DNA of 64,000 bases, taken from assembly GCF_051903065.1 (NCBI RefSeq), contig NZ_CP178438.1. One strand, given 5' to 3'. The DNA comes from Escherichia coli (GTDB taxonomy: Bacteria; Pseudomonadota; Gammaproteobacteria; Enterobacterales; Enterobacteriaceae). Under the pieces are notes generated by a model. That model searched no databases and had not been told where the DNA came from. It worked only from the letters and a program-made list of their open reading frames with translations. This document shows positions 1 to 64,000 of the stretch, one piece after another. The first letter of the stretch is position 1. The number at the start of each line of letters is the position of its first letter. The position numbers and the translations under genes were made by a program.

Positions 1-259
1 ATCCCTGCATGGGTAAACTTAAGGCGAACAGGGCAGTGGCAACTGCCGGCCCAAGCTGACCGCCCAGGGCAATCTGCCAGCAGAGAGTAAATACGGCGAT
101 CGGCGGCATAAAACGGATCGCATAACGCGTCATCTTGATAACGCGATTTTCGACAAAGACCGGGGCAAGGCGTTTTTCCAGCGGCCACGTCTTTGAGTAA
201 TGCTGTCCCCGGCGAAACAAGCTAAAAAAATTAACAGAACGATTATCCGGCGTTGACAT
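1..259 (-). CDS. yfbV: YfbV (UPF0208 inner membrane protein), N-terminal part only; gene continues beyond window start
   Basis: Minus-strand ATG at 257-259; translation [50 protein letters not shown]... recognised as YfbV; divergent from ackA. Confidence 0.8.
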
Positions 260-596
260 GCTTCACCTCAACTTCACATATAAAGATTCAAAAATTTGTG
301 CAAATTCACAACTCAGCGGGACAACGTTCAAAACATTTTGTCTTCCATACCCACTATCAGGTATCCTTTAGCAGCCTGAAGGCCTAAGTAGTACATATTC
401 ATTGAGTCGTCAAATTCATATACATTATGCCATTGGCTGAAAATTACGCAAAATGGCATAGACTCAAGATATTTCTTCCATCATGCAAAAAAAATTTGCA
501 GTGCATGATGTTAATCATAAATGTCGGTGTCATCATGCGCTACGCTCTATGGCTCCCTGACGTTTTTTTAGCCACGTATCAATTATAGGTACTTCC

Positions 597-1799
597 ATGT
601 CGAGTAAGTTAGTACTGGTTCTGAACTGCGGTAGTTCTTCACTGAAATTTGCCATCATCGATGCAGTAAATGGTGAAGAGTACCTTTCTGGTTTAGCCGA
701 ATGTTTCCACCTGCCCGAAGCACGTATCAAATGGAAAATGGACGGCAATAAACAGGAAGCGGCTTTAGGTGCAGGCGCCGCTCACAGCGAAGCGCTCAAC
801 TTTATCGTTAATACTATTCTGGCACAAAAACCAGAACTGTCTGCGCAGCTGACTGCTATCGGTCACCGTATCGTACACGGCGGCGAAAAGTATACCAGCT
901 CCGTAGTGATCGATGAGTCTGTTATTCAGGGTATCAAAGATGCAGCTTCTTTTGCACCGCTGCACAACCCGGCTCACCTGATCGGTATCGAAGAAGCTCT
1001 GAAATCTTTCCCACAGCTGAAAGACAAAAACGTTGCTGTATTTGACACCGCGTTCCACCAGACTATGCCGGAAGAGTCTTACCTCTACGCCCTGCCGTAC
1101 AACCTGTACAAAGAGCACGGCATCCGTCGTTACGGCGCGCACGGCACCAGCCACTTCTATGTAACCCAGGAAGCGGCAAAAATGCTGAACAAACCGGTAG
1201 AAGAACTGAACATCATCACCTGCCACCTGGGCAACGGTGGTTCCGTTTCTGCTATCCGCAACGGTAAATGCGTTGACACCTCTATGGGCCTGACCCCGCT
1301 GGAAGGTCTGGTCATGGGTACCCGTTCTGGTGATATCGATCCGGCGATCATCTTCCACCTGCACGACACCCTGGGCATGAGCGTTGACGCAATCAACAAA
1401 CTGCTGACCAAAGAGTCTGGCCTGCTGGGTCTGACCGAAGTGACCAGCGACTGCCGCTATGTTGAAGACAACTACGCGACGAAAGAAGACGCGAAGCGCG
1501 CAATGGACGTTTACTGCCACCGCCTGGCGAAATACATCGGTGCCTACACTGCGCTGATGGATGGTCGTCTGGACGCTGTTGTATTCACCGGTGGTATCGG
1601 TGAAAATGCCGCGATGGTTCGTGAACTGTCTCTGGGCAAACTGGGCGTGCTGGGCTTTGAAGTTGATCATGAACGCAACCTGGCTGCACGTTTCGGCAAA
1701 TCTGGTTTCATCAACAAAGAAGGTACCCGTCCTGCGGTGGTTATCCCAACCAACGAAGAACTGGTTATCGCGCAAGACGCGAGCCGCCTGACTGCCTGA
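597..1799 (+). CDS. ackA: acetate kinase
   Basis: 400-aa [25 protein letters not shown]...; acetate kinase signature; classic ackA-pta pair. Confidence 0.97.
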
Positions 1800-1804
1800 T
1801 TTCA

Positions 1805-1836
1805 CACCGCCAGCTCAGCTGGCGGTGCTGTTTTGT
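1805..1836 (+). terminator. hairpin plus U-tract between ackA and pta (partial terminator/attenuator)
   Basis: caccgccagc-tcag-ctggcggtg followed by ctgttttgt. Confidence 0.4.
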
Positions 1837-1873
1837 AACCCGCCAAATCGGCGGTAACGAAAGAGGATAAACC

Positions 1874-4018
1874 GTGTCCCGTATTATTATGCTGATCCCT
1901 ACCGGAACCAGCGTCGGTCTGACCAGCGTCAGCCTTGGCGTGATCCGTGCAATGGAACGCAAAGGCGTTCGTCTGAGCGTTTTCAAACCTATCGCTCAGC
2001 CGCGTACCGGTGGCGATGCGCCCGATCAGACTACGACTATCGTGCGTGCGAACTCTTCCACCACGACGGCCGCTGAACCGCTGAAAATGAGCTACGTTGA
2101 AGGTCTGCTTTCCAGCAATCAGAAAGATGTGCTGATGGAAGAGATCGTCGCAAACTACCACGCTAACACCAAAGACGCTGAAGTCGTTCTGGTTGAAGGT
2201 CTGGTCCCGACACGTAAGCACCAGTTTGCCCAGTCTCTGAACTACGAAATCGCTAAAACGCTGAATGCGGAAATCGTCTTCGTTATGTCTCAGGGCACTG
2301 ACACCCCGGAACAGCTGAAAGAGCGTATCGAACTGACCCGCAACAGCTTCGGCGGTGCCAAAAACACCAACATCACCGGCGTTATCGTTAACAAACTGAA
2401 CGCACCGGTTGATGAACAGGGTCGTACTCGCCCGGATCTGTCCGAGATTTTCGACGACTCTTCCAAAGCTAAAGTAAACAATGTTGATCCGGCGAAGCTG
2501 CAAGAATCCAGCCCGCTGCCGGTTCTCGGCGCTGTGCCGTGGAGCTTTGACCTGATCGCGACTCGTGCGATCGATATGGCTCGCCACCTGAATGCGACCA
2601 TCATCAACGAAGGCGACATCAATACTCGCCGCGTTAAATCCGTCACTTTCTGCGCACGCAGCATTCCGCACATGCTGGAGCACTTCCGTGCCGGTTCTCT
2701 GCTGGTGACTTCCGCAGACCGTCCTGACGTGCTGGTTGCCGCTTGCCTGGCTGCCATGAACGGCGTAGAAATCGGTGCCCTGCTGCTGACTGGCGGCTAC
2801 GAAATGGACGCGCGCATTTCTAAACTGTGCGAACGTGCTTTCGCTACCGGCCTGCCGGTATTTATGGTGAACACCAACACCTGGCAGACTTCTCTGAGCC
2901 TGCAGAGCTTCAACCTGGAAGTTCCAGTTGACGATCACGAGCGTATCGAGAAAGTTCAGGAATACGTTGCTAACTACATCAACGCTGACTGGATCGATTC
3001 TCTGACTGCCACTTCTGAGCGCAGCCGTCGTCTGTCTCCGCCAGCGTTCCGTTATCAGCTGACTGAACTTGCGCGCAAAGCGGGCAAACGTATCGTACTG
3101 CCGGAAGGTGACGAACCGCGTACCGTTAAAGCAGCCGCTATCTGTGCTGAACGTGGTATCGCAACTTGCGTACTGCTGGGTAATCCGGCAGAGATCAACC
3201 GTGTTGCAGCGTCTCAGGGTGTAGAACTGGGTGCAGGCATTGAAATCGTTGATCCAGAAGTGGTTCGCGAAAGCTATGTTGGTCGTCTGGTCGAGCTGCG
3301 TAAGAACAAAGGCATGACCGAAACCGTTGCCCGCGAACAGCTGGAAGACAACGTGGTGCTCGGTACGCTGATGCTGGAACAGGATGAAGTTGATGGTCTG
3401 GTTTCCGGTGCTGTTCACACTACCGCAAACACCATCCGTCCGCCGCTGCAGCTGATCAAAACTGCACCGGGCAGCTCCCTGGTATCTTCCGTGTTCTTCA
3501 TGCTGCTGCCGGAACAGGTTTACGTTTACGGTGACTGTGCGATCAACCCGGATCCGACCGCAGAACAGCTGGCAGAAATCGCGATTCAGTCCGCTGATTC
3601 CGCTGCAGCCTTCGGTATCGAACCGCGCGTTGCTATGCTCTCCTACTCCACCGGTACTTCTGGTGCAGGTAGCGACGTAGAAAAAGTTCGCGAAGCAACT
3701 CGTCTGGCGCAGGAAAAACGTCCTGACCTGATGATCGACGGTCCGCTGCAGTACGACGCTGCGGTAATGGCTGACGTTGCGAAATCTAAAGCGCCGAACT
3801 CTCCGGTTGCAGGTCGCGCTACCGTGTTCATCTTCCCGGATCTGAACACCGGTAACACCACCTACAAAGCGGTACAGCGTTCTGCCGACCTGATCTCCAT
3901 CGGGCCGATGCTGCAGGGTATGCGCAAGCCGGTTAACGACCTGTCCCGTGGCGCACTGGTTGACGATATCGTCTACACCATCGCGCTGACTGCGATTCAG
4001 TCTGCACAGCAGCAGTAA
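1874..4018 (+). CDS. pta: phosphate acetyltransferase
   Basis: 714-aa ORF, GTG start, [32 protein letters not shown]...; follows ackA. Confidence 0.97.
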
Positions 4019-4057
4019 TCTCGTCATCATCCGCAGCTTTGCGCTGCGGATATCTGA

Positions 4058-4090
4058 ACCGGAAATAGTCACTATTTCCGGTTTTTTATT
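4058..4090 (+). terminator. rho-independent terminator of ackA-pta
   Basis: ccggaaatag/ctatttccgg stem followed by ttttttatt. Confidence 0.7.
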
Positions 4091-4207
4091 CTCTTAATTT
4101 GCATTAATCCTTTCTGATTATCTTGCTTAACTGCGCTGCATCAATGAATTGCGCCATTTCACTTTGCATACTTACCACTTTGTTTTGTGCAAGGGAATAT
4201 TTGCGCT

Positions 4208-5728
4208 ATGTCCGCAATCACTGAATCCAAACCAACAAGAAGATGGGCAATGCCCGATACGTTGGTGATTATCTTTTTTGTTGCTATTTTAACCAGCCTT
4301 GCCACCTGGGTAGTTCCGGTGGGGATGTTTGACAGTCAGGAAGTGCAGTATCAGGTTGATGGTCAAACAAAAACACGCAAAGTCGTAGATCCACACTCAT
4401 TTCGCATTCTGACTAACGAAGCAGGCGAACCTGAGTATCACCGCGTACAGCTGTTCACGACGGGCGATGAACGCCCGGGCCTGATGAACTTCCCGTTTGA
4501 AGGGTTAACCTCAGGATCGAAATACGGGACAGCCGTTGGCATCATCATGTTTATGCTGGTGATTGGCGGCGCGTTTGGCATTGTGATGCGTACAGGAACC
4601 ATTGATAACGGTATCCTGGCGCTTATTCGCCATACCCGCGGGAATGAAATTCTCTTTATTCCTGCGCTGTTTATTCTGTTTTCACTTGGCGGCGCGGTAT
4701 TTGGTATGGGAGAAGAGGCCGTCGCCTTTGCCATTATCATCGCACCGCTAATGGTCCGGCTGGGCTATGACAGTATTACCACCGTCCTGGTGACCTATAT
4801 TGCCACGCAAATCGGTTTTGCCAGTTCGTGGATGAACCCGTTTTGTGTGGTCGTTGCTCAGGGGATTGCCGGCGTTCCGGTGCTTTCTGGCTCCGGGTTG
4901 CGCATCGTGGTGTGGGTTATCGCCACTCTGATTGGCCTGATCTTTACCATGGTCTACGCCTCACGAGTGAAAAAGAATCCTCTTCTGTCACGCGTGCATG
5001 AGTCCGACCGCTTCTTTCGTGAAAAGCAGGCGGATGTTGAACAACGTCCGTTTACCTTTGGTGACTGGCTGGTATTGATTGTCCTGACCGCCGTAATGGT
5101 CTGGGTGATTTGGGGCGTGATCGTTAATGCCTGGTTTATTCCAGAAATTGCCAGCCAGTTCTTCACCATGGGTCTGGTGATTGGCATCATCGGCGTTGTT
5201 TTCCGCCTTAACGGCATGACGGTTAATACCATGGCTTCATCCTTTACCGAAGGGGCGCGAATGATGATCGCCCCTGCCCTGCTGGTGGGTTTCGCCAAAG
5301 GGATTTTGCTGCTGGTTGGTAATGGTGAAGCAGGTGATGCCAGCGTGTTAAATACTATCCTCAACAGCATTGCCAATGCCATTAGCGGTCTGGACAACGC
5401 GGTCGCGGCCTGGTTTATGTTGCTCTTCCAGGCGGTATTTAATTTCTTCGTGACGTCCGGTTCTGGTCAGGCGGCGTTAACCATGCCGTTACTGGCACCG
5501 CTTGGCGATCTGGTCGGTGTTAACCGTCAGGTTACCGTGCTGGCGTTCCAGTTTGGTGATGGCTTCAGTCACATCATTTACCCAACCTCAGCTTCGTTAA
5601 TGGCAACGCTCGGTGTGTGCAGGGTGGACTTCCGTAACTGGCTGAAGGTGGGCGCGACCCTACTTGGACTGCTGTTTATTATGTCCAGCGTCGTAGTGAT
5701 CGGCGCTCAGTTGATGGGCTACCACTAA
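4208..5728 (+). CDS. yfcC: YfcC family inner-membrane transporter (multi-TM, C4-dicarboxylate anaerobic carrier-like)
   Basis: Hydrophobic multi-TM ORF; likely start MSAITESKPTRRWAMPDTLVII at 4208 (six-frame ORF begins 4187). Confidence 0.85.
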   Translation: MSAITESKPTRRWAMPDTLVIIFFVAILTSLATWVVPVGMFDSQEVQYQVDGQTKTRKVVDPHSFRILTNEAGEPEYHRVQLFTTGDERPGLMNFPFEGLTSGSKYGTAVGIIMFMLVIGGAFGIVMRTGTIDNGILALIRHTRGNEILFIPALFILFSLGGAVFGMGEEAVAFAIIIAPLMVRLGYDSITTVLVTYIATQIGFASSWMNPFCVVVAQGIAGVPVLSGSGLRIVVWVIATLIGLIFTMVYASRVKKNPLLSRVHESDRFFREKQADVEQRPFTFGDWLVLIVLTAVMVWVIWGVIVNAWFIPEIASQFFTMGLVIGIIGVVFRLNGMTVNTMASSFTEGARMMIAPALLVGFAKGILLLVGNGEAGDASVLNTILNSIANAISGLDNAVAAWFMLLFQAVFNFFVTSGSGQAALTMPLLAPLGDLVGVNRQVTVLAFQFGDGFSHIIYPTSASLMATLGVCRVDFRNWLKVGATLLGLLFIMSSVVVIGAQLMGYH

Positions 5729-5735
5729 AAATGTT

Positions 5736-5762
5736 AAGAGCCGCAATTGCGGCTCTTTTTTC
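5736..5762 (+). terminator. rho-independent terminator between convergent yfcC and yfcD
   Basis: aagagccgc-aatt-gcggctctt stem then T-run. Confidence 0.7.
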
Positions 5763-6303
5763 ATTCTGCCGTTTCAGTCTCTACGGCTTCATTTTTGGCA
5801 TTGCGCTTCATCCACAACGCTAGCGCTTTCAGCGAGTCTGGAGTGAACTCATCGCAGCGTGCGGTGATTTCTTCCGGCGTCAGCCAGCAAACTTCACTGA
5901 CTTCATCTTCCTGTAGGGCGAAGGGACCGTGAGAGACGCAGCTGAACAATGCGCCCCAGACACGGCAATTTTTATCTTCGAAATAGAACTGCCCGTGCTC
6001 GGCAAAGGGGACACCGGCAATGCCCAACTCTTCTTCCGCTTCGCGACGCGCGGATTCCAGCAGTTGCTCATCGGCCTGAACCACACCGCCTGCGGTCGCA
6101 TCTAACATGCCGGGTAAAAAGTCTTTTGTCTCGGTACGACGCTGGACCAGAATTTTGCCCATGCCATCATGCACGACGATGTAAGTTGCACGATGACGCA
6201 GACACTGTGCCCGCATTTGCTCCCGGCTGGCTTGTGCAATGACTTCGTTCTCTTCATTGACAATATCCACCCATTCAGTACTTGCCAAACGACGCTGTTC
6301 CAT
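5761..6303 (-). CDS. yfcD: Nudix hydrolase
   Basis: 180 aa; Nudix box [24 protein letters not shown]. Confidence 0.85.
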
Positions 6304-6360
6304 TATCAGGAAACCTTCTTTTTCTGGCGCTCTTACGGCGCATTTTGAGTTGTGGGTAAA

Positions 6361-6915
6361 TTACGGATTAATCGCGACCTGCGCAATGATACTTTGATCA
6401 TTGAGTGCGATTACACTAAGTACGTCATTATCCAGCATGCCATAACTCGCCGGATTACCGCCTTTCGGAATACTCACCGAGCCGGGGTTGAAGTGGAAAA
6501 TCTCCCCCCGCTGTTCTGCCACTGGCAGATGGGTATGGCCGTACACCAGCACATCGTTCTGGTTTAAAGCAGGCAGATTTTCCGGGCCAAAAAGATGACC
6601 ATGCGTCAAAAACAGACGTTGTTTTTCCAGTAATACCTGTTGCCACGGCGCGGTTATCGGGAAATGCAGCAGCATTTGATCCACTTCGCTGTCGCAGTTG
6701 CCGCGCACAGCGATAACCTTATGTGCCACTTCATTAAGCCGTTCAGCGACTTTGGCTGGCGCGTAACCCTCCGGTAAAGCATTACGCGGGCCGTGATTCA
6801 ACACGTCGCCAAGGATCACCAGCCACTGGGCACCGCTTTGGGCAAACAACTCCAGAACACGTTCCGTCGCCGGTAACGACCCATGAATGTCCGATGCAAA
6901 CATCAGTTTCATCAC
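6361..6915 (-). CDS. yfcE: metallophosphoesterase (phosphodiesterase)
   Basis: 184 aa; calcineurin-like motifs DIHG, GDVLNHGP, GNCD, GHTH. Confidence 0.85.
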   Translation of the reverse strand: MMKLMFASDIHGSLPATERVLELFAQSGAQWLVILGDVLNHGPRNALPEGYAPAKVAERLNEVAHKVIAVRGNCDSEVDQMLLHFPITAPWQQVLLEKQRLFLTHGHLFGPENLPALNQNDVLVYGHTHLPVAEQRGEIFHFNPGSVSIPKGGNPASYGMLDNDVLSVIALNDQSIIAQVAINP

Positions 6916-6918
6916 TCA

Positions 6919-8395
<1,477 letters not shown>

Positions 8396-8451
8396 CAGAA
8401 ACAGGTTCTCGTGTATTATTTCATCCTAAGTAAAACAACGGAGAACCTGCA

Positions 8452-8814
8452 ATGGCACAACCTGCCGCTATTATTCGTATAAAGAACCTTCGTTTACGTA
8501 CATTTATCGGAATTAAGGAAGAAGAAATTAACAACCGTCAGGATATTGTTATCAATGTGACGATCCACTACCCCGCCGATAAAGCGCGCACTAGCGAAGA
8601 TATCAACGATGCGCTGAATTATCGCACCGTAACGAAAAACATTATTCAGCATGTAGAGAATAACCGTTTCTCTTTGCTGGAAAAATTAACTCAGGATGTG
8701 CTCGATATCGCACGTGAACATCACTGGGTGACGTATGCTGAAGTGGAGATCGATAAACTGCACGCGCTGCGCTACGCCGATTCGGTATCCATGACCTTAA
8801 GCTGGCAGCGTTAA
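8452..8814 (+). CDS. folX: dihydroneopterin triphosphate 2'-epimerase
   Basis: 120 aa; FolB/FolX fold, [18 protein letters not shown]. Confidence 0.9.
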
Positions 8815-8834
8815 CCGCCATATCGGGAGGCTGC

Positions 8835-9728
8835 ATGAACATAGTGATCACCGGAGGGACGGGATTAATTGGTCGCCATTTGATTCCACGTTTGCTGGAG
8901 CTGGGCCATCAAATCACGGTAGTGACGCGTAACCCGCAGAAAGCCAGTTCCGTGCTCGGGCCGCAGGTGACGCTATGGCAAGGGCTTGCCGATCAAAGCA
9001 ACCTCAACGGCGTTGATGCGGTAATCAACCTGGCCGGAGAACCGATTGCTGATAAACGCTGGACTCACGAGCAAAAAGAGCGTCTCTGCCAAAGCCGCTG
9101 GAATATCACGCAAAAACTGGTCGATTTGATTAATGCCAGCGACACGCCACCGTCGGTACTCATTTCCGGCTCGGCAACGGGCTATTATGGCGACTTAGGT
9201 GAAGTGGTGGTTACCGAAGAGGAACCGCCGCATAACGAATTTACCCATAAACTCTGCGCCCGCTGGGAAGAAATTGCCTGCCGGGCGCAAAGTGACAAAA
9301 CGCGAGTGTGCCTGCTGCGTACCGGTGTAGTGCTGGCACCGGATGGCGGTATTCTCGGTAAAATGCTGCCGCCGTTTCGTCTTGGCCTGGGCGGGCCGAT
9401 TGGCTCTGGTCGGCAGTATCTGGCCTGGATTCATATTGATGATATGGTCAACGGTATTCTCTGGCTGCTGGATAACGAGCTGCGCGGGCCATTTAATATG
9501 GTTTCGCCCTACCCGGTACGCAATGAACAATTTGCCCATGCGCTCGGTCATGCGCTGCATCGCCCGGCCATTTTGCGCGTCCCCGCGACCGCCATTCGAC
9601 TGTTAATGGGCGAATCTTCAGTACTGGTATTAGGTGGACAACGCGCGCTGCCTAAACGGCTGGAAGAAGCGGGTTTTGCGTTTCGCTGGTACGATTTAGA
9701 AGAGGCGCTGGCGGATGTCGTTCGCTGA
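8835..9728 (+). CDS. yfcH: NAD-dependent epimerase/dehydratase family protein (DUF1731 C-terminal domain)
   Basis: 297 aa; N-terminal Rossmann motif [13 protein letters not shown]. Confidence 0.85.
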
Positions 9729-9775
9729 TGTGGTTTACAGCAAACATCCGCCAGTTAACTCCCGGTGTTACAGGA

Positions 9776-10666
9776 TTAGTGGCTTTGCGCGATAAGATCG
9801 TCTGGTGAAAGTCGGGTCACCATCATAACTAACTCTCTGTCTAAACCTCTATCCAGCATCTCCTGAGCAATACGCAGGGCTTCTTCGTGTTTGCCCTGCA
9901 TTGCGCCTTCTTCACGTAATCTGTCAGCAATGGTCATCAGTTTCTCCTTTTCTTGTGGTGCGCGTTCTGTTATCTCACCAATAAATGCACGGAAACGCTG
10001 GGCATCTCCCGTTTGTAATACATAATTAAACAGGGCTTTTAGCTGTCTGTCATTAGTGTTCCCTGTAACTAGCAGCGAAACAATTTGGTCGACTAATCCC
10101 AACAGATCGCGCTGACGAATATGTTTCTGAATTAACTCCAACAGCGCCATTTTGCGATGTTGCATAATCTCGTCATCCGGCACCACGGTAATATCCACCA
10201 ACGGAAAAGCCGATGAATATATTTTACGGGCAATCGCAGGCTCGGCAAATTCATCAAGCCAGCAGAGTGAATAAGGATAAGGACTTCTGCAACCATGATA
10301 AAACAGCATCGGGATCACCAATGGAAGCTCTTTATAGCCCGCATCAAGATGGTTTTGCATTGCCGCAATGGAATAACGCATCATGCGAAAAGCCATTAAT
10401 TCTTCCGGCTTACTTTGGTGCTCTATCACTACATAAATATAACCCACTCCCTCCTGCGTTTTCACAGACCACAAGAGGTCGGAATAATATTGCCGCAGGT
10501 CTTCATCAATAAAACTGTTTGGTTCCAGTTTAAGCGTCGTTAAATCACACAGTTTGCGCAGCGGCGCGGGAAGATGAATATCAATAAAATCCCGCGCGGT
10601 GTCTGGATGGCGTAAAAAAGATTTAAATACCGCATCATGCGGCGTGGAAGTTGTCGATATTGTCAT
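9776..10666 (-). CDS. rpnB: Rpn family recombination-promoting nuclease (YhgA-like, transposase_31 fold)
   Basis: 296 aa; [33 protein letters not shown]...; assignment as rpnB (yfcI) is from memory of the K-12 map. Confidence 0.75.
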
Positions 10667-10821
10667 GGCGTTCCGTCACCCCTCAAATTTAAGATGACGC
10701 GACAATAACCACGATTAACACCCAATGCAGCAGGCAGTTTTTATCTTTGGACAGCGAATTCAGAAGTATTTTTAGCGGACTGCAACTTTTACATTTCAGC
10801 GGAAGCTGACTCGCAAATTCC

Positions 10822-10858
10822 CCTTGAAAATACTCCGGCAGCGTTAGCCACCGGAGAG
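10822..10858 (-). terminator. probable terminator downstream of hisP
   Basis: ctccgg...ccggag stem with T-run on the minus strand. Confidence 0.4.
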
Positions 10859-10862
10859 GCAA

Positions 10863-11636
10863 TTATTTCAGCGAACCTTTAAGGAACTGTTGCAGACGAG
10901 GGCTTTGCGGGTTGCCAAATAACTGCTCCGGCGCGCCTTCTTCCTCTATTTTCCCCTGATGGAGGAAAATGACGTGAGTAGAAACATGACGAGCAAAGCC
11001 CATTTCGTGAGTCACTACCACCATGGTTTTCCCCTCTTCTGCCAGTTGCTGCATAATGCGCAACACTTCGCCTACCAGTTCAGGATCGAGCGCCGAGGTA
11101 GGTTCATCAAACAGTAAAACTTCCGGTTCCATCGCCAGCGCCCGCGCGATAGAAACACGCTGTTGCTGACCGCCGGAAAGATGCACCGGATATTTCCCCT
11201 GTGCACGTTCGTCTATCCCGACTTTTGCCAGATACTTCACCGCCCGCTCGCGCGCTTCCTGCTTGCTCAGGCCCAACACCTGAATCGGCGCTTCCATGAC
11301 GTTTTCCAGCACCGTCATATGGCTCCAGAGATTGAAGTGCTGGAATACCATCGTCAGGCGTGTGCGCAGTAAGCGCAGTTGATTTTTATCGGCGACTTTG
11401 AGTTGACCGTCTTTGTCGCGCACCAGATTGATCGTCTGGCCATTGACCACGATCGCCCCTTCACTCGGTTTTTCGAGGAAGTTAATGCAGCGCAGAAAGG
11501 TACTTTTCCCCGATCCCGACGATCCGATGATGCTTATTACATCTCCGGCATTCGCTTGCAGTGACACCCCTTTCAGCACTTCGTGTTCGCCATAGCGTTT
11601 GTGCAAATCGATAACGTTTAATTTATTCTCGGACAT
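10863..11636 (-). CDS. hisP: histidine/basic amino acid ABC transporter ATP-binding protein
   Basis: 257 aa; Walker [13 protein letters not shown] signature LSGGQQQR. Confidence 0.95.
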
Positions 11637-11643
11637 CGTATTC

Positions 11644-12360
11644 TCAGTGCGTTGAAGAAGGTTTCACATGCTGCAACCAGCGTTTTTCCGCTCTGCGAAA
11701 GAGGCTGATCAGGACATAAGAGATGATTAAATAGAGCACCGCGGCAATGCCGAAGGCGGTAAAAGGTTGATACGTGGCGGCGTTAATATCGCGGGCTATT
11801 TTCAGCAGATCCGGCACCGTGGCAGTAAATGCCAACGCAGTAGAGTGCAGCATCAGGATCACTTCGTTGCTGTATGCCGGTAACGCAATACGCAGCGCAG
11901 AAGGCAAAATAATGCAGCGATACATTTTAAAAGTCGAGAAGCCATAGGCTCTGGCGGCTTCAATTTCCCCATGCGGAACCGAACGGATTGCCCCAGCAAA
12001 AATCTCGGTAGTGTAAGCGCAGGTGTTAAGCGTCAGCGCCAGCACGGTACAGTTCAGGCCACTGCGGAAAAAGGCGTTAAGAAACTCGGTCCCTTTAACA
12101 ATCTCCAGCGTATACATGCCGGAATAGAACACCAGCAACTGAACATACAGCGGCGTACCGCGAAAAATATAGGTAAATAACCAGATTGGAAACTGGATGT
12201 ATTTATTACTGGAGACGCGACCAATCGCCAGAAACAGCGCCATGACTCCGCCTATCACTACCGACAAAATCAGCAGCCACAGGGTGATCGCCACGCCAGT
12301 AAAGCGATAACCGTCAGTCCACAGCAGCGGTTTCCAGTATTCATGTAAGATTTCGATCAC
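11644..12360 (-). CDS. hisM: histidine ABC transporter permease
   Basis: 238 aa polytopic permease; position in hisJQMP. Confidence 0.9.
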
Positions 12361-13043
12361 AGGTCAGCCCTCTTCACACCCACGGAGTAGCGGCGCTCAA
12401 GGAACAGCAGCACACCATTGGAAACGGTGGTGAAAACCAGGTAAATCACGCCACAGACGATAGCGAAATAGAACGGTTCCCAGGTACTTTTGCCTGCCAG
12501 TTGGGTGGCTTTGACCACATCTTCCAGGCCAAGTAACGAAACCAGGGCGGTAGATTTGAGGATCACCTGCCAGTTGTTGCCAATGCCTGGCAGGGCGTAA
12601 CGCATCATCGCCGGAAACATGATCCGCCGAAACACTTGCCCACGAGTAAAACCGAACGCCGTCGCCGCCTCTATATGCCCTTTCGGCACTGCCATAAACG
12701 CGCCACGGAACGTTTCGGTGAAGTAAGCACCGTAGATAAAACCGAGAGTGATAATACCAGCGACCATCGGATCGATATCAATCTGCCCGACGCCCATCGC
12801 CTCCGTCACCGTGTTTAGTGCAATCTGCAAACCGTAGAAAATCAGCAGCATCAACACCAAGTCCGGCACGCCACGAATCAGCGTGGTGTAGCCTTCGAAA
12901 ATCAGCCCCGAAAGCCGATTTTGCGAGAGCTTACCGCCAGCGCCAATTAAACCGATGATTACAGCGAGCACTACAGAGCTGATAGCCAGCTCCAGCGTGA
13001 CGAGCGCACCCTGTAAAATAACACCTGAAAACCCATACAACAT
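12357..13043 (-). CDS. hisQ: histidine ABC transporter permease
   Basis: 228 aa; 4-bp overlap with hisM. Confidence 0.9.
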   Translation of the reverse strand: MLYGFSGVILQGALVTLELAISSVVLAVIIGLIGAGGKLSQNRLSGLIFEGYTTLIRGVPDLVLMLLIFYGLQIALNTVTEAMGVGQIDIDPMVAGIITLGFIYGAYFTETFRGAFMAVPKGHIEAATAFGFTRGQVFRRIMFPAMMRYALPGIGNNWQVILKSTALVSLLGLEDVVKATQLAGKSTWEPFYFAIVCGVIYLVFTTVSNGVLLFLERRYSVGVKRADL

Positions 13044-13132
13044 GCAGCCTGTCCTGTCGTGTGTGGTGAATTACCGCCTCTTGTCTCCCTCCAGTTACCC
13101 GAAGGGAGCGGGCTTTCTTTCACCGATGGCGA

Positions 13133-13915
13133 TTAGCCACCATAAACATCAAAATCGAAGTACTTTTTCGCTAATTTCTCGTAAGTACCGTCAGCGCGCA
13201 TTTCGGCAAAGGCTTTGTTCAGTGCCTCGCGCAGTTCGTTATCTTCTTTACGCAGGCCCATGCCGGTCCCTACGCCAAACAGTTTTTCATCTTTAACAGA
13301 CGGGCCACCGAATTTGTAATCTTTACCGACAGGTTGTTTAAGGAAACCTTCACTGGCAGCGACCTCATCCTGGAACGCGGCATCAATACGTCCGGCAGTC
13401 AGGTCAGAATAAATGTTGTCCTGCCCCTGATACGAGACGATTTCAATGCCTTTTGGTGCCCAGTGTTCATTACCGAACGTCTCCTGGGTGGTGCCCTGCA
13501 ATACGCCTACCCGTTTGCCTTTCAGCGACTCGACTGTCGGCTGAATGTTGGAATTTTTCGCCACCACCAGACGAGAATCGGCAGCGTACAGTTTGTCGGT
13601 GAAGGCAATTTCTTGCTGACGTTTTTCCGTAATGGAAAGCGATGACATGATGGCGTCAATCTTCTTCGCTTTTAAGGACGGGATTAATGCATCCAGCGGA
13701 TTTTCGACAAACGTACATTGCGTATTGATGCGTTTGCATAATTCCTTTGCCAGATCGATATCGAAGCCAACCAGTTCGCCTTGTGAATTTTTTGATTCAA
13801 ATGGCGCATAGGTCGGGTCGGTACCGATGCGGATGTTTTGCGGAATCGCAGCAAATGCCGCAGTTGCGCTGGAGAAGGCCAGAACCAGAGAGAGCGATAG
13901 CACCAGTTTTTTCAT
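13133..13915 (-). CDS. hisJ: histidine-binding periplasmic protein
   Basis: 260 aa with signal peptide; paralogue of downstream argT. Confidence 0.95.
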
Positions 13916-14135
13916 AATGTCCTCAACTGACAGTCTTTTTATAGGGAATATTTACAGGTTTGTTACACTTATCGTGCCATAAAATTGACCATCAAGGCAA
14001 AATATCCCGCCCCGTTAGACGTATTATTTTTCATTAAAAATGCTTAAGTATGCATTTCAATGCACCACGATAGTGCAACAAACCTGGCGTGCACCATGAT
14101 GATCATTCCATCAGGTACAGCTTCCCTGCGACGTA

Positions 14136-14918
14136 TCAGTCACCGTAGACATTAAAGTCAAAATACTTTTTCGCCATCTTGTCGTAAGTGCCGTCCTGAC
14201 GCAGCTCGCCAAGCGCCTTATTGAAGGCAGCCGTCAGTTCAGCATCATCTTTACGTAGCCCTACACCGGTGCCATCACCGAAGTATTTTTTGTCTTTTAC
14301 TGATGAGCCAGCAAAGGCGAAGTCTTTACCAGCAGGTTGCTTGAGGAATCCTTCGCTGGCAGCAACTTCATCCTGCAGTGCAGCATCCAGACGTCCTGCA
14401 GCCAGATCGGAATAGACCAAATCCTGGTTGGCATAGGCCACCACATCCACACCTTTGCTACGCCAGGTCTCGTTAGCGTAAGCTTCCTGGGTTGATCCCT
14501 GCAGCACACCAACATGTTTACCTTTCAGTGAATCCAGCGTTGGCTGAATCGGTGAACCTTTGGCGGCAATCAGACGAGAATCTGCGGCGTACAGCTTGTC
14601 GGAGAAGGCAATCTCCTGCTGACGTTTATCGGTAATGGAAAGCGACGAAATAATGGCGTCGATTTTTTTCGCTTTCAGTGAGGGGATCAGCGCGTCAAAG
14701 TCACTGGCAACCCAGGTACATTTCACCTGCATCCGTTTGCACATCTCGTTACCGAGATCGATGTCAAAGCCAACAAAATCACCTTTAGCATCTTTCGATG
14801 AGAACGGTGCGTAGGTGGTATCGGTTCCGATACGTACCGTCTCCGGTAGCGCCGCATAGCTGGAAGCCGCTGCGGAGAGACCGACTAACAAAGACAGAGC
14901 GAGAATCGACTTCTTCAT
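14136..14918 (-). CDS. argT: lysine/arginine/ornithine-binding periplasmic protein
   Basis: 260 aa; [39 protein letters not shown]. Confidence 0.95.
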
Positions 14919-14985
14919 ACATAACCCTCAAGTGAAAATGGCTTTTTTATGTTGTGTATTGTGTTGTGTGTTTGCAGGCTCTTTC

Positions 14986-15002
14986 ATGCAGGTCTTATGC
15001 CA
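14986..15002 (-). promoter_or_regulatory. candidate sigma-54 (-24/-12) promoter for argT
   Basis: Minus strand reads TGGCATAAGACCTGCAT (consensus TGGCAC-N5-TTGCA), about 70 bp upstream of the argT start. Confidence 0.45.
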
Positions 15003-15183
15003 TCTTGACGACAACAGTAACATTCAACGTTAAATGTGTTAATAAGACGTTGCATTATTGTCCTGAAGTTGAAGATAGCAGGTATAGCGGTTGAATCGCA
15101 GCGTTTCGATTGAATGGCAGAAACAAAATGTCGAGGATTTGATCGCGGTTGCAAAATTGCCCTGAAACAGGGCAACAGCGGAG

Positions 15184-15753
15184 TTATGCGCCCTGCCAGC
15201 GGGCAAAGAGATCTTCAGGAAGGGTTATCGCAAACTGGTCAAGAACACGATTAACCGTCTGATTTATCACATCATCAAGGGATTGCGGGCGATGATAAAA
15301 CGCCGGAACGGGAGGCATAATCACCGCACCGATTTCTGCTGCCTGAGTCATTAAACGCAGATGACCTAAGTGCAATGGTGTTTCACGCACGCAAAGCACC
15401 AACGGGCGGCGCTCTTTCAGCACCACATCTGCCGCACGGGTCAGTAAGCCATCAGTATAGCTATGGACAATGCCGGACAGAGTTTTGATTGAACAGGGTA
15501 AAATCACCATCCCCAACGTCTGGAAAGAACCGGAAGAGATGCTGGCGGCAATATCGCGCGCATCATGCGTGACATCAGCTAATGCCTGCACTTCGCGCAG
15601 GGAAAAATCCGTTTCGAGGGATAAGGTCTGGCGCGCCGCCTGGCTCATCACCAGATGCGTTTCGATATCTGTGACATCGCGCAGAACCTGTAATAAGCGC
15701 ACGCCATAAATCGCGCCGCTGGCACCGCTGATGCCCACAATAAGTCGTTTCAT
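15184..15753 (-). CDS. ubiX: flavin prenyltransferase
   Basis: 189 aa; MKRLIVGISGASGAIYGVRLLQVL. Confidence 0.9.
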   Translation of the reverse strand: MKRLIVGISGASGAIYGVRLLQVLRDVTDIETHLVMSQAARQTLSLETDFSLREVQALADVTHDARDIAASISSGSFQTLGMVILPCSIKTLSGIVHSYTDGLLTRAADVVLKERRPLVLCVRETPLHLGHLRLMTQAAEIGAVIMPPVPAFYHRPQSLDDVINQTVNRVLDQFAITLPEDLFARWQGA

Positions 15754-15847
15754 AAATAGTTGCCCTGTCAGACTTGCAGGCAGACTTTGCAGGATTTCGG
15801 CGGGAGTTGCAAGTCAGGGTGCCAGACCGGCACCCTGAGCGAAGGCA

Positions 15848-17365
15848 TCATCCTTCGTTATGCATTTCGAGATTTTCCACTTCGTTCTGACGTTGCACTG
15901 CTTTGGCGTCGTCATTACGTAAAGTATCGAGGAAATCGAGGTAGCCCTGATCAACATCTTTGGTGACGTAGACGCCGTTGAACACCGAGCATTCAAACTG
16001 CTGGATATCCGGGTTTTCAGCGCGAACGGCTTCGATCAGATCGTTCAGATCCTGGAAAATCAACCCGTCAGCACCGATGATCTGGCGAATTTCATCTACT
16101 TCGCGACCGTGAGCGATCAGTTCCGTGGCGCTCGGCATATCAATACCATAAACGTTCGGGAAGCGAATTTCCGGTGCCGCAGAAGCGAGGTACACTTTCT
16201 TCGCTCCGGCTTCGCGTGCCATCTCGATAATCTGCTCAGAAGTGGTGCCACGGACGATAGAGTCGTCGACCAGCAGGACGTTTTTATCGCGGAACTCGGC
16301 GCGGTTGGCGTTCAGTTTACGGCGCACGGACTTACGACGCAGCTGCTGGCCCGGCATGATGAAGGTGCGGCCAACATAGCGGTTTTTAACGAAGCCCTGG
16401 CGGTACGGTTTGCCCAGAATACGAGCAATTTCCAGCGCGATATCACACGAGGTTTCCGGAATAGGGATCACCACGTCGATATCCAGATCTTCCCATTCGC
16501 GGGCAATTTTCTCACCCAGTTTCGTGCCCATATTCACACGTGCGCTGTAAACGGAAATTTTGTCGATGAACGAGTCCGGGCGGGCAAAGTATACATACTC
16601 AAACAGGCACGGATTGCTGACCGGATTGTCAGCACATTGACGGGTAAACAACTGCCCTTCTTCAGTGATGTAAATCGCTTCGCCCGGCGCGACATCACGC
16701 AGGAAATCAAAGCCCAGCGTATCGAGCGCTACGCTTTCGGAAGCGACCATATATTCTGTGCGGTTCTCGTCTATATCACGTTTTCCCAGAACCAGCGGAC
16801 GAATACCGTTTGGATCGCGGAAAGCAACCATACCGTGGCCGATAATCATCGCCACACAGGCATACGCGCCGCGGATTAAGCGGTTTGTAGCAGCGATGGC
16901 GGCGAAAATGTTGTCGGCTTCCAGCGGGTAGTGGCGGAAGTTGTCCAGCTCGCTGGCGAAGATATTAAGCAGAATTTCCGAGTCGGAAGTGGTGTTGATG
17001 TGGCGGCGTTTTTCTTCAAACAGTTTTTTACGCAACTCGTGAGCGTTGGTCAGATTGCCGTTGTGGGCAAGCGTAATGCCATACGGGGAGTTAACGTAAA
17101 ACGGCTGCGCTTCAGAGGCGCTGGAGCTGCCAGCCGTGGGGTAACGCACATGACCAATGCCCATATTGCCCTGCAAACGCTGCATATGGCGAGCTTCAAA
17201 TACATCGCTCACCAGCCCGTTCGCTTTACGCAAACGGAAGCAGTTATTGGCATCTATGGTGATGATGCCGGCGGCATCCTGACCGCGATGCTGAAGCACC
17301 GTTAAGGCATCATAAATCGACTGGTTAACCGGCATAACACCGGCGATACCGACAATACCGCACAT
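15848..17365 (-). CDS. purF: amidophosphoribosyltransferase
   Basis: 505 aa; N-terminal MCGIVGI with catalytic Cys. Confidence 0.97.
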
Positions 17366-17401
17366 ACGTCTTTTTCCTCGTTAAGCCACATCTCAGAGCA
17401 C

Positions 17402-17890
17402 TTACGCTCTGGGCAAGAAACTTGACGAGCTTTGCAGATAATCAAAAAACCATCTGATGATAAAACTGAACTGCGGGATCAGCTGGGATTTGCTCCAGTC
17501 TTCGCTTTTCGACACCCCGGTAAAGGAGTCGAGAAAGAAGAGAATGGCAGCAACAATCAACACTCCGCGCAACGCACCGAAACAGACGCCCAGCACCCGA
17601 TCGGTGCCTGACAACCCCGTTTTCTCCACCAGCTGGCCTATCACGAAGTTCACGATAGCACCAACGATCAGGGTAGCGATAAACAGTACCGCGATGGCAA
17701 TCCCATTTCGAACCAGTTCGTCTTCAAAGCCCGTAAACCAGACTGACAGGTAAGTGTAGTAATGACTGGCAACAAAGAAAGCACAACCCCATGTCACCAG
17801 CGATAACGCTTCACGAACAAAGCCGCGGATCAGGCTAACCAGAGAGGAAAAAGCAATCACCACGATTATGGCGTAATCAATCCAGACCAT
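17402..17890 (-). CDS. cvpA: colicin V production membrane protein
   Basis: 162 aa membrane protein immediately upstream of purF. Confidence 0.9.
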   Translation of the reverse strand: MVWIDYAIIVVIAFSSLVSLIRGFVREALSLVTWGCAFFVASHYYTYLSVWFTGFEDELVRNGIAIAVLFIATLIVGAIVNFVIGQLVEKTGLSGTDRVLGVCFGALRGVLIVAAILFFLDSFTGVSKSEDWSKSQLIPQFSFIIRWFFDYLQSSSSFLPRA

Positions 17891-17947
17891 ATGTGTCCCA
17901 CGATTTTACGCCCTGTCATCCTGTTCGGGGCGCATTCTAACAGAAAA

Positions 17948-17963
17948 AGAAAACGTTTGCGTA
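17948..17963 (-). promoter_or_regulatory. PurR operator (pur box) of the cvpA-purF-ubiX operon
   Basis: Minus strand reads ACGCAAACGTTTTCT, matching the pur-box palindrome, about 60 bp upstream of cvpA. Confidence 0.65.
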
Positions 17964-18057
17964 GGGATTTCCTTCCCGCGCATCAATAAAAATGGCGCTG
18001 AAAAAATATTCAACGCCATCGACTTTTTATGCCTTTGCGGCATCGTGCAATGCGTGT

Positions 18058-18420
<363 letters not shown>

Positions 18421-18421
18421 A

Positions 18422-19084
18422 TTAATTCGGCGTGTAGCCCATTACCACGCCACTTAAGCCAGAAAGTTGCTTCAACTCACCCAGCGAACCTTTCAGCTTA
18501 TCTTTCGAGGCATCCGGCCCAACCAGAATACGGGTAATTTTACCCTGCACTGGCGTGGATGGCGACGTATAAACCCGATAACCGGCACCGCGCAGCTTAC
18601 CGACAATCTCATTCACTTTATCGGCATTTTTCAGCGCCCCCAGTTGCACAACATAGGCTTTACCCGTCGGTGCAGCTTTTTCTTCCACGACCGGCTTCGG
18701 TTCTGGCTTCGGCGCAGGTGGTGCTTCAACCTTTGGTTTAGGCGGCTCCACCGGTTTCGGCTTCGGTGGCGCGACCGGTGCAGGTTCCGGTTCAAACTCG
18801 GTGTTATTGGCTGCAATAGTGGCCGGATCGAGCGACGGTGCTGCGGCATCACCTGCCCGCACCTCTTCCGCTGCGCCTTCCGGCGGCTGCGTCGGCAACG
18901 CCTGGGTGGCGGCTGGCATCATATCAGGCTCATCACGATCGCCCGCTTTCGGCACCAGCGGGATAGCCGCGAACTCATCCTGATAATGTTTTTTCTGCCC
19001 GTCCAGCAGCCCTGGAAGTACAATCACCCCCAGCGCCACCAGCACGATCGTGCCCACTAACCGATTCTGAAACTTACTTGCCAC
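18422..19084 (-). CDS. dedD: cell division protein DedD (SPOR domain)
   Basis: GTG start giving MASKFQNRLVGTIVL...; Pro/Ala/Lys-rich linker; overlaps folC 3' end. Confidence 0.85.
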   Translation of the reverse strand: MASKFQNRLVGTIVLVALGVIVLPGLLDGQKKHYQDEFAAIPLVPKAGDRDEPDMMPAATQALPTQPPEGAAEEVRAGDAAAPSLDPATIAANNTEFEPEPAPVAPPKPKPVEPPKPKVEAPPAPKPEPKPVVEEKAAPTGKAYVVQLGALKNADKVNEIVGKLRGAGYRVYTSPSTPVQGKITRILVGPDASKDKLKGSLGELKQLSGLSGVVMGYTPN

Positions 19085-20342
19085 CGCTTCTCCTCGCGTC
19101 AATCACTTCCATGACATGTGCGACCGTGTGGAAAGAACCACACACCAGCACGGTGTCTTCCGCTTTAGCGTCCGCCATTGCGGCATCCCATGCCTGCGCA
19201 ACGCTATCAAATGATTTGCCGTTACCCAAATGCTCAAGCAGTTGTTCTGCCGTAGCACCGCGCGGCCCTTCCAGTGGCGCACAATACCAGTCATCAACCA
19301 CGCTTTTCAACCAGGCCAGAGTTCCGGCAATATCTTTATCATGTAGCATACCGATAACCGCCAGCACGCGCCCGTTTTTCGGTAGCGCTTTCATACGCCC
19401 GGTGAGATATTCCGCCGCATGTGGATTATGCGCGACATCAAAAATAACGCGTGGCGACTCGCTCACAATCTGGAAACGTCCCGGCAAAATTGCGCTTGCA
19501 ATCCCGTCGCGAATGGCATTTTCACTGACCTCCAGCCCGCTGGCACGCAGTGCCGCCAGCGCCGTTGCGGCATTCGGTTGCGGGACAAGCGGCAACGGCA
19601 GGTTTTCCAGCGTGCCGTGAGCATCGCTAAACGCCCAGTCATGATCGGTGACGGAATAGTTCCACTCAACGCCCCGACGTTGTAACAGTGCACCTTTTTC
19701 CTGCGCCACATCAGCAATGGTAGAAGGCATTTCCGGCTCACCGACAATTGCCGGTTTTTCGCTGCGGAAGATGCCTGCTTTCTCGCGACCAATACTTTCG
19801 CGATCTGGCCCCAGCCAGTCGGTATGATCCAGCGCAATACTGGTTACTACCGCGACATCGGCGTCGACAATATTGGTTGCGTCCAGACGACCGCCCAGCC
19901 CTACTTCCAGAATCACCACGTCAAGTTGTGCCTGTTTGAACAGCCACAACGCCGACAGCGTACCGTACTCGAAATAGGTCAGGGAAATATCACCGCGTGC
20001 CGATTCAATCTCCGCAAAAGAGGCGGTGTGGGCCGATTCCGGCAATTCCTGCCCCTGAACACGTACGCGCTCGGTATAACGCACCAGATGAGGCGAACTG
20101 TAGACGCCCGCTTTGTACCCTGCCGCCATCAGAATCGACTCCAGCGTACGGCAGGTGGTGCCTTTGCCATTCGTACCCGCAACGGTAAATACAAATGGCG
20201 CTGGTTTCAGAACGCCAAGACGCGCCGCGACCTGGCTCACGCGCTCAAGGCCGAGATCGATAGTTTTACTGTGCAGGTTTTCCAGATAAGAAAGCCACGA
20301 AGCCAGAGGCGACGCGGCTTGAGGAGTGCGTTTGATAATCAT
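19074..20342 (-). CDS. folC: bifunctional folylpolyglutamate synthase / dihydrofolate synthase
   Basis: 422 aa; Mur ligase family motifs. Confidence 0.95.
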   Translation of the reverse strand: MIIKRTPQAASPLASWLSYLENLHSKTIDLGLERVSQVAARLGVLKPAPFVFTVAGTNGKGTTCRTLESILMAAGYKAGVYSSPHLVRYTERVRVQGQELPESAHTASFAEIESARGDISLTYFEYGTLSALWLFKQAQLDVVILEVGLGGRLDATNIVDADVAVVTSIALDHTDWLGPDRESIGREKAGIFRSEKPAIVGEPEMPSTIADVAQEKGALLQRRGVEWNYSVTDHDWAFSDAHGTLENLPLPLVPQPNAATALAALRASGLEVSENAIRDGIASAILPGRFQIVSESPRVIFDVAHNPHAAEYLTGRMKALPKNGRVLAVIGMLHDKDIAGTLAWLKSVVDDWYCAPLEGPRGATAEQLLEHLGNGKSFDSVAQAWDAAMADAKAEDTVLVCGSFHTVAHVMEVIDARRSGGK

Positions 20343-20411
20343 GGTATCCGCTGATTCGTTACGGTGAGAATAGCAAAAGGGCAGAGCCAGTGGCCCTGCC
20401 CTTATCAGTTA

Positions 20412-21326
20412 TCAGGCCTCAGGTTCCTGATCCGGTACCGGGGGTACCACTACGCCTTCACGCGGCGCTTCAGGATTCGGCGCTGGCAGATTCATCAACT
20501 TCGCCAGAATGCTCGCCAGTTTCAGGCGCATTTCCGGACGACGGACGATCATGTCGATCGCGCCTTTCTCGATCAGGAATTCACTGCGCTGGAATCCTGG
20601 CGGCAGTTTTTCGCGAACGGTCTGTTCGATAACACGCGGACCGGCAAAGCCGATTAACGCTTTCGGTTCAGCGATGTTGAGATCGCCCAGCATGGCGAAA
20701 CTTGCAGAAACACCGCCCATCGTCGGGTCGGTCAGCACGGAGATGTACGGCAAGCCGCGCTCCTGCATTTTTGCCAGTGCCGCAGAAGTTTTCGCCATCT
20801 GCATCAGCGACATCAGTGCTTCCTGCATACGTGCGCCACCAGAGGCGGAGAAGCAGATCAGCGGGCAGTTATCTTCCAGCGCCTGCTCAACGGCACGCAC
20901 GAAACGTGCACCCACAACAGACCCCATTGAACCGCCCATAAAGGCGAACTCGAATGCCGCAGCGACAACCGGCATTCCATACAGAGTGCCTTTCATCACC
21001 ACCAGCGCATCTTTTTCGCCGGTTTCTTTCTGCGCAGATGCCAGACGGTCTTTATACTTCTTGGAGTCACGAAACTTCAGCACATCTTTCGGCTCAAGCT
21101 CGCTACCCAGCTCCACAAGGCTTCCTTCATCTAACAGGCTATGCAGGCGATTACGCGCTGTCATACGCATGTGATGGTCACACTTCGGACAGACCTCAAG
21201 ATTACGTTCCAGCTCAGCGCGGTATAAAACCTGACCGCAGCTATCACACTTAGTCCACACCCCTTCAGGAATGCTCGCCTTGCGGGTGGGAGTAATGTTG
21301 CTTTTAATTCGTTCAATCCAGCTCAT
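20412..21326 (-). CDS. accD: acetyl-CoA carboxylase carboxyltransferase beta subunit
   Basis: Start [32 protein letters not shown] with Zn-finger CxxC...CxxC; the six-frame ORF extends 28 codons further upstream. Confidence 0.95.
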
Positions 21327-21481
21327 TAGGGACCTTTCTGTCTGAACCTGGTTCGATGCCAGTTTTATCTTTGGGGACGCATAATGCCATTTTTGCCCCC
21401 AACAGACCATGAATGTTGCACATTAAAACATAACAGCCCGAAACTTTGGATAAAAAAGTGGTCGAACCGCGGAGTTACTTT

Positions 21482-22141
21482 TTATTTTGCGGCGCGTGCC
21501 GCAGCGCGTTTGTGACGGATTATTTCGATGACGCCCGGCAAAATAGAAACCACAATAATCCCGACGATCAGCAGCTTAAGGTTATCCTGAACCATCGGGA
21601 TTGTACCGAAGAAATAGCCTGCGTAGGTAAAAAGCAGTACCCACAACAGTGCGCCGATCACGTTATAAGCGGCGAAATGACGGTACGACATGTGGCCCAT
21701 TCCCGCAACAAACGGGGCGAACGTTCTGACGATCGGCACAAAACGGGCGAGAATAATCGTTTTGCCGCCATGTTTCTCATAAAACTGATGGGTTTTGTCG
21801 AGATAACTGCGACGGAAAATTTTCGAATTGGGATTACTGAATAACTTTTCACCGAACAACCGCCCGATAGTGTAATTGACCGCGTCACCCACAATCGCGG
21901 CGATCAGCATCAGCACCACCATCATATGGACGTTGAGATCGTTGGTTTCCAGTGATGCCAACGCTCCGGCAACAAACAGCAATGAATCACCCGGTAAAAA
22001 CGGCGTTACCACCAGACCGGTTTCACAGAACAAAATTAAGAACAAAATGGCATAAACCCAGACGCCGTACTCCGCGACCAGCTCTGCCAGATGCACGTCA
22101 ATGTGCAGGATAAAATCGATGAGGAAATAAATCAGGTCCAT
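21482..22141 (-). CDS. dedA: DedA family inner membrane protein
   Basis: 219 aa polytopic membrane protein. Confidence 0.9.
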
Positions 22142-22223
22142 ATTTGCCTATGCCTTGTACTCGTCATCTTTCAGGCTGTAACTACGTTGGCTACAGCCTG
22201 AAATGTTCCGAGCATTATTCTCG

Positions 22224-23036
22224 TTAGTCCGCCAGAAATAGCGGGCCCATTGGCGGTTTTGGAAGATCATACCGGTCAGGGTAATCCACCGCGACCAGAT
22301 ACAGCCCTTCCGCTTTTGCCGTTGCTGCCGCCAGCGTTCTGTCCTTTGCCGCCAGCAACTCTGCTATCCAGCTCTCCGGCTGGTTGTGGGCACCGACTTC
22401 CATCAGGCTGCCGACAATATTCCTGACCATATGATGTACAAAGGCATTCGCTTTGATATCTACCACCACATAAGGACCGTGACGCGTGACATTAATATGC
22501 ATAACGTTGCGCCACGGGGTTCGGGACTGGCACTGCACCGCACGGAACGAGGTGAAATCATTCTCGCCCAGCAAGCATTGCGCAGCCCGATGCATCCGTT
22601 CAGCGTCCAGCGGTTCGTAAAAATGGGTTACCCCTTTACTCAGTACCGCCGGGCGCAGCCGATGATTGTAGATGATATAGCGATAACGGCGAGCCGTGGC
22701 GCTAAATCGGGCATGAAAATCATCAGGTACAGCTTTAACCCAACGCACGGCGATGTCACCAGGTAAATTCGCATTTACGCCCAACGTCCACGCAGCGTCT
22801 TTGCGCTGCGCGGTTGTTTCGAAATGCACCACCTGCCCGGTACCGTGTACCCCTGCGTCAGTACGCCCGGCGCAGAAGACGGTGATGGGTTCGTTCGCCA
22901 CCTGGGAGAGCGCCTTTTCCAGCTTCTCCTGCACACTGCGAACTTCGTTCTGCCGTTGCCAGCCGTAATACTTACTGCCGTCGTACTCAATGCCCAGCGC
23001 AATTTTATAAACTGGCGGTTGTTGCTGGTCGGACAT
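22224..23036 (-). CDS. truA: tRNA pseudouridine(38-40) synthase
   Basis: 270 aa; [29 protein letters not shown]. Confidence 0.95.
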
Positions 23037-24049
23037 TAGTACAGATACTCCTGCACCAGTTTCTCGGCGATTTTTACTGCCATCAGCGCGCCGCCAAAGC
23101 GAACGTTATCGGCCACCGACCAGAACTGGACTTGCTCCGGCATACCGTAGTCATTACGCACGCAGCCAACAGAAAGATGCGGCGTACCCGAAGCATCCCC
23201 TACCTGAGTTGGGAATTCGTTCTCTTCAGAGAGCACAATATCTTCGCCTTGAACAAACGCATCACGCGCTTCTTCTGCTGCCAGTGGACGCAGAGCTTCA
23301 AAGTTGACCATCTGGGCATGACCGTAGAATACCGGTGCCTGGACGACGCTTGCCGAAATCATCAGTCCTTCGTCCTGCAGGATTTTGCGTACTTCGTCAA
23401 CGATACGACGTTCTTCACGCACGCTACCTTCGCTATCCGGCAGTAACGGCAGCATGTTGAACGCCAGCTGACGCCCGAAGAAATCTTCTTCGTCAATCGG
23501 AATGCCGTTGAGCAATTTAGCACTCTGCCCCGCTAACGCATCGACCGCTTTTTTGCCCTGGGCGGAGGCTGAAATCAGGCTGGTAACGCTGATACGTGAT
23601 AAACCGCCCTGATCGATTAACGGTTTCAGTGCCGCCAGCAGCTGGCTGGTCAGACTGTCCGGTACGGCGATGACATTCCGGTTGCGGTAATCGGTCAGTA
23701 CAAACGGGTTTACTTCCGGCACCACCAGCGGTACGTCGGGTTCGAGAGCAAACAATCCGCTGCTGTCGATCACCAGGCAACCTGAGTTGGTCGCTTCTTC
23801 AACCCAGGCTGCGGTAGCTTCTTTGCCTGCGACAAAAAATGCCAGCTGCGCCTGCGTCCAGTCGAATTCAGCAGCATCCTGCACGGTGATTGTCTTACCA
23901 CCAAAGCGCAGTTGTTCGCCTGCGCTTTCGTTACGTGCCAGTGCATAAATTTCCCCAACCGGGAACTGACGTTCAGCCAGCGTTTCAAGCAGGGCTTCGC
24001 CCACAGCGCCAGTTGCGCCCAGGACGGCAATGTTCCAGCCTTCAGACAT
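23036..24049 (-). CDS. usg: USG-1 protein (aspartate-semialdehyde dehydrogenase homologue)
   Basis: 337 aa; N-terminal GATGAVG Rossmann motif; start overlaps the truA stop. Confidence 0.9.
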
Positions 24050-24114
24050 GGTGGTTTACTCCAGAAATAGCAAAGCTCCCTGCCAATGTTACAGCAGAGA
24101 GCATGAAGAAGAGA

Positions 24115-25251
24115 TTAACGTGCCGGATGATGAACGGCGTTAAAACCCAGTTTACACAGCAATGATGCCGCACTGGCGTCATCACAAATTACATACAGAG
24201 ATGACCATTCACGGCGCTCAAGATAGTTTTTGCGCAGTTTATCGAACTCACCCGGTATCCCGGCGACTTTACGCAGCGGTGCGTCATCGCGGCGCACATC
24301 ATACACCAAATGCACCAGCCTTTTCAGCGTCGGTTGATCGAGCGGTCCATGCAGAGTAATGCGACCAAACTCAGGCGCGGGCAGTAATGTATCCAGCGCA
24401 ACGTGCTGTTCATGCCCAATAAACTTGCTATAGGCTTCAAACACTTGCGTAGTACCGCGTGCTTTACCTTCCAGGGTATAGCCTGCAATATGCGGCGTGC
24501 CGATATCCACTTTTGTCAGCAACTCCACGTTAAGTTCCGGCTCGCCTTCCCAGACATCCAGCACCACGCTTAACTTCTGGCCTTCATTCAGGCAGGTCAG
24601 CAGCGCGGTATTATCGACGACTGCGCCACGGCAGGCGTTAATCAGAATCGCTCCGGGCTTCAGGCTACGGATCAGTTTTTCATCCGCCAGATGTAGCGTT
24701 TTGTACGGACCATCTTTAAAGAGTGGCGTATGGAAAGTCAGAATATCCGCGCGCTGGACTAACTCATCCAGCGAGCGGAAATCACCCTCATCCCCACGGT
24801 CGGCGCGAGGCGGATCGCAAAGTAAGGTTTTAATCCCTAACGCTTCCAGTCGTGCCTGTAAACGCCGACCAACGTTACCAACGCCCACGATCCCCACGGT
24901 ACGCTCGTGCAGTGAAAATCCATCGCGTTCGGCAAGCATCAGCAGGGAGGAGAAAACATATTCCACCACCGCAATCGCATTACAGCCAGGTGCAGCGGAA
25001 AAACCAATTCCCGCCTGCTTCAACCATGCTTCATCGACATGGTCGGTCCCCGCAGTGGCAGTGCCAACAAATTTAATGGGTTTTCCTGCCAGCAAAGATT
25101 CATTCACTTTCGTGACCGAACGCACCATCAGCGCATCCGCGTCTGCCAGTTGAGCGACGGGGATTGGACGCCCGGGAACCGCGGTCACCTCACCCAAACG
25201 GCTAAATAAGTCGCGGGCATAAGGCATATTTTCATCAACAAGGATTTTCAC
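24115..25251 (-). CDS. pdxB: erythronate-4-phosphate dehydrogenase
   Basis: 378 aa; D-2-hydroxyacid dehydrogenase family. Confidence 0.95.
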
Positions 25252-25349
25252 GTTTGTGTTACCTGTATGAGACGAGAGTTAACCGGACAAGTGTGCCATA
25301 ATCTCGCGGCCAGGCATACTTGCGAAGATTTCAGGTATAAGGATACGTA

Positions 25350-27523
<2,174 letters not shown>

Positions 27524-27679
27524 TTACTCCAGAATGCAGCGCAAGGCGAGGAGTATCCCCGTCTCATCTCTCTGGTTTCAGGGTTACGGTGCGTTGGCAG
27601 GAATTAACGCGTACGTCTTTTCAGAAGGAAATCGACAAAGCGGGAAGTTTGCCTGGAACAGGCGGCGATTGTCAATGAT

Positions 27680-27708
27680 GTGAAAAAGGGAACCATCGGG
27701 TTCCCTTT
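27680..27708 (-). terminator. terminator downstream of fabB
   Basis: aaagggaacc-atcg-ggttcccttt stem, T-run on the minus strand. Confidence 0.5.
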
Positions 27709-27709
27709 G

Positions 27710-27828
27710 GCGTTAGTGCCGGATGCCGCATTGGCGCGTAACGTCGGATGCGACGCTGACGCGTAACGTCGGATGCGACGCTGGCGCGTCTTATCCGACC
27801 TACTCCGACTACTCCGACCTACTGCGAA
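27710..27828. repeat. REP-type palindromic repeats
   Basis: Repeated cgtaacgtcggatgcgacgctg and tactccgac motifs. Confidence 0.6.
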
Positions 27829-29049
27829 TTAATCTTTCAGCTTGCGCATTACCAGCGTGGCGTTGGTGCCGCCGAAGCCGAAGCTGTTAGACATAACAGT
27901 GGTCAGTTCGCGATCGGTCGTTTCGGTCACGATGTTCAGACCCGCAGCCTGCTCGTCCAGCTCTTCAATGTTGATGCTCGGGGCGATAAAGCCGTGTTCC
28001 AGCATCAGCAGAGAGTAGATAGCTTCCTGTACGCCAGCAGCGCCCAGAGAGTGACCGGTCATGGCTTTGGTTGCAGAAATCGCCGGGCTCTTATCGCCGA
28101 ACACTTCACGGATAGCTGCCAGCTCTTTCACGTCGCCAACCGGAGTCGAAGTGCCGTGGGAGTTCAGGTAATCGATTGGGGTATCAACGCCATGCATCGC
28201 CATCTGCATACAACGTACTGCGCCTTCGCCAGACGGAGCAACCATGTCTGCGCCATCAGACGTTGCGCCGTAGCCAACGATTTCAGCATAGATGTGAGCA
28301 CCACGCGCCAGCGCGTGTTCCAGCTCTTCAACCACCACCATACCGCCGCCGCCAGCGATAACGAAACCGTCACGGTGAGCATCGTAAGTACGGGAGGCTT
28401 TTTCCGGGGTGTCGTTGTATTTAGTAGACAGCGCACCCATCGCGTCGAATTCGCAAGCCATTTCCCAGCACAGCTCTTCGCCGCCGCCAGCAAACACGAT
28501 GTCCTGTTTGCCCAGTTGGATCTGCTCTACTGCGTTACCGATACAGTGTGCGGAAGTCGCACACGCGGAGCTGATGGAGTAGTTAACGCCATGAATTTTA
28601 AACGGCGTGGCGAGACAGGCAGAAACGCCGGATGCCATCGCTTTGGTGACCACATACGGGCCAACCGCTTTCAGGCCGCGCGGGCCGCGCATTGCGTCAG
28701 CGCCGAACACCTGGAAACGCGGGGAGCCGCCGCCGGAACCTGCAATCAGGCCAACGCGCGGGTTATTCTGGTAAGCTTCCGGAGAGAGGCCCGCATCAGC
28801 GATTGCCTGCTCCATAGAAAGGAATGCATAAATGGATGCGTCGCTCATAAAGCGCACAACTTTGCGGTCAATGAGGCCAGTGGTATCCAGTTTTACGTTG
28901 CCCCAGACGTGGCTACGCATGCCGGAATCCTTCAGCTCCTGAGAGAAAGTGATCCCTGAACGTCCTTCACGCAGAGATGCCAGGACTTCCTGCTGGTTAT
29001 TACCGATGCTGGAAACAATGCCCAGGCCAGTAATCACTGCACGTTTCAT
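27829..29049 (-). CDS. fabB: 3-oxoacyl-ACP synthase I (KAS I)
   Basis: 406 aa; [22 protein letters not shown]... Confidence 0.97.
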
Positions 29050-29141
29050 TCAATACCTCTGTAAGTCGCACATAGAGTAAGTTTCGAATGCACAATAGCG
29101 TACACTTGTACGCCGAACAAGTCCGATCAGCCAATTAATAG

Positions 29142-31214
<2,073 letters not shown>

Positions 31215-31227
31215 TCTGCTCTCGCAG

Positions 31228-31328
<101 letters not shown>

Positions 31329-31334
31329 CGCAAC

Positions 31335-31613
31335 TTACTGCTGTGACGCCTGCTGAAACAGGTTTTCCCACATATCGGTCACCAGCGCCTGGTCACGCGG
31401 CGACAATTCACCAGCACCAATGGCTTTTTCCAGACTCTGGCTAACGGTCGTATGCACCGCCTGAGCGGAGTGGTCATCACCACTTTCCAGTTCTGCGATG
31501 GCTAATGTCAGGTGGCCACGCAAATACCCACTGGCAAACAACTCATCATCACTGGCATGGTCAACCATACCGTCGATTAATGCCAGAATGCGTGATTCAA
31601 ACTCCGCGATCAT
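31335..31613 (-). CDS. yfcL: YfcL family protein
   Basis: 92-aa ORF recognised as YfcL; position upstream of epmC. Confidence 0.8.
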
Positions 31614-31646
31614 CTTCTTTCCTCATTGTAAAACGTGGCGCTGGCT

Positions 31647-32195
31647 TCAGTTGAGCGCTTCCGGCCACGGGAACTGTTCCGCCGTAAGTTCCGGCGTGTG
31701 ATAATAATTTTGTAGTGCTTTAATGAAACGTGCCGGGCGTTCCGGAATGCCATTTGTTAGATAATCCATCACCTGCGCATGTACTCGCCGTTGAAACACC
31801 ACGCGGTCCGGTTCGAAGTCGCCTTCCAGATTGTCGCAACTGACGTTAAACGGATATCCAGCCGCCACGCAGAACAACCAGTCGAGCGCCTGCGGCTTCA
31901 CTTCAACATCTTCAAACTGGCTTTGCGTTTGGGCATCGCGTCCGTCCGGGCAATACCAGTAGCCGAAATCAACCAGCTCACGGCGCGCTTTTCCGGCAAT
32001 ACACCAGTGCGAAATCTCATGAATTGCGCTGGCATAAAAGCCATGAGCAAAGACGATTCGGTTATACGGTACTTCCGCATCAGCAGGAAGATAGATCGGT
32101 TCGTCGTCGCCTTTAATCAGACGGGTATTAAAATCATCGGCAAAGCAGCTATTAAAAATTTCAATCAACTGCTCATAGTGGTGTGTACTGTTCAT
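31647..32195 (-). CDS. epmC: elongation factor P hydroxylase
   Basis: 182 aa recognised as YfcM/EpmC. Confidence 0.85.
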   Translation of the reverse strand: MNSTHHYEQLIEIFNSCFADDFNTRLIKGDDEPIYLPADAEVPYNRIVFAHGFYASAIHEISHWCIAGKARRELVDFGYWYCPDGRDAQTQSQFEDVEVKPQALDWLFCVAAGYPFNVSCDNLEGDFEPDRVVFQRRVHAQVMDYLTNGIPERPARFIKALQNYYHTPELTAEQFPWPEALN

Positions 32196-33004
32196 TAGTT
32201 CATCCCCAACCAGTGGAGGATCTCCTGTCCGTGGCTATCGTAAAGTAATTTGGCACTCATCACCGCGGAGACGATAACAATCATCGGGCGGATCAGCTTT
32301 TGTCCTTTGCTCAACACCAGTCGTGAACCCATGCGCGCGCCGAGGAACTGCCCCACCAGCATCACAAAGCCCGTCGCCCAAATCACTTTGCCGCCGAGAA
32401 TAAACAGCAGCAAACCACCGATGTTTGACGTTGCGTTGAGTAATTTGGCGTGAGCCGTGGCTTTGGCGAGGTTGAATCCGCACAGCGTAACAAAGGCCAG
32501 CGCGTAAAACGATCCGGCTGCCGGACCAAAGAATCCGTCATAAAAACCGACGCAGCCACCGGCAATTAACGCGAAGGGTAAACCGTACATCCGGCGCTGG
32601 CGATCTTCTTCACCCAGCTTTGGCATCAGCAAGAAATAGAGGCCGATACAAATCACCAGAATGGGCAAAATCTGCCGTAAGACATCAGCCTGAACGTACT
32701 GTACCAGCAGCGCGCCGCTCATTGAGCCGACAAAGGTCATGGCGATATTGAGTTTCTGATCGCTTAAACTAACCACTTTGCGGCGAATAAAGTAGATAGT
32801 GGCGGAAATAGAGCCGCCGCAGGCTTGCAGTTTATTGGTTGCCAGCGCATTAGCGGGAGACATCCCCGCCGCCATCAATGCCGGAATGGTGAGTAACCCA
32901 CCGCCACCGGCAATCGAGTCGATAAATCCCGCCAGCATGGCGACAAAAAAGAGAACTCCCAGCAACAGCGGGGAAACCATAAACAGGCTATTAAACGTTT
33001 CCAT
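32195..33004 (-). CDS. yfcA: TauE/SafE family inner membrane protein
   Basis: 269 aa polytopic membrane protein. Confidence 0.85.
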   Translation of the reverse strand: METFNSLFMVSPLLLGVLFFVAMLAGFIDSIAGGGGLLTIPALMAAGMSPANALATNKLQACGGSISATIYFIRRKVVSLSDQKLNIAMTFVGSMSGALLVQYVQADVLRQILPILVICIGLYFLLMPKLGEEDRQRRMYGLPFALIAGGCVGFYDGFFGPAAGSFYALAFVTLCGFNLAKATAHAKLLNATSNIGGLLLFILGGKVIWATGFVMLVGQFLGARMGSRLVLSKGQKLIRPMIVIVSAVMSAKLLYDSHGQEILHWLGMN

Positions 33005-33828
33005 TAGATCACGTGCTCATCCAGTAGCGCCTGGCAGGAAGGCGGCAACGGAGGCGGTGTCTTCTTCTCAGGCTTTGTTGTTCCCGGTTTTGGAGGTTCA
33101 AACCAGCTTTGCAGTTCTGCCCCGCAACCATCGCCTGGTGGCGGTAAAGGTTGATCTTCACACTCCAGACTATCGGCAGGACAACGTAATCGTACATGCA
33201 TATGCGCACGATGCTGGAACCAGGGTCGCACTTTGCGCAACCAGTCGCGATCGGTGCCCGCATCAAGGCAAAGTTGTTGTTTAATCGCCGGATTAACAAA
33301 AATGCGCGTGACGTCTTTGTCCTGGGCGGCGAGTTTGATCAAGCTGAAAATTTCCGGCTTCCACAGCGTGGGGACAACGCGTTTACCGTCGCGGGATACT
33401 AAGTCCAGTGCTTGCGGGCGCAAGAGCTGCGCGGAGGTCCAGCGAGTTTTCGGCAGTTGCAGAAAAATATCGACATCCAGTCCGGTCTGGTGGCTGGCAT
33501 GACCGCCGTTGAAACGCCCACCAGCGGGCATCCCCATATCGCCAATCAGCACCGTACCCATGCCCAGATTGCTCACCTGGCTACTCAGACGCTGGATAAA
33601 CATCACCAGGTCCGGGTGACCGAAATAGCGACGCTGATCGGTACGCATGACCTGATAATGTTCGGACTGTATCGGCAGCGTGTCAGCGCCGACGATACAG
33701 CCATTAGAAAAACTGCCTATCGATTGTGCGCTACCCGGCACAGGTTGGGTTATTTTTTGCCACGGCGTCGCTGCCAGGCTGACGCTACTGGCAAGCAGGG
33801 CCAGTAGCGCAATCGCGGTTTTGTTCAT
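33004..33828 (-). CDS. mepA: penicillin-insensitive murein DD-endopeptidase
   Basis: 274 aa with signal peptide [19 protein letters not shown]. Confidence 0.9.
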
Positions 33829-33831
33829 TTT

Positions 33832-34917
33832 TTACCAGCGTGGAATATCAGTCTTCACATCGGCATTTTGCGCCCGCTGCCGTAACAGGTGATCCATTAA
33901 TACGATCGCCAGCATCGCTTCTGCGATCGGCACGGCGCGGATCCCGACACAGGGATCGTGACGGCCTTTGGTGATCATCTCAACTTCTTCGCCAAAGCGG
34001 TTAATGGTGCGCCCCGGCACGGTAATGCTGGAGGTCGGTTTCAGCGCCATATGGGCAATGATTTGCTGCCCGCTGCTGATACCGCCAAGAATGCCGCCCG
34101 CATGGTTGCTCTGGAAACCGTCTTTGGTGATTTCGTCGCGATTCTGACTGCCGCGCAGCGCCACTACGTCAAAACCGTCGCCAATTTCCACGCCTTTCAC
34201 CGCGTTGATGCTCATCAGCGCATGGGCGATGTCGGCATCCAGGCGGTCAAAGACCGGCTCACCAAGCCCGGCAGGAACGCCACTGGCAACAACGGTGACT
34301 TTCGCGCCAATAGAGTCGCCCTCTTTTTTCAGCGCGCGCATCAGTTCATCTAACGCGTCGATTTTGTCCGGGTCCGGGCAGAAGAACGGATTTTGTTCAA
34401 CCTGCGACCAGTCTTTGATTTCCAGCGGAATGTCGCCCATCTGGGTCAGGCAGCCGCGGATTTCAATACCAAATTTCTCGGCGAGATATTTTTTGGCAAT
34501 CGCCCCTGCCGCCACGCGCATGGCGGTTTCGCGGGCGGAAGAACGTCCGCCGCCGCGATAATCACGCAGACCGTATTTTTGTTCGTAGGTGTAATCAGCA
34601 TGGCCTGGGCGGAAAACGTCTTTAATTGCGCTGTAATCCTGAGAACGCTGATCGGTATTTTCGATCAACAAACCAATGCTGGTGCCGGTAGTAACACCTT
34701 CAAAAACACCGGAGAGAATTTTGACCTGATCCGGCTCACGACGCTGGGTGGTATAGCGCGATGTCCCAGGGCGACGACGATCAAGGTCATGTTGCAGGTC
34801 CGCTTCCGTCAGCGGAATGCCTGGCGGAACACCATCGACGATGCAGCCGAGCGCCAGCCCGTGCGATTCGCCGAAGGTGGTTACGCGAAAGAGTTGTCCA
34901 ATTGTGTTTCCAGCCAT
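33832..34917 (-). CDS. aroC: chorismate synthase
   Basis: Start [20 protein letters not shown]. Confidence 0.97.
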
Positions 34918-34951
34918 CACGGCTCCGTTATTGTTGTGTTTGCGTGTTTAC

Positions 34952-35884
34952 TTAATCTTTATAAATCGCGAAATGTTCACGGGCCGCCAGCAGCTGCTCT
35001 TTGGTGAGCATAAACACACCATCGCCGCCGTTATCAAACTCCAGCCAGGTGAACGGAACATCCGGATATTGTTCCATAAGATGTACCATGCTGTTGCCGA
35101 CTTCACAAATCAGCACACCATCATCAGCAAGGTAATCTGCCGCGTTACCGAGAATGCGACGCGTCAGTTTCAGGCCGTCAGTGCCAGATGCCAGGCCCAG
35201 TTCCGGCTCGTGACGGTATTCGTTTGGCAGGTCGGACATATCTTCCGCATCGACATACGGCGGGTTAGTGACGATCAGGTCGTACTGCACTTTCGGCAAA
35301 TCACGGAACAGATCGGAACGAATCGGAATGACGTTGTGGATCAGACCGTGTTCTTCGATGTTCTGTTCGGCAACCGCCAGCGCGTCGGGAGAGATATCCA
35401 CCGCGTCGACTTCCGCATCCGGGAAGGCATAAGCACAGGCAATGGCGATGCAGCCGCTACCGGTACACATATCTAAAATATGCTGCGGTTGCTTGCTGAT
35501 AAGTCCGGCAAATTTATTGTTGATCAATTCACCAATCGGCGAGCGCGGCACCAGCACGCGTTCATCGACGTAAAATTCATGGCCGCAGAACCACGCTTTG
35601 TTGGTCAGGTAAGCTACCGGAATGCGTTCGTTGACTCGGCGGATCACGCGCTCAACAATACGATGTTTTTCGCTGGAGGTCAGACGCGCGGTGCGCATAT
35701 CTTCCGGAATATCCAGCGGCAGGTAGAGCGACGGCAATACCAGCTGTACGGCTTCATCCCACGGGTTATCGGTGCCGTGACCGTACCAGATATTTGCCGC
35801 GCTGAAGCGGCTTACCGACCAGCGCAACATGTCCTGAATGGTTTGCAGCTCATTTACTGCTTCATCAACGAAAATTTTATCCAC
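34952..35884 (-). CDS. prmB: ribosomal protein uL3 glutamine methyltransferase
   Basis: GTG start giving [13 protein letters not shown]...; NPPY methyltransferase motif; the six-frame ORF runs further upstream. Confidence 0.9.
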
Positions 35885-36049
35885 GTATTCCTCCAGGGCA
35901 TGATCGCAATAATTTCGGCGGCTAGTTTGCCATGAAGATGACGATAAATCAGCATTCACGCGCGGTGAGTGAGGAAAAATACGTTTAAAACGATCGATTG
36001 CGCTACGAGTCGGGTAAACTGTAGGAAAATTAGAAATAGAGACAGATAA

Positions 36050-36601
36050 ATGAAAAAGAAAACAACACTTAGCGAGGAGGACCAGGCTCTGTTTCGCCAG
36101 TTGATGGCGGGGACTCGCAAGATTAAGCAGGACACGATTGTCCATCGGCCACAGCGTAAAAAAGTCAGCGAAGTGCCGGTGAAACGCTTGATCCAGGAGC
36201 AGGCTGATGCCAGCCATTATTTCTCAGATGAGTTTCAGCCGTTACTGAATACCGAAGGCCCAGTGAAATATGTCCGCCCGGATGTTAGTCATTTTGAAGC
36301 GAAGAAGTTGCGACGCGGTGATTATTCGCCGGAATTGTTTTTGGATTTACACGGTCTGACGCAGCTACAGGCCAAGCAGGAACTGGGGGCGTTGATTGCC
36401 GCCTGCCGCCGTGAACATGTGTTTTGCGCTTGCGTAATGCACGGGCACGGGAAGCATATTTTAAAACAGCAAACGCCGCTGTGGCTGGCACAACATCCGC
36501 ATGTAATGGCATTTCACCAGGCGCCGAAAGAGTACGGCGGAGATGCAGCGTTGTTAGTGTTGATTGAAGTGGAAGAGTGGCTACCGCCGGAGTTGCCATG
36601 A
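36050..36601 (+). CDS. smrB: Smr-domain ribosome-rescue endonuclease
   Basis: 183 aa with C-terminal Smr domain; divergent from prmB. Confidence 0.85.
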
Positions 36602-36604
36602 ATA

Positions 36605-36770
36605 TTAAGTGCCGGATGTGGCACTGGCACCGAATGCCGGATGCGGCGTGAACGCCTTATCCGGCCTACAAAGTGTGCAAATTCAATACGTTGTCATTCA
36701 TTTGTAGGCCTGATAAGACGCGTCAGCGTCGCATCAGGCATCAGCACACAACCGCCGGATGCGGCGTGCT
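36605..36770. repeat. REP/BIME cluster
   Basis: Several gccggatgcggcgtgaacgccttatccggcctac / aggcctgataagacgcg palindromes. Confidence 0.6.
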
Positions 36771-37626
36771 AGAACATATTCAACACATACTGAAAGCGAC
36801 ACGTTGAATCAATAGGCTGCAATGCGCTGGTATCTACGCGCACCACAATATCATGCAGTTGCCTGTCAGTAATCGGATGCGGAACCGGCGTCACCGTCAC
36901 TTTGGCATCATCGCAGCCTGATGCGGTAAAGGTGATCATCTGCGAAACAAAACGGCAACTAGCCCCGCGATCGTCAAAAAGGCTACCATCACACAACTTC
37001 TGACTTTCCATTAAATAGGTCGACAGGGTTGTCTCAATGATCCCCCCTGTGGATTGCAGATTTAATGTTTTTTTATGCTTCACCGTATTCTCATCCCAGG
37101 AAACATCATATGTCGTCAGCGGAATTGACGGACAGACGGAGTTATGGACTTTAGGGCCGACATAGGTAGCCCCTACATTCCCCTTGTCCGTGGTAGTAAT
37201 CTGGCTTGACACTAACCACGGACACCCCTGCACATCCCCGGTTACAGTGACTTTTAAATCAGCAGAATAACAATCCCAGCCGTTGTCGGTCGCAGGTACA
37301 CTGGAAAGGCCAGGACAACTAGACATAGGTAAGCCGTCCGAATGGTCCAAATATACGGTAGGTGCAGGTATTGAAGACGGACCGTTCCAACTTATTAAGT
37401 CTAAATTGCCAACTTGAAGCATCATGGAATTATGCGACTTATAGGTGCCTGTATAAACGCCTGCTGGAGTAACAACCTCCAGACTAAACACTATTTTTGC
37501 CAGGAAGCTTGGAACCCCCATAGGCGTATACATCTGAAATGTCTGCGCCTGGGCCGTCAGGCTCAACAACATCAGCGTCAGCAACCCCATAAAATTTCGT
37601 AGTAGTTTCATCTTAAATGTACTCAA
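36769..37626 (-). CDS. yfcO: fimbrial-operon protein (DUF2544, putative tip/minor subunit)
   Basis: Signal peptide MKLLRNFMGLLTLMLLSLTAQA; last gene of the chaperone-usher operon; start may be 37611. Confidence 0.7.
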   Translation of the reverse strand: MSTFKMKLLRNFMGLLTLMLLSLTAQAQTFQMYTPMGVPSFLAKIVFSLEVVTPAGVYTGTYKSHNSMMLQVGNLDLISWNGPSSIPAPTVYLDHSDGLPMSSCPGLSSVPATDNGWDCYSADLKVTVTGDVQGCPWLVSSQITTTDKGNVGATYVGPKVHNSVCPSIPLTTYDVSWDENTVKHKKTLNLQSTGGIIETTLSTYLMESQKLCDGSLFDDRGASCRFVSQMITFTASGCDDAKVTVTPVPHPITDRQLHDIVVRVDTSALQPIDSTCRFQYVLNMF

Positions 37627-38137
37627 AAGTGGCAGTCAGGCTGGCGGTAAAGTCACCAGAAGTTACGTCACGACCGCTTTTCGCCTGCAACCAGGCATTA
37701 AAATTGAGGTTATTCGCGCCGTTACTGAGGTTAAAGGTGGCACCGGCAGAATCGTTAAGCGGCACCCAGGTACCGTCGGACTTTTCCATACCAATCCCTA
37801 CCCCCTGCGCACCCGAAGCCGGGTCAAGCGCCAGAAATCCTGGCTGTTCGCTGTCTTCCGTACCGGTCAGCGTGACTTTGACCTGGTAATCCGCTGGGCC
37901 TTTGCAATCTTTCAACTTAAAGACCACCGGCACCCTGGCAGACTGCCCCGCAACCATTAAATCCTGACTGCTAACGGTGGGGAAATGCACTTCCGCCAGC
38001 AGTTCACCGTCCACCACCAGGGTGCAGGATTTACTCAATAAATTGCCGTAAAAATGCAGATTGTCCGCCGCCAACGTGGTTCCGCTGGCGGCAAGCAGCA
38101 GGCCTGTCAGGAGCATACATCCGGTCGTTGTTTTCAT
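37613..38137 (-). CDS. yfcP: fimbrial minor subunit
   Basis: 174 aa with signal peptide; fimbrial subunit C-terminal beta strand. Confidence 0.7.
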   Translation of the reverse strand: MKTTTGCMLLTGLLLAASGTTLAADNLHFYGNLLSKSCTLVVDGELLAEVHFPTVSSQDLMVAGQSARVPVVFKLKDCKGPADYQVKVTLTGTEDSEQPGFLALDPASGAQGVGIGMEKSDGTWVPLNDSAGATFNLSNGANNLNFNAWLQAKSGRDVTSGDFTASLTATFEYI

Positions 38138-38619
38138 TGATAATCCACCCGTAATGTTGCGTACGCTGAAAACGCGCCGTCATTTAATGTGGCACCGCTC
38201 GCTTTTACCGGCACAGCCTCCAGCTTCGGCTTTTGTGTCAAATCCGTGGCGTTAATGGTCAGCGGGGTATTGAGCTGAAAACGCTGCCCGTTCTGCAAAA
38301 GCTGAATACCGAATCCCGGAACATCGGTTTCGATGGCTGCGTCGTTGTAGCTGGTTTGCGTGCCCGTCCAGGTGAGCGTCATCTCCCAGGCCTCATTGCG
38401 AACGTCGGAGTCACATTTGATGGTGTACGGCACCTCCTGGCGGGCGTAGTTGCCATCAATACTGTCGATAAGCACATCGCGAAATTCCAGCTCAATGGTC
38501 CGGCCTTCGTTGATGGTGCAGGCAGGCGGCGACACCAGCGTGCCGTGAAAGGTGATATCCTGTGAGGCCAGAACGCCCCCGCATACACCACAAATCAGCA
38601 AAAGTGCGAGTCGTTTCAT
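38134..38619 (-). CDS. yfcQ: fimbrial minor subunit
   Basis: 161 aa with signal peptide. Confidence 0.7.
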   Translation of the reverse strand: MKRLALLLICGVCGGVLASQDITFHGTLVSPPACTINEGRTIELEFRDVLIDSIDGNYARQEVPYTIKCDSDVRNEAWEMTLTWTGTQTSYNDAAIETDVPGFGIQLLQNGQRFQLNTPLTINATDLTQKPKLEAVPVKASGATLNDGAFSAYATLRVDYQ

Positions 38620-39119
38620 TGGTAATCCACCACCATCGTCATACTGGCGTTAAATTCCGCTGGCGCGAGTTGCACGCCGCTTTGTTTTACCGGCACCGCC
38701 TTCAGCTGCGGCAGGCTGTTAAACGCAAAAGACGTCCAGTTATTTTCACCAATGGAAAAAAGGGAGTTATCGGAGGCGTTTTCGATACGGATGCCAAACC
38801 CGGCAATGCCTGCATCGAGCACAGTTTCACCGTTCACGGTGGTGGTAGTGCCCTTCAGTTGCATCCGCAGATCGTCTGACAGACGCCCCGAACAGTCGAG
38901 GGTATAGCCCGCGTTCTGGCGGTAATTGTTGCCATCGATACTGGCGATCAGCACATCGCCAAACTCCACCGCACTACCGGTAACGGTACAGGGCGGCGGC
39001 GCATCCACCCTGACTTTAAGCTCCAGAGTGATGGGTCTGGTTTCCGCACTGGCAACATTCCCCGCCACGTTACAGGCCAGCAGCGCAATGCCCGAGCCTG
39101 CAAGTAAAATTCTTCTCAT
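38616..39119 (-). CDS. yfcR: fimbrial minor subunit
   Basis: 167 aa with signal peptide. Confidence 0.7.
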   Translation of the reverse strand: MRRILLAGSGIALLACNVAGNVASAETRPITLELKVRVDAPPPCTVTGSAVEFGDVLIASIDGNNYRQNAGYTLDCSGRLSDDLRMQLKGTTTTVNGETVLDAGIAGFGIRIENASDNSLFSIGENNWTSFAFNSLPQLKAVPVKQSGVQLAPAEFNASMTMVVDYQ

Positions 39120-39134
39120 CAGACTCTCCCGGCA

Positions 39135-39887
39135 TCAGCCTTTGCGGCTCTGCTCTGCATCCACCTGGCAGGTATCGCCGCCACATTTGAAATACAGCGG
39201 CATCCGCGCGCCATAGTCGTTGACGTAGGTCAGCACCGGGACGCTATCCATTTTGACCTTCAGCGGCACAGAGGTTTTTGGCGATATCACCATGGGGGAA
39301 AATCCCGCTGCCGGATTGCCATTTTTTTGTGCACTAGCGTTACTGATAACCACGAAGTACGGCGTCGGGTTATTGACAGTAAACTCCTGGCCGCTGCGGG
39401 TTAAGGTCACCTTATGCTGCCATGGATTTTTCATGCTGACGTTTTCCAGCGCCTTTGGTCGCCAGAACAGCTTGATGCGCGTTTGCAGCGCAATCTGTAA
39501 CGTGTTGGGTTTGTTCGATTTCGGCGGAATTTCACGCACGTTGAAGTAGAACACGCTCTCGCGGTCGGCAGGCAGCTTGTTGATATCCGGCATCCCCTGC
39601 ACCTTCACCTGGCCGTTCATCATGGAATCGATGCGCTGCACCGGCGGCAGGACCGTCAGTGGCGAGCTAATCCTGTTACCCTGTTCATCTTCCATCCAGC
39701 TTTGTGCCAGATACGGCATTTTCGGGTCGTTATTACGCAGCGTGACGCTGATTGATTTATCACTCTCATTAAAAATCAGGCGTGTACGGTCTGGCGTGAC
39801 AGAGGCCTGTGCTGACAGGCTGGCAGTGGTTAGTAGCAATGCCAGCAACATTGTGGATTTTTTGGCAGAGCAAAATAGATTCGTCAT
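39135..39887 (-). CDS. yfcS: periplasmic fimbrial chaperone (PapD-like)
   Basis: 250 aa; PapD-like fold with signal peptide. Confidence 0.85.
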   Translation of the reverse strand: MTNLFCSAKKSTMLLALLLTTASLSAQASVTPDRTRLIFNESDKSISVTLRNNDPKMPYLAQSWMEDEQGNRISSPLTVLPPVQRIDSMMNGQVKVQGMPDINKLPADRESVFYFNVREIPPKSNKPNTLQIALQTRIKLFWRPKALENVSMKNPWQHKVTLTRSGQEFTVNNPTPYFVVISNASAQKNGNPAAGFSPMVISPKTSVPLKVKMDSVPVLTYVNDYGARMPLYFKCGGDTCQVDAEQSRKG

Positions 39888-39909
39888 GGATCATTCCTTA
39901 ATCACGTTA

Positions 39910-42561
39910 TTAATTGGCGGATACCGATACCGGTGCTTCCGTTGGCATCACCTGCTGGGTCTGCTCCTGGATCATCGGCTTAATTTCATGAGGCATCGAA
40001 GGAGATATCCCCCCTGTTTGCTGGCATGGTAATAACAGGCCATTGAACAGATCGGCTGGCAGCGGGTCAGGCAGATGAATATCGCAGTGGGCCACACCGC
40101 CCCATGAAACGATCATATGCTCGCCAGGTTTGACGCCCGCGAGGTAGACGTTGCCGTCATCGTCAACCAGACCGACGTTCTGCGCGCTGTCGTTTTTCAC
40201 TTCCGCGCCAAACGGCGGATAACTGCCATCTTGCAGACGCAGCACCGCCATCGCTTTTTGCCCGCTGATCACCGAGAACTTACGGTAGCCAATGGCCCCT
40301 TCGGTAAGGGTGGCCTGCACCACGGACTGGGTGGCTTCGGCGTTTTCCGGCAGGTTGTTTAGGTCGATATACGCCTGGTTGCGGTAGTAGTTGTTGACGT
40401 CGGCCACCACGGCCTTACCGAACATATTGGTGTAAACCGCCGCGCCATTTCCTTCCACCGGAACACCGGCCACACCATCGGCATCAATCAGCAGGCGCGT
40501 ACCGCCCATATTCTGGGTACGGTGGAGCGCGCCACCCTGCGCGGTCAGCGTCGCCCCGCCCTGTAAGGAAATACCTGCCGAGGTGTACTGTCCTTCATGG
40601 TAGTTGGCGCTGAGGTCCACCTGCGCCAGCGAGCCATCGTGGCTGTAATAGCCGTCAACGCTGGAGTGTTTGTCACTGGTCCCCACGTTCAGCTGGTAGT
40701 GAGTTGCGTCATCGACACGGCTGAAATACCCCACCTGGCTGCTGTCCGAACCGCTGCCGTAGTTGCCGTTATAGCTGATGGTGCTGCTGTCACCCCACGG
40801 CATACTGAGCGATATGTACACACCTTTATCGGCCTGGTTGTCATACTCGTAGCGGTATCCGGTCATGGAAATGCTCATGTTGCGGATACTGCCCAGGTTG
40901 AAGTAGTGCGAGAGCATGATGTTGTAGTTAGTCTGTTCGTCGCGATCCCAGTAGGTATGGCGGGTGTAGTTGAGATAAACAGACACACCGGCATCCCTGA
41001 AGTTCTGGTTATAGGTGGCGGTGTACATCTCTTTGTCGTTGCCGGTGCGCACCATTTCGCTGTCGCTGGCATCGAGATACTCGCTCATGGTCATGAAGTT
41101 CTCTTCCGAGAAGCGGTATCCGGCAAAAGTGACGCGGCTGTTCAGTTCATCGAAGTCTTTGGAATAGCTCACGCGAAACGAGTTACCGTCCAGTGACCCT
41201 TTACCGTAGGCGGTCTCTTTATCCAGGCGGGTATGCGAGTGGGTGATATCAAAGGCGACTGCGCCAAAGACAGACAGGTCGCGACCGACGCCAAGTGCCG
41301 CCGACTGATAGTGTTCATCTGCCAGCGCCCCGCCGTATAGCGACCAGCCGTTGGCAATCCCCCAGGAAGCTTCGCCGCCGGAGAAGAAACCGCCTTCCAC
41401 GTGGTGCCCCCACTCCTGCGGGCGGCCCATCATCAGTTTATAGCGCACCTGGCCGGGGCGGGTCAGGAACGGCATTGACGCAGTGTTAATGTCATATTCC
41501 TGCACCTGACCGTTCTGCTCTTCAATGCGGATATGCAGCGTACCGGAGACGGAATCGCCAAGGTCCTGGATACGGAACGGCCCCGCCGGGACCTGAGTTT
41601 CGTAAATCACGCGGCCCATCTGGCTGACGGTCACTTTCGCGGTGGTGTGCGCCACGCCGGAGATATCCGGCGCATAGCCGCGCAGATTCGGCGGCAACAT
41701 TTGATCGTCGGTGCTGATACTGCCACCCACGTAGTTAAAGCCGTCGAAAATATCAGAATTCAGGTAGTCTTCGCCAAGGCCAAGTTTGGCTTTTAGCGAC
41801 GGTAAGGCTCGCCAGGCGTAGTAGCGGCTCCACTCCCAGTTTTTTTGCGTGTCATCACCGTTGATAACATCGTCATCATTGCTTTTACTATGCAAATAAT
41901 CAGTCTGCCAGTCGGCACGAAGACGCCATGCGCCGAGGTTCACCCCAACCGTCCCGTTACCGCTAATTTCATTGCTGTCATCCCCGCCATTTTCTTCATG
42001 TCGTGTCTGGGCGGTAATACTGTAGTCAGCAATTAAACCAGATATACCGTCATCCCAGCGTGAAGGCGGATCCCAGTTGATGTCGGTATATTCAAGGTAA
42101 GCCTGGGGTAATGAAATGACTAACGCTGACTGACTCAGGTCAGCTTTAATATCAATGCCTTCCAGTTGACCGGGTTTCAGGCATTTGCCGTCGTGGATCC
42201 ATTGCAGGTTTTTTGCCACATCCTCTTTTAAGCCAAACTGCGCGACCAGTTCAGGCGTCAGGCAGGCATAGGTTTTACTGGCATCGTTCTCTGAGGCGTA
42301 CCAGTAAATATCGTATTCTTCCGTCAGCGGCTGTTTATTTAGTTGAACCTGTAAATTGTATTTCCCAGGCTCGACATAACCCTGGCTGGAAAATCGCTTC
42401 AGATCGATTTTTGTGTCGCCTTTTAACTCCAGAAAACGGGAATCAAACTGAATTTCATCTTCAGCCCAGGCATTGACATAACTCCCGGACATTGCCAATG
42501 CAACGCAGCAGGGAAGTACCCGCAGTCGGAAAAGAGAATGGTCAGGCATACACGTATCCAT
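39910..42561 (-). CDS. yfcU: outer-membrane fimbrial usher, intact
   Basis: One uninterrupted 883-aa ORF (a split pseudogene in K-12). Confidence 0.85.
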   Translation of the reverse strand: MDTCMPDHSLFRLRVLPCCVALAMSGSYVNAWAEDEIQFDSRFLELKGDTKIDLKRFSSQGYVEPGKYNLQVQLNKQPLTEEYDIYWYASENDASKTYACLTPELVAQFGLKEDVAKNLQWIHDGKCLKPGQLEGIDIKADLSQSALVISLPQAYLEYTDINWDPPSRWDDGISGLIADYSITAQTRHEENGGDDSNEISGNGTVGVNLGAWRLRADWQTDYLHSKSNDDDVINGDDTQKNWEWSRYYAWRALPSLKAKLGLGEDYLNSDIFDGFNYVGGSISTDDQMLPPNLRGYAPDISGVAHTTAKVTVSQMGRVIYETQVPAGPFRIQDLGDSVSGTLHIRIEEQNGQVQEYDINTASMPFLTRPGQVRYKLMMGRPQEWGHHVEGGFFSGGEASWGIANGWSLYGGALADEHYQSAALGVGRDLSVFGAVAFDITHSHTRLDKETAYGKGSLDGNSFRVSYSKDFDELNSRVTFAGYRFSEENFMTMSEYLDASDSEMVRTGNDKEMYTATYNQNFRDAGVSVYLNYTRHTYWDRDEQTNYNIMLSHYFNLGSIRNMSISMTGYRYEYDNQADKGVYISLSMPWGDSSTISYNGNYGSGSDSSQVGYFSRVDDATHYQLNVGTSDKHSSVDGYYSHDGSLAQVDLSANYHEGQYTSAGISLQGGATLTAQGGALHRTQNMGGTRLLIDADGVAGVPVEGNGAAVYTNMFGKAVVADVNNYYRNQAYIDLNNLPENAEATQSVVQATLTEGAIGYRKFSVISGQKAMAVLRLQDGSYPPFGAEVKNDSAQNVGLVDDDGNVYLAGVKPGEHMIVSWGGVAHCDIHLPDPLPADLFNGLLLPCQQTGGISPSMPHEIKPMIQEQTQQVMPTEAPVSVSAN

Positions 42562-42630
42562 CCGTAATTATTATAATTTGCGCGAATTCCATTTAAAAAC
42601 CCCATAGCCCGAAAGCTATGGGGGTATCAC

Positions 42631-54004: not shown

Positions 54005-54079
54005 GTCCTCTTAGTTAAATGGATATAACGAGCCCCTCCTAAGGGCTAATTGCAGGTTCGATTCCTGCAGGGGACACCA
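54005..54079 (+). tRNA. argW: tRNA-Arg (anticodon CCU)
   Basis: 75-nt cloverleaf GTCCTCTTAGTTAAATGGATATAACGAGCCCCTCCTAAGGGCTAATTGCAGGTTCGATTCCTGCAGGGGACACCA. Confidence 0.9.
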
Positions 54080-54254
54080 TGCACACCTCTCCTGAAATCT
54101 ACCATACCCCACAAAAAGCCTTTATAATCAGCACATACCCTTACTTATGTTACTCAAATAGTCGCCTTAATTCTCCTCAGGGGAACGTAAATCAAGTCAC
54201 ATTTGGGGGCCTATTTAGGGGCACATCTTGGTCAATCTATTGCGAGGCCCCCAG

Positions 54255-54888
54255 ATGCCACTGACAGCTCGACAAGTTGAAACAGCCAAACCCAAAGATA
54301 AAATTTATAAGATTGCCGATGGTGGTGGGCTCTACCTTCAGGTCAATCCTAACGGCTCAAAGTACTGGCGAATGAAGTACCACTATGCGGGGAAGGAAAA
54401 GAAACTATCATTTGGCACCTATCCAACTATTACATTGGCTGAAGCTCGCAAACGTCGGGATGAAGCCAAGAAAATACATGCCGATGGTAAAGATCCCGGT
54501 GAAGTCAAGAAAGCTGAAAATCTTGAGAAAAACCTTTCCGAAGGAAGAACTTTTGCCGCAATCGCCACCGAGTGGTACAACGCAAAAGTTTCAGGCTGGT
54601 CTGCCAGCTACGCTGATTATGTCGACAGAGCATTCAAAAATAATGTGTTTCCCTACATTGGAAACAGACCCATTAGTGAAATCGAACCTCTTGAACTTCT
54701 CGCAGTTCTTCAGCGTATCGAAAGCCGAGGAGCCTGCGAGCTAGCTAATAAAGTTCGCCAACGATGTGGTGAAGTGTTTCGGTATGCCATTGTTACAGGT
54801 CGGGCACGATACAATCCAGCTTCTGATCTGGTTATAGCAATGAAAAGCTATAAGCGAACACATTACCCTTTCCTGCTTCCTCCTGAAC
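54255..54888 (+). pseudogene. P4-type tyrosine integrase (IntS-like), N-terminal fragment, interrupted by IS903-type insertion
   Basis: MPLTARQVETAKPKDKIYKIADGGGLYLQVNPNGSKYWRMKYHYAGKEKKLSFGTYP...; reading frame resumes after the insertion. Confidence 0.85.
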
Positions 54889-55945
54889 GGCTTTGTTGAA
54901 TAAATCAGATTTCGGGTAAGTCTCCCCCGTAGCGGGTTGTGTTTTCAGGCAATACGCACGCTTTCAGGCATACCTGCTTTCGTCATTTTGTTCAGCGCTC
55001 GTACCAGGGCCATAGCCTCTGCAACCTGACCATCGTAGTCACGCAGTGTCAGTGAACCCCCGAACAGCTGTTTTACCCGGTACATCGCCGTTTCCGCTAT
55101 CGAGCGACGGTTGTAATCTGTTGTCCATTTCCACCGCGCATTACTCCCGGTCATTCGCTGATTAGCCACTGCACGGTTACGGTCTGCATATTCACCGGGC
55201 CAGTAACCCGCACCTTTTCGGGGAGGGATAAGCGCGCTGATTTTCTTACGCCGCAGTTCATCGTGACATAGCCGGGTATCGTAAGCGCCATCGGCGGCGG
55301 CTGACCTGATTTTCCGGTGGGTTTGCCGGATTAACCCGGGGAAGGCCTCTGAGTCCGTAACGTTGTTCAGCGACAGGTCAGCGCAGATGATTTCATGTGT
55401 TTTACTGTCAACGGCGAGATGCAGCTTACGCCAGATACGGCGGCGTTCCTGGCCATGCTTTTTGACTTTCCACTCGCCTTCACCGAAGACCTTCAGCCCG
55501 GTGGAATCAATTACCAGGTGTGCGATTTCACCCCGGGTGGGCGTTTTGAAACTGACATTAACCGACTTTGCCCGCCTGCTGACACAGCTGTAATCCGGGC
55601 AGCGTAGCGGAACGTTCATCAGAGAAAAAATGGAATCAATAAAGCCCTGCGCAGCGCGCAGGGTCAGCCTGAATACGCGTTTAATGACCAGCACAGTCGT
55701 GATGGCAAGGTCAGAATAGCGCTGAGGTCTGCCTCGTGAAGAAGGTGTTGCTGACTCATACCAGGCCTGAATAGCTTCATCATCCAGCCAGAAAGTTATG
55801 GAGCCACGGTTGATGAGGGCTTTATTGTAGGTGGGCCAGTTGGTGATTTTGAACTTTTGCTTTGCCACGGAACGGTCTGCGTTGTCGGGAAGATACGTGA
55901 TCTGATCCTTCAACTCAGCAAAAGTTCGATTTATTCAACAAAGCC
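54889..55945 (-). mobile_element. IS903-type insertion sequence (IS5 family), 1057 bp
   Basis: 18-bp terminal inverted repeats GGCTTTGTTGAATAAATC at both ends; flanked by a perfect 9-bp direct repeat CTCCTGAAC (54880-54888 and 55946-55954). Confidence 0.9.
54945..55913 (-). CDS. IS903-type transposase (DDE)
   Basis: 322 aa; MKDQITYLPDNADRSVAKQKFKITNWPTYNKALINRGSITFWLDD... Confidence 0.9.
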   Translation of the reverse strand: MKDQITYLPDNADRSVAKQKFKITNWPTYNKALINRGSITFWLDDEAIQAWYESATPSSRGRPQRYSDLAITTVLVIKRVFRLTLRAAQGFIDSIFSLMNVPLRCPDYSCVSRRAKSVNVSFKTPTRGEIAHLVIDSTGLKVFGEGEWKVKKHGQERRRIWRKLHLAVDSKTHEIICADLSLNNVTDSEAFPGLIRQTHRKIRSAAADGAYDTRLCHDELRRKKISALIPPRKGAGYWPGEYADRNRAVANQRMTGSNARWKWTTDYNRRSIAETAMYRVKQLFGGSLTLRDYDGQVAEAMALVRALNKMTKAGMPESVRIA

Positions 55946-55954
55946 CTCCTGAAC

Positions 55955-56511
55955 TACCAGAGTTTTTATACAAACTCGAAAACTACACCGGCAGTATTGT
56001 AACCCGTGAAGCTACAAAATTGTTGATGCTCACAGGGCTGAGAACAGTAGAATTACGTATGGGGGAATGGTGTGAGATCGATTTTACCCAAAAGATATGG
56101 GAAGTTCCTCCGACCCGGATGAAAATGAGGAAGGAGCATATCGTCCCTCTGTCAGATCAGGCAATCCAGTCTCTGCAAATCCTCAAAGAACTGACTGGAA
56201 GATACAGATACATCTTTGCCGGAAGAAATGATGTTAACAGGCCTATCAGCGATGCAAGCGTCAATATGGTTTTGAAGAAGATTGGCTATGACAAAAAAGC
56301 TACCGGGCATGGATTTCGTCATACAATGAGTACTGTTCTACACGAGCAAGGATTCAATAGTGCATGGATTGAAATGCAACTTGCACATACGGACAAAAAC
56401 AGCATTCGTGGTACATACAACCATGCTCGTTACCTTGAAGGAAGACGAGAAATGATGCAATGGTACGCTGACTACCTTGATGCTCTTCGAAAAGAGTCAC
56501 CAGCTATATAA
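55955..56511 (+). pseudogene. P4-type tyrosine integrase, C-terminal catalytic fragment
   Basis: Frame continues from the N-terminal fragment once the IS and one repeat copy are removed; catalytic-domain motifs (HGFRHT, terminal Y). Confidence 0.85.
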
Positions 56512-56805
56512 TCGCTTGATTTTAAAGGCTGACTTAACGATATCCCCCTGATAGTCATTTATCAGTTATCTAATTATTAAGTCAGCCATAATCCCCTAAG
56601 TATCATTCCTTAATCAGATTCAGCACCTTGTAATACGACCGGTTAATTTAGAAAGAGACGATAGATAAACGCTTATGATGAAATACTAAGAAATTACTTC
56701 AGGCTCTATTAACTGGAGCTGTAATAGACAATAATTTAAATAACGCAATAGTTATATTTATATCTTAATATAAATTTCCACTGTATTTAAGGTAATGACT
56801 CCAAC

Positions 56806-57309
56806 TTATTGATAGTGTTTTATGTTCAGATAATGCCCGATGACTTTGTCATGCAGCTCCACCGATTTTGAGAACGACAGCGACTTCCGTCCCAGCCGTG
56901 CCAGGTGCTGCCTCAGATTCAGGTTATGCCGCTCAATTCGCTGCGTATATCGCTTGCTGATTACGTGCAGCTTTCCCTTCAGGCGGGATTCATACAGCGG
57001 CCAGCCATCCGTCATCCATATCACCACGTCAAAGGGTGACAGCAGGCTCATAAGACGCCCCAGCGTCGCCATAGTGCGTTCACCGAATACGTGCGCAACA
57101 ACCGTCTTCCGGAGCCTGTCATACGCGTAAAACAGCCAGCGCTGGCGCGATTTAGCCCCGACATAGCCCCACTGTTCGTCCATTTCCGCGCAGACGATGA
57201 CGTCACTGCCCGGCTGTATGCGCGAGGTTACCGACTGCGGCCTGAGTTTTTTAAGTGACGTAAAATCGTGTTGAGGCCAACGCCCATAATGCGGGCTGTT
57301 GCCCGGCAT
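56806..57309 (-). CDS. insB: IS1 InsB
   Basis: 167-aa ORF in IS1. Confidence 0.9.
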
Positions 57310-57503
57310 CCAACGCCATTCATGGCCATATCAATGATTTTCTGGTGCGTACCGGGTTGAGAAGCGGTGTAAGTGAACTGCAGTTGCCATGTTTTACGGC
57401 AGTGAGAGCAGAGATAGCGCTGATGTCCGGCGGTGCTTTTGCCGTTACGCACCACCCCGTCAGTAGCTGAACAGGAGGGACAGCTGATAGAAACAGAAGC
57501 CAC
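57228..57503 (-). CDS. insA: IS1 InsA
   Basis: 91-aa [46 protein letters not shown]. Confidence 0.9.
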
Positions 57504-57535
57504 TGGAGCACCTCAAAAACACCATCATACACTAA

Positions 57536-57937
<402 letters not shown>

Positions 57938-58033
57938 CATGCATCACAACAGCTCCTCATAGGCACTCAGTGGTCGATGTTCCACCTGACTGATCTGCTG
58001 CCAGAGCGGGGCGTGAGGTTCCGGTACTATCTG

Positions 58034-58375
58034 CTAGCCAGACGACACTGAGCAGAGGCGATGTGAGGCCACCAGTTTCTCATTACTGTAGATCCGCAAC
58101 TCATCGTTCAGCGATATTCGTATCGAGACTGGCTGACCACACAGCATTTCGGGAACGCTGTACTGATTACCTCCAACTTCGTTATAGCGGGTCCCAGGAC
58201 ACATGGCGGATGTCGAAGTAACTGGTATCGAAGTCTGTATCCGGTAACGGCTGCAGATGTTCCTGCTCCAGCGCGAAGCGCTGTTCCGGCGTTTCTTTGA
58301 ACTGACGAAGCTCCCATTTGTCAGCCACATCGGCTAGCGCCAGCTAACCTATGCGGTACTGGCCTTGGTGCTAAC
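58034..58375 (-). pseudogene. IS21-family IstA transposase fragment (frameshifted)
   Basis: Minus-strand frames give ...EQEHLQPLPDTDFDTSYFDIRHVSWDPL and GNQYSVPEMLCGQPVSIRISLNDELRIYSNEKLVASHRL; opposite orientation to the istB fragment. Confidence 0.6.
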
Positions 58376-58616
58376 CCGCGTTAAAGCTACCACGTTGATC
58401 AGAGCCTCTCTCCCGGAAAGTCATACTGTCTTACATATTAATCACTCAAAATAGAGTAAATAAAATCATACAACTAGAGAGTGATTATAATTGTTATTGA
58501 ACACTGGTTATCCCATTTTTGTTATATTGATCACAAAACCCTTCTTTTTATGATGATCTAAAAATAAATATTAAATATTGTGGTCAGGCCGCTAGACCAC
58601 AATAAGAGGAAATATC

Positions 58617-59906
58617 ATGAAAAGAAAAACCATGGGGTGGATTATCGTTTTTCTTCTGTTTATAGTTTACATGCTGAACTATATGGATCGTTCTGCATTA
58701 TCGATTACGGCCCCACTTATCGAAAAAGAGTTAGGCTTTAATGCTGCTGAAATGGGGATGATTTTCAGCGCATTTTTCGTTGGTTATGCTTTATTTAACT
58801 TCATTGGCGGTTGGGCCAGTGACAAAGTTGGACCCAAAACAGTATTTTTGGTTGCTGCACTGTTGTGGTCTGTTTTTTGTGGTATGACCGGTCTGGTCAC
58901 CGGATTATGGACAATGCTTGCCGTACGTGTTTTATTTGGTATGGCAGAGGGCCCGGTTAGTGCAGCAGGAAATAAAATTATTAATAACTGGATCTCGCGT
59001 AAAGAGTCGGCAACAGCTATCGGTATTTTTAGTGCTGGTTCACCACTTGGTGGCGCTATTTCTGGTCCGGTCGTTGGCTTGCTGGCAATATCACTTGGCT
59101 GGCGTCCGGCGTTTGGGATCATATTTATATTTGGCCTAGTTTGGGTATTACTGTGGTACTTCTTTGTCAGTGATAAACCGTCAAAAAGTAAACGTCTGGC
59201 AGCGGAAGAACGTGTCGATTTCGAAAACCATGACGATATTATTCTAGCCGAAGATGGTAAAGGTACACCTTCGCTTGGTTATTACATGAAGCAGCCGATG
59301 GTATGGGCGACCACGCTGGCATTTTTTAGCTATAACTATATTCTATTTTTCTTTCTTACTTGGTTTCCAAGCTATTTGAATCATTCATTACACATTGATA
59401 TTAAAGAAATTAGTATTGCAACTGTTATCCCGTGGTTTATTGGGGCAATTGGCATGGTGTTAGGTGGCGTCTGCTCTGACTTTATTTATCGTATTACGGG
59501 AAATGCCTTACTTTCTCGCCGTTTAATTCTCGGCAGTTGCCTTGCGGGGGCCGCGGTTTGTGTCGCTGTTTCCGGAACTGTTACCTCTATTGGTAGTGCG
59601 ATTACGCTGATGTCTGTTTCCTTATTCCTGCTTTATCTAACTGGACCTATTTATTGGGCTGTTATTCAGGATGTAGTGCATAAAGATAAAGTAGGTAGCG
59701 TAGGCGGTGCGATGCACGGTCTGGCAAATATTTCCGGCATTATTGGTCCATTGGTAACCGGTTTTATTGTCCAGTTCAGTGGTAAATATGATTACGCATT
59801 CTATCTTGCAGGTGCCATAGCAATCATTTCAAGTCTGCTGGTATTCATTTTTGTTAAAAATAAAGGATTGAAATTCAATGAAAGTCAAAGCTGTGTACAT
59901 CAATAA
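58617..59906 (+). CDS. MFS transporter, anion:cation symporter (ACS) type (sugar-acid/hexuronate-like)
   Basis: 429 aa, 12 predicted TM; motif GGWASDKVGPK; absent from this position in K-12. Confidence 0.85.
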   Translation: MKRKTMGWIIVFLLFIVYMLNYMDRSALSITAPLIEKELGFNAAEMGMIFSAFFVGYALFNFIGGWASDKVGPKTVFLVAALLWSVFCGMTGLVTGLWTMLAVRVLFGMAEGPVSAAGNKIINNWISRKESATAIGIFSAGSPLGGAISGPVVGLLAISLGWRPAFGIIFIFGLVWVLLWYFFVSDKPSKSKRLAAEERVDFENHDDIILAEDGKGTPSLGYYMKQPMVWATTLAFFSYNYILFFFLTWFPSYLNHSLHIDIKEISIATVIPWFIGAIGMVLGGVCSDFIYRITGNALLSRRLILGSCLAGAAVCVAVSGTVTSIGSAITLMSVSLFLLYLTGPIYWAVIQDVVHKDKVGSVGGAMHGLANISGIIGPLVTGFIVQFSGKYDYAFYLAGAIAIISSLLVFIFVKNKGLKFNESQSCVHQ

Positions 59907-60903
59907 ACCTGGTGAAATTGCTACCCGTCTGGTCGATTATCCAGTAAGAAAAGATAATGAAGTTTTAATTAAAGTGGATGCAGCGGGAATTTGTGGTTCT
60001 GACATCGGTGCATTTCGTGGTACTAACCCACTGGTAACTTATCCGAGAATTATTGGACATGAAGTCACCGGGATTGTTCTGGAAACCGGTGAGGGGGTAC
60101 CACAAAATATCAAACAGGGCGACCGGGTTATTGTAGATCCCTATGTTTATTGCGGTCACTGTTATCCATGTTCTGTAGGTAGAACTAATTGCTGCGAGAA
60201 CTTAAAAGTCATCGGCGTACATATTGATGGCGCTATGCAAGAAGTGGTTTCGCATCCGGCTCACTTAATTCACAAAATTCCTGACAATGTACCGTCAGAG
60301 ATGGCGCCACTGGCTGAACCCTTAACTATTGCCCTACACGCATTACATCGAGCGCAATTGAAAGCAGGTGAACATGTCGTCATTATTGGTGCAGGCGCTA
60401 TTGGACTTATGGCGGCCCTGAGTTCGTTGAACTATAAAGCAACTCCCATTCTGGTTGATATTGTCGATGAACGGTTGCAATACGCGAAATCGCTCGGCGT
60501 ACCTTATGTAGTAAACTCCGCAAAAGCTAATGTTATTGAGGCAGTGAAAGATATTACACAAGGGACGATGGCTCAGGTTGTGGTGGAAGCCTCTGGTGCA
60601 AATAGCGCAATCAGAAGTACCCTGGATCTGGCCTCATTTGCAGGGCGTATAGCCTATACTGGTTGGCCAAAGCAGGAAACATCGTTACCAACTAATCTAA
60701 TTACCTTTAAAGAACTAGATTTACGTGGTTCCCGTACCAGTGCCGGTGAATTTGAAGAAGCCCTGCAAATGTTATCAACGCTGAATATTAATCCGGCTGA
60801 TATCGTGAGCAAAGTCGTGACAATAGATGAAGTTCCTGAGGCTGTAAAAGAGTTAGATCAATTTCCGGAACGCTATCTGAAAATTAACGTGAAATTCATT
60901 TAA
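59878..60903 (+). CDS. Zn-dependent medium-chain dehydrogenase (L-galactonate 5-dehydrogenase LgoD-like)
   Basis: 341 aa; catalytic Zn GHEVTG, structural Zn CGHCYPCSVGRTNCC, NAD motif GAGAIGL; overlaps the MFS gene by 29 nt. Confidence 0.85.
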   Translation: MKVKAVYINKPGEIATRLVDYPVRKDNEVLIKVDAAGICGSDIGAFRGTNPLVTYPRIIGHEVTGIVLETGEGVPQNIKQGDRVIVDPYVYCGHCYPCSVGRTNCCENLKVIGVHIDGAMQEVVSHPAHLIHKIPDNVPSEMAPLAEPLTIALHALHRAQLKAGEHVVIIGAGAIGLMAALSSLNYKATPILVDIVDERLQYAKSLGVPYVVNSAKANVIEAVKDITQGTMAQVVVEASGANSAIRSTLDLASFAGRIAYTGWPKQETSLPTNLITFKELDLRGSRTSAGEFEEALQMLSTLNINPADIVSKVVTIDEVPEAVKELDQFPERYLKINVKFI

Positions 60904-60930
60904 TTATAATTAACAAAAATAAAAAGTCTG

Positions 60931-60959
60931 ACGCGTAGTGTATTCACTACGCGTTTTTT
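60931..60959 (+). terminator. rho-independent terminator of the MFS-dehydrogenase operon
   Basis: acgcgtagtg-tatt-cactacgcgt stem followed by ttttt. Confidence 0.7.
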
Positions 60960-60961
60960 GT

Positions 60962-61403
60962 GTGCGCCGTGACTGGCGCTGTTCTTCAACTGTGGTGGCT
61001 GAAGAACGACTAAGAGGTGAAAGTTCTCCAAACACCCGGTGAGGGGAAATGTTAGCGGAAGGCAAGGATGTTCATCGCGAGGTGAAATCTGAAGGAAGCC
61101 GGATGCAAAATGCTGGCCTGACGAACAGGAAGCGGCTAAGGCGGCACAAATCACCAAAGCCCAATACTCACACGGAACGCGGTGACGTACAGCCGACAGG
61201 CATAAGCAGGAAAGTCGTGCGAATTACCCCGGGAGATCTGCCGCTCTGCCAGTGTGCTACCGACGCCGTAGTAGCGCTGCAAAACCGGCAGCATGAAGGG
61301 CCGAACATAATTAACCGTGATTAGGACATCCGAACCCGATGATGATTAATGAAGCATAAACGCAGGCAACTGCGGCCAGCGGCAGAAGAGACGGACGGCA
61401 TCC
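60962..61403 (+). other. candidate 5' fragment of a group II intron RNA (domain I region), truncated
   Basis: Begins GTGCGCC immediately after a terminator U-tract; GC-rich non-coding stretch with GNRA-like loops; no domain V or RT ORF; abuts the IS3-family element. Confidence 0.4.
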
Positions 61404-61446
61404 TGAGGTGTACTGGCAATAGCGGACACTACCATTTGTTCTTTTT

Positions 61447-62265
61447 TTAAGCAGCCATCTGATGATATTTTTCCCTGAAGGCTGCCGGGGAGATATTCCC
61501 CAGACGAGAGTGACGACGCTGACGATTGTAGAAAATCTCAATGTATTCCCGTATTACTGAGATGGCCTCATCCCGGCTATTAAAACGATAGTGGCTCAGG
61601 CTCTCATTTTTCAGCGTTCCCCAGAAGCTTTCCATCGGAGCGTTGTCGTAACAGTTACCTTTACGCGACATTGATGTTTTCAGACCAAACTGCTCCTGGA
61701 TGACCCGGTAATCGTATGCGCAGTACTGTGAACCTCGATCGGAGTGGTGGATTAGCCCAGCAGGTGGGCGCTGGCTCCTGAGCGCCATAAACATGGCTTT
61801 ACCTGTCAGCTCTTTTGTCATGCGCTCTCCCATGGCGTAGCCGACAATTTCGCACGTATAAACATCTTTGATGCCAGCGAGGTACAACCATCCCTCCTGT
61901 GTGGCAACATACGTCAGGTCCGCCACCCAGACCTGATTTGGTACTGTAGGAGCGAACGTCTGGTTCAGCAGATTTGGCGCAACTGGCAGATTGTGGCTCG
62001 AGTTCGTAGTCGCTCTGAACTTGCGTTTCTGCTTACAGCGTAGCCTTAGCTCCTTACGAAGACGTGCCAGTCGGTCACGACCAACGATGATGCCATTCTC
62101 TGCCAGCTCCGTCTGGAGCCGCCGGGTTCCATATGTTTCGCGAGTGCTGATATGTGCCACCTTAATCTCCAGTTTTAGCCGCTCATCACTTTGTTTTCTG
62201 TCTGAGGGGTCATGCTGTACCCAGTTGTAATAACCGCTCCTGGATACACCAAATACCTGACACAT
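61447..62265 (-). CDS. IS3-family transposase OrfB (DDE integrase-like domain)
   Basis: 272 aa; ...VWVADLTYV..., [19 protein letters not shown] motifs. Confidence 0.88.
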
Positions 62266-62342
62266 CGCTTCAATGGGAAATTGTTGTCGCCATTGTTCGA
62301 TTAACGCGTATTTTTCAGCGACTCCTGTGCAAAATACGCTGT

Positions 62343-63563
62343 TGTAGATTCAATCTGTCAATGCAACACCCCTTTCAATTATCTCTTTCGGTGTTTTGAA
62401 CTTCAGTGTCTTTCTCGGTCTGTTGTTTAGCTGAGCAGCAACCAGATCTAGTTCATGTTGAGTATATTGGGCAAGACATGTCTTTTTAGGAAAGTACTGC
62501 CGAATTAGCCCATTTGTGTTCTCATTTGTTCCCCGCTGCCAAGGACTCTGAGGATCGCAGAAGTAAACTTTAACGCCGGTGCTGACAGTAAATTCTAGAT
62601 GTCTGGCCAGTTCCATTCCTCTGTCCCATGTCAGTGATTTTCTGAGTTCTGACGGTAAACTCAGGAATTTGTCGGTAAGAGCCTGATTTACTGAGACAGA
62701 ATCTTTGCCCCTGAGTCTAAGGATGATCGTATAACGTGATTTTCGGTCTACAAGTGTGGCTATATGAGAGTTTTTTGTACCTAAGACTAAATCGCCCTCC
62801 CAATGCCCCAGAGAGCGTCTGTTATCGATATTTCGGGAACGTTCGTGAATTGGTGTTCCGTTCACTATGTTAATCGTACCTCTTTCGCCTTTGCGGGTAT
62901 GACGCCTGCCATGGCGAAGGCTATGCGACCGTCGCAGATGCTGTATATTCAGGTGGTGTAGCGCTTCACGGCTACGAAAGTACAGCGTTTTATAAATTGT
63001 CTCAGGTGATATTCGCAGCGTTTTTTGACGTGGTTTTGTTCGCCTTAACCATCCTGATATTTGCTCTGGAGACCATTTCATCTCCAGCTTTTCCAGAACA
63101 AGCTTTCGCAATGGTAAATTTTGATCCAGTAAGCACGGTTTTGGCCTTTTCGCCATTCTGTTGGCTCGGTTATTAGCATCAACAGCTTTGTAATAGCGTC
63201 TGCCCCGATTACGCTGAACTTCACGTGAGATCGTCGAAGGACTGCGATTCAGCGCAGTAGCTATCGCACGAATGCTCATTTTGGCTGACAAACCAGCTCG
63301 TATCTCCTCGCGCTCAGACAGTGTCAGGTGAGCTACAGCCCGCTTACGCTCATGGGGTTTTATGCCGCCAGTATCCCTTAACATAGTGAAGATCGTTCCG
63401 GGTTTTGAACCCAGGATATTCGCTATTTCACTGAAGCCTGTTCCGTTCTTCCATAGTTCAAAAACAGAGGCTTTTTCCTCTGCTGTAAATGTTCGTCTCA
63501 TTCAAAAAACCTCTGCAACCCCATGTTTTCACATAACTGTTGCGTTGACCAATTGAATCTACA
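62343..63563 (-). mobile_element. IS30, 1221 bp
   Basis: Ends TGTAGATTCAATCTGTCAATGCAACACCCC and (reverse complement) TGTAGATTCAATTGGTCAACGCAACAG; 383-aa transposase inside. Confidence 0.92.
62350..63501 (-). CDS. insI: IS30 transposase
   Basis: 383 aa; MRRTFTAEEKASVFELWKNGTGFSEIANILGSKPGTIFTMLRD... Confidence 0.92.
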   Translation of the reverse strand: MRRTFTAEEKASVFELWKNGTGFSEIANILGSKPGTIFTMLRDTGGIKPHERKRAVAHLTLSEREEIRAGLSAKMSIRAIATALNRSPSTISREVQRNRGRRYYKAVDANNRANRMAKRPKPCLLDQNLPLRKLVLEKLEMKWSPEQISGWLRRTKPRQKTLRISPETIYKTLYFRSREALHHLNIQHLRRSHSLRHGRRHTRKGERGTINIVNGTPIHERSRNIDNRRSLGHWEGDLVLGTKNSHIATLVDRKSRYTIILRLRGKDSVSVNQALTDKFLSLPSELRKSLTWDRGMELARHLEFTVSTGVKVYFCDPQSPWQRGTNENTNGLIRQYFPKKTCLAQYTQHELDLVAAQLNNRPRKTLKFKTPKEIIERGVALTD

Positions 63564-63820
63564 ACGGCTTTTTTTAATATGTCCCGTTCGTCGGTAACCC
63601 GCTTCAGCTCTTTCTGGAGACGGCGGATCTCGGCCTGAGCATCTGACTGTTCTTTATTAGTGGAAGAATCCGGACCGTACTTCTTTATCCAGGAGTAAAG
63701 GCTGTGGGTGGTGATATTGAGACGTGTTGCAACGCTGGCAACAGAATAACCGCGATCAACAACCTGTTTGACTGCTTCAATTTTAAACTCTTCGGGATAA
63801 CGCTTACCGCTCATGGGCAC
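63564..63820 (-). CDS. IS3-family OrfA (HTH), 3' end interrupted by IS30
   Basis: MSGKRYPEEFKIEAVKQVVDRGYSVASVATRLNITTHSLYSWIKKYG...ERDILKKA, then the A-run slippery site and the IS30 end. Confidence 0.8.

Positions 63821-64000: not shown

Follow-up and report, generated by a model that had tools for sequence, protein, structure and literature searches.

The -24/-12 element upstream of argT in Escherichia coli is very probably its known, NtrC-activated sigma-54 promoter

The 64,000-nucleotide stretch of Escherichia coli DNA analysed here (the window) contains, upstream of argT, a -24/-12 element that we identify with high confidence as argTp, the sigma-54 (RpoN)-dependent promoter of argT that is activated by NtrC under nitrogen limitation. 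It probably also serves the argT-hisJQMP transcript. The argT sigma-54 promoter is already known, and the element found here is the same one in another E. coli strain. What was recovered from a raw sequence reading is a real, experimentally supported regulatory element that links nitrogen scarcity, via NtrC and sigma-54, to the uptake of lysine, arginine and ornithine, and current understanding is unchanged by it. Points of modest interest are the location of the NtrC enhancer for E. coli argTp and the possible decay of a hisJ sigma-54 promoter in Escherichia. The promoter element and its gene are placed as follows:

14986 to 15002, minus strand: sigma-54 -24/-12 promoter element (argTp), identified by its sequence, its rank as top matrix match, its conservation and its identity with the ChIP-seq site OS22

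14136 to 14918, minus strand: coding sequence of argT, the lysine/arginine/ornithine periplasmic binding protein, from an ORF of 260 amino acids and the RefSeq annotation under the match

Read directly from the minus strand, the motif is TGGCATAAGACCTGCAT (15002 to 14986), with the GG at 15001-15000 and the GC at 14989-14988. The 10 nt between these dinucleotides match the spacing of the sigma-54 consensus TGGCAC-N5-TTGCA, the argT site being TGGCAT-AAGAC-CTGCA. The original prediction had reported this minus-strand motif with GG and GC at -24/-12 spacing, and its string and coordinates proved exact on re-reading; the distance that it put at about 70 bp to the argT start was measured as 67 nt to the ATG (14918). 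The motif is intergenic, in the 265 bp between ubiX and argT, where it lies on the sense strand and points at argT. Gene order at the E. coli locus is hisPMQJ-argT-ubiX-purF, with hisP, hisM, hisQ, hisJ, argT, ubiX, purF, cvpA and dedD as neighbouring ORFs. A 1.4-kb query around the site found a match over at least 80% of its length in 5,424 of 5,426 complete E. coli genomes, with argT annotated between ubiX and hisJ, and over this region the window strain diverges by 1-5% from most of them. In 5,423 genomes a 71-bp segment around the motif is present as a single chromosomal copy with at least 95% identity, and RefSeq places no annotation on it. A 63-amino-acid ORF with a TTG start (14984-15175) was considered as a gene and rejected, since it covers a terminator hairpin as well as that part of the spacer which is hypervariable and rich in indels.

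Published data place sigma-54 on this sequence in E. coli. Window positions were converted to U00096.2 by adding 2,410,895, a conversion that was verified on the motif centre. The MG1655 sigma-54 ChIP-seq site OS22 has its peak centre at 2425886 and the motif ATGGCATAAGACCTGCA on the minus strand, with argT as the downstream gene, a signal 12-fold above threshold and a predicted start 58 nt from argT; in EcoCyc the argT promoter was listed in 2015 as predicted, not confirmed. The published table contains no other high-stringency sigma-54 ChIP-seq site in the genomic interval matching the window, and the other matrix matches in the window are therefore not detectably bound. In vitro, gSELEX with RpoN holoenzyme gave a peak in the argT-ubiX spacer with an intensity of 61% without NtrC and 55% with NtrC. 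Among 12 sigma-54 promoters tested as gfp fusions argTp was the strongest, and it has been used as a strong stationary-phase expression part.

The same element has an experimental record in Salmonella. The 17-mer of E. coli K-12 argTp (OS22) and that of the Salmonella Typhimurium LT2 argT promoter (STM2355) are identical, at the same position and in the same ubiX-argT-hisJ context. The Salmonella Typhimurium promoter (TGGCATAAGACCTGCATG) is bound by sigma-54 in ChIP-chip, argT expression there is 3.5-fold higher in the wild type than in a delta-rpoN strain when a promiscuous activator is supplied, and argT is cited among four operons experimentally shown to be sigma-54-dependent. As regards NtrC, ChIP-seq of nitrogen-starved E. 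coli gave a peak at 2425861-2425941 (14966-15046 in the window) that is weak (5.4-fold) and was called by eye, and the same study cites argT as NtrC-induced by expression analysis. The published NtrC gSELEX list contains neither the ubiX-argT spacer nor the argT-hisJ spacer. Both halves of the original prediction are supported by this record: the sigma-54 promoter reading agrees with OS22, the RpoN gSELEX peak, the identical Salmonella promoter and the conservation across genera described below, and NtrC control of argT is supported by the weak ChIP peak, the NtrC-induced expression and the Salmonella data.

Conservation was assessed with argT orthologues found by a degenerate DNA pattern for an ArgT-specific peptide, scanning one genome per species. 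The scan yielded 45 loci, 38 of them enterobacterial argT genes, and the upstream regions of these 38 were aligned together with that of the window, giving 39 sequences from Escherichia, Salmonella, Citrobacter, Pseudocitrobacter, Kluyvera and two divergent taxa. In 39/39 regions the top-scoring sense-strand match to the matrix occupies one and the same position of the alignment, 55-74 nt upstream of the ATG. All nine core bases (TGGCA and TGCA) are invariant across the 39 sequences and their spacing is constant, while invariant positions number 1/7 in the motif spacer, 2/24 in each flank and 52/265 (20%) over the whole intergenic spacer. The seven nucleotides that follow TGGCA differ between sequences, occurring as TAAGACC, TAAAAGC, CAGAAGA, CGGAAGA, CGAAAAC and TGAAACC. 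An invariant core amid a variable spacer and flanks is the footprint that would be expected under selection on a -24/-12 element, and a published conservation table for the argT site, in which 13 species have matrix scores of 9.4 or more, agrees with the alignment.

The strength of the motif taken by itself was gauged with a sigma-54 matrix trained on 41 other intergenic, ChIP-seq-verified sites (training scores 8.7-21.6 bits), argT being excluded. A scan with an RpoN matrix had been named as a check in the original prediction; here the argT site ranks first in the window on both strands, at 14.7 bits, and 29th of 42 among known sigma-54 sites. In simulated sequence, matches of equal score are expected about 1.4 times per 64 kb of both strands, and chance could thus account for the motif taken alone; for the 265 bp between ubiX and argT, counting the sense strand only, the expectation derived from the same simulation is about 0.003. 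For the loose pattern TGGCAY-N6-TGCW the window contains three matches where 0.89 would be expected; as many as three turned up in 5 of 100 shuffles. By itself the argT motif is thus not statistically remarkable, and its significance comes from context, that is, from conservation and published binding data. These frequencies are what speaks for the alternative that the motif is a functionless chance match, which we regard as virtually untenable given the nine invariant core bases between variable spacer and flanks and the convergence of ChIP-seq, gSELEX and Salmonella data on the site. Further matrix matches of 13.5-14.2 bits, GTGGCAAAAAACCTGCA, CTGGCACAACATCCGCA and CTGGCGCAACGTCTGCT, lie at 42203-42219 (minus strand), 36485-36501 (plus strand) and 25596-25612 (plus strand); since no published high-stringency sigma-54 ChIP-seq site corresponds to them, these three are probably due to chance.

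The sigma-54 element overlaps a second promoter, lying just downstream of its predicted start; this promoter was identified by a hexamer search:

15014 to 15042, minus strand: sigma-70-type promoter with a -35 TTAACA (15042-15037), a 17-nt spacer and a TG-extended -10 TACTGT (15019-15014)

A simple sigma-70/terminator scan of 13850-15250 returned no sigma-70 promoter at threshold, and the relaxed hexamer search was needed. This promoter is predicted to start near 15008, so that the sigma-54 motif would span +6 to +22, within 1 nt of its placement in a published Table S3 relative to an RNA-seq-inferred sigma-70 start of argT (also +6 to +22). Under non-limiting conditions the level of argT RNA in the presence of rpoN is reported to be 23% of that in its absence (about 4-fold higher without rpoN), hence sigma-54 is not needed for basal expression, and in competition experiments in vitro sigma-54 lowers sigma-70 initiation on argT DNA. 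A 2021 study proposed that RpoN promoters occupied in the absence of an enhancer have a dual repressor/transcriptase role. From the published repression by rpoN and the matching sigma-70 promoter it follows that sigma-54 holoenzyme parked at argT has such a dual role, both awaiting activation and dampening basal sigma-70 transcription. The sites at glmY and glmZ and the class I/II repressive sites at chaC, patA and mdfA resemble argT in that a sigma-54 site overlaps a sigma-70 footprint and expression rises without rpoN. They differ in that the argT motif lies downstream of the sigma-70 start (class II) and is not fully coincident with that promoter, and in that the sigma-54 promoter at argT is itself productive under nitrogen limitation.

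The repression data could be taken further, to mean that the argT site is mainly a repressive parking site at which sigma-54 rarely fires while sigma-70 supplies most of the argT mRNA. The 23% RNA level, the position of the motif at +6 to +22, the competition in vitro and the 2021 proposal all fit such a site, as do the suitably placed TTAACA-17-TACTGT promoter, which is plausible, and the lack of an upstream NtrC site at argT in E. coli. We nevertheless consider it unlikely. The induction of argT depends on NtrC, sigma-54 activates argT in Salmonella, and RpoD gSELEX detects a constitutive promoter for hisJ but none for argT. In the alignment of 39 sequences the sigma-70 -10 falls where the spacer varies most and lacks conservation in the other genera, whereas the -24/-12 bases are invariant across genera. 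Moreover, repressive and productive roles can coexist, as they do in the reading of argTp as an NtrC-activated promoter that is preferred here.

Transcription from argTp is predicted to produce a short leader:

14976, minus strand: predicted sigma-54 start, counted with C14988 as -12 (about 12 nt after the GC), equal to the published prediction and 19 bp from the motif centre

14919 to 14975, minus strand: predicted argT 5' UTR (58-nt leader), from the sequence, with the Shine-Dalgarno sequence GAGGG at 14929-14925

Literature searches found no mapped sigma-54 start of argT in E. coli, 5' RACE data included; we infer both the exact start site and the NtrC sites that serve as enhancers in E. 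coli. The 5' UTR contains a C/A-rich run, GCAAACACACAACACAATACACAACAT (14975-14949, minus strand), of which ACACAAC is kept in all genera. The small RNA GcvB targets argT through its R1 seed, a relationship that has been verified in Salmonella and is conserved in E. coli, and the C/A-rich run, which would fit this status, is a candidate for the pairing site. Transcripts from either promoter would include this run, as the sigma-54 and the sigma-70 start are both upstream of it.

Sigma-54 holoenzyme binds the GG at -24 and the GC at -12 as a closed complex that is unable to open unaided, and phosphorylated NtrC bound at enhancer sites loops to this complex and drives opening by ATP hydrolysis. 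At argTp, sigma-54 RNA polymerase would accordingly park at these two dinucleotides in a stable closed complex until, under nitrogen limitation, phosphorylated NtrC (GlnG) would contact it by DNA looping and open the promoter with ATP hydrolysis. Transcription would then begin near 14976 and yield an mRNA with the 58-nt leader that bears the putative C/A-rich GcvB target. While NtrC is inactive, the parked holoenzyme would hinder the weak sigma-70 promoter that is predicted to start at about 15008.

Classical NtrC sites lie 100-150 bp upstream of the promoter, and such sites have been described upstream of glnAp2, glnHp2, glnK, nac and astC. These promoters share with argTp the -24/-12 architecture, the regulon and targets in nitrogen scavenging and transport. 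In contrast to promoters of the glnAp2 type, argTp has no NtrC-like site in its upstream spacer, and a consensus site occurs only on the downstream side, at a distance of about 925 bp. A search for upstream NtrC enhancers, the second check named in the original prediction, thus came out negative: the 265-bp ubiX-argT spacer has no match to TGCACC-N5-GGTGCA at up to three mismatches and no GCAC or GTGC core at all. The candidate sites are instead in the argT-hisJ spacer:

14061 to 14077, no strand assigned: consensus NtrC site TGCACTATCGTGGTGCA between argT and hisJ, a candidate enhancer located downstream of the -24/-12 element at a distance of about 925 bp

14090 to 14119, no strand assigned: second conserved NtrC half-site pair, TGTACC-N18-GGTGCA, in the argT-hisJ spacer upstream of the consensus site

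The site at 14061-14077 is the only match without mismatch to TGCACY-N5-RGTGCA in the window and the only near-consensus site within 13000-17000. In the alignment it is conserved across genera together with the half-site pair at 14090-14119, where TGCACC...GGTGCA is retained in Citrobacter, Salmonella and Escherichia. The published NtrC ChIP peak in the argT-hisJ spacer is strong (23.7-fold) and coincides with 14061-14077. The consensus site also abuts the -35 of a published constitutive sigma-70 promoter of hisJ, TTGAAA (14060-14055)-16-TTTAAT (14038-14033), and NtrC bound there could act both as an enhancer and by interfering with that promoter.

Action of NtrC from distances like 925 bp is known in general. 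Judged from the position of its consensus, the site at 14061-14077 may act on argTp from downstream in E. coli, and the weak NtrC ChIP signal at argTp may reflect looping contact from this spacer enhancer. In genera other than Escherichia, about 30 extra bp follow the ubiX stop (between 15183 and 15184 of the window) and carry a 17-bp dyad, for example in the loci L005, L008 and L037. This segment contains a near-consensus NtrC site in Pseudocitrobacter (TGCACCAnTnTGGTGCT; TGCACCAGTGTGGTGCT); the dyad is degenerate in Citrobacter, Salmonella and Kluyvera, and the segment is missing from all Escherichia sequences. Compared with Salmonella and Citrobacter, Escherichia lacks a counterpart of the extra segment, while the promoter core shows no difference.

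The missing upstream site also bears on whether the activator is NtrC. Upstream of the sigma-54 element the alignment contains one further constrained stretch:

15028 to 15048, minus strand: conserved block CTTATTAACAcATTTAACG, which contains the sigma-70 -35 and spans about -52 to -72 relative to the predicted sigma-54 start

Seven of its 21 columns are invariant, and its mean entropy of 0.32 bits compares with 1.20 bits over the next 24 nt; the block adjoins a hypervariable stretch. A genuine sigma-54 promoter at argT that is activated by some enhancer-binding protein distinct from NtrC would be in keeping with this block, with the lack of an NtrC consensus site in the upstream spacer and with an NtrC gSELEX list that does not include the ubiX-argT spacer. 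We judge this very improbable, however: NtrC gives a ChIP signal at argTp and a strong one at a distance of 925 bp, listings for both E. coli and Salmonella count argT as NtrC-dependent, and activator sites usually lie farther from their promoters than this block does. The block matches none of the IHF, ArgR, Nac and NtrC consensus sequences, and scans of the whole ubiX-argT spacer for IHF (up to one mismatch), the ArgR box (up to four) and the Nac consensus were likewise without a match.

A sigma-54-like motif, ATGGCACGATAAGTGTA, also occurs next to hisJ (13964-13980, minus strand), 49 nt upstream of the hisJ ATG (13915), and is the fifth-best matrix match in the window. Its counterparts are TGGCACGATAACTGCA in Citrobacter and Kluyvera, TGGCACGATAGCCGCA in Salmonella and TGGCACGATAAGTGTA in every Escherichia sequence. 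The GC of the -12 element is kept in Salmonella, Citrobacter, Kluyvera and Pseudocitrobacter (CTGCA, CTGCT or CCGCA) and lost in all Escherichia, where TGCA has become TGTA. For E. coli, no sigma-54 ChIP peak is listed at this motif at either published stringency. Judged by these base changes, it looks like a hisJ sigma-54 promoter that has been weakened specifically in the Escherichia lineage.

The absence of the dyad segment on the ubiX side, the loss of the -12 GC at hisJ with no sigma-54 ChIP signal there, and the strong binding of NtrC to the spacer enhancer lead us to suggest, tentatively and as somewhat less than an even prospect, that nitrogen control of argT-hisJ has been rewired in Escherichia. 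An enhancer about 925 bp downstream, inside its own transcription unit, would then activate argTp, and the induction of hisJQMP would be read-through from argTp.

The remaining features of the neighbourhood are minor. Directly after ubiX, a hairpin TTGCCCTG-TTT-CAGGGCAA followed by TTTT (15153-15175, minus strand) is probably the terminator of cvpA-purF-ubiX. Its stem is preserved by compensatory changes, TTGCCCCG/CGGGGCAA in L020 and TCGCCCTG/CAGGGCGA in L005. A palindrome with two mismatches at 15158-15174 was considered as an NtrC site and rejected, as it is this terminator-like hairpin, with its compensatory changes in other genera. An Rfam search of 13800-15300 at E-values up to 1 returned no RNA family. 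The cvpA-dedD spacer (about 18029-18340), in which no good -24/-12 motif was seen, carries a REP-like repeat in three tandem copies, seen as short, nearly identical ORFs that begin MNALSDLRFYPCVGLIRR; within this spacer falls a published gSELEX peak of RpoN holoenzyme at 2,429,072 (about 18177 in the window), with an intensity of 31-32%.

Follow-up and report, generated by a model that had tools for sequence, protein, structure and literature searches.

The gene for a P4-like tyrosine integrase, carried by a genomic island at argW in Escherichia coli, has very probably been interrupted by transposition of the insertion sequence IS903B, in an event that appears recent, lineage-specific and only one step in a continuing IS-driven decay of the island. 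In the proposed course of events, an active IS903B (IS5 family, with a DDE transposase) would have transposed into the integrase gene of the island lodged at the 3´ end of argW. The transposase would have made the 9-bp staggered cut typical of IS903, and repair of this cut would have generated the duplication CTCCTGAAC. The product of the integrase gene would now be an arm- and core-binding fragment of at most 214 residues, and the catalytic domain, left without a start codon or promoter of its own, would render the island recombinase non-functional. As a later step in sister strains, the 4.75 kb adjacent to the same IS903B copy would have been lost, including the 3´ half of the integrase gene. 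The window, that is, the whole 64-kb stretch of DNA that was analysed, contains the features collected in Table 1.

Table 1. Positions of the island, integrase and insertion sequence features in the window
Feature	Position	Strand	Remarks
tRNA-Arg(CCT) gene argW	54005..54079	+	Found with ARAGORN; integration target of the island
attL core ATTCCTGCAGGGGACACCA	54061..54079	+	19 bp, 3´ end of argW; repeated as attR in the sister genome
Integrase gene, 5´ part	54255..54888	+	Codons 1-211 plus one base; arm-binding and core-binding domains; start codon matches RefSeq CDS WP_001131472.1
Target-site duplication CTCCTGAAC, left copy	54880..54888	.	Single copy at empty sites
IS903B	54889..55945	-	1057 bp; perfect 18-bp inverted repeats at 54889-54906 and 55928-55945
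IS903B transposase ORF	54945..55913	-	322 aa, TTG start, intact; CDS is WP_000654812.1
Target-site duplication CTCCTGAAC, right copy	55946..55954	.	Flush with the right end of IS903B
Stretch deleted in 23CRST031 and 23CRST027	55946..60696	.	4,751 bp, flush with the right end of IS903B
Integrase gene, 3´ part	55955..56511	+	Whole catalytic domain: R241, K271, H330, R333, H356, Y366
IS1	56791..57558	-	280 bp past the integrase stop codon; without target duplication

The terminal 18-mer of the inserted element is GGCTTTGTTGAATAAATC, and its reverse complement forms the last 18 bases with zero mismatches, the identity between the two ends fading past base 18. This 18-mer is found only twice in the 64-kb window, both times at the ends of the element, with up to two mismatches allowed, while the expectation from 100 shuffles is none. 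The 9-bp duplication CTCCTGAAC is perfect on both flanks, and the chance identity of two given 9-mers is about 4e-6. A single transposase ORF is present in the element according to the list of ORFs, on the minus strand, and at 357 bits it exceeds the cut-off (140) of NF033579, the NCBIfam model for the IS5 family. Furthermore, a copy with 100% identity to the entire element is present in E. coli 23CRST031, where RefSeq labels it 'IS5-like element IS903B family transposase' (WP_000654812.1). The initial annotation had described a 1057-bp element of IS903 type with identical 18-bp terminal inverted repeats, flanked by a perfect 9-bp direct repeat, and its coordinates, its sequence, its flanking repeats and its type all hold.

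Published descriptions give 1057 bp, a TTG-start tnp gene of 969 nt and 9-bp target duplications for IS903 (PMC9282650), and 1057 bp with 9-bp direct repeats for IS903B (PMC10513040). The traits of IS903/IS903B that were tested, namely the length of 1057 bp, the perfect 18-bp inverted repeats, the 9-bp duplication and the IS5-family transposase, are all present in the window copy. The evidence supports identification of the element as IS903B, a member of the IS5 family, with the isoform name resting on the RefSeq label. The window copy has the same length, 18-bp inverted repeats, single 969-nt TTG-start tnp and 9-bp duplication as the copies responsible for mgrB inactivation in Klebsiella and as the arms of Tn903 and Tn602. 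Simple insertional inactivation of a gene is likewise common to them, and inactivation by IS903B is a familiar event, as exemplified by mgrB in Klebsiella (PMC10513040). The location alone differs from the known cases: the window copy is solitary, in an island integrase gene and outside any composite transposon.

In its present state, the 5´ ORF of the integrase gene reads into IS903B and reaches a stop at 54899, encoding 211 native residues followed by RLC (...LLPPE-RLC-stop). Removal in silico of IS903B and one copy of the repeat joins the two parts of the gene in frame, as had been claimed, to give 1191 nt encoding 396 aa, a product that contains the peptide quoted in the initial annotation. 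The reconstructed protein comprises the Pfam domains Arm-DNA-bind_3 (DUF4102; residues 3-88, E-value 8e-28), Phage_int_M (residues 100-193, 1e-32) and Phage_integrase (residues 207-371, 5e-26). P4 Int aligns with it over its full length (residues 1-390) at 44% identity, with E = 4e-114. The catalytic R-K-H-R-H-Y set, located by motif, is complete and aligns with its counterparts in IntS and P4 Int. The insertion point lies at codon 212, between the core-binding domain (to residue 193) and the catalytic domain (from residue 207), and all six catalytic residues fall in the 3´ fragment, which is now separated from the start codon and promoter. As the translated part contains none of the catalytic residues, the integrase is predicted to be inactive.

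The interpretation of the interrupted gene as that of a P4-like tyrosine integrase, already proposed from the sequence, is supported by the three Pfam domains and by the alignment with P4 Int, the full-length comparison having been suggested beforehand as a check. The arm-binding, central and catalytic architecture and the six catalytic residues are shared with P4 Int and with the integrases of P4-like islands. The placement is also the same as for the island integrases, with the gene directly downstream of a tRNA gene whose 3´ end constitutes the att core. In contrast to P4 Int, the window integrase is without about 40 residues that are present in the phage protein, and its gene is interrupted. 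P4 targets leuX, whereas the window integrase targets argW.

The integrase had also been described as a different allele from IntS of the K-12 element CPS-53. The difference is confirmed but the term 'allele' does not stand, since the reconstructed protein and K-12 IntS share only 48% amino-acid identity. The integrases of Sf6, HK633, CUS-3 and related phages reach a similar value (about 48%). The score of the reconstructed protein against NCBIfam PRK09692 is 289 bits, under the 434-bit cut-off, and in a megablast search with the reconstructed gene, other integrases match in short 82%-identical segments only. These three comparisons (the identity to IntS, the sub-cut-off PRK09692 score and the short nucleotide matches) rule out an allele of K-12 IntS, and the level of identity marks the window integrase, as judged from sequence comparison, as a lineage separate from IntS that uses the same argW tRNA target. 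IntS of KplE1/CPS-53 and the integrases of the Sf6, HK620 and HK633 phages share with it the tRNA gene argW and the same position and orientation beside attL. However, the element that hosts the window integrase is a non-phage island (with an Ag43-like autotransporter and a YeeU-type module) and not a prophage as in KplE1/CPS-53, and no TorI-like excisionase was found here.

The tRNA-Arg(CCT) gene, the only tRNA gene that ARAGORN detects in the region, is identified as argW by synteny with yfdC and mlaA in K-12, where it bears this name, and a tRNA-Arg is annotated in the identical sister genome. The integrase start lies 175 bp downstream, in agreement with the argW adjacency previously noted. 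Of the 16 nucleotides of the KplE1 core, CTGCAGGGGACACCAT (PMC2951348), 15 are present in the 19-bp sequence ATTCCTGCAGGGGACACCA that forms the 3´ end of argW. An attR copy of ATTCCTGCAGGGGACACCA is located in the sister genome (28986-29008 of locus L004), 23.1 kb from argW. No second copy, and thus no attR, is found within the 64-kb window, even at 2-3 mismatches, because the island runs past position 64000. The island has both a tRNA-adjacent integrase gene and a repeat of the tRNA 3´ end at its far end, the far repeat being known from the sister genome only. The argW-dsdCXA/csc interval is a variable region of E. coli according to Moritz & Welch 2006, as cited in PMC7545054, and it is this hot spot of the chromosome, with yfdC-argW on one side and the csc/dsdA genes on the other, that the island occupies.

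The uninterrupted form of the locus was searched for in a set of 5,426 complete E. coli genomes, about 265 of which hold at least 80% of the reconstructed 1191-nt gene; 243 records match this gene at 99% identity or more. The junction search that had been suggested at the outset recovers both the empty site and intact copies of the gene. The intact integrase is present at 100% identity over 1191 nt in many strains, for example as WP_001131472.1 in 14EC033 and AMSCJX02. When the IS-containing query is aligned with the genomes that carry the intact gene, it matches in two pieces spanning 1581-1585 bp, which is the query length less 1057 and 9. The empty site TTCCTCCTGAACTACCAG, with one copy of the 9-mer, occurs in other E. 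coli genomes, and 14EC033 carries a single CTCCTGAAC. Neither half of the window integrase has any substitution with respect to the intact allele. The view that the insertion is recent is well supported by the perfect duplication and inverted repeats, the intact transposase and the lack of further substitutions in the integrase; the initial description of an apparently recent event is upheld.

The left junction of the insertion was found in only two of the 5,426 complete genomes, those of strains 23CRST031 and 23CRST027, both from human faeces in Ecuador, while the right junction was found in none of the complete E. coli genomes. The window is 99.996% identical to 23CRST031 over its first 48.2 kb (one mismatch and one gap) and 100% identical from 47950 to 55947, so that the identity ranges from 99.996 to 100% over 55.9 kb. 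This near-total identity indicates that the window belongs to the same clone as 23CRST031 and 23CRST027, the three being essentially clonal at the sequence level. In 23CRST031, local BLAST and the junction sequences reveal that the right end of IS903B is joined directly to window position 60697, and a truncated alcohol dehydrogenase is annotated beside the IS. The missing segment held the 3´ half of the integrase gene, IS1, an IstB fragment, an MFS transporter gene and most of a gene for a Zn-dependent alcohol dehydrogenase.

The deleted form was considered as the ancestral one and rejected, given that in the window the target duplication is intact and the 4.75 kb absent from the sister strains is arranged in the same order as in other strains. 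As this order is that of unrelated strains, the window would represent the primary insertion and 23CRST031 and 23CRST027 a later deletion derivative, a succession of events that we infer from the arrangement of the junctions. Two origins of the deletion fit the junction equally: an adjacent deletion by intramolecular transposition of IS903B, and recombination between this copy and another one in direct orientation. Adjacent deletion by intramolecular transposition is known for IS903 from the older literature. IS903B is abundant in the clone, with 19-20 places in 23CRST031 against a median of 2 among the genomes with any copy, and a further IS903B in 23CRST031, at the position corresponding to 63788-63796 of the window, has its own 9-bp duplication, CTCTTCGGG.

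Nothing observed speaks against the structural interpretation, but the consequence of the insertion for the island is less clear than the insertion itself. The initial annotation had reasoned that the island was probably immobilised by a simple insertion; the simple insertion is confirmed, but the loss of island excision through IS903B is a plausible inference. With its earlier rearrangements by other IS elements and no excisionase that could be recognised, the island may have been poorly mobile beforehand, and something other than the insertion may have ended its mobility. An alternative reading accepts the insertion as real but functionally irrelevant, with IS903B striking a gene that was no longer under selection in an island already immobile. 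This is possible, although it seems to us somewhat doubtful.

Several observations point in the direction of an island that had already lost its mobility. A tblastn search with two queries, K-12 TorI and P4 Vis, over the window tail and three related loci returned only noise (E > 0.5), so that neither the window tail nor the sister island yielded a protein like TorI or P4 Vis. The island carries rearrangements associated with IS1, IS3, IS30, IS66 and IS21, including an IS30 nested inside an IS3-family element in the window, and the island genes of the sister genome are mostly annotated as partial or as pseudogenes. The related island of AMSCJX02, which has an intact integrase, gives the fuller form: it is about 41 kb long, adjoins the csc sucrose genes and contains a defence-like cluster (an HsdR-N protein, a DEAD/DEAH helicase, an ATPase and a TerB-N protein), the MFS and alcohol dehydrogenase gene pair, many IS remnants, an Ag43-like autotransporter and a DUF932 / antirestriction / JAB / DUF987 / YeeU module. 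The IS1 beside the window integrase, which has no target duplication, replaces about 14 kb, with the defence-like cluster, that is present in AMSCJX02 and 14EC033, and it marks an older island deletion of that size. Moreover, in strain 2013C-3513 the same integrase has been independently disrupted by IS600, which fits with relaxed selection on the integrase gene in some lineages.

The idea of prior immobility is opposed by the state of the gene and of the island ends. The integrase ORF is otherwise undecayed and 100% identical to an allele that is intact in hundreds of diverse genomes, and the 19-bp attR persists in the sister genome. Excisionases are small and diverse, so the null result of two tblastn queries is compatible with an excisionase being present, and a divergent small one may have been missed. 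With regard to complementation, neither the window nor the segments of the sister island encode a second integrase able to act in trans; one encoded at some other site of the genome might do so in principle. The preferred reading remains that of a recent IS903B transposition into the integrase gene as a step in the decay of the island, whatever its share in ending mobility.

It may also be asked whether the disruption was selected rather than neutral, either because it locks the island in place or because the N-terminal DNA-binding fragment that it leaves is of use. In favour of this, the break separates precisely the DNA-binding half (residues 1-193) from the catalytic domain (residues 207-371), the promoter-proximal half is left intact, and autorepression through binding to arm-type sites is known for integrases whose promoter overlaps attL (PMC2951348). 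However, the insertion occurs in one clone only, the remaining cargo of the island consists mostly of pseudogenes, and a clone with 19-20 copies of IS903B is expected to have many genes struck by chance. In addition, the spacer between argW and the integrase gene contains only weak repeats, without convincing arm-type repeats, and no convincing promoter, promoter-like matches being no commoner than in shuffled sequences. Selection is very unlikely on this evidence. A more specific form of the idea, that the 214-residue N-terminal product persists from an attL-overlapping promoter as a non-catalytic DNA-binding protein and acts as a new regulator, has a very slight probability. Were it true, the fragment could occupy the attL/argW core sites and hinder related integrases, including those of incoming phages that target argW.

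Finally, an assembly artefact, in which an IS copy has been misplaced and the true locus is either intact or in the deleted form of 23CRST031, is scarcely credible: the absence of the right junction from all of the complete genomes and the approximately 20 near-identical IS903B copies of the clone, which make assembly harder, would favour it, but a misplaced repeat would not explain why a 9-mer that occurs once at empty sites is perfectly duplicated here, the left junction is independently confirmed in two closed genomes, and the right-hand sequence (55946-56790) follows without deviation that of the genomes with an intact gene.

The components of this configuration are all textbook ones, and its left junction is already known from RefSeq, where it appears as a partial integrase beside an IS903B transposase. 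The configuration with both junctions occurs in none of the 5,426 complete genomes searched and adds just the intermediate step of an ordinary decay pathway. Together with the closed genomes of 23CRST031 and 23CRST027, the window captures two successive steps of erosion by IS903B within one clone, a simple insertion with its target duplication and then a flush 4.75-kb deletion, and thereby provides a clean natural example of a well-known process. The finding is genuine but commonplace, and its importance hardly extends beyond annotation. In that respect, a single pseudogene with an IS903B interruption is the appropriate entry for the two integrase fragments, and the island is best treated as a fixed, decaying remnant rather than as a mobile element.

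Comparison of the window with 14EC033 and AMSCJX02, two Escherichia coli strains that keep the argW integrase intact and carry fuller islands, showed that about 14 kb of island DNA has been replaced in the window by the IS1 copy beside the integrase, a copy for which no target-site duplication was found. The window's island also lacks the HsdR-N/helicase/TerB-N cluster that lies at L002 16227-25581 and L008 5119-15445 in islands with an intact integrase. This cluster, which resembles an anti-phage defence system, encodes a protein with an N-terminal HsdR domain, a hypothetical protein, a DEAD/DEAH helicase, an ATP-binding protein and a protein with an N-terminal TerB domain. Further along, an IS3-family element (61447-63820) is interrupted by IS30, forming a nested IS.

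Insertion sequence features of the window
Feature	Coordinates	Remarks
IS1	56791-57558	No target-site duplication; flanks CTGTATTTAA vs AGCGCTTCAG
istB (IS21 family)	57545-57871	Truncated; adjoins the IS1
IS3-family orfB	61447-62265	Split from orfA by IS30
IS30	~62343-63563	Transposase 62350-63501; inverted repeats detected
IS3-family orfA	63458-63820	Split from orfB by IS30

Identity between window 50000-54888 and 14EC033 is only 96.8% over the whole stretch. The hypothetical 343-aa ORF located between fadL and mlaA (50524-51555) has a strain-dependent length, with 1032 nt in the window and in 23CRST031 versus 1245 nt in 14EC033. Between dedD and cvpA, a 91-bp unit composed of REP/BIME-like palindromic sequences is present in four tandem copies, with 96% matching (18055-18414). 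At the other end of the island, a DUF4942-domain gene fragment in a sister genome (L004 28624-29008) lies immediately outside the attR repeat and ahead of cscB; this fragment may be what is left of an earlier element that had integrated in tandem at argW.

The argW integrase has also been disrupted elsewhere. In strain 2013C-3513 it is annotated as two fragments flanking an IS600 transposase (NZ_CP027555.1 4773872-4776719), a disruption of the same gene that is independent of the IS903B insertion in the window.

The sister strains 23CRST031 and 23CRST027 are near-identical to the window. Both lack 4,751 bp (window 55946-60696), and alignment with the 23CRST031 locus (NZ_AP045800.1) places the deletion edge at the exact right end of IS903B. 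Both also carry an extra IS903B at window 63788-63796, with the 9-bp duplication CTCTTCGGG. Because IS903B occupies 19-20 places in each of these sister genomes, its expansion is suggested to be under way in the clone shared by the window and the 23CRST strains.

Follow-up and report, generated by a model that had tools for sequence, protein, structure and literature searches.

A transporter–dehydrogenase gene pair in an Escherichia coli argW island as part of a probable L-gulonate feeder module

Bacterial genomic islands may carry gene pairs that look orphaned until their relatives are compared. We analyzed a window of 64,000 nucleotides from Escherichia coli (the window being the whole stretch of DNA studied), in which a transporter gene and a zinc-dependent dehydrogenase gene overlap within the island at argW. 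We propose, with a probability of about 0.7, that this pair represents the transporter and the first enzyme of a three-gene L-gulonate "feeder" module, the third member of which is a FadR-type GntR repressor. In the proposed route, an ACS-type MFS transporter would import L-gulonate by proton symport, and the zinc-dehydrogenase would oxidize C5 with NAD+ to give D-fructuronate. UxuB would then reduce D-fructuronate to D-mannonate, UxuA would dehydrate D-mannonate to 2-keto-3-deoxygluconate, and KdgK and Eda would deliver pyruvate and glyceraldehyde-3-phosphate. Since these last four are core E. coli enzymes, the short form of the module would need no further enzymes of its own. The substrate and the direction of flux, as well as expression in the window strain, are proposed here from sequence comparison.

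The features of the locus are as follows, in window coordinates.

54005-54079: tRNA-Arg(CCT), argW.
57545-58434: IS21 debris, the left boundary of the module; an istB C-terminal fragment (plus strand), then a frameshifted istA fragment (minus strand).
57545-57871, plus strand: the IstB C-terminal fragment (195 bits).
58435-58616, plus strand: native upstream control region, which travels with the pair; homology to a 93% E. coli variant (L002) begins at 58435.
58520-58535, plus strand: candidate CRP site TGTTATATTGATCACA, predicted, 9 of 10 consensus positions.
58527-58554, plus strand: promoter-like TTGATC-16-TATGAT, predicted by a promoter scan.
58559-58564, plus strand: TAAAAA, predicted, beside the promoter-like element.
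58577-58603, plus strand: perfect palindrome ATTGTGGTC-N9-GACCACAAT, directly 5' of the ribosome-binding site; candidate operator.
58617-59906, plus strand: MFS transporter gene (429 aa; list of open reading frames).
59878-60903, plus strand: zinc-dehydrogenase gene (341 aa; list of open reading frames).
60930-60961, plus strand: intrinsic terminator with an 11-bp G+C-rich stem (60930-60955), a 4-nt loop, and T6.
60962-61403, plus strand: group II intron 5' fragment (Rfam RF02001, 89 bits, E = 8e-18).
61402-64000, minus strand: IS3-family element, which truncates the intron and reaches, or nearly reaches, the window end.
62350-63501: transposase of an IS30 inside the IS3-family element.

The anatomy of the pair, its orthology, synteny, and conservation, and the breakpoints around it are direct observations. 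By the list of open reading frames, the two genes share 59878-59906 (29 nt), and AGGA stands 9 nt 5' of the dehydrogenase ATG. This overlap would couple translation of the two genes, and the transcript would end at the terminator, which has a folding energy of -19.2 kcal/mol (z = -4.2). An earlier note on this DNA had described a co-oriented pair, overlapping by 29 nt and closed by a clean terminator; the coordinates and the strong stem with its T-run bear out that description. Alignment was searched for inactivating lesions in either gene and revealed none: both are free of stop codons and frameshifts and are full length relative to their orthologues. With dN/dS of 0.03-0.09 against orthologues (approximately 0.03 for the MFS gene), both genes have evidently evolved under strong purifying selection. 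The pair is native: Salmonella and Citrobacter have the same 29-nt overlap, and a junction of unrelated operons made by insertion sequences is ruled out by the overlap and gene order conserved in three genera.

The 341-aa protein contains the Pfam domains ADH_N and ADH_zinc_N. In an alignment of its clade, the catalytic zinc ligands C39/H61/E62, the structural zinc cysteines C92/C95/C98/C106, the GAGAIG motif of the NAD(+) Rossmann fold (G171-G176), and D194 do not vary. The window protein shares 63% identity and 81% similarity, with 0 gaps over 339 aa, with GulD of Haemophilus influenzae (HiGulD). We identified the reference protein (P0062) as HiGulD because each of the four peptides that the published HI0053 primers encode is found in it, and 8 of the 9 published HI0050-HI0054 primers match its contig without mismatch. 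The 5' 26 nt of the primer used to clone HiGulD have no exact match in the genome contig collection, and H. influenzae is absent among the 80 loci listed by a genome scan. HiGulD oxidizes L-gulonate at C5 to D-fructuronate with a kcat/KM of ~1e4 M-1 s-1, and a mutant without it can no longer grow on L-gulonate (Calhoun et al. 2018, PMC5788505). The window protein belongs to the GulD clade (EC 1.1.1.380 type; HiGulD is Q57517), being closer to HiGulD than to enzymes of other specificity, and is most likely an NAD+-dependent L-gulonate 5-dehydrogenase producing D-fructuronate. At this identity, transfer of the substrate from HiGulD is plausible without being assured, and the GulD paper cautions on identities below ~60% (PMC5788505).

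The orthologous operons add gene context to this assignment. The same MFS-dehydrogenase pair, again with the 29-nt overlap, is present in Citrobacter youngae, C. braakii, two more Citrobacter species, and S. enterica; identities to the window's dehydrogenase are 82-88%, and to its transporter 93-95%. Behind the pair in Citrobacter and S. enterica come UxuA, a reductase of the UxuB type, and a GntR/FCD (FadR-type) gene in convergent orientation, and the Salmonella operon's UxuA and UxuB are 92% and 84% identical to those of K-12. We also counted neighbors within 8 kb of 32 species-representative loci whose dehydrogenase is at least 59% identical: UxuA occurs in 22, a fructuronate-reductase-type gene in 20, an MFS or TRAP acid transporter in 24, and a GntR-type regulator in 22. 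This company of GulD-type genes (reductase, UxuA, acid transporter) is seen in orthologues from the 4 Citrobacter species, S. enterica, and the Pasteurellaceae. Since the orthologous operons carry uxuA and uxuB, oxidation of L-gulonate to D-fructuronate is indicated, which offers a candidate where the earlier note had entered the substrate as unknown. Within the window, only the transporter adjoins the dehydrogenase; uxuAB is supplied by the core genome, and 5404 of the 5426 complete E. coli genomes have it.

The dehydrogenase had at first been described as LgoD-like. The likeness holds at the level of the superfamily, but it is distant, with only 36% identity to K-12 LgoD and 28% between the transporter and LgoT, against the much closer match to the characterized GulD. 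The corresponding lead, a second LgoT/LgoD-type system that would take up L-galactonate and oxidize it to D-tagaturonate for UxaB and UxaA, is quite unlikely. Such a system would share the enzyme superfamily and the transporter family of the window pair; K-12 LgoD/LgoT/LgoR form a comparable three-gene set, and D-tagaturonate is also within reach of core enzymes. The top NCBIfam match of the dehydrogenase is PRK10083 (NF007489), which we take to be an LgoD-type model, yet the score of 244 lies far under the cut-off of 376. The orthologous operons, moreover, have uxuA and uxuB and not uxaA and uxaB, and the regulator of the module has no real similarity to LgoR beyond the helix-turn-helix region. 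Judged as an LgoD orthologue, the protein thus has a model score below the cut-off, low identity, and no LgoT/LgoR partners. Related enzymes, LgoD among them, take both L-galactonate and L-gulonate, according to the title of a cited paper, which counts against too firm a transfer of the substrate from HiGulD.

Annotation of medium-chain dehydrogenases is promiscuous, and other substrates were weighed on this account. NCBIfam models for Tdh, IolM, and IdnD match the protein with E-values of 1e-44 to 1e-61, and its PDB matches, the best of which is RspB 4ILK (2.4e-60, 208 bits), include threonine, sorbitol, and xylitol dehydrogenases. It is nonetheless highly improbable that the enzyme oxidizes another sugar acid or a polyol, as an IdnD-like L-idonate 5-dehydrogenase, a sorbitol/xylitol dehydrogenase, or a threonine dehydrogenase would. 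The curated cut-offs are far from reached (IdnD 151 versus 469, Tdh 207 versus 458), the carrier is of the organic-anion (ACS/DgoT) type and not of a polyol type, and the orthologues are accompanied by UxuA/UxuB, the orthologous loci being without IdnO, GntK, or polyol kinase genes. The IdnD, Tdh, and polyol-dehydrogenase identities were set aside on scores, identities, and gene context.

L-gulonate, as the proposed substrate, is also in keeping with the transporter. Pfam assigns the 429-aa protein to MFS_1 (5e-62); its best NCBIfam family is the ACS subfamily TIGR00893, matched over the full length at 329 bits, below the cut-off of 395. The best solved structure is DgoT 6E9N (4e-39, 138 bits), and D24/R25/E111 of the transporter align with DgoT D46/R47/E133, which we take to be the coupling residues of that carrier. 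By family and by these residues, the protein appears to be an ACS-family MFS organic-anion:H+ symporter of the DgoT type, and most likely it imports L-gulonate. The best family and the retained Asp-Arg/Glu set thus support the earlier call of an ACS-type MFS protein. The broader suggestion of a "sugar-acid or polyol" uptake and oxidation unit survives in its first half; a polyol is not consistent with an organic-anion-type carrier, nor with orthologues that come without a polyol kinase.

Upstream of the pair, the final ~50 nt before the MFS ATG do not differ between E. coli, Salmonella, and Citrobacter, and transcription probably starts ~50 nt 5' of this ATG. The stretch 58520-58535 is a candidate CRP site by its match to the CRP consensus; the right half of it, TCACA, recurs in most of the orthologous upstream regions. 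The palindrome occurs once in the window, where 0 copies are expected by chance, and once per locus in 11 enterobacterial loci, always just 5' of the MFS ATG. It is unchanged in three genera while the flanking sequence diverges, and its core is TGGTC/GACCA. It is the candidate operator of the cognate FadR-type GntR protein, which would probably repress the module through it. The 9-nt spacer is atypical, exceeding that of classical FadR-family operators; as RNA the element folds at -14.9 kcal/mol (z = -3.9), and it could alternatively be a hairpin in the 5' untranslated region.

The regulator itself is a 223-aa protein with GntR and FCD domains, and it adjoins the pair in all intact forms examined. 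The intact short form, in which the pair is followed by a convergent GntR gene, is found in S. diarizonae (L013) and, flanked by IS1, as a unit on E. coli plasmids and chromosomes. The terminator is kept in the 93% E. coli variant, with the stop codon of GntR ~20 nt beyond it; in the intact short form, the terminator is bidirectional and also serves the convergent regulator gene. In sister genomes with the island arrangement, the regulator is intact and distant from the pair: the segment comprising GntR and a partial GGDEF gene is inverted, at a distance of 6.4 kb in L001 and of 10.2 kb in APEC E18005. In sister genomes, a cognate regulator of the FadR-type GntR class thus exists, displaced by 6-10 kb, which would put it beyond the window end; since it has moved this far, it would act in trans. 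The counts of the two parts run side by side: the regulator occurs in 209 E. coli genomes and the module in 204, and the records number 160 versus 155 at identities of at least 99% and 50 versus 50 at 90-95%, with 30 versus 30 plasmid places.

The breakpoints suggest how this separation took place. Homology with the 93% variant ends at 60961, exactly at the terminator, and the intron fragment opens with GTGTGCG straight after the terminator T-run. Strain M11 has a related full-length intron with ltrA, likewise just past a terminator. For the island lineage, we read this as insertion of a group II intron right after the terminator, evidently the event that first parted the pair from its regulator; later IS3, IS4, IS21, IS66, and IS30 events would then have moved the regulator gene to its present distance. 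In L001, 26 nt separate the displaced GntR gene from the end of IS4; they were considered as the 3' end of the intron but do not resemble that of the M11 intron. On the other side, RefSeq annotation of the identical sequence in L001 and L092 agrees with IS21 debris, and the island further contains a P4-type integrase split by IS5, plus an IS1. Both flanks thus consist of mobile-element debris, as the earlier note had read them: an IS21 fragment on the left, and the intron fragment with IS3/IS30 on the right. The left flank of the window (argW, the integrase interrupted by IS5, IS1, and the istB fragment) recurs in none of the complete genomes of the collection; the best matches begin at 57559.

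With the regulator located in sister genomes, the statement that no regulator, dehydratase, kinase, or aldolase lies nearby holds inside the window downstream of argW but misleads, as core enzymes would finish the pathway and the sister genomes have the regulator farther out; looking past the window was a step the earlier note had itself advised. Its suggestion of a remnant of a larger catabolic island proves only half right: the E. coli unit is a three-gene short form that is intact elsewhere.

The pair is present in 204 genomes, ~4% of complete E. coli, where RefSeq labels read only "MFS transporter" and "zinc-binding alcohol dehydrogenase family protein." In approximately 13 of 30 sampled island-type copies (~40%), the MFS gene is cut by IS1 or IS5 or partly deleted, which suggests weak present-day selection in this lineage. 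Could the pair then be a decaying relic, with open reading frames still open in a module that no longer works, separated from its regulator in an IS graveyard and heading for loss? The broken MFS copies speak for such decay, as does the degraded island with its split integrase and its IS1, IS21, IS3, IS30, IS4, and IS66 debris; the island-type copies hardly differ among themselves and therefore give no independent evidence of recent selection. We nevertheless consider decay unlikely, given that both reading frames are intact, as are the palindrome, the terminator, and the upstream region starting at 58435, that the regulator is intact in sister genomes and able to act in trans, and that loss of a repressor would de-repress the module, not silence it. 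Decay concerns present activity and is compatible with the assigned biochemical function.

An L-gulonate feeder module may also have a history of its own. We tentatively entertain, at somewhat less than even odds, that the three-gene short form is a self-sufficient "adapter cassette" of low-G+C origin, mobile by horizontal transfer, and not a remnant. It would connect L-gulonate, a sugar acid derived from the host, to the core hexuronate pathway of any enterobacterium. In E. coli it would have spread in the argW island and, flanked by IS1, on P1-like phage-plasmids, and Citrobacter and Salmonella would have gained their five-gene operon only later, by capturing a host copy of uxuAB. If such a cassette is functional, L-gulonate from the animal uronate pathway would be a so far unrecognized, strain-variable nutrient niche of E. 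coli. The L-gulonate assignment itself would provide a strain-variable carbon-source trait and add an enterobacterial branch with MFS uptake to the GulD pathway of 2018; we found nothing specific in the literature on an MFS-linked gulonate system in Enterobacteria. The locus illustrates that an "orphan" of two genes need not be metabolically incomplete if the later steps come from the core genome, and it is a clean example of how a terminator-seeking group II intron and later IS traffic may part an operon from its repressor. All of these findings leave current understanding standing: this is most likely an ordinary, annotatable catabolic feeder module that adds to a pathway described in 2018.

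Four known systems place the module in context. RspB of strain CFT073 (PDB 4ILK), the best structure match and the template for the HiGulD model, is much more distant than GulD, and its rspAB context has an enolase-superfamily dehydratase without an MFS gene or UxuA; RspB reportedly takes part in a cryptic L-gulonate route, said to have been described by Wichelecki and colleagues in 2014. DgoT, the D-galactonate:H+ symporter, is of the same ACS/SLC17-type family and has its TM1 Asp-Arg pair and its TM4 Glu in common with the window transporter, but its similarity is low and its partner enzymes are DgoD/K/A. K-12 LgoT/LgoR/LgoD (YjjL/M/N) likewise combine an ACS MFS transporter, a zinc-dehydrogenase for an L-aldonate, and a GntR-type regulator with core hexuronate enzymes downstream; they differ in gene order and orientation, and their product is D-tagaturonate, processed by UxaB/UxaA. 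The fourth is the H. influenzae cluster, which comprises GulD (HI0053), GulPQM, UxuB (HI0048), UxuA (HI0055), and UxuR (HI0054) (Calhoun et al. 2018, PMC5788505). Its dehydrogenase belongs to the same clade, aligned without gaps, and in both systems an acid transporter and a C5 dehydrogenase feed a fructuronate reductase and UxuA under a GntR/FCD-type regulator, although the window module's regulator is only ~31% identical to the Pasteurellaceae UxuR-type protein. Uptake there is by a TRAP system, in contrast to the single ACS-type MFS symporter of the window module; the reductase is of the SDR type in H. influenzae and of the long-chain UxuB type in Citrobacter and Salmonella; and in E. coli the reductase and dehydratase lie outside the module and come from the core uxuAB operon.

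The gene pair stands beyond the standard E. coli argW locus, in which fadJ, fadI, fadL, mlaA and yfdC are followed by tRNA-Arg(CCT). The main features of the region are as follows.

54005-54079: tRNA-Arg(CCT) (argW)
58520-58535: putative CRP site, 9/10 consensus positions matched
58577-58603: candidate operator palindrome, ATTGTGGTC-N9-GACCACAAT, perfect, 27 nt, directly 5' of the ribosome-binding site
58617-59906, + strand: MFS transporter, 429 aa (six-frame ORF list; Pfam MFS_1)
59878-60903, + strand: zinc-dependent dehydrogenase (ADH), 341 aa (six-frame ORF list; Pfam ADH_N and ADH_zinc_N)
60930-60961, + strand: terminator, G+C-rich 11-bp hairpin then T6; -19.2 kcal/mol, z = -4.2
60962-61403: group II intron fragment starting with GTGTGCG, the intron 5' end (Rfam RF02001, 89 bits)

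An earlier note had described a co-oriented, overlapping pair with a terminator and insertion-sequence debris on both flanks. The ORF list, Pfam and folding bear out the pair, its 29-nt overlap and the terminator; AGGA lies 9 nt 5' of the dehydrogenase ATG. The debris is also present: from argW, the order is a P4-type integrase gene, IS1, an IstB fragment, a frameshifted IstA fragment and the gene pair, followed by the intron fragment and an IS3-family element with IS30 inside. The integrase gene (54228-56511) is cut in two by IS5 (transposase 54945-55913); of the 413 residues of the profile, one piece spans 6-215 and the other 243-396, and the island has thereby lost the ability to excise with its own integrase. 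Between fadL and mlaA, an AT-rich ORF of 343 aa (50524-51555; 32-35% G+C) without an NCBIfam match stands where K-12 has yfdF.

The nearest NCBIfam models are the ACS subfamily TIGR00893 for the transporter (329 bits; cut-off 395) and PRK10083 for the dehydrogenase (244 bits; cut-off 376), and neither protein reaches a curated NCBIfam name. The label "LgoD-like" attached to the dehydrogenase has to be given up: its identity to K-12 LgoD is 36%, against 63% to the L-gulonate 5-dehydrogenase of H. influenzae (HiGulD, HI0053; protein match P0062). Orthology with LgoD and LgoT is ruled out by this 36%, by the 28% identity of the transporter to LgoT, and by a regulator that has no relationship to K-12 LgoR beyond the helix-turn-helix. 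The alignment with P0062 is gap-free over 339 residues, with 81% similarity. P0062 was identified as HiGulD by the presence of all four peptides from published primers, and 8 of the 9 published HI0050-HI0054 primers match its contig without mismatch. Relatives of the dehydrogenase nearer than LgoD in the protein search come from Salmonella enterica (~82%) and from Pasteurellaceae, clostridia and Aeromonas (61-67%), some of them carrying the JGI label "L-gulonate 5-dehydrogenase." The clade shows no variation at the zinc ligands, in the GAGAIG motif or at the acidic residue that closes the second Rossmann strand. On sequence and context, the dehydrogenase is assignable to the HiGulD clade. The best solved-structure relative of the transporter is DgoT, with which it shares the TM1 Asp-Arg pair and the TM4 Glu.

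Gene context was scanned in one genome per species. Salmonella has the order MFS, ADH (with the same 29-nt overlap), UxuA, a Mannitol_dh-family reductase and a convergent GntR/FCD regulator; this five-gene cluster recurs in four Citrobacter species (ADH 87-88%, MFS 93-94% identical). S. enterica subsp. diarizonae has a three-gene short form, MFS-ADH-GntR, and Sodalis a more distantly related set of the same genes. In ~17 Pasteurellaceae, the ADH gene has uxuA-uxuR on one side and a TRAP transporter with an SDR reductase on the other. This is the layout of the L-gulonate pathway in H. influenzae, which Calhoun et al. first predicted and later validated (PMC5788505). There, GulD oxidizes L-gulonate at C5 to D-fructuronate with a kcat/KM of ~1e4 M-1 s-1, UxuB converts D-fructuronate to D-mannonate, which UxuA dehydrates, and GulD and GulP knockouts do not grow on L-gulonate (PMC5788505). 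Across 32 loci with an ADH of at least 59% identity, genes within 8 kb encode UxuA (22/32), a fructuronate-reductase-type enzyme (20/32), a GntR-type regulator (22/32), and a TRAP (17/32) or MFS (7/32) transporter.

Only two aldonates, L-gulonate and D-mannonate, yield D-fructuronate on C5 oxidation; since D-mannonate is already taken care of by UxuB, an additional dehydrogenase feeding into UxuB and UxuA is readily understood as an entry point for L-gulonate. In the proposed route, the MFS protein would take up L-gulonate by proton coupling and the zinc-dependent dehydrogenase would oxidize it to D-fructuronate with NAD+; reduction by UxuB, dehydration by UxuA, phosphorylation by KdgK and aldol cleavage by Eda would follow. 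KdgK and Eda are core E. coli enzymes, and the short form would be enough in this species, since 5404 of 5426 genomes have uxuAB.

Of the 5426 complete E. coli genomes, 204 contain the 2.56-kb segment, which falls into two sequence types: an island type with 99% or more identity to the window (155 records) and a second type at ~93% (50 records), to whose records all 30 plasmid places belong. The ~93% type is an IS1-flanked unit consisting of IS1, a truncated EAL gene, MFS, ADH, convergent GntR/FCD with GGDEF and LysE, and IS1; the flanked segment measures 6.6 kb (variant loci L002 and L003, both 10307-18352). The unit is carried in identical form by a P1-like phage-plasmid, with c1 repressor and antirepressor genes close by, and by a chromosome, where it adjoins an integrase at the glyW-cysT-leuZ tRNA cluster. 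Its 223-aa FadR-type GntR gene ends ~20 nt past the terminator it has in common with the dehydrogenase gene. This regulator gene is present in 209 E. coli genomes (160 records at >=99%, 50 at 90-95%, 30 plasmid places), a distribution almost equal to that of the gene pair. On the boldest reading, the short form would be a mobile adapter cassette that enables some E. coli to use L-gulonate, in part via P1-like phage-plasmids; we give this reading about two chances in five.

The window and the ~93% unit are homologous from 58435 to 60961, the final T of the terminator; the intron fragment begins at the next nucleotide and is cut at ~61403 by the IS3-family element. The island-type genome AMSCJX02 keeps the remainder of the ancestral unit, namely the GntR gene (protein 92% identical to that of the ~93% variant) and the 3' end of the GGDEF gene (~170 codons), as an inverted block 6.4 kb away whose homology starts at the exact nucleotide where the first block stops. 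APEC E18005 reproduces the IS3::IS30 layout of the window, with an intact regulator gene 10.2 kb downstream of the dehydrogenase gene. The claim that no regulator is nearby is thus correct for the window itself and fails for related genomes, where the cognate regulator lies just outside. The left flank of the window occurs in no complete genome of the collection, and the regulator position is therefore taken from these relatives.

In E. coli M11, a related full-length intron with ltrA (2960-4900 of that locus) directly follows the terminator hairpin and T-run of a ter-operon gene. Some bacterial group II introns target terminators, a habit that the M11 position fits, and the intron positions in the window and in M11 look like terminator-targeted insertion. 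Sister genomes (L001, which is AMSCJX02, 1-9942; L092, 1-6711) carry a cluster between the island start and the IS21 debris that is absent from the window; it encodes a TerB-N-domain protein, an ATP-binding protein, a DEAD/DEAH helicase and an HsdR-N-domain protein, possibly a defence system. Where it would stand in the window, IS1 (56806-57558) directly adjoins the istB fragment, a junction suggestive of an IS1-mediated deletion.

The palindrome occurs once in the window, against 0 expected by chance, and once per locus in 11/11 enterobacterial loci, unchanged while the non-coding DNA around it diverges. We take its TGGTC/GACCA core to resemble FadR-subfamily operators, the 9-nt spacer being long, and we infer control-element roles for the palindrome and the CRP site. 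Alternatively, the palindrome could act as an RNA hairpin instead of an operator; as RNA it folds at -14.9 kcal/mol (z = -3.9). Upstream, a second inverted pair, GATCAC and GTGATC, ~20 nt apart (58527-58560), is conserved in E. coli, Salmonella and Citrobacter; it may belong to the promoter or the CRP site, or serve as a second operator.

The module had also been suspected of being the remnant of a larger catabolic island, and the five-gene form might be the origin, with uxuAB lost in E. coli. Against this, the G+C content in Salmonella and Citrobacter is 43-49% for the MFS, ADH and GntR genes and 53-56% for the uxuA and uxuB genes between them; the dehydratase and reductase of the Salmonella operon, the only long-form operon compared, match K-12 UxuA and UxuB with protein identities of 92% and 84%; and in rough neighbour-joining trees the long forms group together, with the short forms (E. 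coli, S. diarizonae; Sodalis as outgroup) basal. These observations argue, suggestively only, that the short form is older and uxuAB was captured later, a host copy apparently having entered a foreign low-G+C module (loci L005 11047-13783 and L011 9047-11800).

Evidence on present function is mixed. Between lineages, dN/dS is 0.03-0.09, indicating strong purifying selection; a check for inactivating lesions found both genes of the window intact, and the sole difference from AMSCJX02 is V420F, at a variable tail position. Among 30 island-type copies sampled at even intervals along the ranking, ~13 carry an MFS gene that either is split by IS1 or IS5 or has lost part of its sequence, and present selection in the island lineage therefore looks weak. 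IS1A interrupts this gene in many island-type genomes, sometimes with an adjacent deletion (H46-H51, H63-H69), and in one genome IS5 leaves only 23% of the segment.

The assignment helps annotation and lends itself to a simple growth experiment, but would not surprise a specialist. The gene pair would do the work of the first steps in the L-gulonate pathway of H. influenzae, with an MFS symporter where H. influenzae uses a TRAP system, and with a FadR-type regulator distinct from that of the H. influenzae system. Unlike that pathway, the pair in E. coli relies on the core uxuAB operon and has been disrupted by mobile elements.

Follow-up and report, generated by a model that had tools for sequence, protein, structure and literature searches.

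A relic of an E.c.I6-like class C group II intron behind a transcription terminator in an Escherichia coli genomic island

Between a zinc-binding alcohol dehydrogenase gene and an IS3-family insertion sequence (IS), the 64,000 nucleotides of Escherichia coli DNA analyzed here (the window) contain a GC-rich stretch over which the RefSeq records annotate no feature. This locus raises the question of what the stretch is and how it came to lie where it does. An earlier, sequence-only reading had proposed that a truncated class C group II intron starts directly 3' of the terminator of the dehydrogenase gene and ends at the IS, and that it represents an unannotated retroelement relic. We conclude with high confidence that positions 60962-61403 of the plus strand are a nonfunctional relic of a class C (IIC) group II intron of the E.c.I6 family, with the history proposed below. 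The relic is indeed unannotated, and it belongs to a known type of element.

Evidence for the identity of the stretch comes from RNA models and from alignments to complete introns. The covariance-model search that had been suggested as a check returned the group II model RF02001 (gathering score 32), which aligns over its full length (model positions 1-170) and thereby reveals conserved sequence and structure of group II domains I-IV. This is the sole significant Rfam match in 58000-64000 and, when the whole window is scanned at gathering scores, the sole intron match. With a permissive threshold (E <= 1), the only other match in 58000-64000 is a sub-threshold match to IS009 inside the IS30 element. 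Intact relatives score 133-140 bits with RF02001. The motif GAGGTGAAATCTGAAGGAAGCC, to which the sequence-only reading had drawn attention, is located at 61079-61100, within the best-conserved portion of the Rfam match.

Comparison with complete introns by using BLASTN, which had also been suggested, aligns positions 1-500 of E.c.I6 with 60962-61403. As the E.c.I6 reference we used the CFT073 copy (NC_004431, 4320108-4321914; coordinates from Leclercq and Cordaux), to which the relic is 94.6% identical over 442 positions, outside gap runs of 18 and 40 nt. Six other copies of the family are 94-96% identical to the relic over 442 nt. When three full-length introns were compared with the window, the BLAST match was confined to 60958-61403. 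The sequence GTGCGCC, reported at 60962, is present and corresponds, base for base, to the start of full-length introns in the alignment. The GTGCG 5-mer alone means little; the alignment of GUGCG (60962-60966) to the 5' ends of intact copies is what carries its correspondence to the GUGYG consensus. At the other side, homology to intact introns stops at 61403/61404 and is followed by TGAGGTG..., in agreement with the proposed end at the IS3-family element. The description of a GC-rich stretch of about 440 bp also holds, with G+C of 0.53-0.58 over 61000-61400 versus 0.39-0.47 in the flanking gene and spacer. Given the identity outside the two deletions and an EBS1 that differs from that of E.c.I6, the relic is best described as E.c.I6-like.

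Relatives of this sequence are common. A megablast search with 60905-61420 identified related DNA in 1,217 of 5,426 complete E. coli genomes, and many of these matches coincide with genes that carry the annotation "group II intron reverse transcriptase/maturase"; the same is true of plasmids. Full-length relatives carry matches to RF02001, RF01998 and RF00029 (domains V-VI) in that order around a 462-aa ltrA, whose protein matches TIGR04416 with 413 bits. Features of the locus are collected in Table 1. The limits of domains were transferred from Rfam alignments on relatives, and are inferred positions for this reason.

Table 1. Features of the relic and its surroundings. Coordinates are those of the window unless a locus is named.
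Feature	Position	Strand	Basis or remarks
Zinc-binding alcohol dehydrogenase CDS, upstream of relic	59878-60903
Rho-independent terminator of the dehydrogenase gene	60930-60959	+	Terminator scan; stem 60930-60940/60945-60955, loop TATT, T run to 60959
IBS1, last four bases of the 5' exon, TTGT (UUGU)	60958-60961	+	Complementary to EBS1 ACAA, 61146-61149
Whole intron relic, 442 nt	60962-61403	+	E.c.I6 positions 1-500 minus two deletions (BLAST, alignments)
Loci of the 19-nt 5' hairpin unit	60962-60981; L002:3980-4020; L011:2461-2530; L007:1109-1130
Domain I	60962-61235	+	Approximate 3' limit ...GAATTACCCCGGGAG, inferred from Rfam spans on relatives
RF02001 (group-II-D1D4-3) match, core of domain I	61071-61222	+	89.3 bits, E 1.2e-17
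Unpaired 11-nt bulge AUCUGAAGGAA with AGGAA, epsilon-prime region	61087-61097	+	RF02001 alignment structure line
Junction of 18-nt deletion (GGC direct repeats) and EBS1 ACAA	61143-61149 (EBS1 61146-61149)	+
5' strand of domain II, then junction of 40-nt deletion (CCG microhomology 61260-61262)	61236-61262	+
Domain III, GCCGUAGUAGCGCUGCAAAACCGGCAGCAUGAAGGGC	61265-61301	+	RF01998 structure on L002, transferred by alignment
5' part of domain IV and start of intron ORF	61302-61403	+	Alignment to L002, ltrA annotation
IS3-family outer end and part of orfB (IS3-A)	61404-62342	-	NF033516, 330 bits
IS30, 1221 bp	62343-63563	-	Inverted repeats; NF033563, 278 bits; no target duplication
orfA end of a different IS3-family element (IS3-B)	63564-63877	-	N-terminal part of NF033516

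Class C introns insert 3-11 nt past a terminator stem-loop, and recognize their exons through an IBS1-EBS1 pairing of 3-4 bp (PMC1702495). Both properties can be assessed at this locus. The sequence-only reading had placed the terminator stem at 60931-60954, with a U-tract to 60959; the terminator scan delimits a hairpin at 60930-60955 with 11 pairs, 6 of which are G-C, and the same end of the T run. The 40 nt preceding the relic have a predicted folding energy of -17.6 kcal/mol, and equal stability is reached by 0.8% of random 40-mers from the window. With the stem ending at 60955, the relic starts 6-8 nt 3' of it, depending on whether an 11-pair stem with a G-U closure or a 10-pair stem is considered. 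The dehydrogenase terminator probably served as the target stem-loop used by the intron.

The same preference is seen across the family. We compared seven independent insertion sites (the window, grpO, agg4A, an afa plasmid, bcsB and two others), and all seven are preceded by a stable hairpin. Folding energies for the 40 nt upstream range from -12.9 to -21.8 kcal/mol, which places each site within the top 0.1-5.4% of random 40-mers. A related locus that is free of the intron (L005/L006, 92% identity) was found on plasmids and one chromosome, with the order MFS transporter, dehydrogenase, terminator and a convergent GntR-family regulator. The same terminator hairpin is found there, with divergence setting in directly 3' of the T run; what this locus confirms is the terminator, rather than an exact empty site or IBS3.

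In the window, IBS1 (UUGU) and EBS1 (ACAA) form four of four possible pairs, which is the short pairing typical of class C. Class C introns have no EBS2/IBS2 pairing, and the position of IBS2 is taken up here by the terminator stem. EBS1 is presented in the terminal loop, CACAAAU, of the central hairpin of RF02001. The ACAA/UUGU combination is repeated with all four pairs at two further independent sites, L004 and L012, although L004 fits this register only when its intron start is read as GCGCG (a U2-to-C change). At L010, the corresponding sequences are AUAC and GUAU (4/4), and at L002 they are AUAC and CUAU (3/4). Exon and EBS1 loop covary across the insertion sites of the family. A different register, in which EBS1 would be the three bases before CACC, gave no fit and was rejected; loop positions 2-5 fit five of the seven sites. 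E.c.I6 and L011 form just two of four pairs, and the EBS1 assignment consequently rests on those five.

To assign the intron to a class, we used the features defined by Toor et al. (2006; PMC1702495), and these agree with the class C assignment made by the sequence-only reading. E.c.I6 is itself listed as ORF class C (Leclercq and Cordaux 2012; PMC3522654, Table S2). The reverse transcriptase (RT) of the intact relative L002, when compared with the PDB, best matches the GsI-IIC RT (6AR1) from end to end (475 bits, 2e-141). Three further IIC maturases rank next, and the IIA protein LtrA and a IIB maturase score 151 and 121 bits, respectively. The Pfam domains found in the L002 protein are RVT_1 and GIIM only, with no HNH/En endonuclease domain; judged on this relative, the intron has the endonuclease-less RT of ORF class C. 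Within the relic, an 11-nt bulge containing AGGAA is unpaired between two helices, following the hairpin at 61071-61086, and such a bulge is specific to IIC introns (PMC1702495). Domain V, which is absent from the window, starts GAACCGCCG and reads GAACCGCCGUAUGCGG... in relatives. It thus has CGC rather than AGC, and CGC in place of the AGC triad is another class C characteristic (PMC1702495).

What remains of the ribozyme differs in part from the first description, in which domains IV-VI and the RT were considered missing. Domains V-VI and most of the RT are absent, but the 5' part of domain IV and the start of the ORF are present. Domains I and III and the 5' half of domain II are also preserved, with two internal deletions that had escaped the sequence-only reading. 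Domain I includes the GUGCG start and hairpins at 60964-60979, 60981-61007 and 61014-61029. The 18-nt deletion is evident from E.c.I6, where GCAGCAGGGTAAGGTGGC separates GGCGGC from ACTAATC; in the window, GGCGGC is joined directly to ACAAATC. Through this deletion, the EBS1-presenting hairpin, which is seen in the RF02001 alignment of L002, lost its 5' strand. With the 40-nt deletion, domain II lost its distal hairpin and its 3' strand, and J2/3 lost its start. Because of this deletion, the domain II-III model RF01998, which matches L002 and L003, has no match in the window even at E <= 1. In domain III, one stem pair is broken by a single substitution.

The intron ORF begins with ATG at 61339, encodes MMINEA, and reaches TAA at 61357-61359 in place of codon 7, which is CAA in relatives. 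It is cut after 21 codons, with the IS3-family element at codon 22; of the RT/maturase, the relic thus holds the first 21 codons only, including the stop. Scanning the entire window at the gathering score revealed no match to RF00029 (domains V-VI), and BLAST revealed no match in the window to the 3' 1300 nt of relatives. Since domains V and VI are absent, the element in the window is a fragment and not an intron. Without these domains and an RT, the relic would be unable to splice or to move, and is presumably dead. Judging from its sequence, it most likely does nothing.

The IS side of the locus is more complex than it appears. The apparent single IS3 element is a chimera, because 63564-63877 derives from a different IS3-family element. 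At the nucleotide level, IS3-B and the corresponding part of IS3-A are not significantly similar, and the two elements are joined by IS30 at the homologous A7 frameshift-site region. The arrangement in strain AMSCJX02 (L001) clarifies how the IS and the intron are related. Positions 57559-62344 of the window are 99.96% identical to L001 4655-9440, and the window leaves the AMSCJX02 arrangement exactly at the IS30 end. In AMSCJX02, IS3-A is intact (1264 bp), is flanked by a TCC duplication and lies inside the intron. Past the IS, a remainder at L001:9764-10474 carries E.c.I6 positions 497 onward, with large deletions, up to a recognizable 3' end (...ACTCGAT, L001:10474); this remainder has no recognizable domain V. 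Because the intron continues past the IS and the TCC duplication flanks it, the event was an insertion of the IS into the intron and not a truncation by it. The IS had been taken as the point of truncation, and this part of the earlier interpretation does not stand. Its suggestion of successive invasions does, with an IS3-family element entering the intron and IS30 entering IS3-family sequence.

In APEC E19025, the junction found in the window is present at 99.9% identity, and the remainder of the intron lies about 15 kb away in inverted orientation. Given this shared junction, the remainder probably occupies a similar place in the genome that contains the window. A single inversion in the lineage of the window was considered as an explanation and does not fully hold, for in APEC E19025 the remainder starts 35 nt deeper and borders on yet another fragment of the IS3 family. 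In a genome with the window-type arrangement, the 3' remainder of the intron (L009:8725-9627; NZ_CP126931.1, 1536724-1537626) is annotated as two "hypothetical proteins", WP_229457565.1 and WP_023148293.1, which are fragments of the RT ORF. We also observed the same IS end (CCTGTACATAGATTTGT...) located 7-15 nt past the intron 3' end at two unrelated insertion sites (L001:10475-10560 and L004:5843-5900), followed in L001 by a frameshifted transposase gene. This common end could reflect a shared target preference or co-mobilization.

We propose the following history for the locus. An intron RNA-protein particle would have recognized the terminator stem-loop of the alcohol dehydrogenase gene, as expected from established class C biology (PMC1702495, PMC3522654). 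EBS1 (ACAA) would have paired with UUGU just past the T run, leading to reverse splicing into DNA 6-8 nt after the stem. The inserted intron would then have been copied by its endonuclease-less RT, presumably with En-independent priming. For this copy, the pairing and target data support such an arrival. Because the terminator stayed intact upstream, the host operon would have been undisturbed. Decay of the copy followed, as its sequence shows. Slippage between GGC repeats caused the 18-nt deletion and the loss of one strand of the EBS1 hairpin, and slippage between CCG repeats caused the 40-nt deletion, which cost domain II its 3' half and J2/3 its start. About 5% of bases underwent substitution, and a CAA-to-TAA change created the stop at ORF codon 7. 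As sister strain AMSCJX02 shows, an IS3-family element then entered the intron at ORF codon 22, where a TCC duplication flanks it. In the lineage of the window, a rearrangement associated with IS30 would have joined IS3-A to a different IS3-family element; the junction itself is visible, and the mechanism is a likely one. What now lies beside the terminator is the first 442 nt of the intron; the rearrangement would have removed the rest.

Several other explanations for the locus were considered. The IS3-family element could have removed the entire 3' part of the intron on arrival, such that the rest of the intron and the IS never coexisted. The window taken by itself is compatible with this simple truncation, as nothing intron-like follows the IS and the flanks of the composite IS (ATCC... 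and TTCG...) lack a target duplication. However, in AMSCJX02 the same IS is intact and TCC-flanked, and is followed by E.c.I6 sequence from position 497; also, the divergence of the window coincides with the IS30 end, and the sequence past IS30 comes from a different IS3-family element. We therefore consider simple truncation very improbable. Slimmer still seems the chance of a co-option of the relic into a role such as that of a structured read-through RNA, or of a 3' UTR element acting on the dehydrogenase operon or the neighboring IS. The relic is kept at 99% identity or more in roughly 165 E. coli records, and its position directly past the terminator means that read-through transcripts would contain it. 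Nevertheless, recent common descent of the island explains this retention, given that the adjacent gene is equally conserved (at least 99%) in 152 records. The deletions destroy conserved ribozyme helices instead of preserving structure, the related locus works without the relic, and no other RNA family matches.

Assignment to another group II class (IIA, IIB, or ORF class D or CL), with the terminator position being a coincidence, is conceivable on the grounds that the Rfam D1-D4 models carry no formal class label and that the relic itself encodes no RT to classify. Yet the RT of relatives is far nearer to IIC proteins and is without an En domain, the IIC-specific AGGAA bulge is present in the window, domain V of relatives has CGC (GAACCGCCG), every one of the seven family sites follows a hairpin, and the literature places E.c.I6 in class C. 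A different class is thus exceedingly improbable. Finally, the one ORF of any size on the plus strand, of 91 aa, extends across 61049-61324, as could be expected if the stretch were a protein-coding remnant, or unrelated GC-rich DNA beside a chance GUGCG. This ORF matches no NCBIfam family, and homologues exhibit within it a 40-nt indel, the length of which is not a multiple of 3; the sequence-only reading had likewise seen no credible ORF. With an RNA model matching at E ~1e-17, we regard the probability of this explanation as negligible. Against its own proposal, the sequence-only reading had named the lack of any group II match, or a match to a coding gene or a different RNA; what matched was the group II model RF02001. 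A class C intron relic of the E.c.I6 family remains our preferred interpretation.

The fragment occurs at 99% identity or more in 165 records and the dehydrogenase gene at that level in 152, and the relic is therefore fixed in this type of island. A tRNA-Arg(CCU) gene (54005-54079, plus strand) is located about 7 kb upstream of the relic, and the IS-rich island that holds the intron may have integrated beside it. Upstream of the MFS transporter gene (window 57559-58330; L001:4659-5433) are degraded pseudogenes for a Mu transposase and an ATP-binding protein, and these, too, mark the whole segment as a patchwork of remains of mobile elements. Elsewhere in the window (18107-18359, minus strand), three tandem Rfam matches to naRNA4/CssrE (RF02564, 75-80 bits), spaced by 91 nt, constitute a REP-type repeat cluster.

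Leclercq and Cordaux (PMC3522654) reported 111 intron fragments in 90 Enterobacteriales genomes, and group II introns in Enterobacteria are mostly inactivated copies or fragments inside mobile islands (PMC3522654). The family, class, target preference and fate of the intron described here are all already known, and this relic is new to annotation only. It adds one more case to a documented pattern of inactivated introns and opens no new question. Once it is labeled as a class C intron fragment, a GC-rich spacer that is otherwise an orphan in about 165 E. coli records is explained. The relic also provides a dated marker for the layering of the island, in which the intron came first, the IS3-family element second, and IS30 with the rearrangement last.

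Other members of the family exhibit variation at the 5' end. A 19-nt hairpin unit, GCGCCGNGNCNUGGCGCGUA, varies in copy number: the window, E.c.I6 and L004 have a single unit, L002, L010 and L012 have two each, and L011 has three. Of 30 E. coli matches taken as a spread sample, 13 align with a two-unit query from its first bases and 16 align only from its position 22, as a 5' end with a single unit would. The one-unit form is without CCGGG, a segment for which CCCGG at the domain I end is a possible pairing partner. It might be a variant competent for splicing and mobility, or RT slippage at the end of cDNA synthesis might generate the variation in units, but we hold this idea only tentatively and think it rather unlikely. 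Copies with an intact ORF are found on plasmids after the terminators of adhesin operons, and the E.c.I6 family may still be active and structurally plastic. The copy at L004:4003-5842 (CP056605, after agg4A) has an intact 462-aa ltrA, and its RNA begins GCGCG instead of GUGCG. Nearly all of domain II and J2/3 are gone from this copy (a 59-nt gap); its protein is intact and, by its sequence, its ribozyme is probably dead.

Whether the relic had already been catalogued was also considered. Leclercq and Cordaux (2012) list E.c.I6-1a, E.c.I6-1b and the 976-bp E.c.I6-tr1, none of which is at this locus, so this possibility was rejected. E.c.I6-tr1, a truncated copy in E. coli SMS-3-5 (NC_010498, 1127307-1128304; PMC3522654, Table S2), occupies a different genome position and is therefore not the same relic.

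Among well-studied class C elements, B.h.I1 of Bacillus halodurans, the Oceanobacillus iheyensis intron and the GsI-IIC RT (PDB 6AR1) share class-level IIC features with the relic and its family (PMC1702495). Those in common with B.h.I1 and the O. iheyensis intron are a terminator target, a short IBS1-EBS1 pairing and the AGGAA bulge, together with the CGC domain V and En-less RT of the relatives. These two introns are distant sequence relatives only, and the window copy differs in being without the catalytic domain V. Much closer are the intact copies on virulence plasmids of E. coli and E. fergusonii (for example, NZ_OZ547151, with ltrA WP_021515390.1, and CP056605, after agg4A), which are 94-96% identical over 442 nt and use the same type of target. 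Unlike the relic, they encode an uninterrupted 462-aa RT/maturase, and most have two 19-nt 5' hairpin units where the window has one.

The nearest comparison is with E.c.I6 itself, which is present in CFT073, ED1a, S88 and APEC O1. E.c.I6 retains its full length of 1807 nt; domains V-VI are present, and its RT region is disrupted yet complete in length. The window holds the equivalent of its positions 1-500, from which 18 nt in the EBS1 stem and 40 nt in domain II and J2/3 are missing. The EBS1 is ACAA in the relic and ACUA in E.c.I6, and the loci are different: the relic lies in an argW-side island after the alcohol dehydrogenase gene, and E.c.I6 lies after grpO. The two are alike in their one-unit 5' end (GUGCGCCGUGACUGGCGC), in the order of domains I-IV and in the start of the ORF. 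Both follow a terminator hairpin, and both are inactivated copies that reside in genomic islands.
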